Assembly (NCBI GenBank): GCA_964449555.1 | Contig: CAYUZR010000002.1 | Coordinates: 1 to 32,367, forward strand | DNA length: 32,367 bases | Direction of reading: 5' to 3' | From: an uncultured Candidatus Saccharibacteria bacterium | GTDB lineage: Bacteria > Patescibacteriota > Minisyncoccia > Phycocordibacterales > UBA12079 | In this document: one piece after another, positions 1-32,367 of the stretch | Position numbering within the stretch: position 1 is the first letter of the stretch | Layout of the letters: each line of letters begins with the position of its first letter | Made by a program: the position numbers and the translations under genes | Notes under the pieces: generated by a model | Told to the model about the DNA's origin: nothing | What the model saw: only the letters and a program-made list of their open reading frames with translations | Databases searched by the model: none

Positions 1-246
1 AGTTTCCTCACCAGTCGTGGCTCCAACCAAAATTTCTTTGTCTTCGTAGAGACGGAGGAGATACTTATTTTGAGGCCGCTTCGAAACAACAAGATTGCCC
101 TGAACCAAACCTTCACGGGTTTCTTTTGATTGGTTCTGAAACCACTTAATTTGCTCGACAGTCATATTACCGCCTAACAACTTTGACATCATGTCTTTTT
201 GTAGACCAGCCAGTACGGCCGCATCTACGCCGATGTTTTTAGCCAT
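1..246 (-). CDS. hypothetical protein, N-terminal part only (ORF runs off the left edge)
   Basis: ATG at 246-244 with AAGGAG 7 nt upstream (rc of 254-259). The frame stays open to position 1: MAKNIGVDAAVLAGLQKDMMSKLLGGNMTVEQIKWFQNQSKETREGLVQGNLVVSKRPQNKYLLRLYEDKEILVGATTGEET. It is absent from the ORF track because there is no in-window stop. No family recognised. Visibly GC-richer than the neighbouring genes. Confidence 0.5.
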   Translation of the reverse strand, partial: MAKNIGVDAAVLAGLQKDMMSKLLGGNMTVEQIKWFQNQSKETREGLVQGNLVVSKRPQNKYLLRLYEDKEILVGATTGEET

Positions 247-414
247 CGTTTTTCTCCTTCTTTTTTCGAACCTTGGCATTTGCTAAACGCAAAATTTTTT
301 TCCAAAAAACAAATTGCACTATCAATATACATAACGATCAAATTTAGTCAACGGCTCACACATAAACCGTTGGCGATGGCTTTGTTAAGCTGTTTTTCTT
401 ATTCGTCATTGCGA

Positions 415-473
415 GAAAAAACATCAAATTTTAACGGGTCATAAAATGACCCGTTAAAATTTGATGTTTTTTC
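415..473. repeat. perfect 28-bp-stem hairpin (3-nt loop) in the gatB 3' spacer
   Basis: 415-442 gaaaaaacatcaaattttaacgggtcat is the exact reverse complement of 446-473, with loop aaa. An outer partial pairing attgc (407-411) / gcaat (476-480) extends it. Confidence 0.9.
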
Positions 474-521
474 GTGGCAATCCAGTAATTTAAACAAGCT
501 TGGGTGAAGCCTAGGCTTGTT

Positions 522-563
522 TTCTTGATTCACAATTCTTGATTCTTGATTCTTGATTCACCC
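522..563. repeat. tandem heptamer array, consensus TTCTTGA, 6 units
   Basis: ttcttga ttcacaa ttcttga ttcttga ttcttga ttcaccc, read directly. Lies just 3' of the gatB stop codon (572-574). Confidence 0.9.
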
Positions 564-571
564 CCAACTAA

Positions 572-1777
572 TTACTTTTTCAATGCTTCTTTCAATATCT
601 CCCCCAGCATCTTCGGATTAGCTGAGCCTTTTGCCTCCTTCATCGCCTGCCCTATCAAAAATCCCATAACTGCTTCTTTTCCGCTTTTATATTCTTCGAC
701 AACCTCTGAATTATTTTCTATCACCTTTGTAATAATCTCTTTCAAAGCTTCTTTGTCACTTGTTTGAATAAAATTATTTTTTTCTGCTATTTCTAAGGCA
801 TTCCCCCCATTTTCGAATATTATTTTTAGACTATCTTTTGCTCCCCGAGAAGATAATTTGTCTTCTCCAATTAATTTCACAAGTTCAACAAAATTATTTT
901 CATTCACCCCACCCAAACCTTCTCTTTCGTCATTTTTTTTTAAACCAACTAAATCTGAGGTTATATAATTTGAAGCTAATTTAATTAAATCTTTATCTTT
1001 TAGTTCTTCGGCTACCTTTTCAAATAAAGAATCATACAACTTATTTGTTACATAATGTTCGACATCCTCGTCTTTTATCCCATAACTATCAATATATCGC
1101 TGTCTTTTTTCCCAAGGTAATTCAGGTAATTCATTCTCCAAAACTTTTTTATCAAATTCAGGAATTTCACTTAATTTTAATTTTGGTAAATCTGGATCAG
1201 GAAAATATCGATAGTCTTCTGAACCTTCTTTTAATCTTTGTGAAAATGTTTCTTGTTTGTTTTCATCCCAACCTCTCGTTTCCTGAACAATTTCTCCACC
1301 CTCTTCTATAACTTTTATTTGTCTCTTGATTTCATAATCAATTGCCTTCTCAACCACCTTAAAAGAGTTTAGATTTTTTACTTCTACTTTCGTACCAAAC
1401 TCATCGTTATCACTCACTGAAATATTTGCTTCAATTCGCATTTCTCCTTTCTCCATATTTGCGTCACCGACACCTAAATATCGTAAAAGTAATTGTAGTT
1501 CTCTGGCAAATTTTCCTGCCTGCTCTGCGTTTTCAACCACCGGTTCTGTAACCAATTCCATTAATGGAATACCCGCGCGGTTAAAATCAACCAATGAATG
1601 CCCTGCATCGTCGTGTGTAGATTTAGCTGTATCTTCTTCTAAATGAACACGAGTAATTTTTACTCCCGCCAATTCTCCACCAGAAACTAATGGATACTTA
1701 TATTGACTTATTTGATAACCTTTTGGGATATCAGGATAAAAATAATTTTTTCGATCAAATTCTGTAAAATCCGCCAA
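572..1777 (-). CDS. gatB: Asp/Glu-tRNA(Asn/Gln) amidotransferase subunit B, C-terminal 401-aa fragment (follows an in-frame TAG)
   Basis: Contains [29 protein letters not shown] and a GatB/YqeY-like C-terminal tail. The track's M is a TTG at 1775-1777, three codons after the in-frame TAG at 1787-1789. Confidence 0.9.
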   Translation of the reverse strand: [401 protein letters not shown]

Positions 1778-1786
1778 TTCACCATT

Positions 1787-1990
1787 CTAAGCATCCCCTA
1801 CTTTTAAAACAGATTTAACTGATTCCTTATTTATCACAGGCAAAGTCCCTGGATGTGCCATACACACAGGACAAATGTTTATATTCGGTTTAGTTTCGTC
1901 TGGATCATTCTTCGAGTCACAAAACATCTTTGTGTTTGTCTTCAACTCAGCATGAATTTCCAATCCAATTGTAGGTTTGTATGTACCCAT
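1787..1990 (-). CDS. gatB: GatB N-terminal 67-aa fragment ending in an in-frame TAG
   Basis: MGTYKPTIGLEIHAELKTNTKMFC...CPVCMAHPGTLPVINKESV is the canonical GatB N-terminus. It is in the same frame as 572..1777. Confidence 0.9.
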   Translation of the reverse strand: MGTYKPTIGLEIHAELKTNTKMFCDSKNDPDETKPNINICPVCMAHPGTLPVINKESVKSVLKVGDA

Positions 1991-2009
1991 AATACTTTGA
2001 ATTATATCA

Positions 2010-2975
2010 CTAAGACTTTAAGAAGTCAGTTAAGTAATCACTTAATGCTTTAATCGAATCCTCATCAATAATAGATGTAATGAGAATATCTGAGTTAATA
2101 CTTGCAATCTCCTGTTTTGTTGTTTCGATCGTTTTTTCATCAACAAGATCGCTTTTTGTTAAAACAATCACTTCTTTTTTATTTAACAAATATTTATCAT
2201 GTTTTTCAAGTTCAGCCCTAATAGTTTTGTAATCTCGAACAACATCTTCGCTCTCAAACGAAATACAATGTAAAAGTGTTTTGGTTCGAGCAATATGTCT
2301 TAAAAATTTATGACCCAAACCTTTTCCGTCTGATGCTCCCTCAATAAGTCCGGGAATATCGGCTAGGATGTATCCGTAAAATTCACCTAAATTTGGCTCA
2401 AGAGTAGTAAACGGATAAGCACCAACCCTTGCATCAGCTTTGGTTAACTCATTTAAAAGAGATGATTTTCCTGCACTAGGTAAGCCAATTAAACCAACAT
2501 CAGCAATTAATTGAAGTTCAATAAAAAAATTTCCCTCTTTACCTTCTTTGCCAGAAGTCCATTCTTCTGGAGTTGTATTTGTTGAAGATTTAAAATGTTC
2601 GTTTCCTAATCCACCCCTTCCTCCTTTTAAAATTAAAATTTCTTGACTTTCTTCCAACAGTTCAAAAACTTCTTCGTTTTCTAAATTTCTTATAACAGAA
2701 CCAGTCGGCAAATCAATAAAAAAATTTTCACCATTTTTTCCTTCCATACTATCTTTCATACCAATACCTCCATCTTCAGCATAAAATTCTTTCTTACGAA
2801 TATATTTTGAAAGTATATTAGCATCCCGAACAGCCCGGACATAAACATCTCCGCCATTTCCGCCATTGCCACCACCAGGACCCATTTTAGGCTTCCCTTT
2901 TTCCGACTTCCATTTAACAACTCCGTTACCACCATCACCGGCTTTGGCATAAATTTTTAGTTCATCTATAAACAT
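2010..2975 (-). CDS. obg: GTPase Obg/CgtA
   Basis: Obg fold N-terminus MFIDELKIYAKAGDGGNGVV...GGGNGGNGGDVY. G1 motif GLPSAGKSSL, DIPGLIEGA, TKSD. TAG stop. Confidence 0.93.
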   Translation of the reverse strand: MFIDELKIYAKAGDGGNGVVKWKSEKGKPKMGPGGGNGGNGGDVYVRAVRDANILSKYIRKKEFYAEDGGIGMKDSMEGKNGENFFIDLPTGSVIRNLENEEVFELLEESQEILILKGGRGGLGNEHFKSSTNTTPEEWTSGKEGKEGNFFIELQLIADVGLIGLPSAGKSSLLNELTKADARVGAYPFTTLEPNLGEFYGYILADIPGLIEGASDGKGLGHKFLRHIARTKTLLHCISFESEDVVRDYKTIRAELEKHDKYLLNKKEVIVLTKSDLVDEKTIETTKQEIASINSDILITSIIDEDSIKALSDYLTDFLKS

Positions 2976-3000
2976 GAAAATTTTTATAGAAAATTTTAAA

Positions 3001-3028
3001 TTTCGAATTTCTAGTTTCGAATTTCGAT
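3001..3028. repeat. tandem heptamer array, consensus TTTCGAA, 4 units, upstream of obg
   Basis: tttcgaa tttctag tttcgaa tttcgat. Followed by aatttcta-type short repeats to about 3055. Confidence 0.8.
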
Positions 3029-3096
3029 TAAATTTCTAATTATCTAATTTCTAAAAACTGAACTCATTATTCATTATTTGAGACGAAAAGCAAGGA

Positions 3097-3756
3097 CTAC
3101 TCTACCAATTCATTATCACTGTCTTCTTTATGTTTTTTGCCGTTTTTGTAGAAAAAATAATTGATTATAATCACTGCCACCGCAAAAACAAAAACTAAAA
3201 CGGTTAGAGTTTTGTTTTTTAGAAGAATAAGATCATAACCATAAGCAAAAATAAAAGAAAATGGCATAACTCCAATTAGTGTGGCTAGAAAATACTTTCC
3301 TATTTTTACTTCTGTCAAAAGCCCAATTAGATAACCTAAAATATCAACCGGTATAACCATTCTCAAAAACACGATCCACCAAAAACTAATATCTCTTGGG
3401 ATATAATTATGATATTTTACAATTTGATCTTCTGGAACTAATTTCACCAAAATTGGTCGTCCAACATTTCGGGAGATCCAAAAAGCAACCACAGAACCAA
3501 TTGTCCAACCAATAACAGAATAAATTGCTGTATTAAATGGCCCAAGTAACAAAGCTACAAATGGCACCATTGGGATAACAGTAATTGGGGCAAAAATTGT
3601 GGAAATTGCCATTAAAAATACAAAAGCCAAAACAGAAACAACTGAATTATCTGAAACAAATTGGGTTATATATTCGACAGGAGCATCCCAAAGAACAAAC
3701 ACTAACATTAGTGCTACAAACAAAAGCAAAAATAGATAAGTTGTTTGTTTTAACAT
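3097..3756 (-). CDS. TVP38/TMEM64 (DedA/SNARE-associated-like) family membrane protein
   Basis: About 5-6 hydrophobic helices. Pattern GWTIGSVVAFWISRNVGRP...VIPVDILGYLIGL is typical of the family. Its ATG overlaps the upstream TAA (TAATG). Confidence 0.7.
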   Translation of the reverse strand: MLKQTTYLFLLLFVALMLVFVLWDAPVEYITQFVSDNSVVSVLAFVFLMAISTIFAPITVIPMVPFVALLLGPFNTAIYSVIGWTIGSVVAFWISRNVGRPILVKLVPEDQIVKYHNYIPRDISFWWIVFLRMVIPVDILGYLIGLLTEVKIGKYFLATLIGVMPFSFIFAYGYDLILLKNKTLTVLVFVFAVAVIIINYFFYKNGKKHKEDSDNELVE

Positions 3757-4766
3757 TATTTCATTTCTACAACGTTAATCTGCTCACCCCCTTTAAACGC
3801 TTTTATATTCTCAACTGTTGTTTTAAAAATCCTCTCGATCGCTTCTTTTGTATTAAAAGCGTTATGTGGAGCAATTATTACATTAGGATGATCAATTAAA
3901 TATTGATTAGATAAGACTGTTTTGAGTGCTTCTGGATTTGGGTGTTCTTCTGATAATAAATCAACTTCATGCCCCATAAAAGATTCTTCTTCCAAAACAT
4001 CAAGGCCAGCTCCAGCCAGAATCCCCTTTTCAAGAGCTTCAACAATAGCTTCTGTTTCAACAACTTCCCCTCTGGCAGTGTTGATTAGATATGATCCTTT
4101 TTTCATTTTTGAAATATTTTCTTTATTGATCAAATGTTCTGTGTGTGGGTTAAGCGGAACATGAAGAGAAATAATATCAGATTCTTGTAACAACTCATCA
4201 AATTCAACGTATTTAAAACCAGTCCCTTGGGCAAATTCTTCATCTTTTTTCACATCAAAAGCAATTACATTCATATCAAAACCTTTTGCCATCTTTATTG
4301 CATATCTCCCAATATGTCCTGTACCAATAATTCCAATTGTTTTACCTTTTAAATCAAAGCCAGTTAGTCCTTCTTGAGAAAAACTACCTGTCTCTAGAAT
4401 TCTTTCGTATGAAGAGTAAATTTTTCTAGAAATTGCTAAAAGTAAGGCGAAAGTAAATTCTGCTACTGTATTTTCGCCATAAGTTGGCACATTTGATACC
4501 TTTATTCCTCTTTTTTCAGCTTCTTCTAAATCAATATGATTAAATCCTGTTGAACGAGTAACAATAAACTTCAAATTTGGATATCGATCCATTTCTTCAG
4601 CACCAACTCCTGAGTTCACAAAAACAGACAGAATTTCTGTTTCCTCGTTTTTGTGATCTGGATGATTTTGGATATCCCCCGCAAGAAATTCAAAATCAAA
4701 ATCTGGTAAATTTTTAGTAAAAAACTCTTGCTCTGATTCTTTTTCGTAGAAATAAGTTATTTTCAT
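3756..4766 (-). CDS. D-isomer-specific 2-hydroxyacid dehydrogenase (lactate/glycerate/phosphoglycerate dehydrogenase-like)
   Basis: NAD-binding GIIGTGHIGRYAIKMAKGF, and NTARGEVV...LDVLEEE...APHNAFNTKEA with the catalytic R/E/H pattern. Confidence 0.85.
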   Translation of the reverse strand: MKITYFYEKESEQEFFTKNLPDFDFEFLAGDIQNHPDHKNEETEILSVFVNSGVGAEEMDRYPNLKFIVTRSTGFNHIDLEEAEKRGIKVSNVPTYGENTVAEFTFALLLAISRKIYSSYERILETGSFSQEGLTGFDLKGKTIGIIGTGHIGRYAIKMAKGFDMNVIAFDVKKDEEFAQGTGFKYVEFDELLQESDIISLHVPLNPHTEHLINKENISKMKKGSYLINTARGEVVETEAIVEALEKGILAGAGLDVLEEESFMGHEVDLLSEEHPNPEALKTVLSNQYLIDHPNVIIAPHNAFNTKEAIERIFKTTVENIKAFKGGEQINVVEMK

Positions 4767-4782
4767 AGCACAAAAAATTATT

Positions 4783-5982
4783 TTAATGACTTAATTGTAA
4801 CTCTTTTTCTATTTCTTGTAACCTCTCGTACTTCACCCTCCTAACATCTTGACTCGGTGATCCCGCTTTTATTCCATAAGCACCAATTCCAACAGCTAGA
4901 TCAACAATAAAATCATCCATTGTTTCCCCAGAACGATGTGAGCAAATTATTTTCCAACCAGCCCCACGAGCTAATCTTACGGCATTATAAACTTCTGTAA
5001 GTGTTCCGATTTGATTTGGTTTGATTATCACAGCATTGGCTCGCCTATTTGTCGCATTATCCAAAATACTTTCTGAATTTGTTGTTGTAAGGTCATCCCC
5101 CGCAACTAAAACTTCTAGTTCTCTTGCTTTTGTTATTTCAACAAGTTTTGTAAAAGAATCTAAGTCATTTTCATCAAACGGGTCTTCAATACTTCGCAAA
5201 TTATATTTCTCAACTAAATCAAGATAAACTTGCACCAATTCATCAGAAGAATACTCCCTACCAAAAATCTCATAATTGCCAGTAACTAAGTTACTGGCAA
5301 TTTTATAAAATTCGGAGGCAGCTGAATCAATTGCAATAAATTCATCGTCAGAAATAACACTATTTAATAATTGGAAGGGTTCTTCTATTGTTTCGGTTTT
5401 TGGGGAATAACCCCCCTCATCTCCCATTTCAACTTCTCCATATTTTTCTTTTATAATTTCTCCTATTTTTTTTAATACCTCTTTTGCTCTTTCATAATCA
5501 TCGCAAACTACAATATATTCTTGAAAAGGAGATCTGAAATCACCGTGAGCTCCCCCATTAATAACATTCATAAATAATTTTGGCTGTTTTGGTTGGACCT
5601 GAACACCCGAAATTTCATTTATATATTTCCAAAGAGGTTTTTCTTCTAATTTTGCCCCCAAACGAGTTACGGCCAAACTAACTCCTAAAATTGCATTAGC
5701 ACCTAAATTAGATTTATCTTGTGTACCATCTAATTCAAGCAAAATCTTATCAATTTTCAACGGCTCAACAGCTGAGCCGTTGATTTTTGGTGCAATAATT
5801 TCATCTATATTTTTAATTGCCTGCTCTACTGATACAGGTTTTACTTCCCGAGAACCAGCACTTGTCCCAGAAGGCACAGATGCACTAACACAAACATCAC
5901 CAGAACAAACCTCAACCTCAACTGTCGGCCGACCTTTCGAGTCTCTTATTTCTTTTGCTTTTAGTGATGTTATTTTATTCAT
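4783..5982 (-). CDS. eno: enolase (phosphopyruvate hydratase), short 399-aa form
   Basis: IRDSKGRPTVEVEV...SVPSGTSAGSREV, IKPNQIGTLTE, CSHRSGETMDDFIVDLAVG..GIKAGSPSQDVRRVKYERL. Confidence 0.93.
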   Translation of the reverse strand: MNKITSLKAKEIRDSKGRPTVEVEVCSGDVCVSASVPSGTSAGSREVKPVSVEQAIKNIDEIIAPKINGSAVEPLKIDKILLELDGTQDKSNLGANAILGVSLAVTRLGAKLEEKPLWKYINEISGVQVQPKQPKLFMNVINGGAHGDFRSPFQEYIVVCDDYERAKEVLKKIGEIIKEKYGEVEMGDEGGYSPKTETIEEPFQLLNSVISDDEFIAIDSAASEFYKIASNLVTGNYEIFGREYSSDELVQVYLDLVEKYNLRSIEDPFDENDLDSFTKLVEITKARELEVLVAGDDLTTTNSESILDNATNRRANAVIIKPNQIGTLTEVYNAVRLARGAGWKIICSHRSGETMDDFIVDLAVGIGAYGIKAGSPSQDVRRVKYERLQEIEKELQLSH

Positions 5983-6160
5983 ATTTAGTATTTAATTGTA
6001 AATAAAACAAACGGTAAAGGACAAATATATAATTTTCTTTTTTCTGAATCTATAAATAAACCAACCCAAATATCATACCAAGCTAATGACAATCTGATAT
6101 TTTTAATTTTAAAAATTTGAATATCTTTCATTTTTTATTTATTCTCACAATCCATCTTTT

Positions 6161-6321
6161 AATAATTTCAAAATTGGATGAGATCCAGTTTGGTTTTGTA
6201 AAAAATTACTCGTAGGGTACCGGGTAGCACACCTTCGCTACGCTTCGGGGGGGGTACCCGGTACGCCTCCCTCGTATTTTTTATCAAAACAAAACCGAAG
6301 ATCGCTAATTTTGGAATTATT
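6161..6321. repeat. long imperfect hairpin element A, with a nested 56-nt palindromic core (6209-6264); right end contains the ppsA stop
   Basis: Left end aataatttcaaaattgg (6161-6177) pairs with ctaattttggaattatt (6305-6321) at 15/17 positions, and the arms continue imperfectly inward. The core ctcgtagggtaccgggtagcacaccttcgctacgcttcggggggggtacccggtac recurs inside murB. Confidence 0.8.
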
Positions 6322-8287
6322 TCTCTTCTTTACTAACTACTAGAGTAGTTTTCACCACCGTATCTGGAATCAAAGAAATTGAATCAATTTTACAGCCAAC
6401 CAAGAATTTAACAAATTCAGGATAATCACTCGGTGCTTGCCCACAAATTCCAACTTTTGATTTTGCTTTTCGAGCTTTTTTAACAAGCTCTTCAACCATC
6501 TTCATAACAGCTGGATTATTTTCATTTGAAGTACCTTCAATTTCCAAAGTTCCAGAAGCATCTCTGTCAATTCCAAGAACCAACTGGGTTAAATCATTTG
6601 AACCTACTGAAAATCCATCAAACACTTTCGCGAATTCTTCGGCTAACAAAATATTTGAAGGAATTTCTGCCATTACATATACCTCCAATCCATCCTTACC
6701 TTTTTTAAGTCCGTTTTTAGCCATAATATCAATAACCTTCTTACCCTCCTCAACAGTTCGACAGAAAGGAACAAGAACTTTTAGGTTAGTTAGCCCCATT
6801 TCTTCACGAACTTTCTTCAAAGCTTCACATTCTAAATCGAAAGCAGGCCTGAACTCTTTTGAATAATAACGGCTCGCACCTCTCCAGCCAATCATTGGGT
6901 TTGACTCTTCTGGCTCATAGGCTTGTCCCCCAATCAAGTTTGCATATTCGTTAGTCTTAAAATCAGATAATCGAACGATTACTGGTTTCGGATAAAACGC
7001 AGCACAAATTCTACCAACACCCTCAGCTAATTCATTAACGAAGAATTCTTTTTTGTTTTTATAATCACCTGTTATCTTTTCAATTTTTCTTTTTGTTTTT
7101 TGATCTTGTTTATTGAAGTTAATCAAAGCAAGTGGGTGAATTCTAATTGTATTGTTGATAATAAATTCAAGCCGAGCCAAACCGACCCCATCATTGGGAA
7201 TAAATGAATTAGAAAAAGCTAAATCAGGCTCACCAATATTCATCATTATTTTTGTTTTAGATTTTTTTAACTTACCAATATTAGTCTTCTTAATTTCGAA
7301 ATCTAACAAACCTCTATGAACTTTTCCTTTTTCTCCTTCTGAACAATTAATTGTCACTTTATCTCCTGTTTTAATTTTATCTGAACCATTTTCCGTTCCA
7401 ACAATACAAGGAATTCCTAATTCACGAGAAACAATCGCAGCGTGACAAGTACGTCCACCTTTATCGGTTACAATTGCTGATGCAATCTTCATAATTGGCT
7501 CCCAATCCGGATCAGTCATGCTTGTTACTAACACCTCGCCTTTCTTAAACTGAAGAATATCACTTACATCCATTATTCGATTTACCTTTCCTGCTCCAAT
7601 TTTTTGCCCAACAGATTGCCCTTCTATTATTACACTTCCATTTTCCTTTAATTTATATTCTTCAATAAAATTAGCATCTTTTTGACTCTGAACAGTTTCT
7701 GGCCGTGCCTGAACGATATATAATTTTTTATCTTTACCATCTAAAGCCCATTCTATATCCATCGGTCGATTATAATGTTTTTCGATAACCATTCCCCACT
7801 CAGCCAATTTTTTCGCCTGTACATCAGTAATCGATTGTTTTTTTCTATATTTTTCATCAACAGGCACATCTTTTACCGGCTTACCAAAACCACTGTTGTA
7901 AATCATTTTTATATCTTTTTCAGCGACAGTTTTTGAAATAATTGCCCCTGTTGGTTTGAAATAATAAAATTCATCAGGAGTTACCTTCCCTTGCACAATA
8001 TTTTCACCCAGTCCATAAATAGAATTAATTAAAACAACATTTTCGAAGCCGGACTCCGTATCAATAGTAAACATAACACCCGAGCATCCTTTATCTGCAC
8101 GAACCATTTTTTGAACACCAACAGAAAGTGCAATATCAAAATGATCAAAACCTTTATCTTCACGATAAGAAATAGCTCGATTTGTAAATAAAGATGCAAT
8201 ACACTTTTTAACAGCAACCAACAAAACCTTTTCTCCTTTAATATTTAGATAAGTTTCCTGCTGACCTGCAAAAGAAGCATCTGGCAA
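6317..8287 (-). CDS. ppsA: phosphoenolpyruvate synthase (pyruvate, water dikinase), C-terminal 656-aa fragment
   Basis: PDASFAGQQETYLN, phospho-His domain GGRTCHAAIVSRELGIPC, PEP-utilizer TIM-barrel end GSNDLTQL...GICGQAPSD. The frame is continuous upstream through VAVRSSATAED to two TAA codons. Confidence 0.9.
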   Translation of the reverse strand: MPDASFAGQQETYLNIKGEKVLLVAVKKCIASLFTNRAISYREDKGFDHFDIALSVGVQKMVRADKGCSGVMFTIDTESGFENVVLINSIYGLGENIVQGKVTPDEFYYFKPTGAIISKTVAEKDIKMIYNSGFGKPVKDVPVDEKYRKKQSITDVQAKKLAEWGMVIEKHYNRPMDIEWALDGKDKKLYIVQARPETVQSQKDANFIEEYKLKENGSVIIEGQSVGQKIGAGKVNRIMDVSDILQFKKGEVLVTSMTDPDWEPIMKIASAIVTDKGGRTCHAAIVSRELGIPCIVGTENGSDKIKTGDKVTINCSEGEKGKVHRGLLDFEIKKTNIGKLKKSKTKIMMNIGEPDLAFSNSFIPNDGVGLARLEFIINNTIRIHPLALINFNKQDQKTKRKIEKITGDYKNKKEFFVNELAEGVGRICAAFYPKPVIVRLSDFKTNEYANLIGGQAYEPEESNPMIGWRGASRYYSKEFRPAFDLECEALKKVREEMGLTNLKVLVPFCRTVEEGKKVIDIMAKNGLKKGKDGLEVYVMAEIPSNILLAEEFAKVFDGFSVGSNDLTQLVLGIDRDASGTLEIEGTSNENNPAVMKMVEELVKKARKAKSKVGICGQAPSDYPEFVKFLVGCKIDSISLIPDTVVKTTLVVSKEEK

Positions 8288-8350
8288 GTCTTCAGCAGTA
8301 GCAGAAGAACGAACAGCAACATCTACATTTGTATCTTTTTAATTTTTAGA

Positions 8351-8689
8351 TTATTTTTTATAAGCTTCAACAATTTCCTCTCCTAAATGTTTCGGAAATT
8401 TTGCTCGCATAATAATCCTACGAACTTTCGCACCTCGAGTCATCAAGTTTCGAATATCGTGAGTATCTAAATCAGCTAAAACTTTTCGAATCTTTTCTTT
8501 CGCACCACTTTCTTCAAGAAATTCATTATAAGCATGTGAACTAGTAGCAAAACCATTCGGAATATTTACTCCTTTCTTGGTTAGTTTTTGATACATCTCA
8601 CCTAGAGAAGCATTTTTTCCCCCAACAAGAGGAACATCTTTGTTTGTTAGTTCATTGAACCAGAATACATTCTTTGTTTGTTTTGTCAT
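8351..8689 (-). CDS. ppsA: PEP synthase N-terminal 112-aa fragment
   Basis: FWFNELTNKDVPLVGGKNASLGEMYQKL..GVNIPNGFATS matches the PpsA N-terminus. Same frame as 6317..8287. Confidence 0.88.
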   Translation of the reverse strand: MTKQTKNVFWFNELTNKDVPLVGGKNASLGEMYQKLTKKGVNIPNGFATSSHAYNEFLEESGAKEKIRKVLADLDTHDIRNLMTRGAKVRRIIMRAKFPKHLGEEIVEAYKK

Positions 8690-8693
8690 AAAT

Positions 8694-8728
8694 TATTTAG
8701 ATTTATGATTTATGATTTATGATTTAAG
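8694..8728. repeat. tandem heptamer array, consensus ATTTATG, about 5 units, abutting the ppsA start
   Basis: tatttag atttatg atttatg atttatg atttaag. Begins 5 nt upstream of the ATG at 8689. Confidence 0.85.
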
Positions 8729-8764
8729 AATCTGTTTAAAATTTTTTGCTTTGCAAAAAATTTT

Positions 8765-8799
8765 CTTAATCCCTAAATCTTACATCTTAAATCTGAAAT
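8765..8799. repeat. degenerate tandem heptamer array, consensus CTTAAAT, 5 units
   Basis: cttaatc cctaaat cttacat cttaaat ctgaaat. Confidence 0.7.
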
Positions 8800-8896
8800 T
8801 TGTAAAAATTTATTTAATTATATCACACAAAAAATTAACAAAATTTTATGGATGTAGATAAAATTTTAGTTGTAATTTCTAGCTGGGAATTTTCAG

Positions 8897-8933
8897 AAGA
8901 AAAAAAGAATTTTGACTTTAGTCAAAATTCTTT
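8897..8933 (-). terminator. intrinsic terminator after the glycerate kinase gene
   Basis: 13-bp stem aaagaattttgac (8904-8916) / gtcaaaattcttt (8921-8933), followed on the minus strand by a U-run. Confidence 0.7.
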
Positions 8934-8978
8934 ATTTACTAACATACTAACTTATAAACTTACTAACAGATTTTTATA

Positions 8979-10259
8979 TCATTCTTTCAGAACGATGTAA
9001 AAATCCGCCACATTACTCCCCGTTCTTCCTGTATCAATATGCCCTCCAACTTGTTTAAAGAAATTATAAGAATCATTGTTTTCAAGATATTTTTCAAAAT
9101 CAATTCTTTCATCCAAAACTTTTGCATACAAATTATAATCAGCAATTGCCCCAGCTACATCACTATTATCCCAACCATCAGAAGCTGAGCCAATAACAAC
9201 CATTCCATCCCTTATACTTGATAAAGCTCCCAACACAAATTCCTGATTTCTTCCCCCAACCCCATGTATATTTTTAACCCTAACAGTTGTTTCACCCCCC
9301 CACAAATGACAACTTCCTGGTAAATATTCTTTAGAAATCAATTGTTTACCCAGAACCTTTGCTTCTCCTTCTAATTTAGTATCTTCAATATAAGTATTAT
9401 ATCCAAACTCCTCTGCTTTTCTCTTCATCGCTTCTAAAGCAACTTTATTTGAACCTATTAAAATATTTTGGACTTTTTCAAAGTATTTTTTTTCTTTCGG
9501 AGTTTCAATTAATTTCACATCTAACAAATTAGCTGAATCTTCCATTTTATATTTTTTAAGAATTTTTTTAGCGTCATCAATTGTTGTATTATCCATTACT
9601 GTTGGCCCAGAAGCTATTACTGACAAATCATCGCCTGGAACATCAGACAAAATAAACGAAACTACCTTTGAAGGATAAGCTAATTTTGCAAATTGACCTC
9701 CTTTTATTTTAGAAATATGCTTTCTTACCGTATTCAACTCTGTAATATTTACTCCTCTGTCCATTAATTCATCAACAAATTGCTTTTGATTTTCACATGA
9801 AATTTTGTAAGGAGCACACATCAGAGAAGAACCTCCGCCTGAAATTAAATTTAGAATAAGATCTTTTTTTGTTGCTTTTTTTAAGATATCTATAATAGAG
9901 TTTGTTACGAAAATATTTTTTTCTGAAGGTAATGGATGAGAACCAACCTCAGATAATAAATGTTTTAAATTACCCTGCTTAACATCTAAAACAATCCCTT
10001 CGGTAATCCGATCACCTAACAAATCTTCAAAAACCTCAGCTGAAGCAACAGCACATTTTCCAATAGCAATTAAATAAATATTCTCAAAATCATCTAAACA
10101 AATATCATAATCTTCAAAACAAAGATTATTACCTTTTATAGAAACTTGTGAAGAAATAAGTCGCCCAGTCACAATAGCCTCATAACCTTCTTCCAAAATA
10201 TTTAGTGCATCTTTTTTTAATTTAGATGTAGCAAGTTCGTCTATATTTTTTATTATCAT
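8979..10259 (-). CDS. glycerate 2-kinase, MOFRL family (DUF4147 + MOFRL; TtuD/GckA-like)
   Basis: GKCAVASAE, GGGSSLMCAP, HLWGGETTV..KNIHGVGGRNQEF and GTGSNVADF near the C-terminus. TGA stop. Confidence 0.85.
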   Translation of the reverse strand: MIIKNIDELATSKLKKDALNILEEGYEAIVTGRLISSQVSIKGNNLCFEDYDICLDDFENIYLIAIGKCAVASAEVFEDLLGDRITEGIVLDVKQGNLKHLLSEVGSHPLPSEKNIFVTNSIIDILKKATKKDLILNLISGGGSSLMCAPYKISCENQKQFVDELMDRGVNITELNTVRKHISKIKGGQFAKLAYPSKVVSFILSDVPGDDLSVIASGPTVMDNTTIDDAKKILKKYKMEDSANLLDVKLIETPKEKKYFEKVQNILIGSNKVALEAMKRKAEEFGYNTYIEDTKLEGEAKVLGKQLISKEYLPGSCHLWGGETTVRVKNIHGVGGRNQEFVLGALSSIRDGMVVIGSASDGWDNSDVAGAIADYNLYAKVLDERIDFEKYLENNDSYNFFKQVGGHIDTGRTGSNVADFYIVLKE

Positions 10260-10264
10260 AGAAA

Positions 10265-10300
<36 letters not shown>

Positions 10301-10317
10301 ATAATTTTAATTTTATT

Positions 10318-10349
10318 AAAAAACCCCGAACAGATTACTCTGTTCGGGG
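10318..10349 (-). terminator. intrinsic terminator
   Basis: 10-bp GC-rich stem ccccgaacag (10324-10333) / ctgttcgggg (10340-10349) with a 6-nt loop, then six U on the minus strand (10318-10323). Confidence 0.9.
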
Positions 10350-10357
10350 AGTAACAA

Positions 10358-10630
10358 CTAAAGCTGTATCACCAAAACCGGTGTGTTAAGCATGGATGTC
10401 TCGAAATATGCATCCTCTGCAAATTCCTTACATCTTTTTAAAATCATACTAGCAGTTTCTCCTGTACATCGAGGAAGTCAATGTAACAGGCCAATCCCTC
10501 CAATCTCTTCAATAGGTAATTTGCTTGCTCCAATCTTTACCTTATTGTTTTTGTTTCTTTCTGTTTTTTGAGCAATTTCAGGAAGAGATTTGAGAAAACG
10601 ACATACTTTTTCTTTTTTTCCGCACGACAT
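10358..10630 (-). CDS. small Cys-rich hypothetical protein with one in-frame TGA (50 aa to the TGA at 10478-10480; 90 sense codons if decoded)
   Basis: GGAGGG (rc of 10638-10643) lies 7 nt before the ATG at 10630. MSCGKKEKVCRFLKSLPEIAQKTERNKNNKVKIGASKLPIEEIGGIGLLH-TGA-LPRCTGETASMILKRCKEFAEDAYFETSMLNTPVLVIQL-TAG. The terminator starts 9 nt after the TAG. Not in the ORF track. Confidence 0.55.
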
Positions 10631-10669
10631 TCTACTACCCTCCTTTTGTGTTAGTTTTTTGTTCTAAAC

Positions 10670-10861
10670 CTACCCTTCTCTTTCCCCGATAAGGAATAAC
10701 AATCCAAAAACAAGAACTAAACAAAGTACTGTTATTGCCATAAAACCATTATTAGTATCCTCGGGAGTCATAGGCGCAGAAAAAACATGAGATCCAATGC
10801 CTACAATTAAACAAAAAGCTAAAAACATTAAGATCTTTAGTATCAATTTAATGATCTTCAT
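10670..10861 (-). CDS. small membrane protein (63 aa, two hydrophobic helices)
   Basis: GGAGG lies 7 nt upstream of the ATG at 10861: MKIIKLILKILMFLAFCLIVGIGSHVF...ITVLCLVLVFGLLFLIGEREG. The track ORF 10670..10918 starts earlier at a site with no RBS. Confidence 0.6.
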   Translation of the reverse strand: MKIIKLILKILMFLAFCLIVGIGSHVFSAPMTPEDTNNGFMAITVLCLVLVFGLLFLIGEREG

Positions 10862-10927
10862 CAAAATACCTCCATTATTAGTGAAATTAAATTTAAATCT
10901 ACAAAAACAGTAACCCAAACATATAAA

Positions 10928-12574
10928 TTAAGCAAGAAAAAGTCGCCCGAATCGTATCTCATCATAATCAAAATCATCACCCAAAATTTTCTTAACAGGC
11001 GTAAGTTTTGTATCTTTTGTTTTTTTGAAAGCTTTCAATATTTTATCCAGCCTTTTCTTGTCAATTTCTTTTTTTAGATAGTTTAAATCAAGTTTCTTCT
11101 TTCCTTCTGATAACTTTTCTAGATGATTCATAATAGTCCCTTGGGTCTTTTTTCTTTCTTTTGCCATTTCTTCAATAGACATTTTTTTATCAATCAATTT
11201 CTTGGTTTTTTCGTAAGTTGTTAAAGATGCTTCTTTCATTTTTTTCTTTTCTTCTTTTGTTGGAAATATTTCTGAAAAATATTTTTGTTGTTTTTCCTTT
11301 TTTTCTTCTTCTGACAAATTACTCAACTCATCAACAACAATTTCAGAATTTTCCAAAAGTTCTTGGTCTAATTCTAAAATCTCTTTATTTACTTCTAGAG
11401 CAATTTTATTTAGTCCCATCAATCGTAAACCATTAAAAGATTTAATTCGAGAAAGAGCAACATAACCCATTCCTTCAACAAAAGACTTTGAAAGATCGAT
11501 TTCGGCCGCATCTAAACTCATTCCCTGACTTTTATGAATTGTAATTGCCCAAGCAAGTCTTAATGGAATTTGTTTTAATTGTGCTTTTATTTTTCCGTCT
11601 TCTTCTATTGTCCAAGTATCTGGTTCAACCTCAATAGTTCTACCAGCATAAGTTTTAACAACCGGAAAACCAACTCGATTAAATCCAATAACTTTTCCAA
11701 GTGTTCCGTTTACATATTTTTTTTGATGATTATTTTTTAAAAACATCACCACCGCACCCACTTTTAACCGCAAGACTTCTGGGGCTAAGCAAGATTTTTT
11801 TAGGGTTTCAACAAGTTTTTTTCTACCCTTGGTAGTCATTTCAAAAACTTTTAACTCTGCATCGATTTTTTCCAGTTCTGCTTCATTAATATCATCAATA
11901 TCAGCATTATGAGTGTAAAGTTTAGTCGGTAAAATATCACCTTCAATCTCTTTTCGATACCTTGTCCTAAGTGGTGCAAGAACTTTTTCTCCAATATCAT
12001 TTCTTCTAATATTATTTAACATTTCAACCAAAGCATTATCATCTTGTCGATACTGTTCTTGGAGATAGCAAATTTTTAAATCCATATTATTCCAAACACT
12101 AGATTTATTCACAAAAGAAATTTGTTCAGATTTTTTATTAATTGGTGGAAGTTGAAAAAAATCTCCCGCAAGAATTACTTGCATACCACCAAAAGGAAGA
12201 TTATTTTGCTTAAAACCCTGACAGACGCGATCCACCATATCTAAACGTTGATGATCGAGCATAGAGACTTCATCAATTATTAAAACTTTTGTCTTTTTAA
12301 AATTTTTAGCTAAATATTGTTTTTGAAGTAAAGCATCTAAATCCCATTCATCTAGATAATTCTTTATACCAATCCCTGCCCAAGAATGAATGGTTGCACC
12401 ACCCATATGGGTAGCAGCAATACCAGTTGAAGCGGTTATTCCAACTTTCACACCTTCTTCTTTAAGAAAACTTATATATTGATTAAGTAAGTGAGTCTTT
12501 CCTGATCCCGCAGCCCCAGTTAAATAAACATTATTCCCCATTTTTAAAATATCTAGCGCCTCAGATTGTTTCAT
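10928..12574 (-). CDS. PIF1/RecD-family (SF1B) DNA helicase with a C-terminal helix-turn-helix extension
   Basis: Walker A GAAGSGKTHLL, IIDEVSMLD, ILAGDFFQLPPI, ITIHKSQGMSLD. Lys-rich C-terminal ~130 aa resembling the helicase-associated HTH domain. Confidence 0.85.
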   Translation of the reverse strand: MKQSEALDILKMGNNVYLTGAAGSGKTHLLNQYISFLKEEGVKVGITASTGIAATHMGGATIHSWAGIGIKNYLDEWDLDALLQKQYLAKNFKKTKVLIIDEVSMLDHQRLDMVDRVCQGFKQNNLPFGGMQVILAGDFFQLPPINKKSEQISFVNKSSVWNNMDLKICYLQEQYRQDDNALVEMLNNIRRNDIGEKVLAPLRTRYRKEIEGDILPTKLYTHNADIDDINEAELEKIDAELKVFEMTTKGRKKLVETLKKSCLAPEVLRLKVGAVVMFLKNNHQKKYVNGTLGKVIGFNRVGFPVVKTYAGRTIEVEPDTWTIEEDGKIKAQLKQIPLRLAWAITIHKSQGMSLDAAEIDLSKSFVEGMGYVALSRIKSFNGLRLMGLNKIALEVNKEILELDQELLENSEIVVDELSNLSEEEKKEKQQKYFSEIFPTKEEKKKMKEASLTTYEKTKKLIDKKMSIEEMAKERKKTQGTIMNHLEKLSEGKKKLDLNYLKKEIDKKRLDKILKAFKKTKDTKLTPVKKILGDDFDYDEIRFGRLFLA

Positions 12575-12732
12575 CTCGTTAGAAATAGGAAATTAAAAAT
12601 TTCCGTATCTCAAAATTAAGATTGATAATAATATTATGATACTCGATATATCATCCCCGTACAAAATAAAAAACTAAAATCTCAAACGAGATTCATAATG
12701 AAAATATTATATCACAAATAAAATTACATTCT

Positions 12733-12772
12733 TTTTGTGCATTAAGGAACGATAGTTCCTTAATGCACAAAA
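12733..12772. repeat. perfect 18-bp-stem palindrome 3' of the PaaX-like gene
   Basis: ttttgtgcattaaggaac gata gttccttaatgcacaaaa. A near-copy lies at 13449-13484. Confidence 0.9.
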
Positions 12773-12807
12773 CTACTAGTACTACTAGCACTACTGATAC
12801 TACTTAT
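12772..12807. repeat. tandem nonamer array ACTACTNNT, 4 units
   Basis: actactagt actactagc actactgat actacttat. Confidence 0.85.
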
Positions 12808-12825
12808 ATCATATATTTATTACGT

Positions 12826-13416
12826 TTATTTTTCATCAGAAATTAAATTAAAAAAACTCTTAAGATGAGCTTCATTATCTACAGAATCAGCAATAACAAA
12901 CCGAACAAATTCCCTTGCTTCATAAGTTTCAATAATATAATCTATCTGATTTTTACAATCATACGGATGAACAAAAACACTTTTTTGAAATTCATAAAAA
13001 CCAATTGACTTCAAATGGCTCCACAAAGATTTTCTAACCGACTTTTTTTCTTCAGGGACATCGAAAAGAACAAATCTCCATTTTTTATCCCATTTTTTTG
13101 GTTTCTCTATTTCCATATTATCTATATCATAAGTAATCGCTTTTTTCTTACCCTCATCAGATAAGACAATTGTCACCGTCCCATCTTTATTCTTTTTCTC
13201 TTTGATTACTTTTGACTCATACAAAGCTTTTATCGATCTTTTTAGAAATCTTTTATCAAAATTTTTCCATTCATCAGAAAGTTCATCTACTATTTCAAAT
13301 TGTTTTCCTAAACTTCCAGCCAAACTCAAAGCAACCCCACCCCAAAGTAACAGGGCTATCTTTTTTTGCTTTTTTCCTAACCTTATTCCTTTTAATTTTT
13401 TATTTATTTTAACCAT
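12826..13416 (-). CDS. PaaX-like regulator (winged-helix N-terminal part plus Cas2-like ferredoxin-fold C-terminal part)
   Basis: W-x-W-RFVLFDVPEEKKSVRKSLWSHLKSIGFYEFQKSVFVHPYD matches the PaaX/Cas2-type beta-alpha-beta motif. The N-terminal half has the LSDEG...ITY pattern of PaaX-family wHTH domains. Confidence 0.65.
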   Translation of the reverse strand: MVKINKKLKGIRLGKKQKKIALLLWGGVALSLAGSLGKQFEIVDELSDEWKNFDKRFLKRSIKALYESKVIKEKKNKDGTVTIVLSDEGKKKAITYDIDNMEIEKPKKWDKKWRFVLFDVPEEKKSVRKSLWSHLKSIGFYEFQKSVFVHPYDCKNQIDYIIETYEAREFVRFVIADSVDNEAHLKSFFNLISDEK

Positions 13417-13448
13417 GGCTATATTGTTTATTGTACACTATACACCAC

Positions 13449-13484
13449 TTGTGCATTAAGGGACGATCGTTCTTTAATGCACAA
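13449..13484. repeat. palindrome copy 2, 5' of the PaaX-like gene and 3' of the cupin gene
   Basis: ttgtgcattaagggac gatc gttctttaatgcacaa. The half-site matches 12735-12750 at 15 of 16 positions. Two arm positions are G:T rather than G:C. Confidence 0.85.
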
Positions 13485-13522
13485 CAACTGAAAAAACTAA
13501 ATTTTCAATTGTTGTATTTAAA

Positions 13523-13927
13523 CTATTCTGTTGTTGTTCCGTCAAAATGGTCATTATCGTGATCGGCTTCAGCTTGTTCCTTTGTTTCGTGAACTACTCC
13601 GTCTTTGTGTTCTGGAGGTGAGTAAATTGTGTAAAGCTTCATCGCTTCTGTTTCTGAAGTATTGATGATGTTATGTTCTGTTCCTGCTGGAATTACCACA
13701 GCAAAATCATCTTCGATTAGAGTTTCCACTCCATCTAGAACCGCTTTTCCTTCTCCGTCCTCAATTCGAATAAACTGATCAATGTTTGAGTGAACCTCTG
13801 AACCAATTTCTTCCATTGGTTGTAAACTCATAACAACTAACTGACTATTTTTGCCAGTATAAAGTACTTTTCGAAAATTTGTATTTTCTTTTGTTAAATT
13901 TTCAATATTATTTATAAATCCTTTCAT
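13523..13927 (-). CDS. cupin-domain protein
   Basis: GSEVHSNIDQFIRIEDGEG...VVIPAGTEHNIINTS is the two-motif cupin_2 pattern. Acidic, His-containing tail. Confidence 0.75.
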   Translation of the reverse strand: MKGFINNIENLTKENTNFRKVLYTGKNSQLVVMSLQPMEEIGSEVHSNIDQFIRIEDGEGKAVLDGVETLIEDDFAVVIPAGTEHNIINTSETEAMKLYTIYSPPEHKDGVVHETKEQAEADHDNDHFDGTTTE

Positions 13928-13950
13928 GATATTTTTTTATTTATTAATAA

Positions 13951-14433
13951 TTATTTTTTAATTTGAACTGGATATTTAAAATCATTTTTTTCAATTTCGA
14001 TTATAGTTTTAAATTTTACACTACTTTCTTTTTTAATAAACTGCCACGAACCTTTTGGGTTATTTTCAAAACCTTTTTGATCAAGAACATACACAAAACC
14101 TCTTTCTTTTTCAGCTTTTTCTACTTGTTTTTTAGAATCTATATTTAAAATTAAAGGATTATCATCATTTATAAAATACGGATACACTAAATTTACACCG
14201 ACATTTGAATATAACGATTTCAGTATTGCGATAGCTGAATTATTGGTTGCAAAGATTTTACCGTTACTAGACCTTACTTCTTCATCGATTTGGTATGCAG
14301 AACCGTGTAGTAACTTTTTTTGTTTATTGACAAGATGTTGTAAAAAGTTTTCTGTTGTAATACCTTTGTCTTTTAATTCTTTCAACTTTTCTAAAGAAAT
14401 AGTATTGGAACTCTCTTTCCTATCATTATTCAA
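13951..14433 (-). CDS. hypothetical protein (160 aa)
   Basis: Long ORF in the operon orientation. No family recognised. Confidence 0.5.
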   Translation of the reverse strand: MNNDRKESSNTISLEKLKELKDKGITTENFLQHLVNKQKKLLHGSAYQIDEEVRSSNGKIFATNNSAIAILKSLYSNVGVNLVYPYFINDDNPLILNIDSKKQVEKAEKERGFVYVLDQKGFENNPKGSWQFIKKESSVKFKTIIEIEKNDFKYPVQIKK

Positions 14434-14493
14434 ATTTTTATGAATTAGTTCTTAACTTTACCACAACAATATCTATATTTTTTGTACATCAAC

Positions 14494-14617
14494 TAAATAA
14501 TCCAAAATTGGATGAAGTTCGAGGAAGTTTTGTTAAAATTGTTTGAGCCGCATAGCAATACGGTGAAAATAATTTTTGCAAAAATGACGAAGAAATTCGC
14601 CAATTTTGGATTATTTA
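14494..14617. repeat. long hairpin element C with perfect 18-bp terminal inverted repeats; contains the secA stop
   Basis: taaataatccaaaattgg (14494-14511) is the exact reverse complement of ccaattttggattattta (14600-14617). The interior pairs imperfectly. Same family as 6161-6321. Confidence 0.85.
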
Positions 14618-17166
14618 CCATGACACTTTTTAAATTTTTTGCCACTACCACAGTGACAAGGATCATTCCGCCCAATTTTTTCTTGTTCTGTTTTTACAAT
14701 CGGTTTTTGGACTGAATCTTCTCTTTCACTTCCCTCTTTTTCGGCAATACTTTTAGCTTGTTCTTGGGTTGCTTGTAAATTTTGTTGTTCACGAACAAAA
14801 GCACCTGCTCCCATATTTGGAATAAAATGTAAAATCTTTTCATTAATTACAAATTGCATTTCTTTGAACATTTGCAGACCTTCTTTTTTATATTCAACAA
14901 GTGGATCTCTTTGTCCATAAGCTCGTAAGTTAACAGAAGATCTCAAATAATCCATTACCTCCAAATGTTCCACCCAAAGCGTATCAATTGTTTGTAACAT
15001 TAATCTTCTCATTACAACAAAAAATTCTTCATCACCTAAAATTTCTCTTTTATCAGCAATAGTTTTTTCCATATTTTCTCTTGTTCCAAACTCCTCCTCA
15101 ACATCTACAGTAGCCTTGCTACTGTAGATTTCGTTGAGGATGTTATTTAGGGAATTTTCAACATCTTCATTTTTCCCAAATAAAATTTTTCGTCGTCTTT
15201 CATAAACAATTTTTCTTTGGAAATTCAAAACATCATCGTATTTCAAAACATGTTGTCGTGAATCGAAATTAAAACCTTCTATTTTTTCTTGTGCAGATTC
15301 GAGAGATTTTGTAATAACTCCATTTTTAATAGCTTCATCCTCAGGAATACCTAATCGTCCCATCATATTCTTAACTACATCAGAAGCAAATACCCTCATT
15401 AAAGTATCTTCCATTGAAACAAAAAATTGTGTTTCTCCAGGATCACCTTGACGACCAGAACGACCCCTCAACTGATTATCAATTCTTCGTGATTCATGTC
15501 GTTCTGTCCCTACCACAAAAAGACCTCCAAATTTTTTGATTTCTTCTTTTTGTTCGTCTGTCGCATGGACACCACCAAGTTTAATGTCAACTCCACGACC
15601 AGCCATATTGGTTGCAACCGTCACCTTTCCCTTTTCACCAGCCTGAGCAACAATTTCACCTTCATTATCGTGATTTTTAGCATTTAATACTTCATGTGGA
15701 ATACCCTCAGCACTTAAATATTGAGAAAGTAACTCATTTTTTTCAATAGATACTGTTCCGATTAAAACAGGTTGTCCTTTTTGATTTAATTCTTTGACTT
15801 TTCTTGCTAATGCTCTAAATTTTCCTGTTTCTGTTTGGAAGATTAAATCATTTTGATCAATCCTTTGAATATCCTGATGAGTAGGAATCTCAATAGTTCC
15901 TAGTCCATAGACCTTATGAAATTCTTCAGAAGAAGTCTGAGCGGTTCCCGTCATTCCTGAAAGCTTTTTGTAAAGTCGAAAATAATTTTGAAAAGTAATC
16001 GAAGCAAAAGTCCTCGATTCTTTTTGAACCTCTAATCCTTCTTTGGCTTCAATGGCTTGATGAAGACCTTCAGACCATCGTCTTCCTGGTTGCATTCGTC
16101 CAGTAAACTCGTCAACAATAACAACCTCACCATTTTTTATCACATAATCTTTGTTATTTTCAAAAAGTGCCTTAGCCCGCACAGCTGTTTCAAGGTGATG
16201 CACAGATTTTATTCCTTTATCAGTATAAATATTATCAATTCCCAATGCTTTTTCTGTCTTTTCAATTCCAGCATTCGTCATTTTTATAGCTTTATATTTT
16301 TCTTCAACCTCAAAATCCTGTTCTTTTACCATCGTCTTTGCAATCTGTGCAAATTTTGCATACAAATCTTCTGATTCGGTAGTTGGAGTTGAAATAATTA
16401 AAGGAGTTCGTGATTCATCAATAAGAATAGAATCAACCTCATCAACAATCGCAAAGTTATATTCTCTTTGTCTGATTTCGTTTTTTCTATATTCGATATT
16501 ATCTCTCAGATAATCAAAACCAAACTCGTTGTTAGTTCCATAAGTTATATCTGCTTCATAAGCTTCTTTTCTAGAACAAGGTCTTAAAAATTCTTCAACA
16601 ACTTTATATGAACCCTCTTCGTCTCTTTCTTCATCCATCTCTTTATGATTAGGATCATAAATATATGATGAGTCACTATTTATAACTCCAATAGTAAGAC
16701 CAAGAGCAGAGTAAATTTGCCCCATCCAAACAGCATCCCTTCGTGAAAGATAATCGTTTACAGTAACAACATGGACTCCCTTTCCTCCAAGGGCATTGAG
16801 ATAAACCGGCAATGTTCCTACTAAAGTTTTTCCTTCACCTGTTCTCATCTCTGTAATTTTTCCTTGATGTAAAACAATTCCTCCTATTAACTGAACATCG
16901 TAATGTCTTTCATTAAGGGTTCTTTTTGCTGTTTCTCTAACTACTGCAAAAGCTTCTGGGAGGATATCATCAAGTGTTTCATTTTCTTTTAGTCTTTTTT
17001 TGAATTCCTTTGTCTTATCTTTCAATTCTTCATCAGACAAATTCAAAACACCCTCTTCAAGAGAGTTAATTTTATCAACAATTGGTTGAATCGATTTTAA
17101 GTATTTTTTATTTTCGTCACCGAAAAGTTTCTTTAGTATCTGCATAGTTGAATGCCATTTTAACAT
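14611..17166 (-). CDS. secA: preprotein translocase ATPase SecA
   Basis: MRTGEGKTLV, DEVDSILIDESRTPLIIS, TNMAGRGVDIKLGG, and a C-terminal zinc motif CHCGSGKKFKKCHGK. Family N-termini suggest the real start is the ATG at 17145 (MQILKKLFGDEN). Confidence 0.95.
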   Translation of the reverse strand: MLKWHSTMQILKKLFGDENKKYLKSIQPIVDKINSLEEGVLNLSDEELKDKTKEFKKRLKENETLDDILPEAFAVVRETAKRTLNERHYDVQLIGGIVLHQGKITEMRTGEGKTLVGTLPVYLNALGGKGVHVVTVNDYLSRRDAVWMGQIYSALGLTIGVINSDSSYIYDPNHKEMDEERDEEGSYKVVEEFLRPCSRKEAYEADITYGTNNEFGFDYLRDNIEYRKNEIRQREYNFAIVDEVDSILIDESRTPLIISTPTTESEDLYAKFAQIAKTMVKEQDFEVEEKYKAIKMTNAGIEKTEKALGIDNIYTDKGIKSVHHLETAVRAKALFENNKDYVIKNGEVVIVDEFTGRMQPGRRWSEGLHQAIEAKEGLEVQKESRTFASITFQNYFRLYKKLSGMTGTAQTSSEEFHKVYGLGTIEIPTHQDIQRIDQNDLIFQTETGKFRALARKVKELNQKGQPVLIGTVSIEKNELLSQYLSAEGIPHEVLNAKNHDNEGEIVAQAGEKGKVTVATNMAGRGVDIKLGGVHATDEQKEEIKKFGGLFVVGTERHESRRIDNQLRGRSGRQGDPGETQFFVSMEDTLMRVFASDVVKNMMGRLGIPEDEAIKNGVITKSLESAQEKIEGFNFDSRQHVLKYDDVLNFQRKIVYERRRKILFGKNEDVENSLNNILNEIYSSKATVDVEEEFGTRENMEKTIADKREILGDEEFFVVMRRLMLQTIDTLWVEHLEVMDYLRSSVNLRAYGQRDPLVEYKKEGLQMFKEMQFVINEKILHFIPNMGAGAFVREQQNLQATQEQAKSIAEKEGSEREDSVQKPIVKTEQEKIGRNDPCHCGSGKKFKKCHGK

Positions 17167-17191
17167 AAATCGGTCCAGATTACGAAGAAAA

Positions 17192-17232
17192 ACAAAAAAC
17201 CGCTAAACGGTTTTTTGTGCCGTTTGGCGGTT
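17192..17232 (-). terminator. intrinsic terminator
   Basis: On the minus strand: aaccgccaaacgg (rc of 17220-17232) / ccgtttagcggtt (rc of 17198-17210), 12 of 13 positions paired, then UUUUUGUUUUU. Starts 5 nt after the TAA at 17237-17239. Confidence 0.75.
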
Positions 17233-17236
17233 AGTT

Positions 17237-17716
17237 TTAAGTTGCCTGTTCAATATCTTTGCGAGTTGAAACAATCAATTCTGCATTTCGAAAATAGCAG
17301 TCTTCAGCTAACCAGAAAGTATAACGCATTGGCATACCTTCACGAAGAAGACGGGGTTCAGACACAAGATCTTCTGATAAACCAGCAAATTGTCCATCAG
17401 AACAAAGAGGATAACTCTCACGGCTTGGATCAAAATCGCCATAATGAAGAGAAAAACAAAAATCTATACCTGCGGAAGAAAGAATCTTGTTCAAAAATTT
17501 CATACCGCAATTATGACTAATGTCTCTGATTTCGTCAGAATTATATCCTTCACGCCCATCGACAAGAGTCACTCAAACACTTTTTGTTACTCCTTCAGAT
17601 TTTTCTAAAAGAAAAAGTAAGAGTTGTTTTGCTGATTTTGACCTCTCCTCACCACCTTTCCATTTGAAATTTAGGATGTTTTCTTTAATTTTTGCAATAA
17701 CTTTTTTCTTTTCCAT
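17237..17716 (-). CDS. hypothetical protein with one in-frame TGA (47 aa, TGA at 17573-17575, then 111 more codons)
   Basis: AAGGAG (rc of 17724-17729) lies 7 nt before the ATG at 17716. MEKKKVIAKIKENILNFKWKGGEERSKSAKQLLLFLLEKSEGVTKSV-TGA-VTLVDGREGYNSDEIRDISHNCGMKFLNKILSSAGIDFCFSLHYGDFDPSRESYPLCSDGQ... The track shows only 17237..17572, with GTG read as M. Confidence 0.6.
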
Positions 17717-17769
17717 TTATCATCTCCTTTTTTTGAAAATATTTATTTTTTCAGTTCCTGTTTAATATA

Positions 17770-18840
17770 TTACCACTCAACAACTTCAAAGTCAATATCT
17801 AAACCTGTTTTTTGTTTTACATCTTGCTGAATTTTTTGGGCGAGATTTTTTATTTGACTACAAGTGGCGTTTTTGTGGTTAATGAGAATTAGGGGGTGTT
17901 TTTTGTAACATCCTGCGTCCCCTTTCTTGTAACCTTTTAAGTTTAGGATTTTGTCGAGGATGTAAGCAACGGGGATTTTGTAAGTATTACCTTCAATTGC
18001 TCGTAGGGTACCGGGTAGCACCCCTTCGCTACGCTTCGGGGGGTACCCGGTACCCACATCGCACTTATAGTAAGGAATGTCAGGATATTTTTTTAAAAGT
18101 TTATCCAATTGGTTTTTAGTGATAATTGGATTTTTGAAAAAAGAACCAGCTGTTCCTATTTTTTGCCAATTGGGAAGTTTTTCATTCCGAGTCTGAAGAA
18201 TTTCTTTTCTTTTTTCTTTTAAATCTTTTGAAGATGTTTTTTGAAGATTGTAAGCAATTTTCAGAACAATCCAATTTAATTGTTTTTTAAAAACCGAATC
18301 GCGATAACCAAAACGACAGTCTGAGTTTTTTAGTTTTATTATTTTTTTTGTTTCTATATCAAAAACTTCAACCCAATCAACAATATCAGATACTTCTGTT
18401 CCATAAGCCCCAATATTTCCAACAACCGAAGCACCAACTGTTCCGGGAATGCCAGAAAGGTTTTCTAGGCCAGAAAGACCTTGATTAATTGTGTAAACAA
18501 CAAAATCATCCCAGGTCTCTCCTGCTCCTGCTATTATTTGAACAAAATTACTACCAGAAACCGGGTTACTCACTCCGCTTCGCTTCGCAGTAACCCGGTT
18601 TCTGTCCGTAATTTCCATTTTTATCACAAGACCATTGACACCTTTGTCAGAAACAAGGAGGTTGGAACCTCCACCGAGAATATAAACAGGTAGTTGCTTT
18701 CGCTTTGCGAAAGCAACTACCTGTTTTAAATCTTCAATATTTTTCACAACAACAAAATATTTTGCCGGACCACCGATTTTAAAAGTAGTGTGATCTTTTA
18801 GTAAAATGTTTTGTCGAATTTGCATGACTTTAAAAAACAA
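17770..18840 (-). CDS. murB: UDP-N-acetylenolpyruvoylglucosamine reductase MurB carrying two in-frame palindromic insertions
   Basis: LKDHTTFKIGGPAKYF, ILGGGSNLLVSD, GLENLSGIPGTVGASVVGNIGAYG, GSFFKNP, KKHPLILINH. The likely start is the ATG at 18825 (MQIRQN); the track start at 18840 is a TTG. Confidence 0.9.
   Translation of the reverse strand: MFFKVMQIRQNILLKDHTTFKIGGPAKYFVVVKNIEDLKQVVAFAKRKQLPVYILGGGSNLLVSDKGVNGLVIKMEITDRNRVTAKRSGVSNPVSGSNFVQIIAGAGETWDDFVVYTINQGLSGLENLSGIPGTVGASVVGNIGAYGTEVSDIVDWVEVFDIETKKIIKLKNSDCRFGYRDSVFKKQLNWIVLKIAYNLQKTSSKDLKEKRKEILQTRNEKLPNWQKIGTAGSFFKNPIITKNQLDKLLKKYPDIPYYKCDVGTGYPPKRSEGVLPGTLRAIEGNTYKIPVAYILDKILNLKGYKKGDAGCYKKHPLILINHKNATCSQIKNLAQKIQQDVKQKTGLDIDFEVVEW
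17995..18053. repeat. palindromic mini-element copy inside murB (in-frame, 18 codons)
   Basis: aattgctcgtagggtaccgggtagcaccccttcgctacgcttcggggggtacccggtac. Compared with 6204-6264, the 54-nt core (18000-18053) has one substitution and G6 instead of G8, and the 5-nt aatt(g/a) flank has one further change. Confidence 0.9.
18558..18601. repeat. second palindromic mini-element inside murB (13-bp arms, 18-nt loop)
   Basis: aaaccgggttact cactccgcttcgcttcgc agtaacccggttt. The loop shares CGCTTCG with the 18000-18053 element, and CTTCGCAGTAAC with 18986-18997. Confidence 0.85.
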
Positions 18841-18854
18841 AGCTAATTAATTTA

Positions 18855-19052
18855 AATAATTACTCACAGACACCGAGTTACTCGCTCAGTTTTTAAAAAT
18901 AATTAAATTTTCTTAAGTATCAAATACTTTCGTCCTATCGGATTTCAAATATTTGATACTAGAAAATTCATTATTTTTCTAAAACTTCGCAGTAACATCG
19001 GTCTCTCGTTCGTAATTTCAAAAACCGAAATTCGCTGATTTTGGAATTATTT
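18855..19052. repeat. long imperfect hairpin element B between the ligase-like gene stop and the murB start
   Basis: Arms gacaccgagttactcgctcagtttttaaaaataat...agtatcaaata (18869-18927) pair with tatttgatact...aaaacttcgcagtaacatcggtctc (18950-19005). The right-terminal 35 nt (19019-19053) match 6289-6323 at 30 of 35 positions. Confidence 0.75.
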
Positions 19053-21206
19053 CCAGATTTCTTGGATGTAATACTCACCCTGTTCTTTAAAATTTGGATC
19101 TAATTTTATAACCCCATTAATAGCCTCAACAGCTTTTTGCTTAAAACCAGCTTCTGAATATGTTGCTGCCAAAGATAATAAGGTTTGGGCATCACCCGGA
19201 TTATTTTCGACTCTCAATTCAGCTATTGAAATTGCTTTTTGATAATTATTTTTTGAAAGATATGCTTGAATAAGTCGGTCATCATCAACTAATATCGTAC
19301 CAAAACCTTCAATCAACAAGTCTTCTGCTTGTTGAATTTCATCAATTTTTATAAGAGAGGTTGCATAGCCAATTCTTAAACTATCAAATTGTGGAGCTAA
19401 CTCAAATGCTTTTTTTATATATTCGTTAGCAGTACCTAAATCACCTTTGAATGTATAAACACTTCCTGTTAATTCCAAAAGAGAAATTTTATTAGGAGAT
19501 AATTCCAATGCTCTATCTAAATGTATTGCCGAATTATCAAGATCACCAATTCTACCCAGAAAAGTTCCTGTTATTGACTCAATTCTTGCATTATTTGAAT
19601 CTTCTTCAATTTGTTTTTCAAGATTAATCAATATCAAGTTAGCCATTTCTTGTTGTGCTTGTGGATTTAAAGAAGGAAGATATTTTATTCCTGCCTGAGC
19701 AAATTGCTCTCTTGCTTCTTGCCTCCCAACAAAACCATAAGAAATTGCTTTTTCAAAATATTCAAAATTCTTTGTAGGACTATCCTTGTGAGACTTCAAT
19801 GCATTCAATAAATTAAGATTTGTTGCTATTGGTTTTGCATTAAAGAAATAAATAGAGAAAAGAGCAGTAATAATAACCACAGGTATAGCAATAGAGTTAA
19901 TGCCATCAGAAATCTTAACTGTAGAAACTGTTTCTTCATCCACATTTATACTATGAATATATCCAAGAAGTGAGAAAAATAAGATGTAGCTAATTAAATG
20001 GTCAAAAACAAATAAATTATGGACAAAATACCCTACCAATAAACCAATTATTATACCTTTATCCAAAGTATTAAAATAATTATTTTCATCCTTAATTAAA
20101 TAATAAATAATTATCAAAAACAAAGCCAAATACCCCAGTAAGCCGAGCAAGCCTCCAGCAATTAACCAATCAAAGAAAACATTATGTGTTCTGTCGAACC
20201 ACTGTTCTTGATCGTACATATCTGGATTGTAATATTTATTGAAAACATAATTAAAGTTTTCTTGACCCCATCCCAAAACAGGATTTTCTTTAAAACCCTC
20301 CCAGGCCATTCCCCAAACCATAAAACGAGATCGTGTAGTTTTTTCCTCTAAAGAAATATCAGCTAAACGATTCAAAACAGGATGTTTATTAACAAAAGAG
20401 GTTTCTCTCATACTTATAAATAGACCAACAAAAACAACCAAACCAACAAGACTTCCTATACAAATTTTTCTCAATTTTTTATTTTGTCTTTCAAAAATAG
20501 CAACAACTAAACCAACAGTAAACATTCCTGCTAAAAAACCTAAAATAGCACCCCTCGTTCCTGTGTTATAGAGAATAACTGTTTGTAGAATTATTGCTAA
20601 ACCATAAAGCCATTTCAACAAACTATTTCCTCTTTCTCTGACCATGAAAAATAATGTTATGAAGATATGAAATAGCATATACACAGCTAAATAAGCCGAA
20701 TTTCCCATAGTAGCATCAAGCCTATCGGTACTTTGATGAATTTGGAATTTCCCCGCCATTTGCATTAAACCATAAAATCCCATTAACACACTGGCAAAAA
20801 TAGATATATTAAAAAACCGATGCCATAATTTCTCTGTCTGTAACACAGATGCGGTAACAACAAAAAATCCAAATAAATGCAACAAAGTTATCCAACCTTC
20901 CATTCTTTCAAAATTAGACCAAATACTTTTTAATGGATTTTCTCCTAAAATATCAGCTAAACCAATTATCGCAATGAACACCGCCGACAAAATAGCTATC
21001 CAAGAAAATTTTAATCTATACTTTTCATCTCTTAAAGCAAGAACAGCCCAAAGACACACCATTACCTCAACTAAAATTCTAAAAGCAAAAACTTTTCCTG
21101 TAATGAAGGGAAAAAATAAATTATTAAAAACCAAAAATGATATAAACGGAATTAAAAATACAATTCCTAAAATAGTGTTTCTTAAAATGTTATCTAAATT
21201 TTTCAT
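19047..21206 (-). CDS. O-antigen-ligase/polymerase-like (Wzy_C-type) polytopic membrane protein with a C-terminal TPR domain
   Basis: About 12 hydrophobic helices, then an ~240-aa soluble tail with TPR-like repeats (..LDRALELSPNK.., ..IKKAFELAPQF.., ..VENNPGDAQT.., ..VIKLDPNF..). The ATG at 21206 (MKNLDNILRN) is preferred over the track's TTG at 21314. Confidence 0.75.
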   Translation of the reverse strand: MKNLDNILRNTILGIVFLIPFISFLVFNNLFFPFITGKVFAFRILVEVMVCLWAVLALRDEKYRLKFSWIAILSAVFIAIIGLADILGENPLKSIWSNFERMEGWITLLHLFGFFVVTASVLQTEKLWHRFFNISIFASVLMGFYGLMQMAGKFQIHQSTDRLDATMGNSAYLAVYMLFHIFITLFFMVRERGNSLLKWLYGLAIILQTVILYNTGTRGAILGFLAGMFTVGLVVAIFERQNKKLRKICIGSLVGLVVFVGLFISMRETSFVNKHPVLNRLADISLEEKTTRSRFMVWGMAWEGFKENPVLGWGQENFNYVFNKYYNPDMYDQEQWFDRTHNVFFDWLIAGGLLGLLGYLALFLIIIYYLIKDENNYFNTLDKGIIIGLLVGYFVHNLFVFDHLISYILFFSLLGYIHSINVDEETVSTVKISDGINSIAIPVVIITALFSIYFFNAKPIATNLNLLNALKSHKDSPTKNFEYFEKAISYGFVGRQEAREQFAQAGIKYLPSLNPQAQQEMANLILINLEKQIEEDSNNARIESITGTFLGRIGDLDNSAIHLDRALELSPNKISLLELTGSVYTFKGDLGTANEYIKKAFELAPQFDSLRIGYATSLIKIDEIQQAEDLLIEGFGTILVDDDRLIQAYLSKNNYQKAISIAELRVENNPGDAQTLLSLAATYSEAGFKQKAVEAINGVIKLDPNFKEQGEYYIQEIWK

Positions 21207-21209
21207 GAT

Positions 21210-21678
21210 ATAGATTATAACGGAAAACAAATAGAGTTGAAAGAGATTAGAAAAGAAAGATATATAAGAGCATTCAAGCTGGCTAAAAAAGCTTTTGGCG
21301 GTTATAAAAAACAAATTGTCATCCTTTTAGGTCTTGGATTTTTAGGAGGTTTACTAGAAAGCCTTGGTGTAAACGCCATTATACCCCCTATTCTCTTTTC
21401 TTGATGGAACTTATTTGAAATCTGACGACATAATAATTAGAGTAATAAGAACTTTATTTGAATTCCTCCACATTCCTTTTACACTAAAATTCCTACTTAT
21501 ATCAATAGCTTCATTATTTATATTCAAAGCAATTGCTATATTCTATTCAAAATATCTTACAGAAAAAATATATGCTTCTTATATAAGAGATACACAAATG
21601 AAACTTTTTCGAAAAACTTTGGAGGCCTCCTGGCCGTATCTTTCCAAACAAAAAATCAGTTTTAAAGAGATTATTAAT
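21210..21678 (+). pseudogene. remnant of a low-GC ABC exporter (N-terminal transmembrane part only): no ATG, frameshifted at a C5 run, truncated
   Basis: Frame 1 reads ..YKKQIVILLGLGFLGGLLESLGVNAIIPP..TGA (21402-21404). Shifting one base at ccccc (21384-21388) gives LFSFLDGTYLKSDDIIIRV...LFRKTLEASWPYLSKQKISFKEIIN. This parallels residues ~25-175 of the 21674..23509 product. Confidence 0.75.
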
Positions 21679-23509
21679 CGCGACTACTATACATGCGCGC
21701 GAAATATGTCCCCTTCTCTTTAAGAAGTTCATCCGGCGTACCGGATTCAACAACCCGACCATCTTCGAGTACATACAACATATCCATCTCACGGACTGTT
21801 GAGAGCTGATGTGCGATGACACACACGGTAACCTTTCCCTTCAGCTCTTGGATGGTACGCTGGATATGTTGCTCAGATTCTGTATCCAACGCACTTGTCG
21901 CCTCGTCGAGCAAGAGAAGCTGGGGCTTGCGCGCCAAAGCACGCGCGATGGCGATACGCTGACGCTGTCCTGCTGAAAGCATGACACCGCGCTCGCCCAC
22001 CTTTGTGTTAAACCCTTCTGGGAGCTTTTCGATCACATCGTAAATATGCGCCCTCTTTGCCGCTTTTACGACATCTTCGTCGGATACATTTTCATCGAAA
22101 AAGCGAATATTTTCGCGCACCGTGTCATTTATTAAAAAAATATCCTGCGATACATAAGCGATATTTTTACGCCATATATTGATATCAATATTACTCACAG
22201 GTACACCATCCAACACTAAAGCACCTTTGGTCGGCTCGAGAAGTCTCAAAACAATATCAAACAAAGTTGTTTTACCAGAACCTGAGGGACCAATGATCCC
22301 TACCATAGCACCGTATGGAATTGATAAATTAACACCATTCAAAACATCGCCACCTGTATCGTAGGAAAATCCAATATCCTTAAACGCAAGCTCACGCTCA
22401 AATTGAAACGGCTTTGAATACTTTTTCTCTTTTTTATGTCGAACTTCTCGGTGTTTCGACGCCTCCTCACCGTATCTCAATACATTAGATGCGTATGGAG
22501 CCGCATCATTCATATTAAAGAGAATGGTCTGCCCAGACTGTACAGACGCAAAAATACGCTGAACCAAATAAACAATGGCAGCAAGTGCACCAACACTGTA
22601 AGATGTTTCATAATACGCAAACGCAACCACGACCGCAACAAAAATGACGGTAATCGGCTGAATAAAAATTACGACCAATTTCCTCAGCATAAAAGTGCGT
22701 ATATGTAACGCGCGGAATATTGAAAAAAAACTAACACCGATATCAGTAATCTTATCTTCCAAACCCATCGCTTTTACAATCTTCACGCCACCAAGATATT
22801 CATTTACTAGATGCGCAATACGCTTATTCATCTCAGCGGTTTCGCGGGCAGCGACACGACCTTTAGAAAAAACCGGTTTAAACACCAAAAACATCAAGGC
22901 ACCGATTCCTAACGCAAGAAATGTAATTGTTTCTGATATGTTGAGTGCAACAAAAAGATAAATTGCGAGCCCGGAAGCAAACATAATCATTTTCACAAAC
23001 AAATCAAGTAATGCTGCGGTTTGTAGCACATTAATTTTTAAAAGTGTTTCCAGATTTCCCTGTCGCTGTTTTAGGAGATATGGCCAACTTGCATAAAGTG
23101 TTCGCTTAAAAAGACGGTTCATCAAGTCCTCTTGATATTTTGTCTTAAGATGTACCTGTATGTAGTAAAAGGCTAGCAACACCACTGCTTTCAAAGTAAA
23201 AAGTGTCACAATGAGGGCGAGGATCGCAGGTAAAGTAAGCTCAATTCCTGTAAATGAAAAAGTGTTTAAAATCGCCTGTGATATAAAATCGTCTCCGGAC
23301 TGCCCATTTCCGATGAACACAGAAAACAATGGGATAAGCGCACTAATACCAACTGCTTCAAGAATACCACTTAAAAATCCCAATACTAAAAATATAGCCA
23401 CATATCTCCGGTATCCGGCAATCAAGCGCAATATGAGTCTTGCAGCTCTCCCCACCTCACTAAATTTTAGACGTTGCATAGTTAACATATGTATATGTAT
23501 ATTATTCAC
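21674..23509 (-). CDS. ABC exporter, fused permease plus ATPase (MsbA/PglK-like type I exporter)
   Basis: Six-helix TMD, then GPSGSGKTT (Walker A), LSAGQRQRIAIARAL (signature), LLLLDEATSALD (Walker B), IAHQLST (H-loop). The start is uncertain: GTG at 23509, or ATG at 23488 or 23479. Confidence 0.92.
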   Translation of the reverse strand: MNNIHIHMLTMQRLKFSEVGRAARLILRLIAGYRRYVAIFLVLGFLSGILEAVGISALIPLFSVFIGNGQSGDDFISQAILNTFSFTGIELTLPAILALIVTLFTLKAVVLLAFYYIQVHLKTKYQEDLMNRLFKRTLYASWPYLLKQRQGNLETLLKINVLQTAALLDLFVKMIMFASGLAIYLFVALNISETITFLALGIGALMFLVFKPVFSKGRVAARETAEMNKRIAHLVNEYLGGVKIVKAMGLEDKITDIGVSFFSIFRALHIRTFMLRKLVVIFIQPITVIFVAVVVAFAYYETSYSVGALAAIVYLVQRIFASVQSGQTILFNMNDAAPYASNVLRYGEEASKHREVRHKKEKKYSKPFQFERELAFKDIGFSYDTGGDVLNGVNLSIPYGAMVGIIGPSGSGKTTLFDIVLRLLEPTKGALVLDGVPVSNIDINIWRKNIAYVSQDIFLINDTVRENIRFFDENVSDEDVVKAAKRAHIYDVIEKLPEGFNTKVGERGVMLSAGQRQRIAIARALARKPQLLLLDEATSALDTESEQHIQRTIQELKGKVTVCVIAHQLSTVREMDMLYVLEDGRVVESGTPDELLKEKGTYFARMYSSRD

Positions 23510-24323
23510 TCGGTAGAATCTTCAAGCTCCTAGTTATATGTTTATCCGAAGTATGGGCACCCAAAAAAAATTTAAGTGGTCGGATCAAACGCAAAAAATT
23601 ATCCTGCTTCCAGGCAGTATCGTAACTAATTGTATTGAGACGCGATGCGTCATGACGAACTCGACTCCCTCCCGCAATATGCGTCGACGAGGTCGCCGAA
23701 TTCCAGTCTGAAAACGGCGGGAGACCAAATCCTGACATAATCGCTTCGGAAATGCTCTCAGGTGCCGCGCAAAAATCTTTATAACAAAGAGTTGTGTATG
23801 GGATACCAATTTCACGAAGAGAGCGTGTAAAACGTCGTCGTTGCTGTGCCCAGCGCTTGAAGTTGAGCAGATCGCCGATTATCGGCGGGGCGACATCTGT
23901 TCTTCGCATTGAGTACGCCCACGCGCTCGGCTCTTTCATAAGGTACACCGCACGCACATCATACCCAGCAGCTAGAGCAACCTTAGACCCCACTTGAAAG
24001 CCCTCTATGGTTTTCGAAGCGTCTATGACAACACTATACTTCTTTAGCGCGGGAGAATGAAGTACATCATTATACCATCCTTCAAGATTATTAGCAGTAC
24101 GAGGAACCGATGACCAGAATGGACATCCACCGAGAGTTTGGCCACAAGTACACTCGCGCCCTTCTGTTGGGCGAAGTTCTTGACGAGGCATTTCACCTGC
24201 AACTTCGCCAAGCGCTACCGCCCCCGGATATCGCGAAAGGTATGCATTGAGCACAGTAGAGCCACTACGACCAAGGCCAATAATATACAAAAAAAGCTTT
24301 GGGTGTTTGTTTATTTTGTTCAT
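23502..24323 (-). CDS. sulfotransferase-family protein
   Basis: PAPS 5'-phosphosulfate-binding loop IIGLGRSGSTVL near the N-terminus. A later VYLMKEPSAWAYSMRR region sits where the 3'-phosphate-binding motif lies. This is the most GC-rich gene in the window. Confidence 0.7.
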   Translation of the reverse strand: MNKINKHPKLFLYIIGLGRSGSTVLNAYLSRYPGAVALGEVAGEMPRQELRPTEGRECTCGQTLGGCPFWSSVPRTANNLEGWYNDVLHSPALKKYSVVIDASKTIEGFQVGSKVALAAGYDVRAVYLMKEPSAWAYSMRRTDVAPPIIGDLLNFKRWAQQRRRFTRSLREIGIPYTTLCYKDFCAAPESISEAIMSGFGLPPFSDWNSATSSTHIAGGSRVRHDASRLNTISYDTAWKQDNFLRLIRPLKFFLGAHTSDKHITRSLKILPSE

Positions 24324-24341
24324 AATGTGATATTCATAGTA

Positions 24342-25514
24342 TCATTTTTTGTACTCTTTATTAAGTATCTTCTTATATATCTCGTATACCGCCTCATCGA
24401 ACGGCTGTTTATTTTCCATTGCACGACGGGCTTCTTTACTCATCATTTCTACCTTGTCGCGATGATCATAAAGATACTTAATCTTTTCCCCGAGCGACTT
24501 TGCATCACGGACAGGAACCACAAAACCGGTTTTGCCATCTTCGACGATACTCTGCGCATTCTCGGTAGTAACAATTGGTAAACCGCAAGCCATCGCTTCC
24601 ATAACCACCTTCGGATTTCCCTCTGCAAGTGAAGGCAAAGCAAACACTGATGCTTCTCTATAATGTTCTTCCGGTTGTGATGTGTTGCCGACCCATCGTA
24701 TACTCGAATTCTGAGCAATGCGCCTGATGTAACTCTGTTTAAGTTCCTCTGGCATTTCTCCATAACTACCAATAAGAACTAATTCCGCATTCTTTAGATT
24801 CAGTGATTCCCACGCGTCCAAAAGATAGTGCAGACCTTTGTGCAGTTTCGTATATGCGGCATATAGCACTCGAAATGGCTCTTCCTTGGAGCGCGGTTGC
24901 CTAGGTGGCGTAAATCGTTTTATATCAATATCCGTGTTAGCGACAAAAATCCGCTCTGCAGGATACCCCTGTGCAATATAAGAACGCTTCACAAAATCAG
25001 AAATAGCAATGACATAATCAAATTCATTGAGATGCCCACTTGTACGAGCATATTCGGCAAAGAAACCTTTGTATAGAGAGAAGCCAAGTAATCGTGATTC
25101 TTCTCTTTCTAAATCAGCACTGAATTGCATGTGCCCATTCCTTGTGATATCAACCGTAATGGAGCCGTTTTTTTGCGACTTTCGCAAAGTTCGCGGCAAA
25201 AAACGTCCGTCATGAAATAGAACTACATCGGTTTTTTGTAGCCGATATTGAGTGCAAAAATCAAAACGCTCTTCCCGCTGTCTTCGAGAGGGAAATGTAA
25301 GATTGAAAGCTTTCTCCACCCCCCTAAAGAAGTAATGAATAATGGTTGGTATGGCCTGTACGGTATTTTTAAAATAAAAATCCGTATTAGTCCTACAAAT
25401 AACCTGGGTCAATTCACCTGTTTTTGAAAAAACATTGATGACGGGCAAAATATTAGCTGTGGGATGACTTGTCTTCTTTCCCAAATCTGCGAATGTGATG
25501 ACGGAAATCGACAT
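24342..25514 (-). CDS. GT4-family glycosyltransferase (Glycos_transf_1), paralogue of 29795..30949
   Basis: LPSLAEGNPKVVMEAMACGLPIVTTENAQSIVEDGKTGFVV is the E-x7-E GT4 C-terminal motif. TGA stop. Confidence 0.88.
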   Translation of the reverse strand: MSISVITFADLGKKTSHPTANILPVINVFSKTGELTQVICRTNTDFYFKNTVQAIPTIIHYFFRGVEKAFNLTFPSRRQREERFDFCTQYRLQKTDVVLFHDGRFLPRTLRKSQKNGSITVDITRNGHMQFSADLEREESRLLGFSLYKGFFAEYARTSGHLNEFDYVIAISDFVKRSYIAQGYPAERIFVANTDIDIKRFTPPRQPRSKEEPFRVLYAAYTKLHKGLHYLLDAWESLNLKNAELVLIGSYGEMPEELKQSYIRRIAQNSSIRWVGNTSQPEEHYREASVFALPSLAEGNPKVVMEAMACGLPIVTTENAQSIVEDGKTGFVVPVRDAKSLGEKIKYLYDHRDKVEMMSKEARRAMENKQPFDEAVYEIYKKILNKEYKK

Positions 25515-25518
25515 ATAT

Positions 25519-27480
25519 TTATTTCTTTATAATAACCGCTATCGCATCTTTGCCTCGTATTGGATTAGTACTCTTCAAACTTTCAAAAAAGTGAATCTCT
25601 TTAATCTGCGTTTCAAGAATCTTTTTCTCTTCTGGGGTGGAAAGGGGAGATGACCATACACCGGTTGTCTTAAGATTTTTTAACAACTCAAGTGTTGTGG
25701 GTACATCTGAGCGTTCAAAACCCTCGGGCTGATATCGCAAATCTTCTATAAAGAAGAGTCCGCCTGAAGTAAGATGAGGAAACAAATAAGATAGAGTGAT
25801 CTGTTGATGTGGCGATGCATGAAGCGCGTCTTCTACCACAATATCAAGCTTTTTTTCTATATCTAATATTTTTTTAAGGTCATCGCGAGAACCCTGATCG
25901 CCTTGAACAATAAAAGATTTTTTATCTTTGGATTGTTTAAACGTACTAATATCAAATCCGATAATAGTAGCGTTCGGCAAATAATCACGCCACATGCGTA
26001 GCGATGGAGCCGTGGGATACAACTCTTCACTACTACCTCTACGATTACGATCCTGTTTTGAACTAATCTGAAATTTATCTCGCAATAATCCTATTTCACA
26101 TAATGTAAATTCTTCGGACCTTTTGTTTTTGAAAAAGTGGTCATAAACACGAATATAATTATGTTGACCTACACCTTTATCTGTTTTTACCTTATTTGCA
26201 AATCGCATTAAATCGTTAGCGCGATACAACTTCACCCAATAAGCACAATACTTCATAAAAGCAAGTGGATTCAACCCAATTTTAAATACTAAATCAAATA
26301 ACTTATATATTGAGTTCATATCATTTGTTGAATTTTTATGTAAATACTTTTTTTTGTATGCTTTTGCTATTAGCATCGAATATTTTTCAGCGGTTTTGCG
26401 AATGTCGAATTCTTCCGCTGTTTTTCTCGCGTTTTTGCTTATCTTTTCGTAGTCTGCATATACCATCTTTTCAAAACTTTCTACAACAGCATCTACAGAT
26501 GATTCCGGTATGAAAAAACCGTTTTCTCCGTCAACAAGCAATTCGTCTGTGCCAGCAGTTTTCGTCGAGACAAGCGGTAAACCTGACGCAAGTGCTTCAA
26601 GATAAGCAATACTCAACCCTTCAATATCAGACGTGGACACAAAAATATCGCTCATTTTATAGAACTTTTCGATATCACGACGTAGACCAAAGAGTATTAC
26701 CACACCATCAAGCCCCAATTCTCGAACACGCGCCTCAAGCTTTTTGCGCATTCCCCCCTCGCCTGCTACCGCCAACTTATATTCCGGATGCTTCTTATGA
26801 AAACGCGCAAAGCCCTCAAGCATAAGCATATGATTTTTCTTAGGCTTCAGCCCCGCCACGTTTAAGAGCACCTTGTCAGACGTCTTGAATCCAAGTTCCT
26901 GTTTAAGCGTATCTTTTGACGGTAAAGCCGCGATCGCGGATTGTATTTTTTCTATATCGACACCGTTTTTAATCACTACAAATTTATTTTTTGGTATGCG
27001 TTCCTGCTTGATAGTAAAGTCAGCGACCGTATTTGAAACAGCAATGATACGGTACGACAATCGCGCCAACCATCTATCAAGAGTTATTTTCGCCCACGTT
27101 TTATCAACATAAGTGTTGTGCTCAATAGGTATAACCACATAACCCATAAATAACTTGAGTATCCTCACGATGGTATTACTAAAGAAAAGATTGGGCATCA
27201 CAACATCTGGTTTAATAGACCGCAGCGTCTTATAAAACTCCACCCAACTTGAAATATCTTTGAAACCATGAAAGTTTAGTTTATACACCGGAAGCCACGA
27301 TGGCAATTCATCATACAGTACTACTTTACCTGGAATCTGAGAGAGTGTGATAAACGAAAGATCAATGGTATTTTTATCTAACAGAGGCATCAACTCTGTC
27401 AATTGTTTCTCCGCACCACCAACACAAAAGTTATCTATAACAATTGCGACTTTTATTTTTTGTGAATTAATTATTTTCAT
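25519..27480 (-). CDS. bifunctional fusion: GT4 glycosyltransferase (aa 1-387) plus SAM-dependent methyltransferase-like domain (aa 388-653)
   Basis: N-terminal part: VSTSDIEGLSIAYLEALASGLPLVSTKTAGTDELLVDGENGFF. C-terminal part begins at the internal ATG at 26319 (MNSIYKLF) and is colinear with the 30953..31732 product (APSLRMWR.YLP, GDQ.SR.DL, DDALHASPHQQITLS.LFPH..SGG.FFIEDLR). Confidence 0.85.
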   Translation of the reverse strand: MKIINSQKIKVAIVIDNFCVGGAEKQLTELMPLLDKNTIDLSFITLSQIPGKVVLYDELPSWLPVYKLNFHGFKDISSWVEFYKTLRSIKPDVVMPNLFFSNTIVRILKLFMGYVVIPIEHNTYVDKTWAKITLDRWLARLSYRIIAVSNTVADFTIKQERIPKNKFVVIKNGVDIEKIQSAIAALPSKDTLKQELGFKTSDKVLLNVAGLKPKKNHMLMLEGFARFHKKHPEYKLAVAGEGGMRKKLEARVRELGLDGVVILFGLRRDIEKFYKMSDIFVSTSDIEGLSIAYLEALASGLPLVSTKTAGTDELLVDGENGFFIPESSVDAVVESFEKMVYADYEKISKNARKTAEEFDIRKTAEKYSMLIAKAYKKKYLHKNSTNDMNSIYKLFDLVFKIGLNPLAFMKYCAYWVKLYRANDLMRFANKVKTDKGVGQHNYIRVYDHFFKNKRSEEFTLCEIGLLRDKFQISSKQDRNRRGSSEELYPTAPSLRMWRDYLPNATIIGFDISTFKQSKDKKSFIVQGDQGSRDDLKKILDIEKKLDIVVEDALHASPHQQITLSYLFPHLTSGGLFFIEDLRYQPEGFERSDVPTTLELLKNLKTTGVWSSPLSTPEEKKILETQIKEIHFFESLKSTNPIRGKDAIAVIIKK

Positions 27481-28094
27481 TTTTCTAGGAATACATAATA
27501 ACCACTTGTCTGTTTAGACTCTAACTTGCCTGACAATATATCAAGTATATTACCACATTTTTTAAAGACAGTGTATCTTCCAAGAGGCCTCAACTTAAAC
27601 CACGTGGCAATAGCCCGTCTTACTTTGATTATCTCACATTTAGCAAACGGCTTTGAGAGCCAACGCAATCCATCTTCGGTAAATCTCCAAAAGTCACCAT
27701 AATAACCTTTTTCTGCATGATAATAATATAGAAAAGGAACATATATGAAAGCGTAACCTCCCGGCCTCAGCACACGATATATTTCCTTATAGGCTTTAAT
27801 AGGGTTCTCCACGTGTTCTAATACAGCCATACAAATAATGGCGTCGATGGAATTATCATCAAACGGCATATTATGAACATCTCCAACTATATCCGGATGA
27901 TAAGTGTCTACCGGATCCATTATTTTATAATCAACCTTTTCAACATAAGACCTCAACCATTCTCTCGACGAATCGTATCTATTATTCTTATCCTTCATCA
28001 AGCGCAGTCCGCCTCCGATATCAATAACCTCTTTTTTTTCTTTAAAGATTCTAGTTACCCTCTCGTTAAAAAATTTTTGCCAAGGTGTATTCAT
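27477..28094 (-). CDS. class I SAM-dependent methyltransferase (Methyltransf_11-like)
   Basis: VIDIGGG, IDAIICMAVLEHVENP, LRPGGYAFIYVP. ATGA start/stop overlaps at both ends. Confidence 0.85.
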   Translation of the reverse strand: MNTPWQKFFNERVTRIFKEKKEVIDIGGGLRLMKDKNNRYDSSREWLRSYVEKVDYKIMDPVDTYHPDIVGDVHNMPFDDNSIDAIICMAVLEHVENPIKAYKEIYRVLRPGGYAFIYVPFLYYYHAEKGYYGDFWRFTEDGLRWLSKPFAKCEIIKVRRAIATWFKLRPLGRYTVFKKCGNILDILSGKLESKQTSGYYVFLEK

Positions 28095-29146
28095 ATAAAT
28101 GCAATTATATCATCTGCTCTTCTCTCCCAAGTAAATTCTCTTACTCGCTGGGTAGCCTTAGTGGCTTTGATTTGAGCCTCATCATACCTTTCTAACACTT
28201 CAGAAATCCTTTTGGTTACATCATTTGAATTATTCGGATCAAATAGGTATGCGGTAGATTCATCCAAAACCTCTCGTATTGACGGCAAATCTGTGGACAC
28301 TATTGGATTTCCACTCGCCATATATTCAAACATTTTAAGTGGCGACATATATTTGGTATAGTGTTTTGTGTTCGGATAATTCATCACAAGAATATCAACA
28401 GCTTTCATATAGACAGGCACCTCACAGGGTTTAGCTTTAGAGACTATTAAAAGTTCCACTTCTGGATGTCTTTTCTTAACATCACTAATCACTTTATCCA
28501 ATTCCCCAACTCCCTTCTCTTCTCCCATCGTCTTGAGTTTACCAACATACGCAATAATTTTTTTATTTAGGGGAAGATCGAGCCTCTTTCGCAGTTGTTC
28601 CTTTGAATTTTTTATACTTTCAAATACATTCAAATCCACCCCGCTCGGTGCGACCATTATTTTTTCTTTAGAAACGCCGAAAGATAGGTAATATTCTTTC
28701 AATCCGTTGCTAATAACCACAAGCTTATTCAATCTCTTAAGCAATCCCGCCACAACCCATTTCTTCTTCGCTGTATGTGATTCCCATACAATATTTTTTT
28801 TAAAAAAACTTAAGTAAGAAAGAGAGAGTTCATCCCGACCATAGATGATATCCACCTTCTTGAATAATACATAAAAAAAGGCAGACACCGCAAAAGAGAG
28901 TGCCTGAACCAAAAATCCAATTTTACCAAACCGAACAAAGTCCAATGTCGGCAACTTGGTGATTTTAAAGCACTCTTCCATTCCATAATGCTGAAAAGGA
29001 CTTTCCTTCGAGACATTGTACCTGCGGGGCACCACAAGCTCCACAACGTTACCGTGCAAGACAAAAGCCTCGCACATCTTCATCGTTGCAAGCCCGTGTG
29101 CTTTACCGGTTGGGATGCGAATATTGGCGAGATAATACATTTTCAT
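28091..29146 (-). CDS. GT4-family glycosyltransferase
   Basis: GT-B layout with KYMSPLKMFEYMASGNPIVSTDLPSIREVLDESTAYLF (E-x7-E-like). ATGA overlaps. Confidence 0.8.
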   Translation of the reverse strand: MKMYYLANIRIPTGKAHGLATMKMCEAFVLHGNVVELVVPRRYNVSKESPFQHYGMEECFKITKLPTLDFVRFGKIGFLVQALSFAVSAFFYVLFKKVDIIYGRDELSLSYLSFFKKNIVWESHTAKKKWVVAGLLKRLNKLVVISNGLKEYYLSFGVSKEKIMVAPSGVDLNVFESIKNSKEQLRKRLDLPLNKKIIAYVGKLKTMGEEKGVGELDKVISDVKKRHPEVELLIVSKAKPCEVPVYMKAVDILVMNYPNTKHYTKYMSPLKMFEYMASGNPIVSTDLPSIREVLDESTAYLFDPNNSNDVTKRISEVLERYDEAQIKATKATQRVREFTWERRADDIIAFI

Positions 29147-29808
29147 AATTGTTTTTTGATACGTTCATGCACTATAATAGCATTTTCTGTAAGTGATTTT
29201 GTGCCGTCTATCTTTATTGTTGAAATACCTTTTGTGGCAAGTGCCAAAAGAATATCCTGTTGAGTTTGCTGGGACCGACTCTGTGACTCCTGAAGTCCAC
29301 CTACTCTACGACCCGGCTCTCGCTTTTTCATTCTGGCGATAGACTCTTCTACCGGCGTGTCCACAAAAACTAATAATGACTCCTTAGGAAGTCTATTATA
29401 AATAAGATCTATTACAGCCGTCTTGCTAAGAATGTTTCTTATTGCAAGATTAGAAAGTCTTTGAATATATCCCGCATCCCATAATACTATAATGTTGTTT
29501 TGATGGGTAGTTTGATATTGAAGTTTTTGATGCTCATGTAGTCGTGTAATTAGTTTTTCAAGACTTGAACCTTTTGCGCGTGATAGTTTATATAGCAATA
29601 CAGCGATCGAAAAATCAAGATATTGCGGGCGTAACAACATCCAAAAAAGTTTATATTTCCAGGTTCTATTTTCTGGAAAAAAGTTTTCCCTTGTAGCACA
29701 AGGCAAATATTCTCTTTCAAACATTTTCCTCACTTCTTCTACCAGGGTAGTCTTTCCTGAGCCCGGTATACCTATAAATTCTATATACATAACATTAATG
29801 AGAGCCAT
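29143..29808 (-). CDS. P-loop NTPase, nucleoside/nucleotide-kinase-like small-molecule kinase candidate
   Basis: FIGIPGSGKTTLVEEV (Walker A), LWDAGY, LLVFVDTPVEESIARMKKR (dNK/TMPK-like layout). The alternative start ATG at 29790 (MYIEFIG) avoids overlap with the upstream gene. Confidence 0.6.
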   Translation of the reverse strand: MALINVMYIEFIGIPGSGKTTLVEEVRKMFEREYLPCATRENFFPENRTWKYKLFWMLLRPQYLDFSIAVLLYKLSRAKGSSLEKLITRLHEHQKLQYQTTHQNNIIVLWDAGYIQRLSNLAIRNILSKTAVIDLIYNRLPKESLLVFVDTPVEESIARMKKREPGRRVGGLQESQSRSQQTQQDILLALATKGISTIKIDGTKSLTENAIIVHERIKKQL

Positions 29809-30949
29809 TCTCGCGTCTTAAGATTTCTTGATAAATTTCGAACACCGCTTCTCCGAATGGTTTTTTATGCTCCACCACCTTACGCGCTTCTCTGCCCATA
29901 CGCTCTGCCACATCTCTATTGTCATACAAGTACCTGATTTTTTCTGCGAGAGCTTGAGCGTCTCGTATCGGTACTACAAAACCACTTTTTCCGTCTTCAG
30001 ATACACTTTGTGCGTTTGTGGTTGTAATAACAGGCAATCCATGTGCCATTGCCTCCATCACCACTTTCGGATTTCCCTCGGTAAGCGAAGGTAACACAAA
30101 CGCAGACGCCCTACGATAATACTTTGCTGGCATATCGGTACTTCCCTCCCACGTAATACTTGAGTCTTTCTCTATTATACTATCGCAATACTTTTTAAGT
30201 TTATCCGGAACATCTCCGCTGTATTTTCCTACCAATGTTAATTCAGCATTTGGTAATTTTAGTTTTCGCCACGCATCAAGAAGATATGGTAGACCCTTGC
30301 GCGCATTAGTATAAGAAAGGTAAAGCACTCTAAATTTATCCTCCTTGTGTATCTGCTCCGGTGCTGGCGGCAAATTAATATCAGTACACGCAACAAAAAC
30401 TCTTTCTGATGGAAATCCATACTTAATGTAAGAAGATTTAACAAAATCAGAAATGGCAATGATGTAATCAAACGATTTAACAAGGGTACTCATCTTTTCA
30501 AACGACTCTGTATTCAGGGAGCTTTCAAATTTTCGATGTTCTTCCGTGTGAATATCTTTATCAAACAAAGGGTGTGCAACAGTGGCAATACCAACAGCAA
30601 TACTCCCATTTCGTTTTGCTTTCTCTACAACACCCCCAAACCGAGATGGTGGATGAACGATAACAATGTCGGTTGGCTCAAGTCTCCACTTTACAAAGAG
30701 ATGCGACAACATACCATACAACCGCTCAAATGAAAGCCCTAAAATTTTTTCGAGCGCTCGCAGAGGGTATCTTACAAAAGAAGGAATCGCCGAGTATGTA
30801 TTCGGAAAATGAAAATCAGTATTGATCTGGCATATTACTTGCTTTAGCTCTCCCCTGCATGCAAGCTCTTCAATTACCGGAAGGATCCCCGGCGTTTTGA
30901 GATTAGTTTTTTTACCCAAATTAGCAACTGTAACAATTGAAACTGACAT
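29795..30949 (-). CDS. GT4-family glycosyltransferase, paralogue of 24342..25514
   Basis: LPSLTEGNPKVVMEAMAHGLPVITTTNAQSVSEDGKSGFVV. Colinear with the 24342..25514 product from MS.S..T.A.LGKKT onward. Confidence 0.88.
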   Translation of the reverse strand: MSVSIVTVANLGKKTNLKTPGILPVIEELACRGELKQVICQINTDFHFPNTYSAIPSFVRYPLRALEKILGLSFERLYGMLSHLFVKWRLEPTDIVIVHPPSRFGGVVEKAKRNGSIAVGIATVAHPLFDKDIHTEEHRKFESSLNTESFEKMSTLVKSFDYIIAISDFVKSSYIKYGFPSERVFVACTDINLPPAPEQIHKEDKFRVLYLSYTNARKGLPYLLDAWRKLKLPNAELTLVGKYSGDVPDKLKKYCDSIIEKDSSITWEGSTDMPAKYYRRASAFVLPSLTEGNPKVVMEAMAHGLPVITTTNAQSVSEDGKSGFVVPIRDAQALAEKIRYLYDNRDVAERMGREARKVVEHKKPFGEAVFEIYQEILRRENGSH

Positions 30950-30952
30950 GAA

Positions 30953-31732
30953 TTATTTTTTTATAATAGCGACGAGAGCATCTGCGCCAAATATTGGATC
31001 AGAACCTTTTAAGCTTCCAAAAAAGTGAATTTCTTTTACTTGTGTTTCAAGGATATTTTTCTCTTCAGGTGTAGAAAGGGGGGAATTCCATTTACCGGTT
31101 TCAGCAAATGTTCTAAGTAAATCGAGAGTTTTTGGTACATCTTCACGCTCAAACTCTTTAGGTTGATGACGTAAATCTTCGATAAAGAAGATCCCCCCAG
31201 AGTTAACATGAGGAAATAGAAAAGAAAGTGTGATTTGTTGGTGTGGAGATGCATGCAATGCATCATCAATAATAACGTCGTATTCTGAATATTTGTCAAC
31301 AATCTTCTGAAGATCCTCACGCGAACTCTGATCTCCCTGAATAATTGTACATTGAGGATCATTCGGTTGCGCAAATTTCCTAATATCAAAACCAACAAGT
31401 GAAGCCTTCGGTAGATATTTTCGCCACATACGCAAAGACGGTGCTACCATGTTTGTATCAGTTAAAAGTGGTTTTCGCATTCTCCCCCTAAGAAGACCAA
31501 CCTCACAGAACTGTAAATTCTCATTTCTACGAGAACGCAAGAAAAAATCATACGCTCGTACATAATTATGACCCGGGATACCCTTATCGGTGTATTCTTC
31601 GCCCGCAAACTGCAATAAATCATTGTACCTGTACTGTTTGAGATGGCACACAAAATATTTAGCAAATGCCTTAGGACTTGTAAATATTTTTTTAAACAGT
31701 GAAAGTGCTTTTTTTAACTTTTTTACATTCAT
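30953..31732 (-). CDS. SAM-dependent methyltransferase-like protein, paralogue of the C-terminal domain of 25519..27480
   Basis: TDKGIPGHNYVRAYDFF, FCEVGLL, APSLRMWRKYLPKA, IIDDALHASPHQQITLSFLFPHVNSGGIFFIEDL. Confidence 0.8.
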   Translation of the reverse strand: MNVKKLKKALSLFKKIFTSPKAFAKYFVCHLKQYRYNDLLQFAGEEYTDKGIPGHNYVRAYDFFLRSRRNENLQFCEVGLLRGRMRKPLLTDTNMVAPSLRMWRKYLPKASLVGFDIRKFAQPNDPQCTIIQGDQSSREDLQKIVDKYSEYDVIIDDALHASPHQQITLSFLFPHVNSGGIFFIEDLRHQPKEFEREDVPKTLDLLRTFAETGKWNSPLSTPEEKNILETQVKEIHFFGSLKGSDPIFGADALVAIIKK

Positions 31733-31739
31733 ATTTTTA

Positions 31740-32367
31740 CTATTTTTCTACACCTACTCTAACAAAATCTCTACCTGTATGCAGTACGGTTGGTGTTGTT
31801 CCAAAAATTCTACCTAAAACTTCGATACCGTCCGTACCTTTTCGAATATCAATTATCAATCTACCCCCTTTGTTAAGTTGCCTATAAACATCATCTATAT
31901 ATGTATCTACAGAAAAATGAAAACCCCAAGAAAGTAACGACATCACCAGATCAAAATTTTCAGCAGGAAACGGCGATGTCGAAATATCAATAGTCTTAAT
32001 TTTCTCAGCCGGTACACCATTATCCTCCAGAAAACTACGAGTGCATTGAAAAGAGTGGTAATGAGGAAAATCTTTTGCAGAAACGTGATAACCCCCGTGC
32101 CGCGTAGGCGACACACCCTCTTTATCGAGCAAGTACAAAGTGGGGCTCGAGTCAAAATGATGATAGAGCGTTAAATCTATACCGCCCAATCCGGCGCCGA
32201 TATCAAGCGTGGCGCTCGGAGAAGAAGGAAGATATGCTTGTATCGTGTCGAGGATGTCATTCATCTCATCTTTATGGAGCTCCTCCACCCTCTTTTTATT
32301 GAATAGCTCATATAACTCAAAAATATAACCGGCACCTCCATGATCATAAAATTGTTTTAAACCCAAT
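31740..32367 (-). CDS. class I SAM-dependent methyltransferase; the 5' end probably lies beyond the window
   Basis: LDIGAGLGGIDL (motif I), FDLVMSLLSWGFH, LNKGGRLIIDI. The ORF is open to the right edge, and the track's M is a TTG. Confidence 0.75.
   Translation of the reverse strand, partial: LGLKQFYDHGGAGYIFELYELFNKKRVEELHKDEMNDILDTIQAYLPSSPSATLDIGAGLGGIDLTLYHHFDSSPTLYLLDKEGVSPTRHGGYHVSAKDFPHYHSFQCTRSFLEDNGVPAEKIKTIDISTSPFPAENFDLVMSLLSWGFHFSVDTYIDDVYRQLNKGGRLIIDIRKGTDGIEVLGRIFGTTPTVLHTGRDFVRVGVEK

What the first reader, a model, noticed from the sequence alone, without database searches (positions are those of the whole stretch)
10358..10630. Small SD-driven gene with an in-frame TGA; the terminator follows the second stop, not the TGA
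A near-perfect SD (GGAGGG, 7-nt spacer) precedes the ATG at 10630. The frame reads 50 codons, then TGA (10478-10480), then 39 more sense codons to TAG (10358-10360). The strong intrinsic terminator (10318-10349) begins 9 nt after that TAG.

The segment is visibly GC-richer than its surroundings. The product would be Cys-rich (C3, C10, then TGA-LPRC..KRC), with the TGA four residues before a Cys.

The options are as follows:
- Selenocysteine.
- Programmed or leaky readthrough, for example Trp.
- A 50-aa peptide with a 120-nt structured 3' UTR.
- A recently inactivated gene.

A second gene with the same layout lies at 17237..17716.
Basis: partly seen in the sequence, partly recalled or inferred. 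Interest (0 to 1): 0.66.

Follow-up and report, generated by a model that had tools for sequence, protein, structure and literature searches.

The report
Real small gene interrupted by TGA
A roughly 90-codon gene of an uncultured ultra-small (CPR) bacterium carries a genuine in-frame TGA inside a selected RNA hairpin, so it is an interrupted real gene and not a 50-residue peptide; sequence alone cannot say whether the second half is made by restart, by recoding, or not at all.

Summary
SD, ATG 10630, 50 codons, TGA 10480-10478, 39 codons, TAG and a terminator are all present. The TGA is identical in nine other metagenome contigs, so it is not a sequencing error. The genome uses the standard code: long genes contain no in-frame TGA and five end in TGA.

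An exhaustive HMMER search found one intact, syntenic 92-aa homologue that spans both halves. The 39 downstream codons therefore belong to the same protein, and the "50-aa peptide plus structured 3' UTR" reading is refuted.

Selenocysteine is not supported for this gene:
- The homologue has Asn, not Cys, at the TGA column.
- No SECIS-like hairpin follows the TGA.
- No Sec genes or tRNA-Sec appear in about 47 kb of this genome.
- No Sec use in this phylum is reported in the papers searched.

The TGA sits in the 5' arm of a strongly selected, lineage-specific hairpin. Its 3' arm overlaps an AGGAG 11 nt before an in-frame ATG. My ranking is termination with coupled restart (about 0.4), UGA recoding (about 0.25) and plain nonsense pseudogene (about 0.25).

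The second gene (17237-17716) is more provocative. Its TGA replaces a Cys found in 30 of 31 homologous loci and is followed by a selected hairpin.

The parts
10638..10643 (-). Shine-Dalgarno GGAGGG of gene 1, with a 7-nt spacer to the ATG
   Evidence: Read directly from the sequence. Only 7 of 43 annotated starts in this organism have such a 5-mer SD, with spacers of 5-10 nt.
10481..10630 (-). Gene 1, part A: ATG plus 49 codons (the 50-aa product called by gene finders, P0001)
   Evidence: Codon score is 0.256. Residues 12-41 align to P0028.
10478..10480 (-). In-frame TGA (codon 51), followed by C
   Evidence: Identical in 9 other contigs. P0028 has AAT (Asn) at the aligned column. The five natural TGA stops are all followed by A or T.
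10461..10490 (-). Local RNA hairpin CCUGU-U-ACAUUGA / CUUCC / UCGAUGU-ACAGG. The UGA lies at the top of the 5' arm, and the 3' arm covers the AGG of the downstream AGGAG.
   Evidence: MFE is -13.5 kcal/mol. None of 1000 synonymous recodings is as stable (z -4.6). Only 2.3% of codons in core genes lie in such a hairpin. It is absent at the homologous place in L053.
10459..10463 (-). SD-like AGGAG, 11 nt upstream of the in-frame ATG of codon 62
   Evidence: Read from the sequence. Only 3 of 103 internal in-frame ATGs have a 5-mer SD upstream. The GGA codon is an insertion relative to P0028.
10445..10447 (-). In-frame ATG (Met62), the candidate restart codon for a 29-residue C-terminal peptide
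   Evidence: Read from the sequence. P0028 has AAA (Lys) here.
10361..10477 (-). Gene 1, part B: 39 sense codons after the TGA, the best-conserved part of the protein
   Evidence: Codon score is 0.298 in this frame. It is 55% identical to P0028, and 13 of the 21 identical residues use different codons.
10358..10360 (-). TAG, the end of the full frame
10318..10349 (-). Intrinsic terminator (11-bp stem, 4-nt loop, T-run)
   Evidence: It is conserved in relative L010 (8797-8831), and an equivalent terminator follows the intact homologue in L053.
17237..17716 (-). Second TGA-interrupted gene (47 codons, TGA 17575-17573, 111 codons). GTG follows the TGA directly, and a hairpin spans 17572-17513.

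Best explanation
Gene 1 is a real gene of about 90 codons. It belongs to a tiny orphan family of Paceibacteria-type CPR bacteria and sits in a variable slot between a PIF1-type helicase and a MOFRL-family gene.

In this clonal population its frame is broken at codon 51 by a genuine UGA stop. I think the interruption is managed and is not simple decay:
- Ribosomes translate the first 50 codons and terminate at the UGA.
- In doing so they melt the hairpin that holds the UGA in its 5' arm and part of an AGGAG in its 3' arm.
- The freed AGGAG and the in-frame AUG 30 nt downstream (Met62) then allow a coupled restart.
- The conserved C-terminal module is made as a separate 29-residue peptide.

Shown:
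- the TGA is real
- the genome uses the standard code
- the downstream codons are homologous coding sequence
- the hairpin is far more stable than coding constraints require
- the SD-like element and the ATG are present

Inferred:
- the restart actually happens
- the two peptides are functional
For: - **Real TGA, fixed in the population:**
- **Standard code:** no in-frame TGA in 23 long genes, and five of them end in TGA.
- **Single-polypeptide syntenic homologue:** P0028/L053.
- **Long-term purifying selection downstream:** 13 synonymous differences among 21 conserved residues.
- **Hairpin containing the UGA:** -13.5 kcal/mol against -4.9 +/- 1.9 for synonymous recodings, 0 of 1000 as stable. 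The empirical background is 2.3%. The hairpin is lineage-specific.
- **AGGAG plus in-frame ATG just downstream:** only 3 of 103 internal ATGs have such an SD. Both the extra GGA codon and the ATG are differences from the only known homologue, P0028.
- **No other lesion in the gene:**
Against: - The 11-nt spacer is just outside the 5-10 nt seen at real starts in this organism.
- Most genes here use no SD at all.
- The SD, ATG and hairpin features were noticed after the fact.
- Only one homologue exists, so what is lineage-specific rests on one comparison.
- Function for a small protein split into 50-aa and 29-aa pieces is unproven.
- The AF2 model of the fused protein is poor (pLDDT 54).
- A selected hairpin could serve some other purpose.
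- The model does not explain why both reproducible in-frame stops on the contig are TGA.
- It does not explain why the other one replaces a conserved Cys.
Confidence: 0.4

Rival explanations
1. UGA recoding gives the full-length 90-aa protein. The inserted residue would be selenocysteine, Cys from a SelB-type or suppressor system, or Trp/Cys from leaky near-cognate reading at the weak UGA-C context.
For: - The homologue is one polypeptide.
- The two in-frame stops reproduced in other assemblies are both TGA.
- The in-frame TGAs are followed by C and G, whereas the five natural TGA stops are followed by A or T.
- In the same genome, gene 2 has TGA at a Cys conserved in 30 of 31 loci. A selected hairpin starts 3 nt after it (z -3.7 against synonymous recodings, 0 of 1000) and is absent in the Cys homologues.
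- A Cys lies four residues after the gene-1 TGA.
Against: - P0028 has Asn, not Cys, at the gene-1 column.
- No hairpin follows the gene-1 UGA (z +1.0; z +0.9). The UGA is inside a hairpin that must be melted during decoding.
- No Rfam SECIS match appears even at E<=10.
- No Sec genes or tRNA-Sec appear in about 47 kb of this genome.
- The papers searched hold no report of Sec in Patescibacteria or Parcubacteria.
- This reading leaves the AGGAG-ATG arrangement unexplained.
Confidence: 0.25
2. Plain nonsense allele. This would be a recently inactivated, dispensable accessory gene, and only the 50-aa stub is made.
For: - This is the simplest reading.
- The gene is an orphan in a variable slot and is absent from the closest genome, L010, which has other ORFs there.
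- An intact homologue exists elsewhere.
- Nonsense and frameshift alleles occur in related material: GAG to TAG in L018/L019 and a 2-nt deletion in L050.
- The population is clonal (at least 99.9% identity), so a deleterious allele could be fixed.
Against: - The stop lies in a hairpin that none of 1000 synonymous recodings matches. Only 2.3% of codons lie in such a hairpin.
- The second TGA gene likewise has a selected hairpin (1.7% background). The joint chance is about 4e-4.
- No second lesion occurs in either gene.
- Both stops are TGA. From one search's count for gene 2 (20 of 74 possible nonsense changes give TGA), and assuming the same share for gene 1, I estimate about 7% for both being TGA if nonsense mutations were random.
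Confidence: 0.25
3. A 50-aa peptide gene with a structured, non-coding 120-nt 3' UTR.
For: - Gene finders call only the 50-aa ORF.
- The 171 nt from the UGA through the terminator fold well (z -3.6). Much of that energy comes from the terminator.
Against: - The downstream frame is 55% identical to the C-terminal half of the intact 92-aa P0028, with many synonymous differences.
- The coding score of that frame is 0.298, and only 0.3% of off-frame windows reach it.
Confidence: 0.02
4. Alternative genetic code (table 4 or 25), sequencing error, programmed frameshift or ribosomal bypass.
For: - CPR lineages with UGA=Gly exist. This is from my own knowledge and was not tested here.
- The stop-in-hairpin layout loosely recalls the phage T4 gene 60 take-off site. 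This is also from memory.
Against: - No in-frame TGA occurs in about 9,500 codons of 23 genes, and five genes end in TGA.
- The TGA is identical in nine other contigs.
- Homology continues in the zero frame directly after the TGA (L52, T56, E58), so there is no shift or hop.
Confidence: 0.02

Closest known systems
Bacterial selenoprotein genes (in-frame UGA plus a downstream SECIS hairpin read by SelB, as in E. coli fdhF)
   Same: - Both genes have a population-fixed in-frame UGA in an otherwise intact frame.
- In gene 2 the UGA replaces a conserved Cys and is followed at +3 nt by a selected 60-nt hairpin whose apical loop lies about 30 nt from the UGA.
   Different: - Gene 1 has no downstream hairpin, its UGA is inside a stem, and its homologue has Asn at that column.
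- The apical loop of gene 2's hairpin (UAUAAU) lacks the G(U) that I recall as typical of bacterial SECIS.
- No Rfam SECIS match, no Sec machinery seen, and no report of Sec use in this phylum in the papers searched.
Translational coupling through an RBS-masking hairpin, or termination-reinitiation (classical in RNA phage MS2 and many operons; from my own knowledge)
   Same: - The stop codon of the upstream frame lies in a hairpin whose other arm covers part of an SD-like AGGAG.
- An AUG lies 11 nt beyond the AGGAG.
- In gene 2 a GUG follows the UGA directly and forms the base of a hairpin.
   Different: - Here the two cistrons are halves of what is one protein in the homologue, so this would be a secondarily split gene.
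- The spacer is longer than at real starts.
- There is no expression evidence.
UGA-to-Cys recoding by a non-canonical tRNA-Cys with SelB (Vargas-Rodriguez et al. 2018, listed in the references of PMC8762117; not read)
   Same: It would explain a UGA at a conserved Cys followed by a hairpin without any selenium metabolism.
   Different: - I know it only from other bacterial lineages.
- No such tRNA or SelB was seen here.
- It cannot be tested with the sequence in hand.
Nonsense pseudogene
   Same: There is a premature stop relative to an intact syntenic homologue.
   Different: - There is no further decay.
- The stop is embedded in a selected, lineage-specific RNA structure.
- A second gene on the same contig shows the same combination.

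Membership tests
Bacterial selenoprotein gene | In-frame UGA that is genuine and reproducible | tested here: met
   Identical in 9 other contigs from several samples and assemblers.
Bacterial selenoprotein gene | Homologues carry Cys (or Sec) at the aligned position | tested here: not met
   The only homologue, P0028, has Asn (AAT) there, in a poorly conserved loop. For gene 2 the feature is met: 30 of 31 loci have TGT or TGC.
Bacterial selenoprotein gene | SECIS: a stable hairpin beginning shortly after the UGA, with the apical loop about 16-37 nt downstream and a G in the loop (criteria recalled from bSECISearch) | tested here: not met
   - Gene 1: the 66 nt from the UGA fold at -6.6 kcal/mol, z +1.0 and +0.9.
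- Gene 1: the only strong hairpin contains the UGA itself.
- No Rfam SECIS match at E<=10.
- Gene 2: position and stability fit, but the loop lacks a G, so that case is inconclusive.
Bacterial selenoprotein gene | selA, selB, selC (tRNA-Sec) and selD present in the genome | not testable with these tools
   - Only about 47 kb of this genome could be reached: the window plus the L047, L055 and L002 extensions.
- None of these genes and no tRNA-Sec is present in it.
Alternative genetic code with UGA as sense (tables 4, 25) | UGA frequent inside conserved genes and never used as a stop | tested here: not met
   No in-frame TGA in 23 long genes, and five end in TGA. MOFRL ends at the same residue as its orthologue in L010.
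Split gene with translational coupling or reinitiation | Start codon with a ribosome-binding signal close downstream of the stop | tested here: met
   AGGAG at 10463-10459, an 11-nt spacer, and an in-frame ATG at 10447-10445, 30 nt after the TGA. The background is 3 of 103 internal ATGs. The spacer is slightly longer than the 5-10 nt at real starts.
Split gene with translational coupling or reinitiation | RNA structure that masks the downstream start signal and is opened by translation of the upstream frame | tested here: met
   The predicted hairpin at 10490-10461 pairs the AGG of the AGGAG with codons 47-48 and holds the UGA in its 5' arm. None of 1000 synonymous recodings is as stable. This is a prediction only.
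Split gene with translational coupling or reinitiation | Downstream product is actually made | not testable with these tools
   This needs ribosome profiling, proteomics or reporters.
Nonsense pseudogene | Premature stop relative to intact homologues | tested here: met
   P0028/L053 is uninterrupted at the same locus.
Nonsense pseudogene | Further degenerative lesions, or intact alleles segregating in the population | tested here: not met
   There is no other stop or frameshift in 89 codons, and every contig found carries the TGA. The population is clonal, so this test is weak.
Programmed frameshift (prfB-like) or translational bypass | Homology resumes in another frame, or after a gap | tested here: not met
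   Zero-frame homology continues from the codon after the TGA.

The most novel reading that the evidence does not exclude
This Paceibacteria-type CPR lineage decodes specific UGA codons through a hairpin-dependent, SelB-like mechanism, inserting either selenocysteine or cysteine. Gene 2 would be a true recoded protein, since its UGA replaces a Cys present in 30 of 31 homologous loci and is followed by a selected hairpin. Gene 1 would be a second, atypical target. As far as the literature I could search shows, this would be the first selenoprotein or UGA-recoding system in the Candidate Phyla Radiation outside the code-25 lineages.
Probability: 0.2. Interest if true: 0.8.

Novelty: new member of a known kind. 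Interest (0 to 1): 0.5.

Why it matters
- **Annotation.** Gene callers report a 50-aa protein here, and 47-aa plus 111-aa proteins for the second gene. In each case the real unit is one interrupted gene, so these database entries are fragments.
- **Biology.** Two population-fixed in-frame UGAs on one 32-kb contig each coincide with a lineage-specific RNA hairpin that synonymous recoding never reproduces. That is not what random nonsense mutations look like.
- **If the explanation is coupled restart.** These would be examples of small genes being split and kept in a streamlined genome.
- **If the explanation is recoding.** It would extend selenocysteine or UGA-to-Cys decoding to a phylum where I found no report of it. 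This would be notable for organisms with very reduced biosynthetic capacity.
- **Testability.** The complete genome and any metaproteome or metatranscriptome from the same samples would settle the question.

Tried and rejected
1. **Alternative code.** Rejected by the whole-window TGA census.
2. **Sequencing error.** Rejected, because nine other contigs are identical.
3. **Pfam, NCBIfam, PHROGs, PADLOC and PDB sequence searches** of the 90-aa product, P0028 and gene-2 homologues found nothing.
4. **The word-indexed homology search** found only the self 50-aa call. Pattern-based scans of GTDB genomes and metagenomes with the 90-aa query found nothing. Only the exhaustive HMMER search found P0028. 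A profile of the two sequences found no further members.
5. **The closest genome, L010,** lacks the gene and has other ORFs in the slot. Only the terminator is conserved.
6. **A genome-wide burden of in-frame stops of all three kinds** (gatB TAG, ppsA 2x TAA). Rejected as an explanation, because those stops exist only in the window's own assembly. Five other contigs read TTG at the gatB site, and two read TTA and TAT at the ppsA sites.
7. **P0027 as a second TGA-bearing gene-2 homologue.** False alarm: it has TGT, and the caller missed a non-ATG start.
8. **Double-glycine RiPP leader (…EEIGG).** Dropped, because the homologue lacks the GG and no maturase is nearby.
9. **Thioredoxin-like [2Fe-2S] ferredoxin idea** from the C…C…CxxxC spacing. 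No family match, and the Cys residues are not conserved.
10. **prfB-type frameshift or gene-60-type bypass.** Rejected because zero-frame homology continues.
11. **AF2 on the fused gene-1 product** was too poor to use (pLDDT 54).
12. **Fold search of the confident gene-2 model** found no relative (TM about 0.2).
13. **Literature.** No Sec in Patescibacteria or Parcubacteria. PMC5424206 concerns SepRS/SepCysS only, and the 'selD' hit in PMC11608272 was the word 'seldom'.
14. **Genome walking for Sec genes** reached only about 15 kb beyond the window. Look-ups with the gatB and ppsA fragments found nothing on record.

Full report
**1. The observation**

- SD GGAGGG at 10643-10638, with a 7-nt spacer.
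- ATG at 10630, followed by 50 codons.
- TGA at 10480-10478, followed by 39 sense codons.
- TAG at 10360-10358.
- An 11-bp intrinsic terminator at 10349-10324 with a T-run.

The product read through the TGA is MSCGKKEKVCRFLKSLPEIAQKTERNKNNKVKIGASKLPIEEIGGIGLLH*LPRCTGETASMILKRCKEFAEDAYFETSMLNTPVLVIQL.

The segment is only modestly GC-richer than its surroundings, at 0.35 and 0.39 against 0.33 for coding sequence.

**2. The TGA is neither a code change nor an error**

- Across 23 long genes (about 9,500 codons, all on the minus strand) there is no in-frame TGA, and five genes end in TGA. TGA is therefore a stop in this organism.
- The 50-aa product is called on at least nine other contigs from JGI, ENA and Logan assemblies of several samples. 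Their DNA is 100% identical across the gene, TGA included.
- All overlapping contigs are at least 99.9% identical to the window, apart from the ppsA deletion and scaffold gap in L056/L058 noted under Other observations. This is one clonal population, so the TGA is real, but there is no within-population variation to analyse.

**3. What organism and what locus**

- The window encodes GatB, Obg, enolase, PpsA, MOFRL, a PIF1-type helicase, SecA, MurB and a glycosyltransferase island.
- The nearest GTDB genome is a Patescibacteria (CPR) MAG, with the helicase 88% and MOFRL 72% identical.
- In that relative, the slot between the helicase and MOFRL holds different ORFs. Only the terminator is conserved.
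- Gene 1, together with a 63-aa membrane ORF upstream of it, is therefore accessory cargo in a variable slot.

**4. The downstream 39 codons are coding and belong to the same protein**

- A codon-usage model trained on the contig's own genes scores the pre-TGA segment at 0.256 and the post-TGA segment at 0.298 per codon, in the same frame.
- Off-frame windows average -0.26, and only 0.3% of them reach 0.298.
- Word-indexed and pattern-based searches found no relative.
- The exhaustive HMMER search of 1.84 billion representatives found P0028. It is 92 aa and 47% identical (E 2.7e-9), and it aligns to residues 11-90 as one uninterrupted polypeptide.
- Its 617-nt contig is syntenic: the 92-aa gene with a strong SD, then a terminator, then the start of a MOFRL gene (MPIIKNIETLATSKL).
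- Downstream of the TGA, 55% of residues are identical to P0028, against 38% upstream. Thirteen of the 21 identical residues use different codons. This shows long-term purifying selection on that frame.

This refutes the "50-aa peptide plus structured UTR" option. It also refutes my interim idea that the second half is an unrelated small ORF.

**5. Selenocysteine for gene 1**

The evidence is against it:
- The homologue has Asn (AAT) at the TGA column, in a poorly conserved loop. Of the four Cys residues only C67 is conserved.
- The 66 nt from the UGA fold no better than shuffles (z +1.0) or synonymous recodings (z +0.9).
- Rfam finds no SECIS even at E<=10.
- No tRNA, and no selA, selB or selD, occurs in the window or in the roughly 15 kb of additional sequence from this organism that I could reach.
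- The searchable literature holds no report of Sec in Patescibacteria or Parcubacteria. The Parcubacteria papers that mention Sec deal with SepRS/SepCysS.

Only about 47 kb of the genome was visible, so the absence of Sec machinery is not established.

**6. What surrounds the TGA**

- The UGA lies at the top of the 5' arm of a 12-bp hairpin at 10490-10461: CCUGU-U-ACAUUGA / CUUCC / UCGAUGU-ACAGG, at -13.5 kcal/mol.
- None of 1,000 synonymous recodings of the same peptide, drawn from this genome's codon usage, is as stable (mean -4.9, sd 1.9, z -4.6).
- Only 2.3% of codons in the core genes lie in such a hairpin.
- The homologous stretch of L053 has no such hairpin.
- The 3' arm ends in ACAGG, which overlaps an AGGAG at 10463-10459. 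Eleven nt further on lies an in-frame ATG (Met62, 10447-10445).
- Only 3 of 103 internal in-frame ATGs on the contig have a 5-mer SD upstream.
- Relative to P0028, the GGA that creates the AGGAG is an inserted codon, and the ATG replaces AAA.
- This organism uses SD at only 7 of 43 starts, with spacers of 5-10 nt. The 11-nt spacer is therefore borderline.

This architecture is what RBS-masking translational coupling looks like. Ribosomes reaching the UGA open the hairpin and expose the restart signal. A downstream recoding signal would look different, because this hairpin must already be melted when the UGA is decoded.

**7. The second gene**

The frame at 17716-17237 has 47 codons, a TGA at 17575-17573, and then 111 codons. 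Gene callers split it into 47-aa and 111-aa products.
- It has about 25 full-length protein homologues of roughly 174 aa from Parcubacteria/Minisyncoccia MAGs. In these, the TGA column is a nearly invariant Cys (…KEVCLTLV…).
- In 31 homologous DNA loci the codon is TGT or TGC in 30 and TCA in one. None has TGA.
- Only 1 of the 74 possible nonsense substitutions in the gene, or 1 of the 20 that yield TGA, would hit that codon.
- A 60-nt hairpin starts 3 nt after the UGA, at -19.1 kcal/mol. Its z-score is -3.4 against shuffles and -3.7 against synonymous recodings, with 0 of 1000 as stable. Flanking control windows are not significant.
- Only 1.7% of codons are followed by such a window. The Cys homologues average z of about +0.4.
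- An AF2 model from the family alignment is confident (pLDDT 89) and forms a single domain across the TGA. It has no PDB fold relative.

This is the classical Sec/Cys-plus-hairpin pattern. Three things count against a simple Sec reading:
- The apical loop lacks the G that I recall as typical of bacterial SECIS.
- No Rfam SECIS matches.
- A GTG follows the TGA directly and forms the base of the hairpin, so restart is again possible.

**8. A false trail worth recording**

The window also shows a TAG in gatB and two TAA codons in ppsA. That first suggested a general burden of nonsense codons. These stops are confined to the window's own assembly.
- Five other contigs read TTG (Leu) in gatB.
- Two other contigs read TTA and TAT in ppsA.
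- Gene calls on those contigs give intact proteins: GatB of 472 aa on three of them and PpsA of 790 aa on L054.

The in-frame stops reproduced in other assemblies are therefore the two TGAs. The five natural TGA stops are followed by A or T, while the in-frame TGAs are followed by C and G.

**9. Weighing the explanations**

- **Plain nonsense pseudogene.** This is the simplest reading, and the gene is dispensable cargo. It leaves both hairpins unexplained (joint chance about 4e-4), as well as the TGA-only pattern and the Cys hit in gene 2.
- **Sec or Cys recoding.** This explains gene 2 well. It fits gene 1 poorly and requires machinery that has neither been seen nor reported for the phylum.
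- **Termination plus coupled restart.** This explains the gene-1 hairpin, the AGGAG and the ATG, and it can accommodate the UGA-GUG of gene 2. It does not explain the Cys coincidence, and it assumes that the split products are useful.

For gene 1 my ranking is:

| Explanation | Confidence |
|---|---|
| Termination with coupled restart | about 0.4 |
| UGA recoding of some kind | about 0.25 |
| Plain pseudogene | about 0.25 |
| Other | remainder |

For gene 2 alone I would put recoding near 0.4-0.5.

**10. Novelty**

As the evidence stands, gene 1 is an interrupted member of a tiny orphan family, which is a known kind of thing. The non-excluded novel reading is hairpin-dependent UGA recoding in a CPR bacterium. 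That would be new for the phylum, and the complete genome and proteomic data could test it directly.

Noticed in passing
window 17237-17716 (minus strand); TGA 17575-17573; hairpin 17572-17513: In the second TGA-interrupted gene, the TGA replaces a Cys present in 30 of 31 homologous loci (the other has Ser). A 60-nt hairpin follows at +3 nt, and none of 1000 synonymous recodings matches its stability. The Cys homologues lack it. A GTG directly follows the TGA. The family gives a confident AF2 single-domain model with no Pfam family or PDB fold relative. This is the strongest hint of UGA recoding on the contig.
   Followed up: yes
window 1787-1789 (gatB TAG); 8351-8353 and 8339-8341 (ppsA TAA x2); also 1794, 1822, 8334, 8098, 8086: In-frame stops in gatB and ppsA exist only in the window's own assembly. 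Five other contigs read TTG in gatB, and two read TTA and TAT in ppsA; gene calls there show intact GatB (472 aa, three contigs) and PpsA (790 aa, L054). The differences form tight clusters and are mostly T to A on the coding strand. They are either local assembly errors or a rare strain.
   Followed up: yes
L002 6205-9407, compared with window below 8696: On contig L002 the MOFRL gene is followed by ribosomal protein genes (L6, L18, S5, L15, SecY-like) and not by ppsA. This is either a rearrangement between strains or a chimeric join.
   Followed up: no
window 10351-10927, compared with L010 7651-8796: The slot between the PIF1-type helicase and the terminator before MOFRL carries entirely different cargo in the closest genome (a 244-aa ORF and an ORF of about 100 aa). 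The terminator itself is conserved. The slot looks like a small hot spot for accessory genes.
   Followed up: partly
L018 and L019 (gene-2 homologues), 4 codons after the conserved Cys: A close relative of L016 carries GAG to TAG in this gene family, on two contigs. Nonsense alleles therefore do occur in the family elsewhere.
   Followed up: partly
window 28370-28371 compared with L050; window 6617-6656 compared with L056/L058: There are strain-level lesions in other assemblies. A 2-nt deletion splits a glycosyltransferase into 267-aa and 85-aa products. L056 and L058 have a 21-nt deletion plus several substitutions in ppsA.
   Followed up: no
43 annotated starts on L001, L002, L047 and L054: Only 7 of 43 starts have an AGGAG or GGAGG Shine-Dalgarno, and these are mostly small accessory ORFs. 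Core genes (ribosomal proteins, SecA, enolase, MOFRL, helicase) have A/T-rich leaders with no SD.
   Followed up: partly
window 21000-32367: A GC-richer region (0.36-0.44 against about 0.32) holds glycosyltransferases, methyltransferases and an ABC transporter. It contains four of the five TGA-terminated genes and is probably a horizontally acquired cell-surface glycan island. L047 extends it by about 9 kb of similar genes.
   Followed up: no

What the first reader, a model, noticed from the sequence alone, without database searches (positions are those of the whole stretch)
17237..17716. Second SD-driven gene interrupted by a single in-frame TGA, again terminator-flanked and GC-richer
AAGGAG lies 7 nt before the ATG at 17716. 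There are 47 codons, then TGA (17573-17575), then 111 further codons to TAA (17237-17239). A 13-bp-stem terminator with a U-run starts 5 nt later.

The supplied track shows only the distal 111 codons, with GTG read as M. The proximal 47 codons are in the same frame (144 nt from 17716 to 17573) and have the only good ribosome-binding site. The context is KSV-TGA-VTLVDG.

The alternatives are a decoded TGA or two coupled cistrons. In the second case, termination-reinitiation would occur at TGAGTG, where the stop is directly followed by GTG.

Two independent genes in 7 kb share this architecture, while neighbouring genes use TGA as a true stop. That makes a gene-specific recoding signal or a shared mobile origin worth testing.
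Basis: partly seen in the sequence, partly recalled or inferred. Interest (0 to 1): 0.66.

Follow-up and report, generated by a model that had tools for sequence, protein, structure and literature searches.

The report
Nonsense-interrupted accessory gene, not selenocysteine
A small gene of unknown function in an uncultured Patescibacteria genome really is cut in two by a TGA stop codon, but this looks like an ordinary one-base nonsense mutation in a dispensable, strain-specific gene and not a specially decoded codon.

Summary
On the minus strand, AAGGAG lies 7 nt before the ATG at 17716. Then come 47 codons, TGA (17573-17575), GTG plus 110 codons, TAA (17237-17239) and a terminator hairpin.

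The two pieces are one ancestral gene:
- About 25 close homologues, and 297 cluster representatives in a profile search, are mostly single ORFs of about 145-180 aa that span the junction.
- The TGA is identical in six assemblies, so it is not a one-off assembly error.

It aligns with a Cys that is invariant in the 24 closest homologues, which looks like a selenocysteine signature. The rest argues against that:
- Across 174 family members the column is Cys in only 87; the others have Y, S, R, A, H, F or T.
- No other member is truncated there.
- No SECIS-like hairpin follows the TGA.
- TGA ends five other genes in the window.
- A random one-step TGA would hit a Cys codon about 25% of the time in this gene.

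The gene sits in a variable MurB-SecA slot that holds unrelated cargo in the sister genome. Two other family members are broken by frameshifts elsewhere. The "second case" (10358-10630) is an orphan with no homologues.

Verdict: a population-fixed TGY→TGA nonsense allele of an accessory gene. Interest is low.

The parts
17237..17716 (-). The whole interrupted gene: a member of an uncharacterised Patescibacteria protein family, 159 codon positions including the in-frame TGA.
   Evidence: Homologues of about 174 aa cover 96-99% of the fused product. All 15 columns that are invariant in the close subfamily are retained.
17576..17716 (-). Proximal 47 codons (MEKKK...GVTKSV). They correspond to the two N-terminal helices and the first residue of strand 1 of the family fold.
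   Evidence: hhalign against alignment A3 gives probability 93.7% and E = 1.8e-7, ending at profile residue V42. The AF2 model of homologue P0003 has helices at 4-15 and 22-34 and a strand at 42-47.
17573..17575 (-). In-frame TGA. It aligns with Cys43 of the close subfamily, most simply derived as TGT/TGC to TGA.
   Evidence: Alignment A1. The codon is identical in the window, L003-L006 and L016. Homologues use TGC or TGT at this position.
17237..17572 (-). Distal 111 codons starting with GTG directly after the TGA. They carry the family's conserved HYGDFDP and RYTFW motifs and end in TAA.
   Evidence: P0001; 134.6 bits, E = 2.7e-34, profile positions 44-159.
17724..17729 (-). Shine-Dalgarno-like AAGGAG, 7 nt before the ATG.
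   Evidence: Read directly from the sequence.
17767..17795 (-). Sigma-70-like promoter match (TTGACT, 17 nt, TAATAT, with an upstream TG) inside the 3' end of murB. It may be the gene's own promoter.
   Evidence: This is a consensus match only: 3 sites were found against 3.0 expected by chance, so the evidence is weak.
17188..17232 (-). Intrinsic terminator: a hairpin of about 14 bp (17232-17198) followed by a T-run, starting 5 nt after the TAA. It also reads as a hairpin on the plus strand.

Best explanation
This is a strain-specific accessory gene from an uncharacterised protein family confined, as far as named hits show, to Patescibacteria/Parcubacteria. It has suffered a single-base nonsense substitution: a Cys codon (TGT or TGC) became TGA. 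The allele is fixed in the sampled population.

Inferred mechanism:
- Ribosomes start at the good SD and ATG (17716) and make 47 residues.
- They are then released at UGA by RF2, as at the five other TGA-terminated genes in the window.
- The distal 111 codons are translated only at a low level, if at all. This could be by re-initiation at the abutting GUG or by occasional near-cognate read-through.
- The gene is therefore a recently inactivated or strongly down-tuned copy on its way to being lost. It is not a selenoprotein or recoded gene.

Shown: the two pieces are one gene, the TGA is real and recurrent across assemblies, the aligned residue is a substitution-tolerant Cys, the gene is accessory, and other family members are also disrupted.

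Inferred: normal termination at the TGA and loss or reduction of function.
For: 1. One ancestral gene. Of 25 homologues, 19 cover 96-99% of the fused product as single ORFs of 171-193 aa (alignment). The profile search finds 297 representatives, most of them single ORFs.
2. The TGA is real. A 571-nt stretch is 100% identical in the window and four JGI assemblies, and also in ENA contig L016.
3. The derivation is one step. Homologues have TGC or TGT at that column. In this gene, 5 of the 20 codons one step from TGA are Cys codons, so a random TGA nonsense hit lands on Cys about 25% of the time.
4. The column is not functionally fixed. Among 174 aligned members it is C 87, Y 19, S 15, R 13, A 9, H 9, F 5, T 4.
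5. No other member starts or ends at that column, and no intact allele above 49% identity exists in the database.
6. There is no recoding signal. The downstream fold has z = -0.9 (60 nt) and -1.7 (80 nt) against shuffles and lies at the 9th-11th percentile of native in-frame positions. No hairpin meets bacterial SECIS-type rules, whereas 10% of control positions have one. Rfam finds nothing.
7. TGA is a true stop here. Five genes end in TGA, including glycerate kinase. Its Pfam match reaches the end of the model, and its length matches the sister genome (426 against 427 aa).
8. The gene is accessory. The sister genome (SecA 91% identical) keeps the gene order but has an unrelated 145-aa gene plus a toxin-antitoxin pair in the murB-secA slot. 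None of 38 relatives has a family member within 4 kb of secA, and the murB-secA gap ranges from 33 to 1593 nt.
9. The family decays elsewhere. L027, L028 and L029 carry a member with a frameshift near profile position 52 in three independent assemblies, and P0126/P0060 is a pair of overlapping ORFs split near position 80.
Against: - The gene shows no second lesion and keeps every subfamily-invariant residue in both halves. It also keeps a strong SD and a terminator. So it is either very recently broken or still under selection.
- The stop is immediately followed by an in-frame GTG (UGAGUG). That arrangement can support re-initiation.
- The TGA falls on a residue that is Cys in all 24 closest homologues, which is also what a Sec codon would look like.
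- All copies examined are 100% identical, so there is no divergence with which to test selection.
- The rest of the genome could not be searched for Sec machinery or suppressor tRNAs.
Confidence: 0.65

Rival explanations
1. Functional two-piece protein. Translation terminates at UGA and the same ribosome re-initiates at the abutting GUG (UGAGUG). This yields a 47-aa helical piece and a 111-aa piece that reassemble into the family fold.
For: - The stop and an in-frame GTG are directly adjacent.
- Both halves retain all conserved residues.
- The allele is fixed in all six assemblies.
- The break falls after the two N-terminal helices in the AF2 model.
Against: - No homologue is organised as two cistrons at this point.
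- The other split members are frameshifts at different positions.
- The SD-like GAAGGAG lies 17 nt upstream of the GTG, too far for a canonical SD.
- The break lies at the start of strand 1, inside the part of the domain most conserved across the family. Many distant hits match only profile positions 1-100.
Confidence: 0.15
2. Leaky UGA. Low-level near-cognate read-through (Trp, Cys or Arg inserted) gives some full-length protein. This would work because the position tolerates many residues. The stop would then act as an expression attenuator.
For: - The column accepts C, Y, S, R, A, H, F and T across the family.
- The gene is otherwise intact.
- UGA is generally the leakiest stop codon in bacteria (my own knowledge, not tested here).
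Against: - There is no read-through-promoting structure or motif.
- TGA serves as a normal stop for five genes in the window.
- Nothing distinguishes this site from any fresh nonsense mutation.
Confidence: 0.1
3. Selenocysteine. The UGA is decoded as Sec by SelB and tRNA-Sec, making this a selenoprotein form of a family whose relatives use Cys.
For: The TGA aligns with a Cys present in all 24 closest homologues. The gene is otherwise intact and the allele is fixed.
Against: - Cys is present in only 87 of 174 family members at that column, and there is no partner Cys or CxxC-like motif.
- The likelihood gain from 'aligns with Cys' is only about 4-fold.
- No SECIS-type hairpin is present, and Rfam finds nothing.
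- Among about 300 family representatives, only the window's own copy has a TGA or truncation there.
- No tRNA and no sel gene lie in the window or in any related locus. This is a weak point because only about 32 kb of this genome was available.
- The held literature has no report of Sec use in the Candidate Phyla Radiation.
Confidence: 0.05
4. Sequencing or assembly artefact. The true base gives TGT or TGC and the gene is intact.
For: This same contig does contain contig-specific substitutions that create false-looking stops in gatB and PEP synthase.
Against: - The TGA and 571 nt around it are identical in the window, four JGI assemblies and one ENA assembly from different samples.
- No intact allele is on record.
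- The site does not lie at an assembly breakpoint.
Confidence: 0.02

Closest known systems
Ordinary nonsense-mutated (pseudogenised) accessory genes in reduced bacterial genomes
   Same: - A single one-step substitution from the ancestral codon.
- A strain-variable location.
- Sister genomes lack the gene.
- Other copies of the family are broken by unrelated lesions.
   Different: - Only one lesion is present, and all conserved residues and expression signals are intact.
- The stop abuts an in-frame GTG, so residual or two-piece expression cannot be excluded.
Bacterial selenoprotein genes (UGA plus a SECIS hairpin read by SelB, with Cys-containing homologues)
   Same: An in-frame UGA at a position where the closest homologues have Cys, in an otherwise intact ORF.
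   Different: - No SECIS-like hairpin.
- The Cys is not conserved family-wide and has no redox motif.
- No other Sec-form members exist.
- No Sec machinery was seen.
- To my knowledge and in the searched literature, the lineage is not known to use Sec.
UGA-reassigned genetic codes (table 4: UGA = Trp; table 25: UGA = Gly in Gracilibacteria and Absconditabacteria)
   Same: The organism belongs to the same superphylum as the table 25 lineages, and a UGA lies inside a gene.
   Different: - Long genes such as SecA (851 aa) and Wzy (755 aa) contain no in-frame TGA.
- Five genes end in TGA.
- Homologues have Cys at the site, not Gly or Trp.
Translationally coupled cistrons with termination-reinitiation at overlapping or abutting stop and start codons
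   Same: The stop codon is immediately followed by a start-capable codon in the same transcript (UGAGUG).
   Different: - The two 'cistrons' are halves of one domain.
- Homologues are never organised this way.
- There is no suitably spaced SD.

Membership tests
Bacterial selenoprotein gene | The in-frame UGA aligns with Cys (or Sec) in homologues. | tested here: met
   Cys is present in 24 of 24 close homologues. This is only about 4-fold more likely than under random nonsense mutation.
Bacterial selenoprotein gene | The Sec/Cys position is a functionally conserved (typically redox-active) residue. | tested here: not met
   Cys occurs in 87 of 174 members, with Y, S, R, A, H, F and T elsewhere. 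There is no nearby conserved partner Cys.
Bacterial selenoprotein gene | A SECIS stem-loop immediately 3' of the UGA. | tested here: not met
   The rule applied was an apical loop 16-37 nt after the UGA with a G in its first two positions; I recalled this rule from memory. No qualifying hairpin is present, while 10% of control codons have one. The MFE z-scores are -0.9 and -1.7. Rfam finds nothing.
Bacterial selenoprotein gene | Sec machinery (selA, selB, selD, tRNA-Sec) in the genome. | not testable with these tools
   Only this 32-kb contig and overlapping contigs could be read. They contain no tRNA and no sel genes.
Bacterial selenoprotein gene | Other orthologues carry UGA at the same column. 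| tested here: not met
   Among the 150 listed hits (297 at E <= 1e-3), only the window's own distal ORF begins at profile position 44. The candidates P0026, P0060 and P0163 turned out to be a mis-called start and two frameshifts.
UGA-sense genetic code (tables 4 and 25) | UGA is frequent inside conserved genes and is not used as a terminator. | tested here: not met
   There is no in-frame TGA in the 23 other conserved genes, and five of them end in TGA. The glycerate kinase end is confirmed by Pfam and by the sister genome.
Uncharacterised Patescibacteria family (alignment A3; HYGDFDP and RYTFW motifs) | Both halves are homologous to the single-domain family and conserved motifs are present. 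| tested here: met
   The distal half scores E = 2.7e-34 and the proximal half E = 1.8e-7. All 15 subfamily-invariant columns are retained.
Nonsense allele or pseudogene of an accessory gene | The stop is one substitution from the ancestral sense codon, and the locus is dispensable in relatives. | tested here: met
   TGT/TGC to TGA. The gene is absent from the sister genome's slot and from the secA neighbourhoods of 38 relatives.
Nonsense allele or pseudogene of an accessory gene | Loss of full-length product. | not testable with these tools
   This needs transcript, ribosome or protein data.
Termination-reinitiation coupled cistrons | A start codon within a few nt of the stop. | tested here: met
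   UGAGUG with zero spacing.
Termination-reinitiation coupled cistrons | Homologues are organised as two genes, or an SD is suitably placed for the second start. | tested here: not met
   Homologues are single ORFs. GAAGGAG lies 17 nt upstream of the GTG.

The most novel reading that the evidence does not exclude
The UGA is decoded as selenocysteine. That would make this the first selenoprotein, in a new and structurally novel protein family, reported from a Patescibacteria (CPR) bacterium, a group not known to carry the Sec trait. The SECIS would have to be too divergent for current rules to recognise.
Probability: 0.04. Interest if true: 0.75.

Novelty: new member of a known kind. Interest (0 to 1): 0.2.

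Why it matters
If the ordinary reading holds, the value is mainly practical.
- The gene should be annotated as one interrupted gene (or pseudogene) and not as a 111-aa protein with a GTG start.
- "TGA aligned with Cys" should not be taken as a selenoprotein signature on its own. Here it has a chance expectation of about 25%.
- The contig has contig-specific false stops in gatB and PEP synthase, a warning for anyone using this MAG.

Only the unlikely Sec reading would matter broadly, because it would extend selenium use to the Candidate Phyla Radiation.

Tried and rejected
- Family libraries: Pfam, NCBIfam, PHROGs and PADLOC scans of the fused product or its homologues gave no hit.
- RNA families: Rfam at gathering thresholds over the whole window, and permissively over the locus, gave nothing relevant.
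- Fold search: Foldseek of a confident AF2 model (pLDDT 90) against PDB and BFVD found no neighbour. The best E-values were 2.4 and 0.077.
- P0026 as a second TGA-bearing homologue: rejected. It is a mis-called start; the DNA reads KEVCMN with TGT.
- P0060 and P0163 as TGA-bearing homologues: rejected. They are frameshifted copies.
- The idea that all three stop codons are recoded in this organism, prompted by TAG in gatB and two TAA in PEP synthase: rejected. Five and two other assemblies, respectively, read sense codons there.
- An orthologue in the sister genome: the 145-aa gene in the same slot is unrelated.
- Literature: searches for Sec, SelD or selenophosphate in CPR or Patescibacteria found nothing on point. 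Two Mukai et al. papers concern SepRS/SepCysS and not UGA recoding, and 'SelD' mostly matched 'seldom'.
- Conserved neighbours across family loci: none found.
- The second TGA gene: its homology search returned only itself.

Full report
**What is there**

All features are on the minus strand.
- AAGGAG lies at 17729-17724, followed by a 7-nt spacer and the ATG at 17716.
- After 47 codons comes TGA at 17575-17573, with GTG directly after it.
- An ORF of 111 codons follows, ending in TAA at 17239-17237.
- Five nt later there is a hairpin of about 14 bp (17232-17198) and a T-run.
- The neighbours are murB upstream (17770-18840) and secA downstream (14611-17166).
- Every gene in the window is on the minus strand, and GC is about 0.33-0.35.

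Two embellishments are not. The gene is not GC-richer: 0.356 against 0.350 for the window and 0.361 for murB. There is also no terminator on the upstream side.

**One gene or two?**

It is one gene.
- The fused 159-residue product has no Pfam, NCBIfam or PHROG match.
- It finds 25 homologues in the 5.8-billion-protein collection. Nineteen of them, 171-193 aa long, cover 96-99% of the fused product as single ORFs. The few that carry names are from Parcubacteria or Minisyncoccia.
- A profile search of 1.84 billion cluster representatives finds 297 members at E <= 1e-3.
- The distal ORF matches profile positions 44-159 at E = 2.7e-34.
- The proximal 47 aa alone match the family N-terminus, ending exactly one residue before the TGA column (hhalign probability 93.7%, E = 1.8e-7).

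**Is the TGA real?**

Yes.
- The 571 nt around the gene are 100% identical in the window and four JGI metagenome assemblies, L003-L006.
- The ENA contig L016 is identical to the window over 11.9 kb that include the gene.
- The window is itself a complete 32,367-nt NCBI contig.
- No intact allele is on record. The next-best database match is 49% identical.

**The selenocysteine-like signal and why it fades**

The TGA column is Cys in all 24 close homologues (KEV-C-LTLV). That is the classic Sec/Cys pattern, but it does not hold up.
1. With 174 family members aligned to the family HMM, the column is C 87, Y 19, S 15, R 13, A 9, H 9, F 5, T 4. The neighbouring Val is conserved in 160 of 174. So this is a tolerant strand position, not a family-wide catalytic or redox residue. 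There is no conserved partner Cys either.
2. Homologues use TGC or TGT, so TGA is one substitution away. In this gene, 5 of the 20 codons one step from TGA are Cys codons. A random TGA nonsense hit would fall on Cys about 25% of the time, so the Cys alignment is only about 4-fold evidence.
3. Among the listed family hits, only the window's own distal ORF begins at profile position 44. Three look-alikes were checked. P0026 is a mis-called start with TGT in the DNA. P0163 (L027-L029) and the pair P0126/P0060 are frameshifted copies.
4. The RNA 3' of the UGA folds no better than expected. Against shuffles, z = -0.9 for 60 nt and -1.7 for 80 nt. Against 600 native in-frame positions of the window's own genes, it lies at the 9th-11th percentile. 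No hairpin satisfies SECIS-type rules (apical loop 16-37 nt after the UGA, G in the first two loop positions; rule recalled from memory). Ten percent of control codons do have such a hairpin at <= -7.5 kcal/mol. Rfam finds nothing.
5. TGA is an ordinary stop here. Five genes end in it. One is glycerate kinase, whose Pfam match reaches the end of the model and whose length equals that of the sister genome's copy. Long genes contain no in-frame TGA, so a code 4 or code 25 reassignment is excluded.
6. No tRNA or sel gene occurs in the window or in overlapping or related loci. This is weak evidence because the rest of the genome could not be read.
7. The searched literature has no report of Sec in the Candidate Phyla Radiation.

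**Context: an accessory gene in a variable slot**

- By SecA, the organism is a Patescibacteria/Paceibacterota bacterium. Its relatives include GCA_964608745.1 (91%), two MAGs at 80-82%, and the complete Candidatus Campbellbacteria genome CP011215.1 (79%).
- The sister genome keeps the gene order: ABC transporter, Wzy, MurB, then SecA, cupin, PaaX, PIF1, glycerate kinase and PEP synthase.
- Between murB and secA, however, the sister genome carries an unrelated 145-aa lipoprotein-like gene and a PhdYeFM-type toxin-antitoxin pair.
- murB-secA adjacency is kept in 28 of 38 relatives, with gaps from 33 to 1593 nt. None of the 38 has a family member within 4 kb.
- Elsewhere the family occurs as a stand-alone gene between unrelated housekeeping genes, with no conserved partner and no defence-system match.
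- A confident AF2 model of homologue P0003 (pLDDT 90, pTM 0.87) has no structural neighbour in PDB or BFVD.

So the biochemical function is unknown.

**The family decays elsewhere**

In L027, L028 and L029 (JGI, ENA and Logan assemblies) a member is frameshifted near profile position 52, next to a second tandem copy. In another contig the family gene is split into overlapping ORFs of 82 and 92 aa near position 80. That makes three different lesions at three different positions in three lineages, which is what relaxed selection on a dispensable gene looks like. It is not what a conserved recoding site looks like.

**The 'second case' and other stops in the window**

- The other TGA-interrupted gene (10358-10630, TGA at 10480-10478) has no homologue other than its own proximal 50 aa. 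It shows no downstream structure either, so it gives no independent support.
- The window also contains a TAG inside gatB (1787-1789) at a conserved Leu, and two TAA inside PEP synthase (8351-8353 and 8339-8341).
- These are contig-specific. Five other assemblies read TTG in gatB, and two read TTA and TAT in PEP synthase. In L007 both genes are called intact, at 472 and 790 aa.
- They lie in clusters of substitutions, mostly T to A on the coding strand. The clusters sit where other assemblies break or carry N-runs, so they look like assembly-junction errors or rare variants.
- This contrast strengthens the case that the 17573 TGA is a genuine, fixed allele. It also shows that in-frame stops in this contig need case-by-case checking.

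**Most likely mechanism**

I put the following reading at confidence 0.65. A Cys codon mutated to TGA in a strain-specific accessory gene. Ribosomes that start at the strong SD and ATG terminate after 47 residues. The distal part is made only at a low level, if at all, by re-initiation at the abutting GUG or by near-cognate read-through. The copy is a recent loss-of-function or down-tuned allele.

The steps shown are one gene, a real TGA, a tolerant Cys column, accessory status and decay elsewhere in the family. Normal termination and loss of function are inferred.

The rivals are:
- a functional two-piece protein made by UGAGUG re-initiation (0.15)
- a functional full-length protein made by leaky read-through at a tolerant position (0.10)
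- selenocysteine (0.05)
- an artefact (0.02)

What keeps the rivals alive is that the gene has no second lesion, keeps all conserved residues and expression signals, and all available copies are identical. Selection therefore cannot be measured.

**Verdict**

The feature is real, but it is an ordinary kind of thing: a nonsense-interrupted accessory gene. It should be annotated as one disrupted gene. Interest is low at 0.2. Only the improbable Sec reading, at about 4%, would be notable.

Noticed in passing
window 1787-1789, with substitutions at 1822, 1794 and 1788: gatB carries an in-frame TAG at a conserved Leu (ALALNC in solved GatB structures). Five other assemblies of the same population (L007-L011) read G, T, T where the window has T, A, A. 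The three gap-free ones (L007, L008, L010) call an intact 472-aa GatB; L009 and L011 have an N-run at 1827-1833. Other contigs end at 1833-2004, so this looks like an assembly-junction error or a rare variant.
   Followed up: yes
window 8351-8353 and 8339-8341, with substitutions also at 8334, 8098 and 8086: PEP synthase is cut by two in-frame TAA codons that exist only in this contig. L007 and L018 read TTA and TAT at these sites, and L007 calls an intact 790-aa gene. Most window-specific changes are T to A on the coding strand. They lie where many other assemblies break (7444-8728).
   Followed up: yes
Its only database match is its own 50-aa proximal half. No structure follows its TGA. Its SD region differs between assemblies (AAAAGGAGGG here, ATAAGGAGTG in L003). 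It may simply be a 50-aa ORF with a 3' UTR.
   Followed up: partly
window 6302-6316, 14597-14611 and 19032-19046 (minus strand): A shared motif, TTCCAAAATYRGCGA(ATTTCGGTTT...), starts at or directly after the TAA stop of PEP synthase, SecA and the Wzy/TPR gene. There are 3 matches against 0.04 expected. After secA it pairs with a distal CCAATTTTGGAT to form a long inverted repeat. It may be a conserved 3' element or terminator.
   Followed up: partly
L017 (ENA scaffold_6113) against window position 8696: One assembly matches the window perfectly down to 8696. It then continues into ribosomal protein genes (L6, L18, S5, L15) instead of PEP synthase. This is a structural variant or a chimeric join at the same trouble spot.
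   Followed up: no
family of the gene at window 17237-17716 (alignment A3, model m4ea2d23a0edf): The family has 297 cluster representatives at E <= 1e-3, no Pfam, NCBIfam, PHROG or PADLOC model, and a confident AF2 fold with no PDB or BFVD neighbour. Some members have N-terminal extensions of about 130 residues (P0027 and P0029, about 300 aa), and tandem copies exist (L027).
   Followed up: partly
window about 22000-31000: This segment is GC-richer (0.38-0.44 against about 0.32). It carries glycosyltransferase, methyltransferase and sulfotransferase genes with overlapping ATGA-type junctions, and it accounts for four of the five TGA-terminated genes. It may be a horizontally acquired glycosylation island.
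   Followed up: no
L021 6145-7262 (sister genome GCA_964608745.1): The murB-secA slot of the sister genome holds a 145-aa lipoprotein-like gene and a PhdYeFM-type antitoxin/toxin pair. A MazE-like gene follows secA. This junction collects small mobile cargo.
   Followed up: partly

What the first reader, a model, noticed from the sequence alone, without database searches (positions are those of the whole stretch)
17995..18601. Two palindromic mini-elements sit in-frame inside murB; one is a near-copy of an intergenic element 11.8 kb away
Positions 18000-18053 (ctcgtagggtaccgggtagcaccccttcgctacgcttcggggggtacccggtac) match 6209-6264 except for one substitution (c/a) and a G6 versus G8 run. The coding copy is exactly 54 nt (18 codons), and its palindromic arms are gtaccgggta / tacccggtac. 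It is translated as VGTGYPPKRSEGVLPGTL within ..PYYKCD-[..]-RAIEGNTYKIPVAYILD...

A second element at 18558-18601 has 13-bp arms aaaccgggttact / agtaacccggttt and a loop containing the same CGCTTCG. It is translated as RNRVTAKRSGVSNPVSG within ..VIKMEITD-[..]-SNFVQIIAGAG...

Both peptides share a KRS[GE] core, because they come from the same loop sequence. From my recollection of E. coli and S. aureus MurB, both sites correspond to short surface connections. These are the segment before the IIAGxG strand and the segment between the P.YP.. stretch and the K.AAGWLID helix. This MurB is about 15 and 18-20 residues longer at those two sites.

This is the behaviour described for Rickettsia palindromic elements (RPEs): selfish hairpin repeats that insert in-frame and are tolerated as extra peptide loops. 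I am not aware of an equivalent description for this kind of AT-rich small genome.
Basis: partly seen in the sequence, partly recalled or inferred. Interest (0 to 1): 0.78.

Follow-up and report, generated by a model that had tools for sequence, protein, structure and literature searches.

The report
Translated DNA hairpins crowd CPR murB
In a tiny-genome (Patescibacteria/CPR) bacterium, the cell-wall gene murB carries three near-perfect DNA hairpins: two are copies of a repeated GC-rich hairpin translated as extra surface loops, and the third lies in ordinary coding sequence yet stays a hairpin in all 12 relatives examined, which is unusual for a bacterial gene.

Summary
murB (17770-18825, minus strand) holds el1 (17995-18060) and el2 (18545-18614). 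el1 has a near-identical intergenic copy (6204-6264). Independent assemblies contain all three, so assembly error is excluded.

Both elements share a variable, complementary stem and a conserved apex, G[AG]AGC-NNN-GCG[AG]AG, which contains a d(GCGNAGC) mini-hairpin and encodes K-R-S-G/E. They add about 10 and 22 residues at two loops. These are the only low-confidence parts of an otherwise confident MurB model.

The RPE-like reading is partly supported. The unit is copied with an asymmetric tail, and el1 has a REP-like CT-C-GTAG tag. Relatives carry other hairpin families at the same three sites. Two relatives have a RAYT-like Y1 transposase directly downstream of murB; the window has none.

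- A third, perfect 20-bp palindrome (18684-18726) is not an insertion. It is kept in 12 of 12 relatives, with compensatory changes in 12 of 21 pairs.
- murB is a gene-specific hot spot: 21 long perfect palindromes in 8 genes versus 0.15 expected. Neighbouring genes are at background.
- The hairpins stay complementary, unlike decaying RPEs.

Verdict: a new variant of known kinds (intragenic REP/RPE, plus "coding palindromes" known from hairworm mitochondria). The copying and maintenance mechanisms are inferred.

The parts
17770..18825 (-). murB (UDP-N-acetylenolpyruvoylglucosamine reductase), 351 aa, intact; host gene of three hairpins
   Evidence: Pfam FAD_binding_4 + MurB_C. AF2 model pLDDT 90.6; TM 0.85-0.88 to P. 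aeruginosa MurB 4jb1. Identical protein on independent contigs.
17995..18060 (-). el1: GC-rich hairpin unit in murB loop site 3. Perfect core 18006-18055, 12-nt arms. Apex GAAGCGTAGCGAAG on the coding strand. On the + strand a 5' tail AATTGCTC-GTAG precedes the stem. Translated as ..CDVGTGYPPKRSEGVLPGTLRAI..
   Evidence: About 22 extra residues versus PDB MurB. Residues 256-280 have pLDDT 42-53.
18545..18614 (-). el2: hairpin unit in murB loop site 1. Perfect core 18555-18604, 16-nt arms; outer arms 26 nt at 88%. Apex GAAGCGAAGCGGAG. Tail CTG-GTAG-TAA on the coding strand. Translated as ..EITDRNRVTAKRSGVSNPVSGSNF..
   Evidence: The 46-nt core is identical in L003. Codons 61-105 are 91-98% nt-identical versus the 75% gene average. 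About 10 extra residues. Residues ~80-93 have low pLDDT.
18684..18726 (-). pal3: perfect palindrome (20-nt arms, 3-nt loop) encoding native MurB residues 34-48 (KQVVAFAKRKQLPVY; helix 30-42 plus strand 47-50). Not an insertion.
   Evidence: Present in 12/12 clade members: 96.4% of cells paired, 12/21 pairs with changes on both sides, 0/500 shuffles reach this. Absent from ~20 other Patescibacteria murB. pLDDT 97-98.
6204..6264 (-). el1b: intergenic copy of el1, ~50 nt downstream of the PPDK-like gene's stop and upstream of enolase. Same orientation relative to transcription as el1.
   Evidence: Identical in four independent assemblies L218-L221.
5754..5783 (-). Coding palindrome in enolase (11-nt arms; INGSAVEPLK). 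Shares a 16-nt core, TTTTCAACGGCTCAAC, with the 'FSTAQLVE' palindrome family found in murB of relatives.
5274..5302 (-). Second coding palindrome in enolase (14-nt arms, 1-nt loop).
15103..15129 (-). Coding palindrome in secA (12-nt perfect arms; 23 nt at 83%). Not conserved in relatives' secA.

Best explanation
**What they are.** el1 and el2 belong to one family of GC-rich (56-70% GC in a 35% GC genome), very stable DNA hairpins. The family has two parts. The 12-16-bp stem varies in sequence but stays complementary. The 14-nt apex, G[AG]AGC-NNN-GCG[AG]AG, is conserved; its centre is the d(GCGNAGC) "mini-hairpin" flanked by G/A residues.

**How they spread (inferred).** The unit is copied to new places as a discrete piece: the hairpin plus a short asymmetric tail. 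In el1 the tail is CT-C-GTAG immediately 5' of the stem, the layout of a REP. The most likely route is as folded single-stranded DNA through a REP/RAYT-type (Y1 HUH transposase) reaction.

**Why they survive in murB (partly shown).** Copies persist only where the protein tolerates them, which is three variable surface loops. They also need a length that is a multiple of three and an open reading frame. They are then translated into extra, probably disordered loop residues, and the apex gives K/E-R-S-G/E.

**How they stay hairpins (inferred).** After arrival the two arms are kept complementary, by arm-to-arm correction (replication template switching) and/or by selection. The same maintenance keeps a third palindrome (pal3), which lies in ordinary coding sequence, as a hairpin in all 12 relatives.

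**Shown:** the family, its covariation, the unlinked near-identical copy, loop placement, the intact frame, and the murB-specific enrichment.

**Inferred:** transposase-mediated copying, translation of the inserts, and the correction mechanism.
For: **One family.**
- The shared apex and the helix are supported by compensatory changes in 10 of 17 pairs across 8 copies from 4 sources.
- L216 has the same apex with an unrelated stem.
- GCGNAGC mini-hairpins melt at 70-76 °C (PMC13037366).

**Copy-paste of a defined unit.**
- el1 and el1b match at 57 of 59 positions plus a 2-nt indel. The match includes a 12-nt tail on one side only.
- The two el2-type copies in L004 share non-complementary flanks, ATGGRCRG.. 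and ..CTGGTAGTGA.

**REP-like traits.**
- GTAG lies directly 5' of the el1 stem in both copies, with a CT 1 nt upstream. This is the layout and cleavage dinucleotide described for REP/TnpA_REP (PMC8266576).
- el1b lies ~50 nt downstream of an ORF.
- The same apex pattern occurs in many extragenic hairpins in metagenomes.

**RAYT-like genes exist in this lineage.**
- Y1_Tnp scores 39.5 and 37.9 bits, and the only NCBIfam hit is REP_Tyr_transpos. The gene lies directly downstream of murB in L214 and L217 and is flanked by its own palindrome.
- In L016 a homologue is flanked by a hairpin family that also occurs 4.6 kb away.

**Loops and frame.**

**Maintenance.**
- pal3 covaries.
- murB has 21 palindromes against 0.15 expected from synonymous-codon shuffles.
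- Template switching is known to conserve perfect inverted repeats (PMC5941160).
Against: - No Y1/RAYT gene is in the 32-kb window (tblastn).
- In L214 and L217 the transposase is flanked by a different palindrome, and those two murB genes are not the richest in hairpins.
- el2-type copies have GTAG 3' of the stem on the coding strand, not 5'.
- No target-site duplication was found.
- Only three family copies are visible, so genome-wide copy number is unknown.
- The inserts are not clean additions. At each site they partly replace variable native residues.
- Some site-3 hairpins in relatives (L004, L210) look like fold-backs of the native sequence AAAGTGG rather than imports.
- Random transposition with loop tolerance does not predict a hot spot confined to murB.
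- Translation of the inserts is not shown by any protein data.
Confidence: 0.5

Rival explanations
1. **Home-grown palindromes, no transposase.** Hairpins arise and lengthen in place through replication template switching (fold-back copying), nucleated at mini-hairpin seeds such as GCGAAGC. They are kept perfect by the same process. Similar copies at other sites (el1b, the second L004 copy, the enolase core) come from ectopic templated repair or gene conversion. The lineage would be prone to this because its reduced genome lacks palindrome-surveillance nucleases.
For: - pal3 sits in native coding sequence and was kept at 19-21 bp in 12/12 genes with double changes.
- Site-3 hairpins of L004 and L210 share their left arm with the 'empty' allele of L211 (GAA AGT GG..) and look like its inverted copy.
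- The FSTAQLVE family has a conserved core but species-specific outer arms that are still perfectly complementary, up to 34 nt. This fits outward growth.
- Many apexes are GC-GAA-GC or GC-TTC-GC.
- Mismatches show no strand bias: G.T 7 versus A.C 6.
- Precedents exist: template switching conserves perfect inverted repeats (PMC5941160), and repeat conversion was proposed for coding palindromes in Nematomorpha mitochondria (PMC6649704).
Against: - A genome-wide mutational bias should affect all genes, yet secA, wzy and pif1 are at background.
- el1/el1b and the L004 pair share asymmetric, non-palindromic tails, which fold-back synthesis does not produce.
- Absence of SbcCD, ExoI or ExoVII was not tested.
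Confidence: 0.25
2. **Selected cis-acting structures.** The hairpins are kept because they act on murB itself, for example mRNA stabilisers, RNase III sites or translation-coupled attenuators. Alternatively they act on the DNA, for example as priming or protein-binding hairpins. The inserted peptides would then be a by-product.
For: - The enrichment is gene-specific and the positions are conserved: pal3, site 1, pal4 and site 3 recur at the same codons across relatives with different sequences.
- The el2 region is far more conserved at the DNA level (91-98%) than the rest of murB (75%) between the window and L003.
- pal3 is flanked by an A-run and a T-run, like a bidirectional terminator, in most relatives.
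Against: - There is no Rfam family.
- pal3 and el1b are not called by the terminator scan.
- The near-perfect Watson-Crick pairing, with no excess of G.U over A.C, is not what RNA-level selection usually leaves.
- Hairpin number, size and family differ widely between close relatives.
- The intergenic copy and the enolase and secA palindromes lie outside murB.
Confidence: 0.17
3. **Not translated.** The hairpin segments are removed or bypassed (intron-like excision, or translational hopping as for byp elements of Magnusiomyces mitochondria), so MurB lacks the extra residues.
For: - Stable hairpins inside ORFs are bypassed in Magnusiomyces mitochondria, as cited in PMC6649704.
- No proteomic data were available here.
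Against: - Every coding copy is a multiple of three in length and stop-free in the frame used. Only 3 of 6 (el2) or 4 of 6 (el1) frames are open.
- The intergenic copy has a G8 run while the coding copy has G6, which preserves the frame.
- pal3 encodes indispensable conserved residues.
- No Rfam intron match was found.
Confidence: 0.03
4. **Artefact or dead gene.** The palindromes are assembly or amplification chimeras, or murB is a decaying pseudogene.
For: The window has in-frame stops in gatB, a PPDK-like gene and one hypothetical ORF.
Against: - Identical murB DNA occurs in independent ENA and JGI assemblies, and el1b occurs in four more.
- Hairpins lie at the same codons in 12 species from NCBI, ENA, JGI and Logan assemblies.
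- The murB ORF is intact, family-invariant residues are kept, and the model is confident.
- The gatB and PPDK stops are absent from sibling strains.
Confidence: 0.02

Closest known systems
Rickettsia palindromic elements (RPE; Ogata et al. 2000, 2002, as summarised in PMC10969869)
   Same: Both are a repeated palindromic DNA family found in spacers and, in-frame, inside housekeeping genes of a reduced genome. Both are read through as an extra peptide placed at a tolerant surface site.
   Different: - RPEs are ~100-150 bp, these are 50-70 nt.
- RPEs lose repeat identity with time (PMC6649704 discussion), whereas these stems stay complementary with compensatory changes.
- Here one gene (murB) is a hot spot.
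- No sequence homology was tested.
REP / RAYT systems, including GTAG-tagged REPs found inside genes (PMC3733652; PMC8266576)
   Same: - Both are short, G+C-rich stem-loops.
- el1 has GTAG directly 5' of the stem and a CT just upstream.
- A loop or apex conserved while stems vary matches what group-3 TnpA_REP recognises.
- The extragenic copy lies just downstream of an ORF.
- In-frame intragenic REPs encoding 20-30 residues are documented.
- RAYT-like Y1 genes flanked by hairpins exist in relatives.
   Different: - The hairpins here are longer, with a 14-nt structured apex.
- el2 lacks a 5' GTAG.
- No RAYT lies in the window, and the hairpins flanking the RAYT-like genes in relatives belong to another family.
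- The high copy number that defines REPs was not shown.
- Most visible copies are intragenic.
[quoted passage not shown]
   Same: - Both are perfect inverted repeats embedded in functional protein-coding genes, with both arms encoding needed residues (pal3).
- Both show a nearly binary perfect-or-absent pattern that suggests active arm-to-arm conversion.
- Both show dynamic gain and loss between species.
   Different: - This case is bacterial and chromosomal, not mitochondrial.
- The arms are 10-34 nt, not up to 284 bp.
- The palindromes are concentrated in one gene.
- They are mixed with a dispersed repeat family.
- pal3 is position-conserved across 12 species rather than scattered.
MITEs, and GC-cluster / byp hairpin elements of yeast mitochondria (own knowledge; byp cited in PMC6649704)
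   Same: Both are small non-autonomous hairpin-forming inserts that can land in coding regions of AT-rich genomes.
   Different: - There are no terminal inverted repeats distinct from the hairpin and no target-site duplication.
- The inserts here keep the frame and lack stops, so there is no sign of translational bypass.

Membership tests
Rickettsia palindromic elements (RPE) | Sequence homology to one of the described RPE families | not testable with these tools
   No Rickettsia sequences or RPE models were available. Rfam has no matching family.
Rickettsia palindromic elements (RPE) | Repeated palindromic element present both in spacers and in-frame in ORFs, translated as an added peptide at a tolerant site | tested here: met
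   - el1 lies in murB and el1b in a spacer.
- L004 has two el2-type copies in murB.
- The frame is kept and the inserts sit in loops of low pLDDT.
- Translation itself is inferred.
Rickettsia palindromic elements (RPE) | Many copies per genome spread over unrelated genes | not testable with these tools
   - Only 32 kb of the genome is held, and it has 3 family copies.
- Peptide searches returned nothing.
REP / RAYT (GTAG-tagged REP) | Conserved GTAG (or CGTC) tetranucleotide at the 5' end of the palindrome | tested here: inconclusive
   - el1 and el1b have CT-C-GTAG directly 5' of the stem on the + strand.
- el2-type copies have a conserved GGTAGT 3' of the stem on the coding strand and no 5' GTAG on either strand.
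REP / RAYT (GTAG-tagged REP) | Cognate RAYT (Y1 HUH transposase) in the genome, typically flanked by the REPs | tested here: inconclusive
   - None is in the window.
- RAYT-like genes lie next to murB in L214 and L217, and one is present in L016. Pfam Y1_Tnp is above its cut-off; NCBIfam REP_Tyr_transpos scores 39-46 bits, below its cut-off of 80.
- They are flanked by other palindrome families.
REP / RAYT (GTAG-tagged REP) | High copy number, predominantly extragenic, downstream of ORFs | tested here: not met
   - In the sequence held, 2 of 3 window copies are intragenic, as are all copies in L003, L004 and L216.
- Genome-wide numbers are unknown.
- Related-apex hairpins in other metagenome contigs are extragenic.
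MITE | Terminal inverted repeats plus target-site duplication | tested here: not met
   - The whole unit is one hairpin.
- A CTCGTA direct repeat flanks only the intergenic copy, not the murB copy.
- No consistent duplication is present.
Coding palindromes (Nematomorpha-type) | Perfect inverted repeat inside a functional CDS whose two arms both encode conserved protein, kept perfect across species | tested here: met
   - This applies to pal3: residues 34-48, pLDDT 97-98.
- It forms 19-21 bp with 0-2 mismatches in 12/12 genes, and 12/21 pairs show double changes.
- Synonymous-codon shuffles give 0.15 palindromes against 21 observed in 8 murB genes.
- It does not apply to el1 and el2, whose arms encode added loop residues.
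Intrinsic terminator / known RNA family | Match to an Rfam model, or to the stem plus T-tract consensus | tested here: not met
   - There is no Rfam hit at gathering score, only generic miRNA-hairpin noise.
- el1, el1b, el2 and pal3 are not among the terminator-like sites.

The most novel reading that the evidence does not exclude
A clade of Paceibacteria (CPR) actively maintains an array of position-conserved, almost perfectly paired DNA hairpins inside the coding sequence of one essential gene, murB. The array includes a 20-bp hairpin written into a conserved helix-strand of the enzyme.

This would be a bacterial counterpart of the "coding palindromes" so far described only in hairworm mitochondria. 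The gene specificity would point to one of two causes:
- a dedicated function, such as hairpin-dependent control of cell-wall precursor synthesis; or
- a local hairpin-processing activity, such as the RAYT-like transposase that sits beside murB in some members.

On this reading the hairpins are not merely tolerated selfish DNA.
Probability: 0.3. Interest if true: 0.85.

Novelty: new variant of a known kind. Interest (0 to 1): 0.7.

Why it matters
Three points would matter if this holds up.

1. **Reach of in-frame repeats.** In-frame "selfish" hairpin repeats, textbook for Rickettsia and noted for some REPs, would also shape proteins in the Candidate Phyla Radiation. This may explain some of the many odd insertions and length differences seen in CPR proteins: MurB in close relatives ranges from 333 to 468 aa.

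2. **Dual coding.** pal3 is a clean natural example of a sequence that satisfies a protein fold and a 20-bp nucleic-acid helix at once, with 12 species of covariation. It could be used to study dual coding and arm-to-arm correction in bacteria.

3. **A testable hot spot.** The murB-only enrichment and the neighbouring RAYT-like gene give a concrete handle on how REP-type hairpins are made and kept. That question is still open even in E. coli.

In practice, such hairpins can mislead gene callers, alignments, structure prediction and assemblers for CPR genomes.

Tried and rejected
- **Alternative genetic code (UGA sense).** Rejected as the cause of the split genes. The internal stops are TAG/TAA, and TGA is not enriched inside ORFs.
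- **Rfam.** Nothing at gathering score, only generic hairpin noise at E-value level. No tRNA or tmRNA.
- **Terminator reading.** The scan does not call el1b, el1, el2 or pal3.
- **Genome-contig scan with the MurB alignment.** It was useful as negative controls for pal3 but missed the source genome.
- **Metagenome pattern scan.** It stopped at 120 stretches. The hits are a mix of chance matches in GC-rich DNA and true extragenic hairpins with the same apex. No further contig of the source organism was returned.
- **Peptide searches for other proteins carrying the inserts.** The word index found no candidate. A 32-aa phmmer search of 1.84 billion representatives gave no hit at E ≤ 0.001. Both are uninformative rather than negative.
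- **Sense-strand G.U excess.** An early hint from 8 sequences suggested RNA-level folding. It disappeared with 12 genes (7 versus 6).
- **Target-site duplications.** None consistent.
- **Clustered substitutions that create the gatB and PPDK stops.** They do not make or perfect palindromes.
- **ORFs downstream of murB in the window and most relatives.** They show no similarity to the Y1 transposase.
Full report
**1. What is in the sequence**

The ORF at window 17770-18825 (minus strand) is MurB: Pfam FAD_binding_4 plus MurB_C. Its translation contains the two quoted peptides.

Positions 18000-18053 match 6209-6264 with one substitution and a G6/G8 length difference. The match actually begins at AATT[G/A]CTCGTAG (17995 / 6204). 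The stem 11-mer occurs 6 times, against 0.10 expected.

The inverted-repeat scan shows that el1 has 12-nt perfect arms. el2 has 16-nt perfect arms and 26-nt arms at 88%.

The organism is a Patescibacteria (CPR) bacterium of the Paceibacteria type, judged from the names attached to the closest MurB homologues. The window is 29-44% GC, and nearly all genes lie on the minus strand.

**2. Not an artefact**

- The exact MurB protein is encoded on independent ENA and JGI contigs. L002 is 100% identical over 5.6 kb. L001 differs only at a scaffold gap of Ns.
- The enolase look-up returned four more independent contigs, 99.5-99.96% identical to the window. All of them carry the intergenic copy unchanged.

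**3. Are el1 and el2 insertions?**

- Against solved P. aeruginosa MurB, the window protein has about 10 extra residues at site 1 (el2) and about 22 at site 3 (el1).
- In an alignment of 30 close homologues, the family shows three length-variable hot spots. They lie after MEIKG, before the L..REII helix, and between YP.LP.F and KIPLA. Different relatives carry different inserts there.
- An AlphaFold2 model built on 119 sequences has mean pLDDT 90.6 and superposes on MurB structures with TM 0.85-0.88.
- Its low-confidence stretches are residues ~80-93 and 256-280, which are the two element-encoded peptides; only 259-275 falls below pLDDT 50.
The additions are not clean, because part of each hairpin replaces variable native residues.

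**4. One hairpin family**

I aligned el1, el1b and el2 with five other copies: the orthologous copies in L003 (GCA_964608745.1), two copies in L004, and one from an IMG/VR contig (L089). All share a 14-nt apex, G[AG]AGC-NNN-GCG[AG]AG, and an ACCGG..CCGGT stem base. Ten of 17 consensus pairs show compensatory changes. In L216 the same apex tops an unrelated stem.

The apex explains the shared K/E-R-S-G/E core. Its centre, GCGAAGC or GCGTAGC, is the d(GCGNAGC) mini-hairpin. That motif has Tm 70-76 °C, is nuclease-resistant and binds SSB poorly (PMC13037366).

**5. Evidence for copying of a unit**

- el1 and el1b share a 12-nt tail on one side only. In L004 the two el2-type copies, at murB sites 1 and 2, share non-complementary flanks. 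Fold-back synthesis would not produce such asymmetric shared tails.
- On the + strand, el1 reads CT-C-GTAG-stem. This is the arrangement of a REP, with its guide tetranucleotide and the CT cleavage dinucleotide (PMC8266576).
- el2 does not have a 5' GTAG.
- For el2-type units 3 of 6 frames are open. For el1 4 of 6 are open. All coding copies use the frame that gives KRS.

**6. Relatives and a transposase**

Eleven syntenic relatives were fetched, plus L013 from the genome scan.

- In L214 and L217 the gene directly downstream of murB is a Y1 (IS200-like) transposase. Pfam scores are 39.5 and 37.9 bits, above the cut-off. Its only NCBIfam match is "REP-associated tyrosine transposase", below that model's cut-off.
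- It has HUH and YxxxYIHxNP-type motifs and is bracketed by copies of one palindrome, TGTGCTAAGCT[AT]AGCTTAGCACA.
- A homologue in L016 is likewise bracketed by a hairpin family. That family has another copy 4.6 kb away.
- REP/RAYT-type systems therefore exist in this lineage. None is in the window, and none was seen next to an el-type hairpin.

**7. What the RPE picture does not cover**

*(a) pal3.* It encodes native residues 34-48, a helix and a strand with pLDDT 97-98. Yet it forms a 19-21-bp hairpin, centred on the same Ala-Lys codons, in 12 of 12 clade members.
- 96.4% of cells are paired.
- 12 of 21 pairs have changes on both sides.
- 0 of 500 shuffles reach this, and slid registers give 40-56% pairing.
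- About 20 other Patescibacteria murB genes have nothing longer than 8 nt there.

*(b) murB is a hot spot.* The table counts perfect palindromes with arms of 11 nt or more.

| Gene | Genes examined | Length | Observed | Expected from synonymous-codon shuffles |
|---|---|---|---|---|
| murB | 8 | 8.8 kb | 21 | 0.15 |
| secA | 6 | 15 kb | 1 | 0.12 |
| wzy-TPR | 5 | 11 kb | 1 | 0.07 |
| pif1 | 4 | 6.6 kb | 0 | 0.03 |

*(c) Other families occupy the same sites in relatives.* One is the "FSTAQLVE" family, with 26-34-nt arms. Its core is conserved. Its outer arms are species-specific yet still perfectly complementary. The window's enolase carries 16 nt of that core.

*(d) Stems do not decay.* The 46-nt el2 core is identical between the window and L003. 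The surrounding 45 codons are 91-98% identical, against 75% for the gene.

*(e) No strand bias.* Mismatches show no G.T-over-A.C bias (7 versus 6). Nothing singles out the mRNA strand.

**8. Interpretation**

The best-supported account has two layers.

- *Layer 1.* A REP-like hairpin family is copied as a unit and survives in murB only in tolerant loops and in an open frame.
- *Layer 2.* The lineage keeps hairpin arms complementary. The documented process that does this is template switching between inverted-repeat arms (PMC5941160). The same idea was proposed for the only comparable case I found, the coding palindromes of Nematomorpha mitochondria (PMC6649704).

The murB specificity remains unexplained. 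A local activity is one lead: the murB-secA spacer is a variable slot that holds a RAYT-like gene in two relatives. A function of the hairpins in murB expression is another.

**9. Literature and novelty**

Full-text searches for palindromic or REP/RAYT elements in Patescibacteria or CPR found nothing relevant. "Coding palindromes" returned only the Rickettsia and Nematomorpha literature.

I therefore rate this a new variant of known kinds rather than a new category.

**10. Limits**

- Only 32 kb of the genome was available.
- Copy number, the presence of a RAYT elsewhere, the nuclease repertoire, transcription and translation are all untested.

Noticed in passing
window 1787-1789 (gatB), ~8351 and ~8339 (PPDK/PEP-synthase-like gene), 17237-17716 (hypothetical ORF): In-frame stop codons split gatB (TAG) and the PPDK-like gene (two TAA). 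The ORF after murB has an in-frame TGA. Sibling assemblies have intact GatB of 472 aa (L218, L219, L221) and intact PPDK of 790 aa (L218). The window differs from them by 8 clustered substitutions in 10.4 kb, mostly T to A on the coding strand. L220 also has a split gatB. The cause is either strain-level pseudogenisation or consensus errors.
   Followed up: partly
window 12733-12772 and 13449-13484 (flanking ORF 12826-13416): A PaaX_M-domain gene is bracketed on both sides by the same palindrome (TTGTGCATTAAGG.AC..). The same arrangement recurs in L211 and L213 with species-specific palindromes. It may be an operator pair or a small mobile module.
   Followed up: partly
L214 4209-4865 and L217 11128-11811; L016 ~1800-2369: RAYT-like Y1 transposase genes occur in Paceibacteria relatives. 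Two lie directly downstream of murB. Each is flanked by its own palindromic repeat. In L016 the repeat family has further copies kilobases away.
   Followed up: partly
L210 471-540; L212 10256-10316 and 10704-10765; L213 10679-10748: Relatives' murB genes contain in-frame perfect palindromes with 26-34-nt arms (peptide ..DF.E.NFSTAQLVEPLKN..). The core is shared, and the outer arms are variable but perfectly complementary.
   Followed up: partly
L004 1324-1342, L210 767-789, L213 10511-10537, L214 ~3545-3569 (murB codons ~165-180, K[LI]TG..C.F): A second position-conserved coding hairpin (pal4, 9-12 bp) occurs in four relatives with different sequences. It is not evident in the window.
   Followed up: no
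window 415-473: A perfect palindrome with 28-nt arms and a 3-nt loop lies ~100 nt downstream of gatB.
   Followed up: no
window 10324-10349; L003 15375-15406: A conserved terminator-like hairpin, CCCCGAACAG..CTGTTCGGGG followed by a T-run, lies upstream of the DUF4147/MOFRL gene in both species.
   Followed up: no
L090-L209 (metagenome hits), e.g. L106, L163, L190, L154: A widespread extragenic hairpin subfamily, TAACG-stem-GGAGCGAAGCGGAG-stem-TTGTTA, has the same apex and occurs in contigs of 36-60% GC. Near-identical copies occur at fixed loci in human-gut contigs. In L154 one lies just upstream of what looks, by eye from its sequence (not scanned against any family library), like an IS110-type transposase ORF.
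   Followed up: partly
window 22000-25000: GC content rises to 0.40-0.44, against 0.29-0.36 in most of the window. The region spans the ABC transporter gene and the adjacent ORFs at 23502-25514 (not scanned). It is possibly of foreign origin.
   Followed up: no

What the first reader, a model, noticed from the sequence alone, without database searches (positions are those of the whole stretch)
21207..21680. A decayed low-GC ABC-exporter remnant ends exactly where the GC-richer gene block begins
The + strand at 21210-21404 reads ..YKKQIVILLGLGFLGGLLESLGVNAIIPP.. and then hits TGA. Shifting one base at the C5 run (21384-21388) continues it as LFSFLDGTYLKSDDIIIRVIRTLFEFLHIPFTLKFLLISIASLFIFKAIAIFYSKYLTEKIYASYIRDTQMKLFRKTLEASWPYLSKQKISFKEIIN.

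This is colinear with the N-terminal ~150 aa of the intact exporter encoded on the opposite strand at 21674..23509 (YRRYVAIFLVLGFLSGILEAVGISALIPLFSVF..GDDFISQAILNTF..LFKRTLYASWPYLLKQRQGNLETLL). The two are clearly divergent, so this is a homologue and not an inverted copy.

The remnant has no in-frame ATG and one frameshift. It stops being recognisable at about 21675, within a few nt of the stop codon (21674-21676) of the intact gene, tail to tail. Base composition jumps at the same place: hand counts give 18/60 GC for 1321-1380 and 35/60 for 23881-23940.

My reading is that a foreign glycan cassette carrying its own exporter replaced the body of a native, divergently transcribed exporter next to the native ligase-like gene. 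The alternative is that two genomes were joined here by the assembler.
Basis: partly seen in the sequence, partly recalled or inferred. Interest (0 to 1): 0.72.

Follow-up and report, generated by a model that had tools for sequence, protein, structure and literature searches.

The report
Scar of a swapped glycan-export operon
A small low-GC bacterium of the Patescibacteria group swapped its native surface-sugar operon for a roughly 13-kb cassette from another Patescibacteria lineage, and the first 140-145 codons of the old exporter gene remain as a dead stump; this is a clear but ordinary case of surface-glycan island replacement.

Summary
The + strand at 21237-21654 reads as the N-terminal part of an ABC-exporter membrane domain. 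It is broken by one extra C in the run at 21384-21388. It is 40% identical to the intact exporter at 21674..23488(-) (E=2e-26) and 55% identical to its best database homologue.

The junction is not an assembly artefact. Five independent assemblies cross it at 99.8% identity or better.

GC, GC3 and tetranucleotide signature all change at about 21.67 kb. They return to the native values about 13 kb further on, just beyond the window. So the GC-richer block is an island flanked by native DNA.

The same cassette sits next to the ligase-like gene in other Patescibacteria. Their SecA is only 63% identical to the window's, while the cassette proteins are 77-82% identical. That points to horizontal transfer of the cassette.

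Distant relatives (L007, L033) still carry an intact exporter transcribed divergently from the ligase gene.

One point is unresolved: the crossover lies either at the stop codon, or 20-30 nt earlier at the microhomology CCAAACAAAAA. I favour the second. This is a new member of a known kind, of moderate interest.

The parts
19047..21206 (-). Native Wzy_C (O-antigen-ligase-like) plus TPR membrane protein, 719 aa, starting at ATG 21206. It is the fixed neighbour of the variable glycan slot.
   Evidence: Pfam Wzy_C E=5e-23 plus TPR families. GC3 is 0.21, like the housekeeping genes. Downstream synteny with MurB and SecA is conserved in L009 and L105.
21207..21236 (.). Short divergent intergenic region. 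A -10-like TATAAT sits on the minus strand at 21214-21219, 7 nt before the ligase ATG. It was seen by eye only.
   Evidence: Sequence. The window aligns with relative L105 through to 21243. The promoter scan found nothing above shuffled controls, so a promoter role is inference.
21237..21654 (+). Stump (pseudogene) of the native, divergently transcribed ABC exporter ('exporter A'). It covers about 140 codons of the N-terminal membrane domain, has a possible TTG start, and is truncated after ..WPYLSKQK.
   Evidence: GC3 is 0.22. It keeps 56 of 70 family-consensus residues, and all of the 90%-or-more conserved ones before KQK.
21384..21388 (+). C5 run carrying a +1 frameshift (C4 to C5). It leads to a premature TGA at 21402-21404.
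   Evidence: L002-L005 and L104 are identical here. L001 has a scaffold gap at 21391-21407.
21644..21673 (.). Junction zone of 30 nt, also present directly after the exporter stop in L009 (3 differences). It is either the last 10 codons of the stump or the cassette's own 3' flank. CCAAACAAAAA at 21644-21654 is a candidate microhomology for the crossover.
21674..23488 (-). Intact incoming exporter ('exporter B'), 604 aa, a fused TMD-NBD half-transporter. Its stop is TAA 21674-21676, followed by a second in-frame TAA at 21671-21673.
   Evidence: Pfam ABC_membrane plus ABC_tran. Best NCBIfam matches are HepA, MsbA and PglK, all below their cut-offs. It is called as 604 aa in other assemblies. It is 92%, 77% and 73% identical to the exporters of L009, L011 and L015.
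23502..32367 (-). Remainder of the GC-richer glycan cassette inside the window. It holds a sulfotransferase-like gene, four GT4 glycosyltransferases (one fused to a methyltransferase domain), methyltransferases and a thymidylate-kinase-like gene. It continues about 2.3-2.6 kb past the window end.
   Evidence: Pfam. GC and GC3. Colinear with L011, L012 and L015. The right edge was located in L016.

Best explanation
The window comes from a low-GC Patescibacterium. Named homologues are Parcubacteria-group lineages, and Ca. Campbellbacteria has the nearest named ligase.

Its ancestor carried a glycan operon headed by an ABC exporter ('exporter A'). That operon was transcribed divergently from the Wzy_C/TPR ligase-like gene.

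A roughly 13-kb glycan cassette arrived from another Patescibacteria lineage with about 40-45% GC. It carried its own exporter ('exporter B'), GT4 glycosyltransferases, methyltransferases and a sulfotransferase-like gene. It replaced everything from about codon 140-150 of exporter A onwards, in the opposite orientation.

The left join was illegitimate, meaning it lay outside any conserved flanking gene. It probably formed at the microhomology CCAAACAAAAA, 20-30 nt past the exporter B stop. The remaining 5' stump no longer codes for a transporter. It has since picked up one +1 frameshift and is decaying.

Exporter B now supplies the export or flipping step for the glycan that the retained ligase-like protein handles.

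- Shown: homology, the frameshift, the reality of the junction, both island edges, greater similarity of the cassette than of housekeeping genes across lineages, and the existence of the divergent layout in relatives.
- Inferred: the direction of transfer, the recombination mechanism, the timing, and the biochemical role of exporter and ligase.
For: - Junction reality: five assemblies from different samples and pipelines span 21600-21750 at 99.8-100% identity.
- Stump homology: E=2e-26 to exporter B, E=1e-38 to P0001, and tblastn 4e-40 to a full-length exporter.
- Native composition of the stump: GC3 0.22, against 0.18-0.28 for 14 left-hand genes and 0.28-0.41 for 10 island genes.
- Island with two edges: GC is 0.35-0.43 from the junction to L016 position about 7000, then 0.25-0.34.
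- Tetranucleotide correlation is 0.97-0.98 among native chunks, including the far flank. It is 0.82-0.92 between native chunks and the island, and 0.94-0.96 between the island and the L011 cassette.
- Horizontal history, window vs L011: SecA is 63% identical at the protein level (dS 2.5), but cassette proteins are 77-82% identical (dS 0.8-1.1).
- Horizontal history, window vs L009: SecA dS is 1.55 and exporter B dS is 0.23, with a 1.3-kb tract at dS 0.12.
- Ancestral layout: L007/L008 and L033 have a ligase with a divergently transcribed exporter. That exporter's N-terminus is the stump's best match, at 55%.
- Variable slot: upstream of the ligase lies cassette B in L009, L011-L015; a Wzx-type locus in L105; and no exporter within 4 kb in most of the 80 other loci.
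- Freshness of the stump: it keeps 56 of 70 consensus residues, against 48-69 in functional members.
Against: - No sister genome with an intact exporter A closer than 55% identity was found. The native status of the stump therefore rests on composition and on synteny in distant relatives.
- In every other lineage that carries cassette B, it abuts the ligase co-directionally with gaps of 33-103 nt and no stump. On parsimony alone, that layout could be ancestral and the stump the newcomer.
- The 30 nt after the exporter stop are shared with L009. In the stump's frame they read exporter-like: p=3e-4 for the whole stretch and p=0.006-0.04 after KQK. If that is true homology, the junction predates the window-L009 split. 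The stump would then be better preserved than neutral decay predicts: P(no stop) is 0.29 to 0.011 for 0.05-0.23 substitutions per site.
- No integrase, tRNA or direct repeats mark the island ends.
- All evidence comes from short-read assemblies of one nearly clonal population.
Confidence: 0.78

Rival explanations
1. Two steps rather than one replacement. The cassette first inserted somewhere downstream in the native glycan locus. One or more later deletions then removed the body of exporter A and the rest of the old operon, up to the end of exporter B.
For: The final structure would be identical. Relative L009 shows that deletions do occur in this spacer, if its 30-nt flank is a stub. Small reduced genomes are known to lose unused DNA (general knowledge).
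Against: A deletion would have to end within 0-30 nt of the exporter B stop without damaging it, while still leaving 420-435 nt of stump. Nothing in the data separates this from a single event.
Confidence: 0.12
2. Reverse polarity. The lineage already had cassette B next to the ligase, as L009, L011 and L015 do. A piece carrying a different ligase allele, together with the first ~420-435 nt of a neighbouring divergent exporter A, was then imported and replaced the resident ligase.
For: Cassette B directly abuts the ligase in four lineages. The ligase has its own history: the window's ligase is 75% identical to L105's but 57% to L009's, while SecA and PIF1 are closer to L009.
Against: Stump and ligase have the same GC3 (0.21-0.22) and tetranucleotide signature as 19 kb of housekeeping genes. 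The GC-rich block is bounded by native-type DNA on both sides. Cassette genes, not the ligase, are the ones unexpectedly similar across deep lineages.
Confidence: 0.06
3. The stump is still a working small gene. It could be a truncated two-to-three-helix membrane protein switched on and off by slippage in the C run, or the 102-aa TTG ORF at 21415..21723.
For: It shows no in-frame stop other than through the frameshift. It fully retains the highly conserved residues before KQK. A possible TTG start is present. A scaffold gap sits exactly at the C run in one assembly.
Against: It lacks four of six membrane helices and the whole ATPase domain. The other assemblies that cover the run all agree on C5. 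The preservation is explained if the event is recent. L009 lacks it entirely apart from the 30 nt.
Confidence: 0.03
4. Assembly chimera: two co-occurring genomes were joined at about 21670.
For: There is a sharp GC step. One contig (L003) ends at 21663, and another (L006) ends inside the stump at 21341.
Against: Five independent assemblies cross the join. There is no repeat at the join. Native composition returns after 13 kb. The same gene order occurs in diverged relatives.
Confidence: 0.01

Closest known systems
Replacement of surface-polysaccharide loci by horizontal transfer. Examples are O-antigen and capsule serotype switching in Vibrio cholerae O139, Streptococcus pneumoniae cps and Klebsiella K loci, and the 'replacement flexible genomic islands' described in marine bacteria (from my own knowledge, not checked in papers here).
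   Same: A glycan gene cluster occupies a fixed chromosomal slot and has different content in related genomes. It has atypical composition, and its genes are more similar across lineages than housekeeping genes are.
   Different: In the classic cases the crossover lies in conserved flanking genes and leaves no scar. Here the left join cuts a native gene, and the incoming block is inverted relative to the old operon. The hosts are Patescibacteria, where I found no description of this. That rests on two literature searches only, and only the returned titles and abstract openings were seen.
Homology-facilitated illegitimate recombination, as described for naturally transformable bacteria such as Acinetobacter and S. 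pneumoniae (own knowledge).
   Same: One end of a foreign segment is joined at a short microhomology inside a resident gene. The candidate here is CCAAACAAAAA at 21644-21654.
   Different: The homologous anchor at the other end was not identified. The right edge instead shows a 164-nt hairpin element. The mechanism is inferred, not demonstrated.
ABC-type glycan exporters or flippases of the MsbA, PglK, Wzk and HepA kind, paired with a Wzy_C-domain ligase (WaaL or PglL type).
   Same: Exporter B and the stump's family are fused TMD-NBD half-transporters. Their best NCBIfam matches are HepA (344 bits), MsbA (303 bits) and PglK (236 bits). The gene is adjacent to a Wzy_C protein and to glycosyltransferases.
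   Different: All scores are far below the curated cut-offs of 725, 602 and 1000 bits. The membrane domain alone matches solved structures only weakly: BmrA/MsbA, E=0.003. The substrate and the acceptor are unknown.

Membership tests
Type IV ABC exporter half-transporter (PF00664 membrane domain plus PF00005 ATPase) | N-terminal six-helix ABC_membrane domain | tested here: met
   Exporter B matches PF00664 at residues 38-316, E=2.7e-8. The stump aligns with residues 14-142 of exporter B and with the N-termini of 120 family members. It covers only the first third of the domain, and Pfam alone does not detect it.
Type IV ABC exporter half-transporter (PF00664 membrane domain plus PF00005 ATPase) | C-terminal nucleotide-binding domain with Walker A, signature and Walker B motifs | tested here: met
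   Exporter B matches PF00005 at E=3.8e-35. GPSGSGKT, LSAGQRQR and LLLLDEATSALD are visible in the translation. The stump has no such domain, so it is a remnant of a member and not a member.
MsbA, PglK or HepA equivalogs (NCBIfam) | Score above the curated equivalog cut-off | tested here: not met
   HepA_fam 344 bits against 725, MsbA 303 against 602, PglK 236 against 1000. It works like this class but is not filed as any of these.
Pseudogene or gene remnant | Significant homology to a functional family, together with a disrupted frame and truncation | tested here: met
   E=1e-38 to P0001. A +1 frameshift in the C5 run leads to TGA. The sequence ends at about codon 140-150 of roughly 600.
Pseudogene or gene remnant | Loss of purifying selection | tested here: inconclusive
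   The stump keeps 56 of 70 consensus residues, within the range of functional members. No second allele exists to measure dN/dS, because all assemblies are identical here.
Horizontally acquired replacement-type glycan island | Compositional discontinuity at both ends, with native DNA beyond | tested here: met
   GC, GC3 and tetranucleotide profiles. The right edge lies outside the window, in L016 and L017.
Horizontally acquired replacement-type glycan island | Island genes more similar between lineages than housekeeping genes | tested here: met
   dS and protein identities for window vs L009 and vs L011.
Horizontally acquired replacement-type glycan island | Same slot holds different content in related genomes | tested here: met
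   Exporter A operon in L007 and L033. Cassette B in L009 and L011-L015. A Wzx locus in L105. No exporter within 4 kb in most of L024-L103.
Horizontally acquired replacement-type glycan island | Recombination in conserved flanking genes, or mobility genes or att sites at the borders | tested here: not met
   The left join lies inside exporter A or at its edge. The window holds no tRNA and no Rfam hit, and Pfam scans of its genes and of the genes checked at the island's right edge showed no integrase. A Y1_Tnp-like gene lies about 5 kb beyond the right edge, and a hairpin element sits at that edge. A link to the transfer is untested.
Assembly chimera | Join present in one assembly only, with no independent support | tested here: not met
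   Five assemblies span it. Read-level coverage could not be examined with these tools.

The most novel reading that the evidence does not exclude
Cassette B may be a discrete mobile 'serotype module'. Under this reading it repeatedly lands directly upstream of the Wzy_C/TPR ligase gene in deeply divergent Patescibacteria (SecA about 63% identical). Its left end would always be the exporter stop codon. Delivery would use a directed mechanism, perhaps involving the hairpin element at its right border and the nearby Y1 (IS200-like) transposase-like gene, rather than chance recombination followed by selection.
Probability: 0.1. Interest if true: 0.7.

Novelty: new member of a known kind. Interest (0 to 1): 0.38.

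Why it matters
Patescibacteria are tiny bacteria. Those studied so far live attached to host cells, and their surface glycans are likely to decide which host they attach to and which phages attack them.

This locus gives direct sequence evidence for two things:
- A whole glycan-synthesis and export cassette moves between distantly related Patescibacteria.
- It replaces the resident operon at a fixed slot beside a conserved ligase-like gene.

The stump records what was there before and where the crossover took place, which clean homologous replacements never show. It also gives a concrete marker for following glycan-type turnover in metagenomic time series.

The general phenomenon is well known in other bacteria, so this extends existing knowledge rather than changing it.

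Tried and rejected
- **Alternative genetic code (TGA as Gly, code 25 or 4).** Rejected. Reading TGA as sense does not extend the stump, because a TAG follows. It does not heal the split PPDK and GatB genes, whose in-frame stops are TAA and TAG. It would also fuse island genes.
- **Pfam on the repaired stump alone.** No hit, because the stump is too short. Homology had to be shown by BLASTP and phmmer instead.
- **Promoter and terminator scan of 20900-22000.** Nothing above shuffled controls and no terminator.
- **tRNA and Rfam scans of the window.** Nothing found, so there is no tRNA-type integration site.
- **Genome-contig scan with the stump.** It found only two distant exporters (L022 and L023), neither next to a ligase. 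The window's own species was not found among the representative genomes.
- **A second scar at the right edge.** A 42-aa ORF at L016 6721-6849 looks like a glycosyltransferase N-terminus, but neither Pfam nor local tblastn supports this. It stays unverified.
- **Closest ligase relative, L105 (75% identity).** Its 910-nt upstream region holds no exporter remnant.
- **'Too well preserved' argument for selection on the stump.** The simulation gives P(no stop) of 0.29-0.011, depending on the assumed age. That is not decisive.
- **PDB search with the membrane domain.** Only weak BmrA/MsbA matches, so there is no finer functional assignment.
Full report
**What is in the sequence**

On the + strand, frame 1 from 21207 reads DIDYNGKQIELKEIRKERYIRAFKLAKKAFGGYKKQIVILLGLGFLGGLLESLGVNAIIPPILFS. 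It then stops at TGA 21402-21404. The frame entered at 21388 continues LFSFLDGTYLKSDD...LEASWPYLSKQKISFKEIINRDYYTCARNMSPSL*. The switch point is the C5 run at 21384-21388. With one C fewer the text becomes IIPLFSFLDGTY, which matches the best database homologue P0001 (IIPLFSFLSEGG) residue for residue.

The repaired peptide is 40% identical over 130 aa to residues 21-149 of the 611-aa ORF at 21674..23509, i.e. residues 14-142 of the 604-aa exporter (E=2e-26). It is 55% identical to P0001 (E=1e-38). It is 52% identical to a full-length exporter of a Patescibacteria MAG that carries both ABC_membrane and ABC_tran domains. The stump has 30% GC, yet 5000 shuffles never gave a stop-free frame.

TTG at 21237 lies two codons after the position that aligns with the start codon of P0001. 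'No in-frame ATG' is therefore true, but a start codon may still be present.

**Surroundings**

- Left of the stump, all on the minus strand, lie the Wzy_C plus TPR ligase-like gene (19047..21206), MurB, SecA, a PIF1-type helicase, enolase, Obg, GatB and others.
- Right of it, also on the minus strand, lie the intact exporter (604 aa from ATG 23488) and a sulfotransferase-like gene.
- Further right are GT4 glycosyltransferases (one fused to a methyltransferase domain), methyltransferases and a thymidylate-kinase-like gene.
- GC is 0.25-0.39 up to 21.5 kb and 0.33-0.48 after it.
- GC3 is 0.18-0.28 for the 14 left genes, 0.22 for the stump and 0.28-0.41 for the 10 right genes.
- Both blocks use the standard code. 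Reading TGA as sense repairs nothing.

**Is the junction real?**

An exact-protein look-up of the ligase returned contigs from different samples and pipelines (ENA, JGI, Logan). Four of them cross the junction at 99.8-100% identity to the window: L001, L002, L004 and L005. A fifth, L104, comes from yet another JGI sample and also crosses it, with two SNPs, both inside the ligase gene.

Three other breaks were seen. L003 ends at 21663, L006 ends at 21341, and L001 has a scaffold gap at 21391-21407. These could hint at heterogeneity or simply at A-rich sequence. No intact variant of the old exporter turned up in the protein database.

A 19.9-kb JGI contig, L016, overlaps the window's last 5.5 kb at 99.96% and runs on beyond it. 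The GC-rich stretch ends about 2.3-2.6 kb past the window end. It is followed by at least 6.8 kb of 0.25-0.34 GC carrying more GT4 genes. Tetranucleotide frequencies correlate at 0.97-0.98 among the four left-hand chunks and this far flank. They correlate at only 0.82-0.92 with the island. So the GC-rich block is an island of about 13 kb inside native DNA, and the chimera alternative is excluded as far as assemblies can show.

**Where the two exporters come from**

Homologues of the intact exporter that carry an organism name are nearly all Patescibacteria, at 44-50% identity; a few are labelled only 'bacterium'. A tight group stands out: P0003 at 92%, P0005 and P0006 at 77%, and P0007 at 73%. 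In their contigs (L009, L011-L014, L015) the same cassette and exporter lie directly upstream of a Wzy_C/TPR gene and co-directional with it. The gaps are 103, 37 and 33 nt. SecA follows the ligase in L009 and in the longer L011-group contigs, with MurB between them only in L009.

The host genomes, however, are far apart.

- **Window vs L011.** SecA is 63% identical at the protein level and the ligase 39%. The cassette proteins are 77-82% identical (dS 0.8-1.1 against 2.5 for SecA).
- **Window vs L009.** dS is 0.23 for the exporter, 0.78 for MurB, 1.55 for SecA and 2.2 for the ligase.
- **Mosaic exporter, window vs L009.** Codons 21-452 have dS 0.12 and codons 453-604 have dS 0.64. This indicates further recombination.
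- **Cassette composition.** The cassette keeps 0.36-0.48 GC in all four lineages, while their flanks range from about 0.32 to 0.46.

The cassette is therefore horizontally mobile among Patescibacteria, and it is foreign to this low-GC host.

**The stump's relatives**

The stump's best homologue, P0001, is the front part of an exporter in L007/L008. That exporter is transcribed divergently from a 720-aa Wzy_C/TPR gene and is followed by glycosyltransferase genes. GC is uniform at about 0.35.

I surveyed 80 metagenomic loci with ligase homologues. One more divergent case was found (L033, also 55% to the stump). A few are co-directional, and most have no exporter within 4 kb. The closest ligase relative, L105 (75% identity), has the same downstream synteny. 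Upstream it has a Wzx-type locus on the other strand and no remnant.

The slot upstream of the ligase is thus hypervariable.

**Where exactly is the crossover, and how old is it?**

The 30 nt that follow the exporter stop (21644-21673) recur after the exporter stop in L009, with 3 differences. Beyond them the two sequences diverge completely. In the stump's frame these 30 nt read (S)KQKISFKEIIN.

- SKQK fits the family consensus strongly (p=2e-4).
- The eight residues after it fit weakly: p=0.037 for the window version and p=0.006 for the L009 version.
- Before KQK the stump keeps every one of the residues that are 90% or more conserved in the family.
- After KQK the invariant Gly and the 93%-conserved Leu are both lost.

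This allows two readings.

(a) The stump runs to the stop codon and L009 keeps a 30-nt stub of it. The event then predates their split, and the stump is better preserved than expected. A neutral simulation gives P(no stop) of 0.29, 0.08 and 0.011 at 0.05, 0.11 and 0.23 substitutions per site.

(b) The 30 nt are the cassette's own 3' flank, and the join formed at the microhomology CCAAACAAAAA (21644-21654). The event is then recent and specific to this lineage.

Reading (b) fits the uneven preservation better, and I favour it at roughly 60:40. The data do not settle the point.

**Function**

Exporter B is a fused membrane-domain plus ATPase half-transporter. Its best curated matches are HepA, MsbA and PglK, all below their cut-offs. 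It is next to glycosyltransferases and a Wzy_C protein. From that I infer that it exports or flips a lipid-linked glycan which the ligase-like protein then transfers or polymerises. This is inference from family knowledge and was not tested.

No terminator is predicted between exporter B and the ligase. Read-through into the ligase is therefore possible, as the 33-37-nt gaps in relatives suggest.

**Comparison and verdict**

This is surface-glycan locus replacement by horizontal transfer, a well-known process in other bacteria. It is seen here in Patescibacteria, with an unusually informative scar and an illegitimate left join.

- Two literature searches returned no title or abstract describing it for this group.
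- I rate it a new member of a known kind, of moderate interest.
- The most novel reading still open is that the cassette is a directed mobile module targeting the ligase gene.

Noticed in passing
window 8339-8353 and 1787-1789 (minus strand): Two housekeeping genes carry in-frame stop codons. The PPDK/PpsA-like gene (6317..8689) has two TAA within YKK*SKN*KD. GatB (572..1990) has a TAG at VGDA*NGE. Homologues (from my own knowledge of these families, not checked here) would be expected to have Leu or Tyr at these positions, so they look like single-base changes. They are not TGA, so an alternative code does not explain them.
   Followed up: partly
L016 6843-7006, about 2.4-2.5 kb beyond the window's right end: A 164-nt element with perfect 18-nt terminal inverted repeats (ACTCTGAATTACGAAACT / AGTTTCGTAATTCAGAGT) sits where the GC-rich island meets native DNA. 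It folds into one long hairpin (DNA -41.5 kcal/mol, z=-10.3). It interrupts a 42-aa ORF. No other copy was found in the window or in the fetched loci, apart from the same site in L017.
   Followed up: partly
L016 922-1605: A 227-aa gene with a Y1_Tnp (IS200-like transposase) domain (E=1e-7) is embedded among native GT4 genes, about 5 kb beyond the island's right edge. It could relate to the hairpin element. This was not tested.
   Followed up: no
window 22131-23430 compared with L009: The intact exporter shows mosaic similarity to the L009 lineage. A 1.3-kb tract is 94-99% identical (dS about 0.1). It is flanked by 74-92% identity upstream and 82-89% downstream (dS 0.64-0.76). This indicates recent recombination between the two lineages inside the gene.
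   Followed up: yes
window 21391-21407 (L001), 21663 (end of L003), 21341 (end of L006): Several independent assemblies break or have a scaffold gap inside or at the edge of the stump. One gap sits next to the C5 frameshift run. The cause could be strain heterogeneity or just low-complexity sequence.
   Followed up: no
window 25519-27480 and 29143-29808 (minus strand): The cassette encodes a 653-aa GT4 glycosyltransferase fused to a C-terminal methyltransferase-like region, and a thymidylate-kinase-like P-loop protein. Both are conserved in the L011 and L015 cassettes. Together with the sulfotransferase-like gene at 23502..24323, they suggest a methylated and possibly sulfated glycan.
   Followed up: no
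L105 2783-3693: In the closest ligase relative, the 910 nt upstream of the ligase have no called gene. They contain at least four long GC-rich perfect hairpins, for example CTGAACGCCCCACCCTCTTAGAGGGTGGGGCGTTCAG. They lie next to an HTH_17 (excisionase-like) gene.
   Followed up: no
window 19047-21206 compared with L009 and L105: The ligase gene has a history different from its neighbours. It is 75% identical to L105's ligase and 57% to L009's, whereas SecA and PIF1 are closer to L009. The ligase may itself be exchanged or be under diversifying selection.
   Followed up: partly

Follow-up and report, generated by a model that had tools for sequence, protein, structure and literature searches.

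A horizontally imported gene block, probably for a methylated surface glycan, beside a conserved Wzy_C-TPR gene in a Campbellbacteria genome

The stretch of DNA analysed here (the window, 32,367 nucleotides) is a complete contig of a 0.61-Mb, 32% GC metagenome-assembled genome (MAG) of Campbellbacteria (Paceibacterota, CPR). Since the MAG is ~92% complete, the absences of genes reported below are not absolute. Ten co-directional minus-strand genes lie across positions 21674-32367 (Table 1), all of them where the original prediction had placed them, and the three ATGA stop/start overlaps that it had listed, at 27477-27480, 28091-28094 and 29143-29146, are exact. The other gaps had been put at 3-18 nt, which holds for the remaining fixed junctions (3, 4, 7 and 18 nt), whereas two junctions vary with the choice of start codon. 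The GT4a/kinase junction is -14 nt, or +4 nt if the kinase-like gene starts at ATG 29790, which is the start used by its homologues and the probable one here; the ST/ABC junction is -8 nt with GTG 23509 and +13 nt with ATG 23488, the ABC start picked by gene callers in independent assemblies.

Table 1. Features of the locus, with coordinates in the window, strand, and assignment with supporting matches
Feature	Position	Strand	Assignment and evidence
MT1	31740..32367	-	Class I SAM methyltransferase, Methyltransf_11 type; Pfam PF08241 E = 2.4e-5; cut by contig end
MTL	30953..31732	-	MycE/TylE-type metal-dependent sugar O-methyltransferase; PDB 3SSM, 8IA9
GT4a	29795..30949	-	Family 4 glycosyltransferase; Pfam Glycos_transf_1 E = 1.2e-28
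KIN	29143..29808	-	P-loop protein, thymidylate/deoxynucleoside-kinase fold; Pfam Thymidylate_kin 29.1 bits
GT4b	28091..29146	-	Family 4 glycosyltransferase; Pfam Glyco_trans_1_4 E = 5.2e-13, also Glyco_transf_4
MT2	27477..28094	-	Methyltransf_11 class I SAM methyltransferase; Pfam PF08241 E = 1.5e-16
GT4-MT fusion, GT4 domain (residues 1-386)	26323..27480	-	Pfam Glycos_transf_1 E = 1.2e-35, Glyco_transf_4
GT4-MT fusion, MycE-type O-methyltransferase domain (residues 387-653)	25519..26322	-	54% identity with MTL
GT4c	24342..25514	-	Family 4 glycosyltransferase; Pfam Glycos_transf_1 E = 2.3e-29
ST	23502..24323	-	Sulfotransferase-fold protein; Pfam Sulfotransfer_3 27.5 bits (cut-off 27)
ABC exporter	21674..23488	-	604-aa fused TMD-NBD half-transporter; Pfam ABC_membrane + ABC_tran
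Native ABC exporter remnant	21240..21660 (about)	+	~150 codons, 5' part, frameshifted; tblastn
Wzy_C-TPR membrane protein	19047..21206	-	O-antigen-ligase / O-oligosaccharyltransferase family; Pfam Wzy_C E = 5.8e-23 + TPRs

Upstream of 32367 the sequence goes on in contigs of the same population (L121 and L125 among those used), in which the full locus spans ~20 kb and ~21 genes. Because the window is the whole contig and its gene set is cut at 32367, the "ten-gene operon" proposed earlier is an artefact of the contig end. Twelve genes over ~13 kb make up the imported block, in the order TagF-like glycerophosphotransferase, GT8-like glycosyltransferase, MT1, MycE-like methyltransferase, GT4, thymidylate-kinase-fold kinase, GT4, MT2, GT4-MycE-like methyltransferase fusion, GT4, sulfotransferase-fold protein and ABC exporter. 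Five or six further glycosyltransferases are encoded upstream of the window genes; once these are counted, the unusually high ratio of decoration to backbone that had been claimed disappears, and methyltransferase-rich loci are in any case the norm beside the Wzy_C-TPR gene in relatives.

Families were assigned from Pfam and NCBIfam profiles, a PDB sequence search and a fold search, which upheld the predicted labels. The window encodes four GT4 glycosyltransferases, one of them joined to a methyltransferase, and two MycE/TylE-type plus two Methyltransf_11-type methyltransferase domains. MT1 lacks ~44 N-terminal codons in this contig; the complete gene in L121 and L125 encodes a stand-alone protein of 252 aa. 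MT1 is 76% identical to a stand-alone 253-aa protein of cassette L028, and its domain is joined to a GT4 in L009. MTL, previously called only methyltransferase-like, matches Pfam weakly (E = 0.004) and is placed in the family by the macrolide sugar 2'-O-methyltransferases MycE (3SSM, E = 5.1e-20) and TylE (8IA9, E = 3.1e-16). It shares with them a homologous catalytic core in which the DDxxH...ED signature, with the Mg ligands and the general-base histidine, is aligned and conserved, and the substrate of those enzymes is a sugar hydroxyl. Unlike MycE, the proteins here have no N-terminal auxiliary domain, the match being limited to chain residues 182-325; unlike both enzymes, they have a GT4 as neighbour or as fusion partner, and their substrate is probably a lipid-linked glycan rather than a macrolide. 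GT4a is 51% identical to GT4c over its full length, and this paralogy, together with that of MTL and the C-terminal domain of the fusion, reflects internal duplication of a two-gene module. The two halves of the fusion are separate genes in L009 (375 aa, 72% identical, for the GT4; 267 aa, 76%, for the MycE-type half), and only one other such fusion was found among 5.8 billion proteins searched. MT2 occurs in every cassette variant, with 77% identity in L009, while GT4b has sub-threshold NCBIfam matches to TuaC and TuaH.

The AF2 model of KIN (pLDDT 87) has its best Foldseek matches among TMK, dNK and NMP kinases at a TM of about 0.6, which gives the predicted P-loop kinase-like protein a thymidylate-kinase fold. 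A canonical tmk is also present in the genome, on contig C5, and the ~17 members of the KIN family come, every one, from metagenome cassettes. The sulfotransferase fold of ST was likewise confirmed with an AF2 model (pLDDT 76), whose best Foldseek matches are TPST1/2, CurM-ST, 3RNL, 3-OST, StaL and Stf0; the protein carries a GLGRSGST phosphosulfate-binding loop and a Cys-rich insert, its motifs align with bona fide Sulfotransfer_1 proteins, and in L028 it is reduced to a 57-codon remnant. Sulfation is uncertain, because neither ATP sulfurylase (PF01747) nor a genuine APS kinase of the PAPS pathway was found in this genome or in 30 relatives. The exporter scores below every NCBIfam equivalog cut-off (HepA 346/725, MsbA 303/602 and PglK 236/1000 bits), and its substrate class is therefore read from context only. 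It is 73% identical to the exporter of L027, and by Pfam and NCBIfam it lacks a carbohydrate-binding module like that of Wzt and falls outside the Wzm/Wzt type. An analogy drawn earlier with E. coli WbdD finds no homology support, either in this exporter or in the kinase, whose fold is not the protein-kinase fold of WbdD.

The block was acquired horizontally from a distant relative, and the site that received it is a hypervariable locus next to the conserved Wzy_C-TPR gene. The GC content of the block is 37-47% vs 27-34% in native sequence and changes at the TagF-like gene; from there to the ABC exporter the block is 65-84% identical to cassettes from other metagenomes. Against L031, block genes are 68-75% identical but flanking genes only 42-50%, and neither the GT4-MT fusion nor the MycE-like domain was found in any of 40 genus-to-order relatives. 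The genes are clustered, not scattered, in five related cassettes; the order ...KIN-GT4b/MT-MT2-GT4-MTL...ABC is common to L009/L113, L027/L031, L028 and the same-population contigs, and every variant, without exception, has the ABC exporter as its 3' gene. In the gap between the Wzy_C-TPR gene and the cassette ABC (29.6% GC) lies a remnant that aligns with residues 12-149 of the cassette ABC (33% identity, E = 1e-20) and shares 42% identity with the native exporter of genome G076. The remnant, in opposite orientation to the cassette ABC, is what is left of a former native exporter and marks the scar of cassette replacement. The import junction, gap included, is seen again in at least four independent assemblies.

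The Wzy_C-TPR gene is native and belongs to the single-copy core of the order. The genome has no other Wzy_C gene; 19 of 21 relatives carry one copy each, with 40-75% identity, and Paceibacterota as a whole contain at least 563 relatives of it. It starts 34-38 nt downstream of the cassette ABC in L027 and L028, and at least five other Paceibacterota genomes have related ABC genes no more than ~2.5 kb from it; here 467 nt separate the two, which need not share a transcript. Different glycan clusters, of Wzx or ABC type and often rich in methyltransferases, occupy the same position beside it in relatives (G001, G003, G005 and G076), and the G005 locus also has a TagF-like Glyphos_transf gene. 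As the original prediction stated, the window lacks a priming transferase, a Wzx/Wzy pair and genes for nucleotide-sugar synthesis, and this low-GC neighbour is the only candidate transfer enzyme in it. The sole Bac_transf gene of the genome lies elsewhere, on contig C43. Neither Wzx nor LCP genes were found in the whole genome.

The core of the earlier reading stands, namely tightly packed genes, ending in an MsbA/PglK-class fused ABC exporter, for a glycan that is methylated and may be sulfated or phosphorylated as well. The most likely product is a lipid-linked methylated glycan, flipped by the ABC exporter and moved by Wzy_C-TPR, akin to S-layer glycosylation in Paenibacillus and Geobacillus. 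A probability of about 0.6 is given to this explanation as a whole, including that most of a ~13-kb imported block, itself inside a ~20-kb surface-glycan locus, falls within the window. The glycan would be primed on polyprenyl phosphate by the Bac_transf enzyme, assuming that it serves this locus, and the GT4 and GT8-like enzymes would lengthen it on the cytoplasmic side of the membrane. Four SAM-dependent methyltransferase domains would then O-methylate it, two of them Mg-dependent and MycE-like, each with a GT4 as partner or in the same fusion protein; sulfation and/or phosphorylation may be added. After flipping by the fused TMD-NBD exporter, Wzy_C-TPR, the candidate final transferase, would transfer the glycan en bloc, outside the membrane, onto a surface acceptor. 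Because the organism has neither LPS, as in Parcubacteria (PMC5220378), nor LCP ligases, a surface protein is the most likely acceptor, by comparison with WsfB or PglL. What the sequences show directly is the gene families, their clustering, the duplication, the import with its scar, the conserved place next to Wzy_C-TPR and the lack of Wzx, LCP and PAPS genes, whereas the sugars, the lipid carrier, the sequence of steps, the acceptor and the part played by Wzy_C-TPR are inferred.

The closest known systems are the slg clusters for S-layer O-glycosylation in P. alvei and G. stearothermophilus (PMC2943079), also in monoderm hosts, in which a lipid-linked glycan is assembled in the cytoplasm and leaves it through an ABC transporter, as would be the case here. 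The slg systems and this locus both include a glycosyltransferase-methyltransferase fusion (WsaE, which makes a 2-O-methyl cap), a TagF-like domain (WsfC) and a final transferase with a Wzy_C domain (the O-oligosaccharyltransferase WsfB, with C-terminal TPR), and both are tightly packed, with overlapping genes and atypical GC suggestive of lateral transfer. They differ in that the slg exporter is a two-protein Wzm/Wzt (ABC-2) system, whereas that here is fused; priming transferase and nucleotide-sugar genes lie inside the slg clusters but not in this one, which has MycE/TylE and Methyltransf_11 methyltransferase domains, extra sulfotransferase-fold and TMK-fold genes, and no identified S-layer gene. 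The Helicobacter pylori Wzk and Campylobacter PglK pathways share the arrangement in which a glycan cluster ends with an ABC_membrane + ABC_tran half-transporter and an en-bloc transferase comes next: a fused flippase handles completed undecaprenyl-PP-glycans, then WaaL or PglB acts, the H. pylori enzyme being a Wzy_C-family ligase. The exporter here scores far under the PglK cut-off, however, lipid A-core is impossible as acceptor, and the host is a CPR monoderm. E. coli O8/O9a resembles the locus by analogy only, in GT4 mannosyltransferase-type enzymes and methyl (and phospho) modification of a glycan finished before ABC export; Wzm/Wzt, the Wzt carbohydrate-binding module, a WbdD-type kinase, a coiled coil and LPS all are missing here.

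Other products were weighed. A teichoic-acid-like or glycolipid-anchored polymer with glycerol-phosphate, ABC-exported and not a protein glycan, is unlikely. On this reading Wzy_C-TPR would ligate the polymer to a glycolipid of the membrane or some other acceptor that is not a protein, or the polymer would stay on its lipid carrier. In its favour, the TagF-like gene leads the imported block and recurs in G005, GT4b has sub-threshold similarity to TuaC and TuaH of teichuronic-acid synthesis, and lipid-acceptor ligases such as WaaL belong among Wzy_C enzymes. Yet there is no LCP ligase for attachment to peptidoglycan, the exporter differs from the TagGH (ABC-2) type, the locus showed no genes for making a lipid anchor, and TagF-like domains also occur in protein-glycan clusters, as in P. 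alvei WsfC (PMC2943079).

Wzy_C-TPR as a Wzy-type polymerase, or as functionally unlinked to the block, with the ABC protein itself directly exporting a capsule or an exopolysaccharide that is released, is quite improbable. Polymerases normally co-vary with the repeat unit, whereas this protein keeps its order-wide identity beside completely different glycan genes; Wzy is not needed in ABC-dependent pathways, and the short spacing to the exporter in L027 and L028 argues against an unlinked gene, against which must be set the wider gap here, the Wzy_C domain of some polymerases, and HepA, an envelope-polysaccharide exporter, as the best NCBIfam match. There is very little chance that the glycan stays inside the cell as a methylated polysaccharide of the kind known from mycobacteria (MGLP, MMP), with the ABC transporter exporting other cargo. 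A cluster rich in methyltransferases and glycosyltransferases that has no priming transferase of its own would suit this, but the invariant exporter is linked to Wzy_C-TPR, a native exporter of the same family held the site earlier, and an MMP-type hydrolase is absent. In conclusion, a lipid-linked methylated glycan transferred by Wzy_C-TPR would be the product of a cluster of an ordinary kind, in an under-studied bacterial group.

At the locus examined here, a hypervariable set of glycan genes lies next to a conserved ligase-like gene, Wzy_C-TPR. Its product matches PF04932 with 81.8 bits over residues 239-396 and contains at least ten hydrophobic segments, as well as an 86-residue loop (267-352) with invariant Arg, His, Glu and Asp. 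A PDB sequence search with the membrane domain alone gave no match, and the full profile gave mainly TPR matches. Wzy_C-TPR is the only Wzy_C gene of the genome, is present once in each of 19 out of 21 relatives (40-75% identity), and has at least 563 relatives across Paceibacterota. The locus occupies about 3% of the 0.6-Mb genome and keeps its position, with MurB followed by Wzy_C-TPR, while the interval between these two genes varies in content (see table). The same-genus relatives are Candidatus Campbellbacteria (Paceibacterota/Parcubacteria); G003 is RIFOXYC2_FULL_35_25 and G005 is CP011215 (GW2011_OD1_34_28). Beside Wzy_C-TPR, Wzx and methyltransferases were found in G001; Wzx, a strong Sulfotransfer_1 protein, FkbM and other methyltransferases in G003; Wzx, NeuB, a cytidylyltransferase, a radical-SAM enzyme, a pyruvyl transferase, a TagF-like enzyme and methyltransferases in G005; and a GDP-mannose dehydratase, an epimerase, an ABC exporter, an aminotransferase, a B12-radical-SAM enzyme and an asparagine synthase homologue in G076. 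At least five unrelated glycan clusters adjoin Wzy_C-TPR, which would indirectly fit one enzyme of relaxed specificity serving many glycan types. The level of decoration, described as unusual in the original prediction, proved normal for this locus in relatives.

In the window's population a cassette has recently been replaced, and the scar is still visible. On L126, a contig of this population, GC rises from 27-34% to 37-41% at a TagF-like gene, which itself belongs to the higher range. Compared with L031, from an organism of about 44% GC, the flanking TraG-like ATPase and Wzy_C-TPR are 50% and 42% identical, whereas within the block the TagF-like protein, a 288-aa protein and the ABC exporter reach 75%, 68% and 73%. 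The gap between the stop of the cassette exporter and the start of Wzy_C-TPR is 467 nt long with 29.6% GC, and its opposite strand encodes the start (the first ~150 codons, with one frameshift) of a second exporter from the same ABC family (tblastn E = 1e-20). The edge of the higher-GC block is exactly the point at which this remnant breaks off, and independent assemblies also contain the gap; the remnant is 42% identical to the native, divergently oriented exporter of G076 versus 33% to the cassette exporter. The gap was at first suspected to hold what is left of a divergent Wzx gene of the kind present in G003 and G005, but no similarity was detected and the ABC remnant was found instead. 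An assembly chimera at the GC junction was also rejected, since at least four independent assemblies show the same junction. The GC shift, the contrast in identity between flank and block, and the remnant therefore indicate that a native ABC-type cluster was replaced by a ~13-kb block from a higher-GC Paceibacterota donor.

All ten predicted minus-strand genes were present as listed and the ATGA overlaps were exact; the remaining junctions, predicted as gaps of 3-18 nt, include such gaps but also some short overlaps, depending on the start codon chosen. GC per gene in this region is 37-47%, against 31% in the adjoining Wzy_C-TPR gene and 32% in the genome. The MAG comprises 608 kb in 63 contigs and is ~92% complete; the window is its entire contig C2, so the array ends at 32367 because the contig ends there and not for a biological reason. 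The upstream remainder was found on no other contig of the MAG. Contigs of the same population come from at least four samples and have identical kinase-like (KIN) and sulfotransferase-fold (ST) proteins; their gene arrangement is that of the window, down to the gap between the exporter and Wzy_C-TPR. Upstream they carry the first methyltransferase (MT1) as a stand-alone 252-aa gene; ahead of it lie the gene of a 288-aa GT8-like protein and, on the opposite strand, that of a TagF-like glycerophosphotransferase. The MT1 reading frame had been suspected, from comparison with contig L009, of being the C-terminus of a second glycosyltransferase-methyltransferase fusion, which the stand-alone gene rules out. 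Beyond the TagF-like gene follows native-GC DNA with four more glycosyltransferases, an NYN nuclease and an IS200-type transposase, and farther upstream an LTD/PKD surface protein gene overlapping the first glycosyltransferase, then a TraG/TrwB-like ATPase. The overlap with this first GT4 is 8 nt, and an equivalent flank is also present in L031.

Coordinates of features in the window and on related contigs
Feature	Contig	Position	Strand	Observation
Spacer between murB and Wzy_C-TPR	window	18841-19046		206 nt only; likewise in G005
Same interval, G001	L026	1283-2458		MFS transporter gene
Same interval, G003	L025	1337-2533		unannotated 398-aa ORF
Wzy_C-TPR	window	19047..21206	-	
ABC exporter remnant	window	21240-21660	+	
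Ten-gene array	window	21674-32367	-	
ATGA overlaps	window	27477-27480, 28091-28094, 29143-29146	-	
MT1 (truncated)	window	31740-	-	
LTD-PKD-LTD protein	L126	3167-4651		494 aa; signal peptide, C-terminal membrane anchor
IS200-type (Y1_Tnp) transposase and NYN-domain nuclease	L126	5873-6556 and 10044-10574		amid the native-GC glycosyltransferase genes
Split cassette exporter	L115	2701-4517		396-aa and 210-aa ORFs in one sample's assembly; population frameshift variant or assembly error
ST remnant	L028	9427-9600		75% identical to ST residues 215-258
Sulfotransfer_1 gene	L025 (G003)	6119-6997		E = 1.6e-22; equivalent locus of a 100%-complete Campbellbacteria genome
Asparagine synthase homologue (WsfA-like) and B12-binding radical-SAM enzyme	L112 (G076:C17)	3494-5254, 5418-7373		native ABC-type cluster beside Wzy_C-TPR

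The glycosyltransferase, methyltransferase and exporter families assigned from the sequence were confirmed by Pfam and NCBIfam, which agree on three stand-alone GT4 enzymes, a 653-aa GT4 with a C-terminal extension, a Methyltransf_11 enzyme (MT2) and a weaker Methyltransf_11 match for the truncated MT1. The methyltransferase-like reading frame, MTL, barely registers in Pfam yet is a clear homologue of MycE and TylE: in a phmmer search against the PDB, its residues 37-188 matched 3SSM (MycE) with E = 5.1e-20 and 8IA9 (TylE) with E = 3.1e-16. Both are macrolide sugar 2'-O-methyltransferases, whose mechanism uses Asp, Glu and Asp as Mg2+ ligands and a histidine as general base (PMC9539859). The corresponding DDxxH...ED signature of metal ligands and general base is kept in MTL, where 'IIDDALHASPH...FFIEDL' aligned with 'VIDDGSHINAH...YVIEDM' of MycE, and it recurs in the MycE-like domain of the fusion and in the two copies on L009. 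Unlike MycE, these proteins lack the N-terminal auxiliary (tetramerisation) domain; they are 259-267 aa long with a short N-terminal extension only, and MycE is matched from chain residue 182 onward. MTL shares 54% identity with the last 267 residues of the fusion, and the GT4 genes that follow each MycE-like copy are 51% identical to one another; a two-gene module of methyltransferase and GT4 was therefore duplicated, and one of the copies has been joined to the GT4 before it. A second type of such fusion, in which the MycE-like domain is attached to PF04765 (TOD1/MUCI70 glycosyltransferase-like), occurs in other metagenomic proteins (P0035-P0044, about 500 aa each) and fits a glycan-directed role.

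Scattering of these genes in related genomes would have spoken against the original prediction; they stay clustered on the metagenome contigs L009/L113, L027/L031 and L028, in variants of 65-84% identity that share the core order MTL-GT4-KIN-(GT4b or MT)-MT2-GT4-MTL...ABC. The fusion corresponds to two distinct genes on L009, on L027 a pair of sulfotransferase genes lies immediately upstream of KIN, and on L027 and L028 Wzy_C-TPR follows the ABC gene after 34-38 nt. The fusion or a MycE-like domain was found in none of 40 genus-to-order relatives. KIN, predicted as a P-loop kinase, was placed by Foldseek (model pLDDT 87) in the thymidylate/deoxynucleoside/NMP-kinase fold, with TMK and dNK structures as best matches (E ~1e-6, TM ~0.6). 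Its P-loop GxPGSGKTT is invariant, and the TMK motif 'DRY/DRF' is replaced by 'WDAGY'. It is not the housekeeping dTMP kinase, as a canonical tmk on contig C5 scores better (52 bits versus 24-29 bits). The KIN family has about 17 members, every one of them encoded in a metagenomic cassette of this kind, and KIN is confined to such cassettes; phage carriage of the cassette was considered and rejected, with no KIN relative among IMG/VR viral contigs.

The proposed sulfotransferase fold was borne out for ST, whose AlphaFold model (pLDDT 76) gave sulfotransferases as its nine best Foldseek matches in the PDB, including TPST1/2, CurM-ST and 3RNL (E = 1e-5 to 2e-4, TM 0.42-0.51). The Pfam Sulfotransfer_3 match, limited to residues 13-48, scores 27.5 bits (cut-off 27). 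The 5'-phosphosulfate-binding loop GLGRSGST is conserved, and the second, 3'-phosphate-binding motif 'VYLMKEPSAWAYS' keeps the invariant Ser, aligned with that of bona fide Sulfotransfer_1 proteins, and the Pro, with Lys where most sulfotransferases have Arg. The assignment is made on the threshold-level Pfam match, the loop, the second motif with its invariant Ser and the structural matches taken together. At least seven assemblies of this cassette encode an intact sulfotransferase-fold protein. Neither an ATP sulfurylase of the PF01747 type nor a genuine APS kinase was found in this ~92%-complete genome or in 30 relatives, including the 100%-complete G003; the sole APS_kinase match in the genome (28.7 bits) is a generic 165-aa P-loop protein. 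Sulfotransferases without visible PAPS supply thus occur across the lineage (30 relatives examined), and sulfation would need an external or unconventional donor. It is conceivable, though unlikely, that the sulfotransferase-fold proteins are active with a donor the bacteria cannot make, namely host-cell PAPS, or with a PAPS-like 3'-phosphorylated nucleotide from KIN. If so, the surface glycan would be decorated by way of an activated donor taken from the host or produced by KIN. Campylobacter Cj1415 acts in a comparable way for O-methyl-phosphoramidate. KIN as the obligate partner of ST is weakened as an idea by L028, which retains an intact KIN-like gene and only a 57-codon C-terminal remnant of ST.

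The exporter is a fused TMD-NBD half-transporter (ABC_membrane PF00664 and ABC_tran PF00005) with about six hydrophobic helices. The predicted MsbA/PglK-like pump holds for this architecture, but not at equivalog level, since the best NCBIfam scores lie far below the cut-offs (HepA 346/725, MsbA 303/602, PglK (NF050066) 236/1000 bits). Based on its terminal position in every cassette and its linkage to Wzy_C-TPR, it is a candidate flippase for a polyprenyl-PP-glycan. An orthologue-like exporter was found in 10 of 50 Paceibacterota genomes carrying Wzy_C-TPR, and in at least five of the ten it lies within about 2.5 kb of that gene. The Wzm/Wzt and WbdD pathway differs in using a separate ABC-2 permease, an ATPase and a kinase/methyltransferase terminator, whereas here a fused ABC_membrane exporter and the thymidylate-kinase-fold KIN are found. 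The analogy drawn to WbdD is not backed by homology, as KIN has neither a protein-kinase-like domain nor homology to WbdD; with an exporter that has no Wzt-type binding module, cap-based control of chain length is unsupported. The absence of a priming transferase from the window was borne out for the upstream extension and for every cassette, but the genome does hold a single Bac_transf gene, on contig C43, adjoining another GT4.

No Wzx and no LCP ligase were found in this ~92%-complete genome, and Parcubacteria lack LPS (PMC5220378). What remains is one priming enzyme and, as sole candidates for flippase and extracytoplasmic transferase, the cassette exporter and Wzy_C-TPR, respectively. Among described systems, the nearest is the ABC-dependent O-glycosylation of S-layers in Geobacillus and Paenibacillus, which includes the glycosyltransferase-methyltransferase fusion WsaE, the TagF-like domain of WsfC, the asparagine synthase homologue WsfA, and WsfB, a Wzy_C O-oligosaccharyltransferase with a TPR motif (PMC2943079). 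By this analogy, a lipid-linked O-methylated glycan would be made and flipped by the cassette exporter, and Wzy_C-TPR would pass it to a surface protein, for which the LTD-PKD-LTD protein on L126 is a candidate acceptor. In the main rival explanation the glycan would instead end as a glycolipid or teichoic-acid-like product. A protein-linked O-methylated glycan is favoured over it because of the remaining candidate set, the linkage of exporter and Wzy_C-TPR, and the likeness to S-layer glycosylation. A literature search on O-antigen ligase, glycosylation or sulfotransferase in CPR/Patescibacteria returned nothing specific.

CPR/Patescibacteria are episymbionts that depend on surface contact with host cells, and to our knowledge their envelopes are essentially uncharacterised. 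The MycE-type methyltransferases paired with GT4, the exporter and the ligase-like enzyme offer expressible parts for study, and the widespread Wzy_C-TPR is a candidate general glycan transferase of Paceibacterota. The pattern at this locus is that of O-antigen or capsule serotype switching, and it implies that the surface glycans of these ultra-small bacteria are under strong diversifying selection by phages, host recognition or both.
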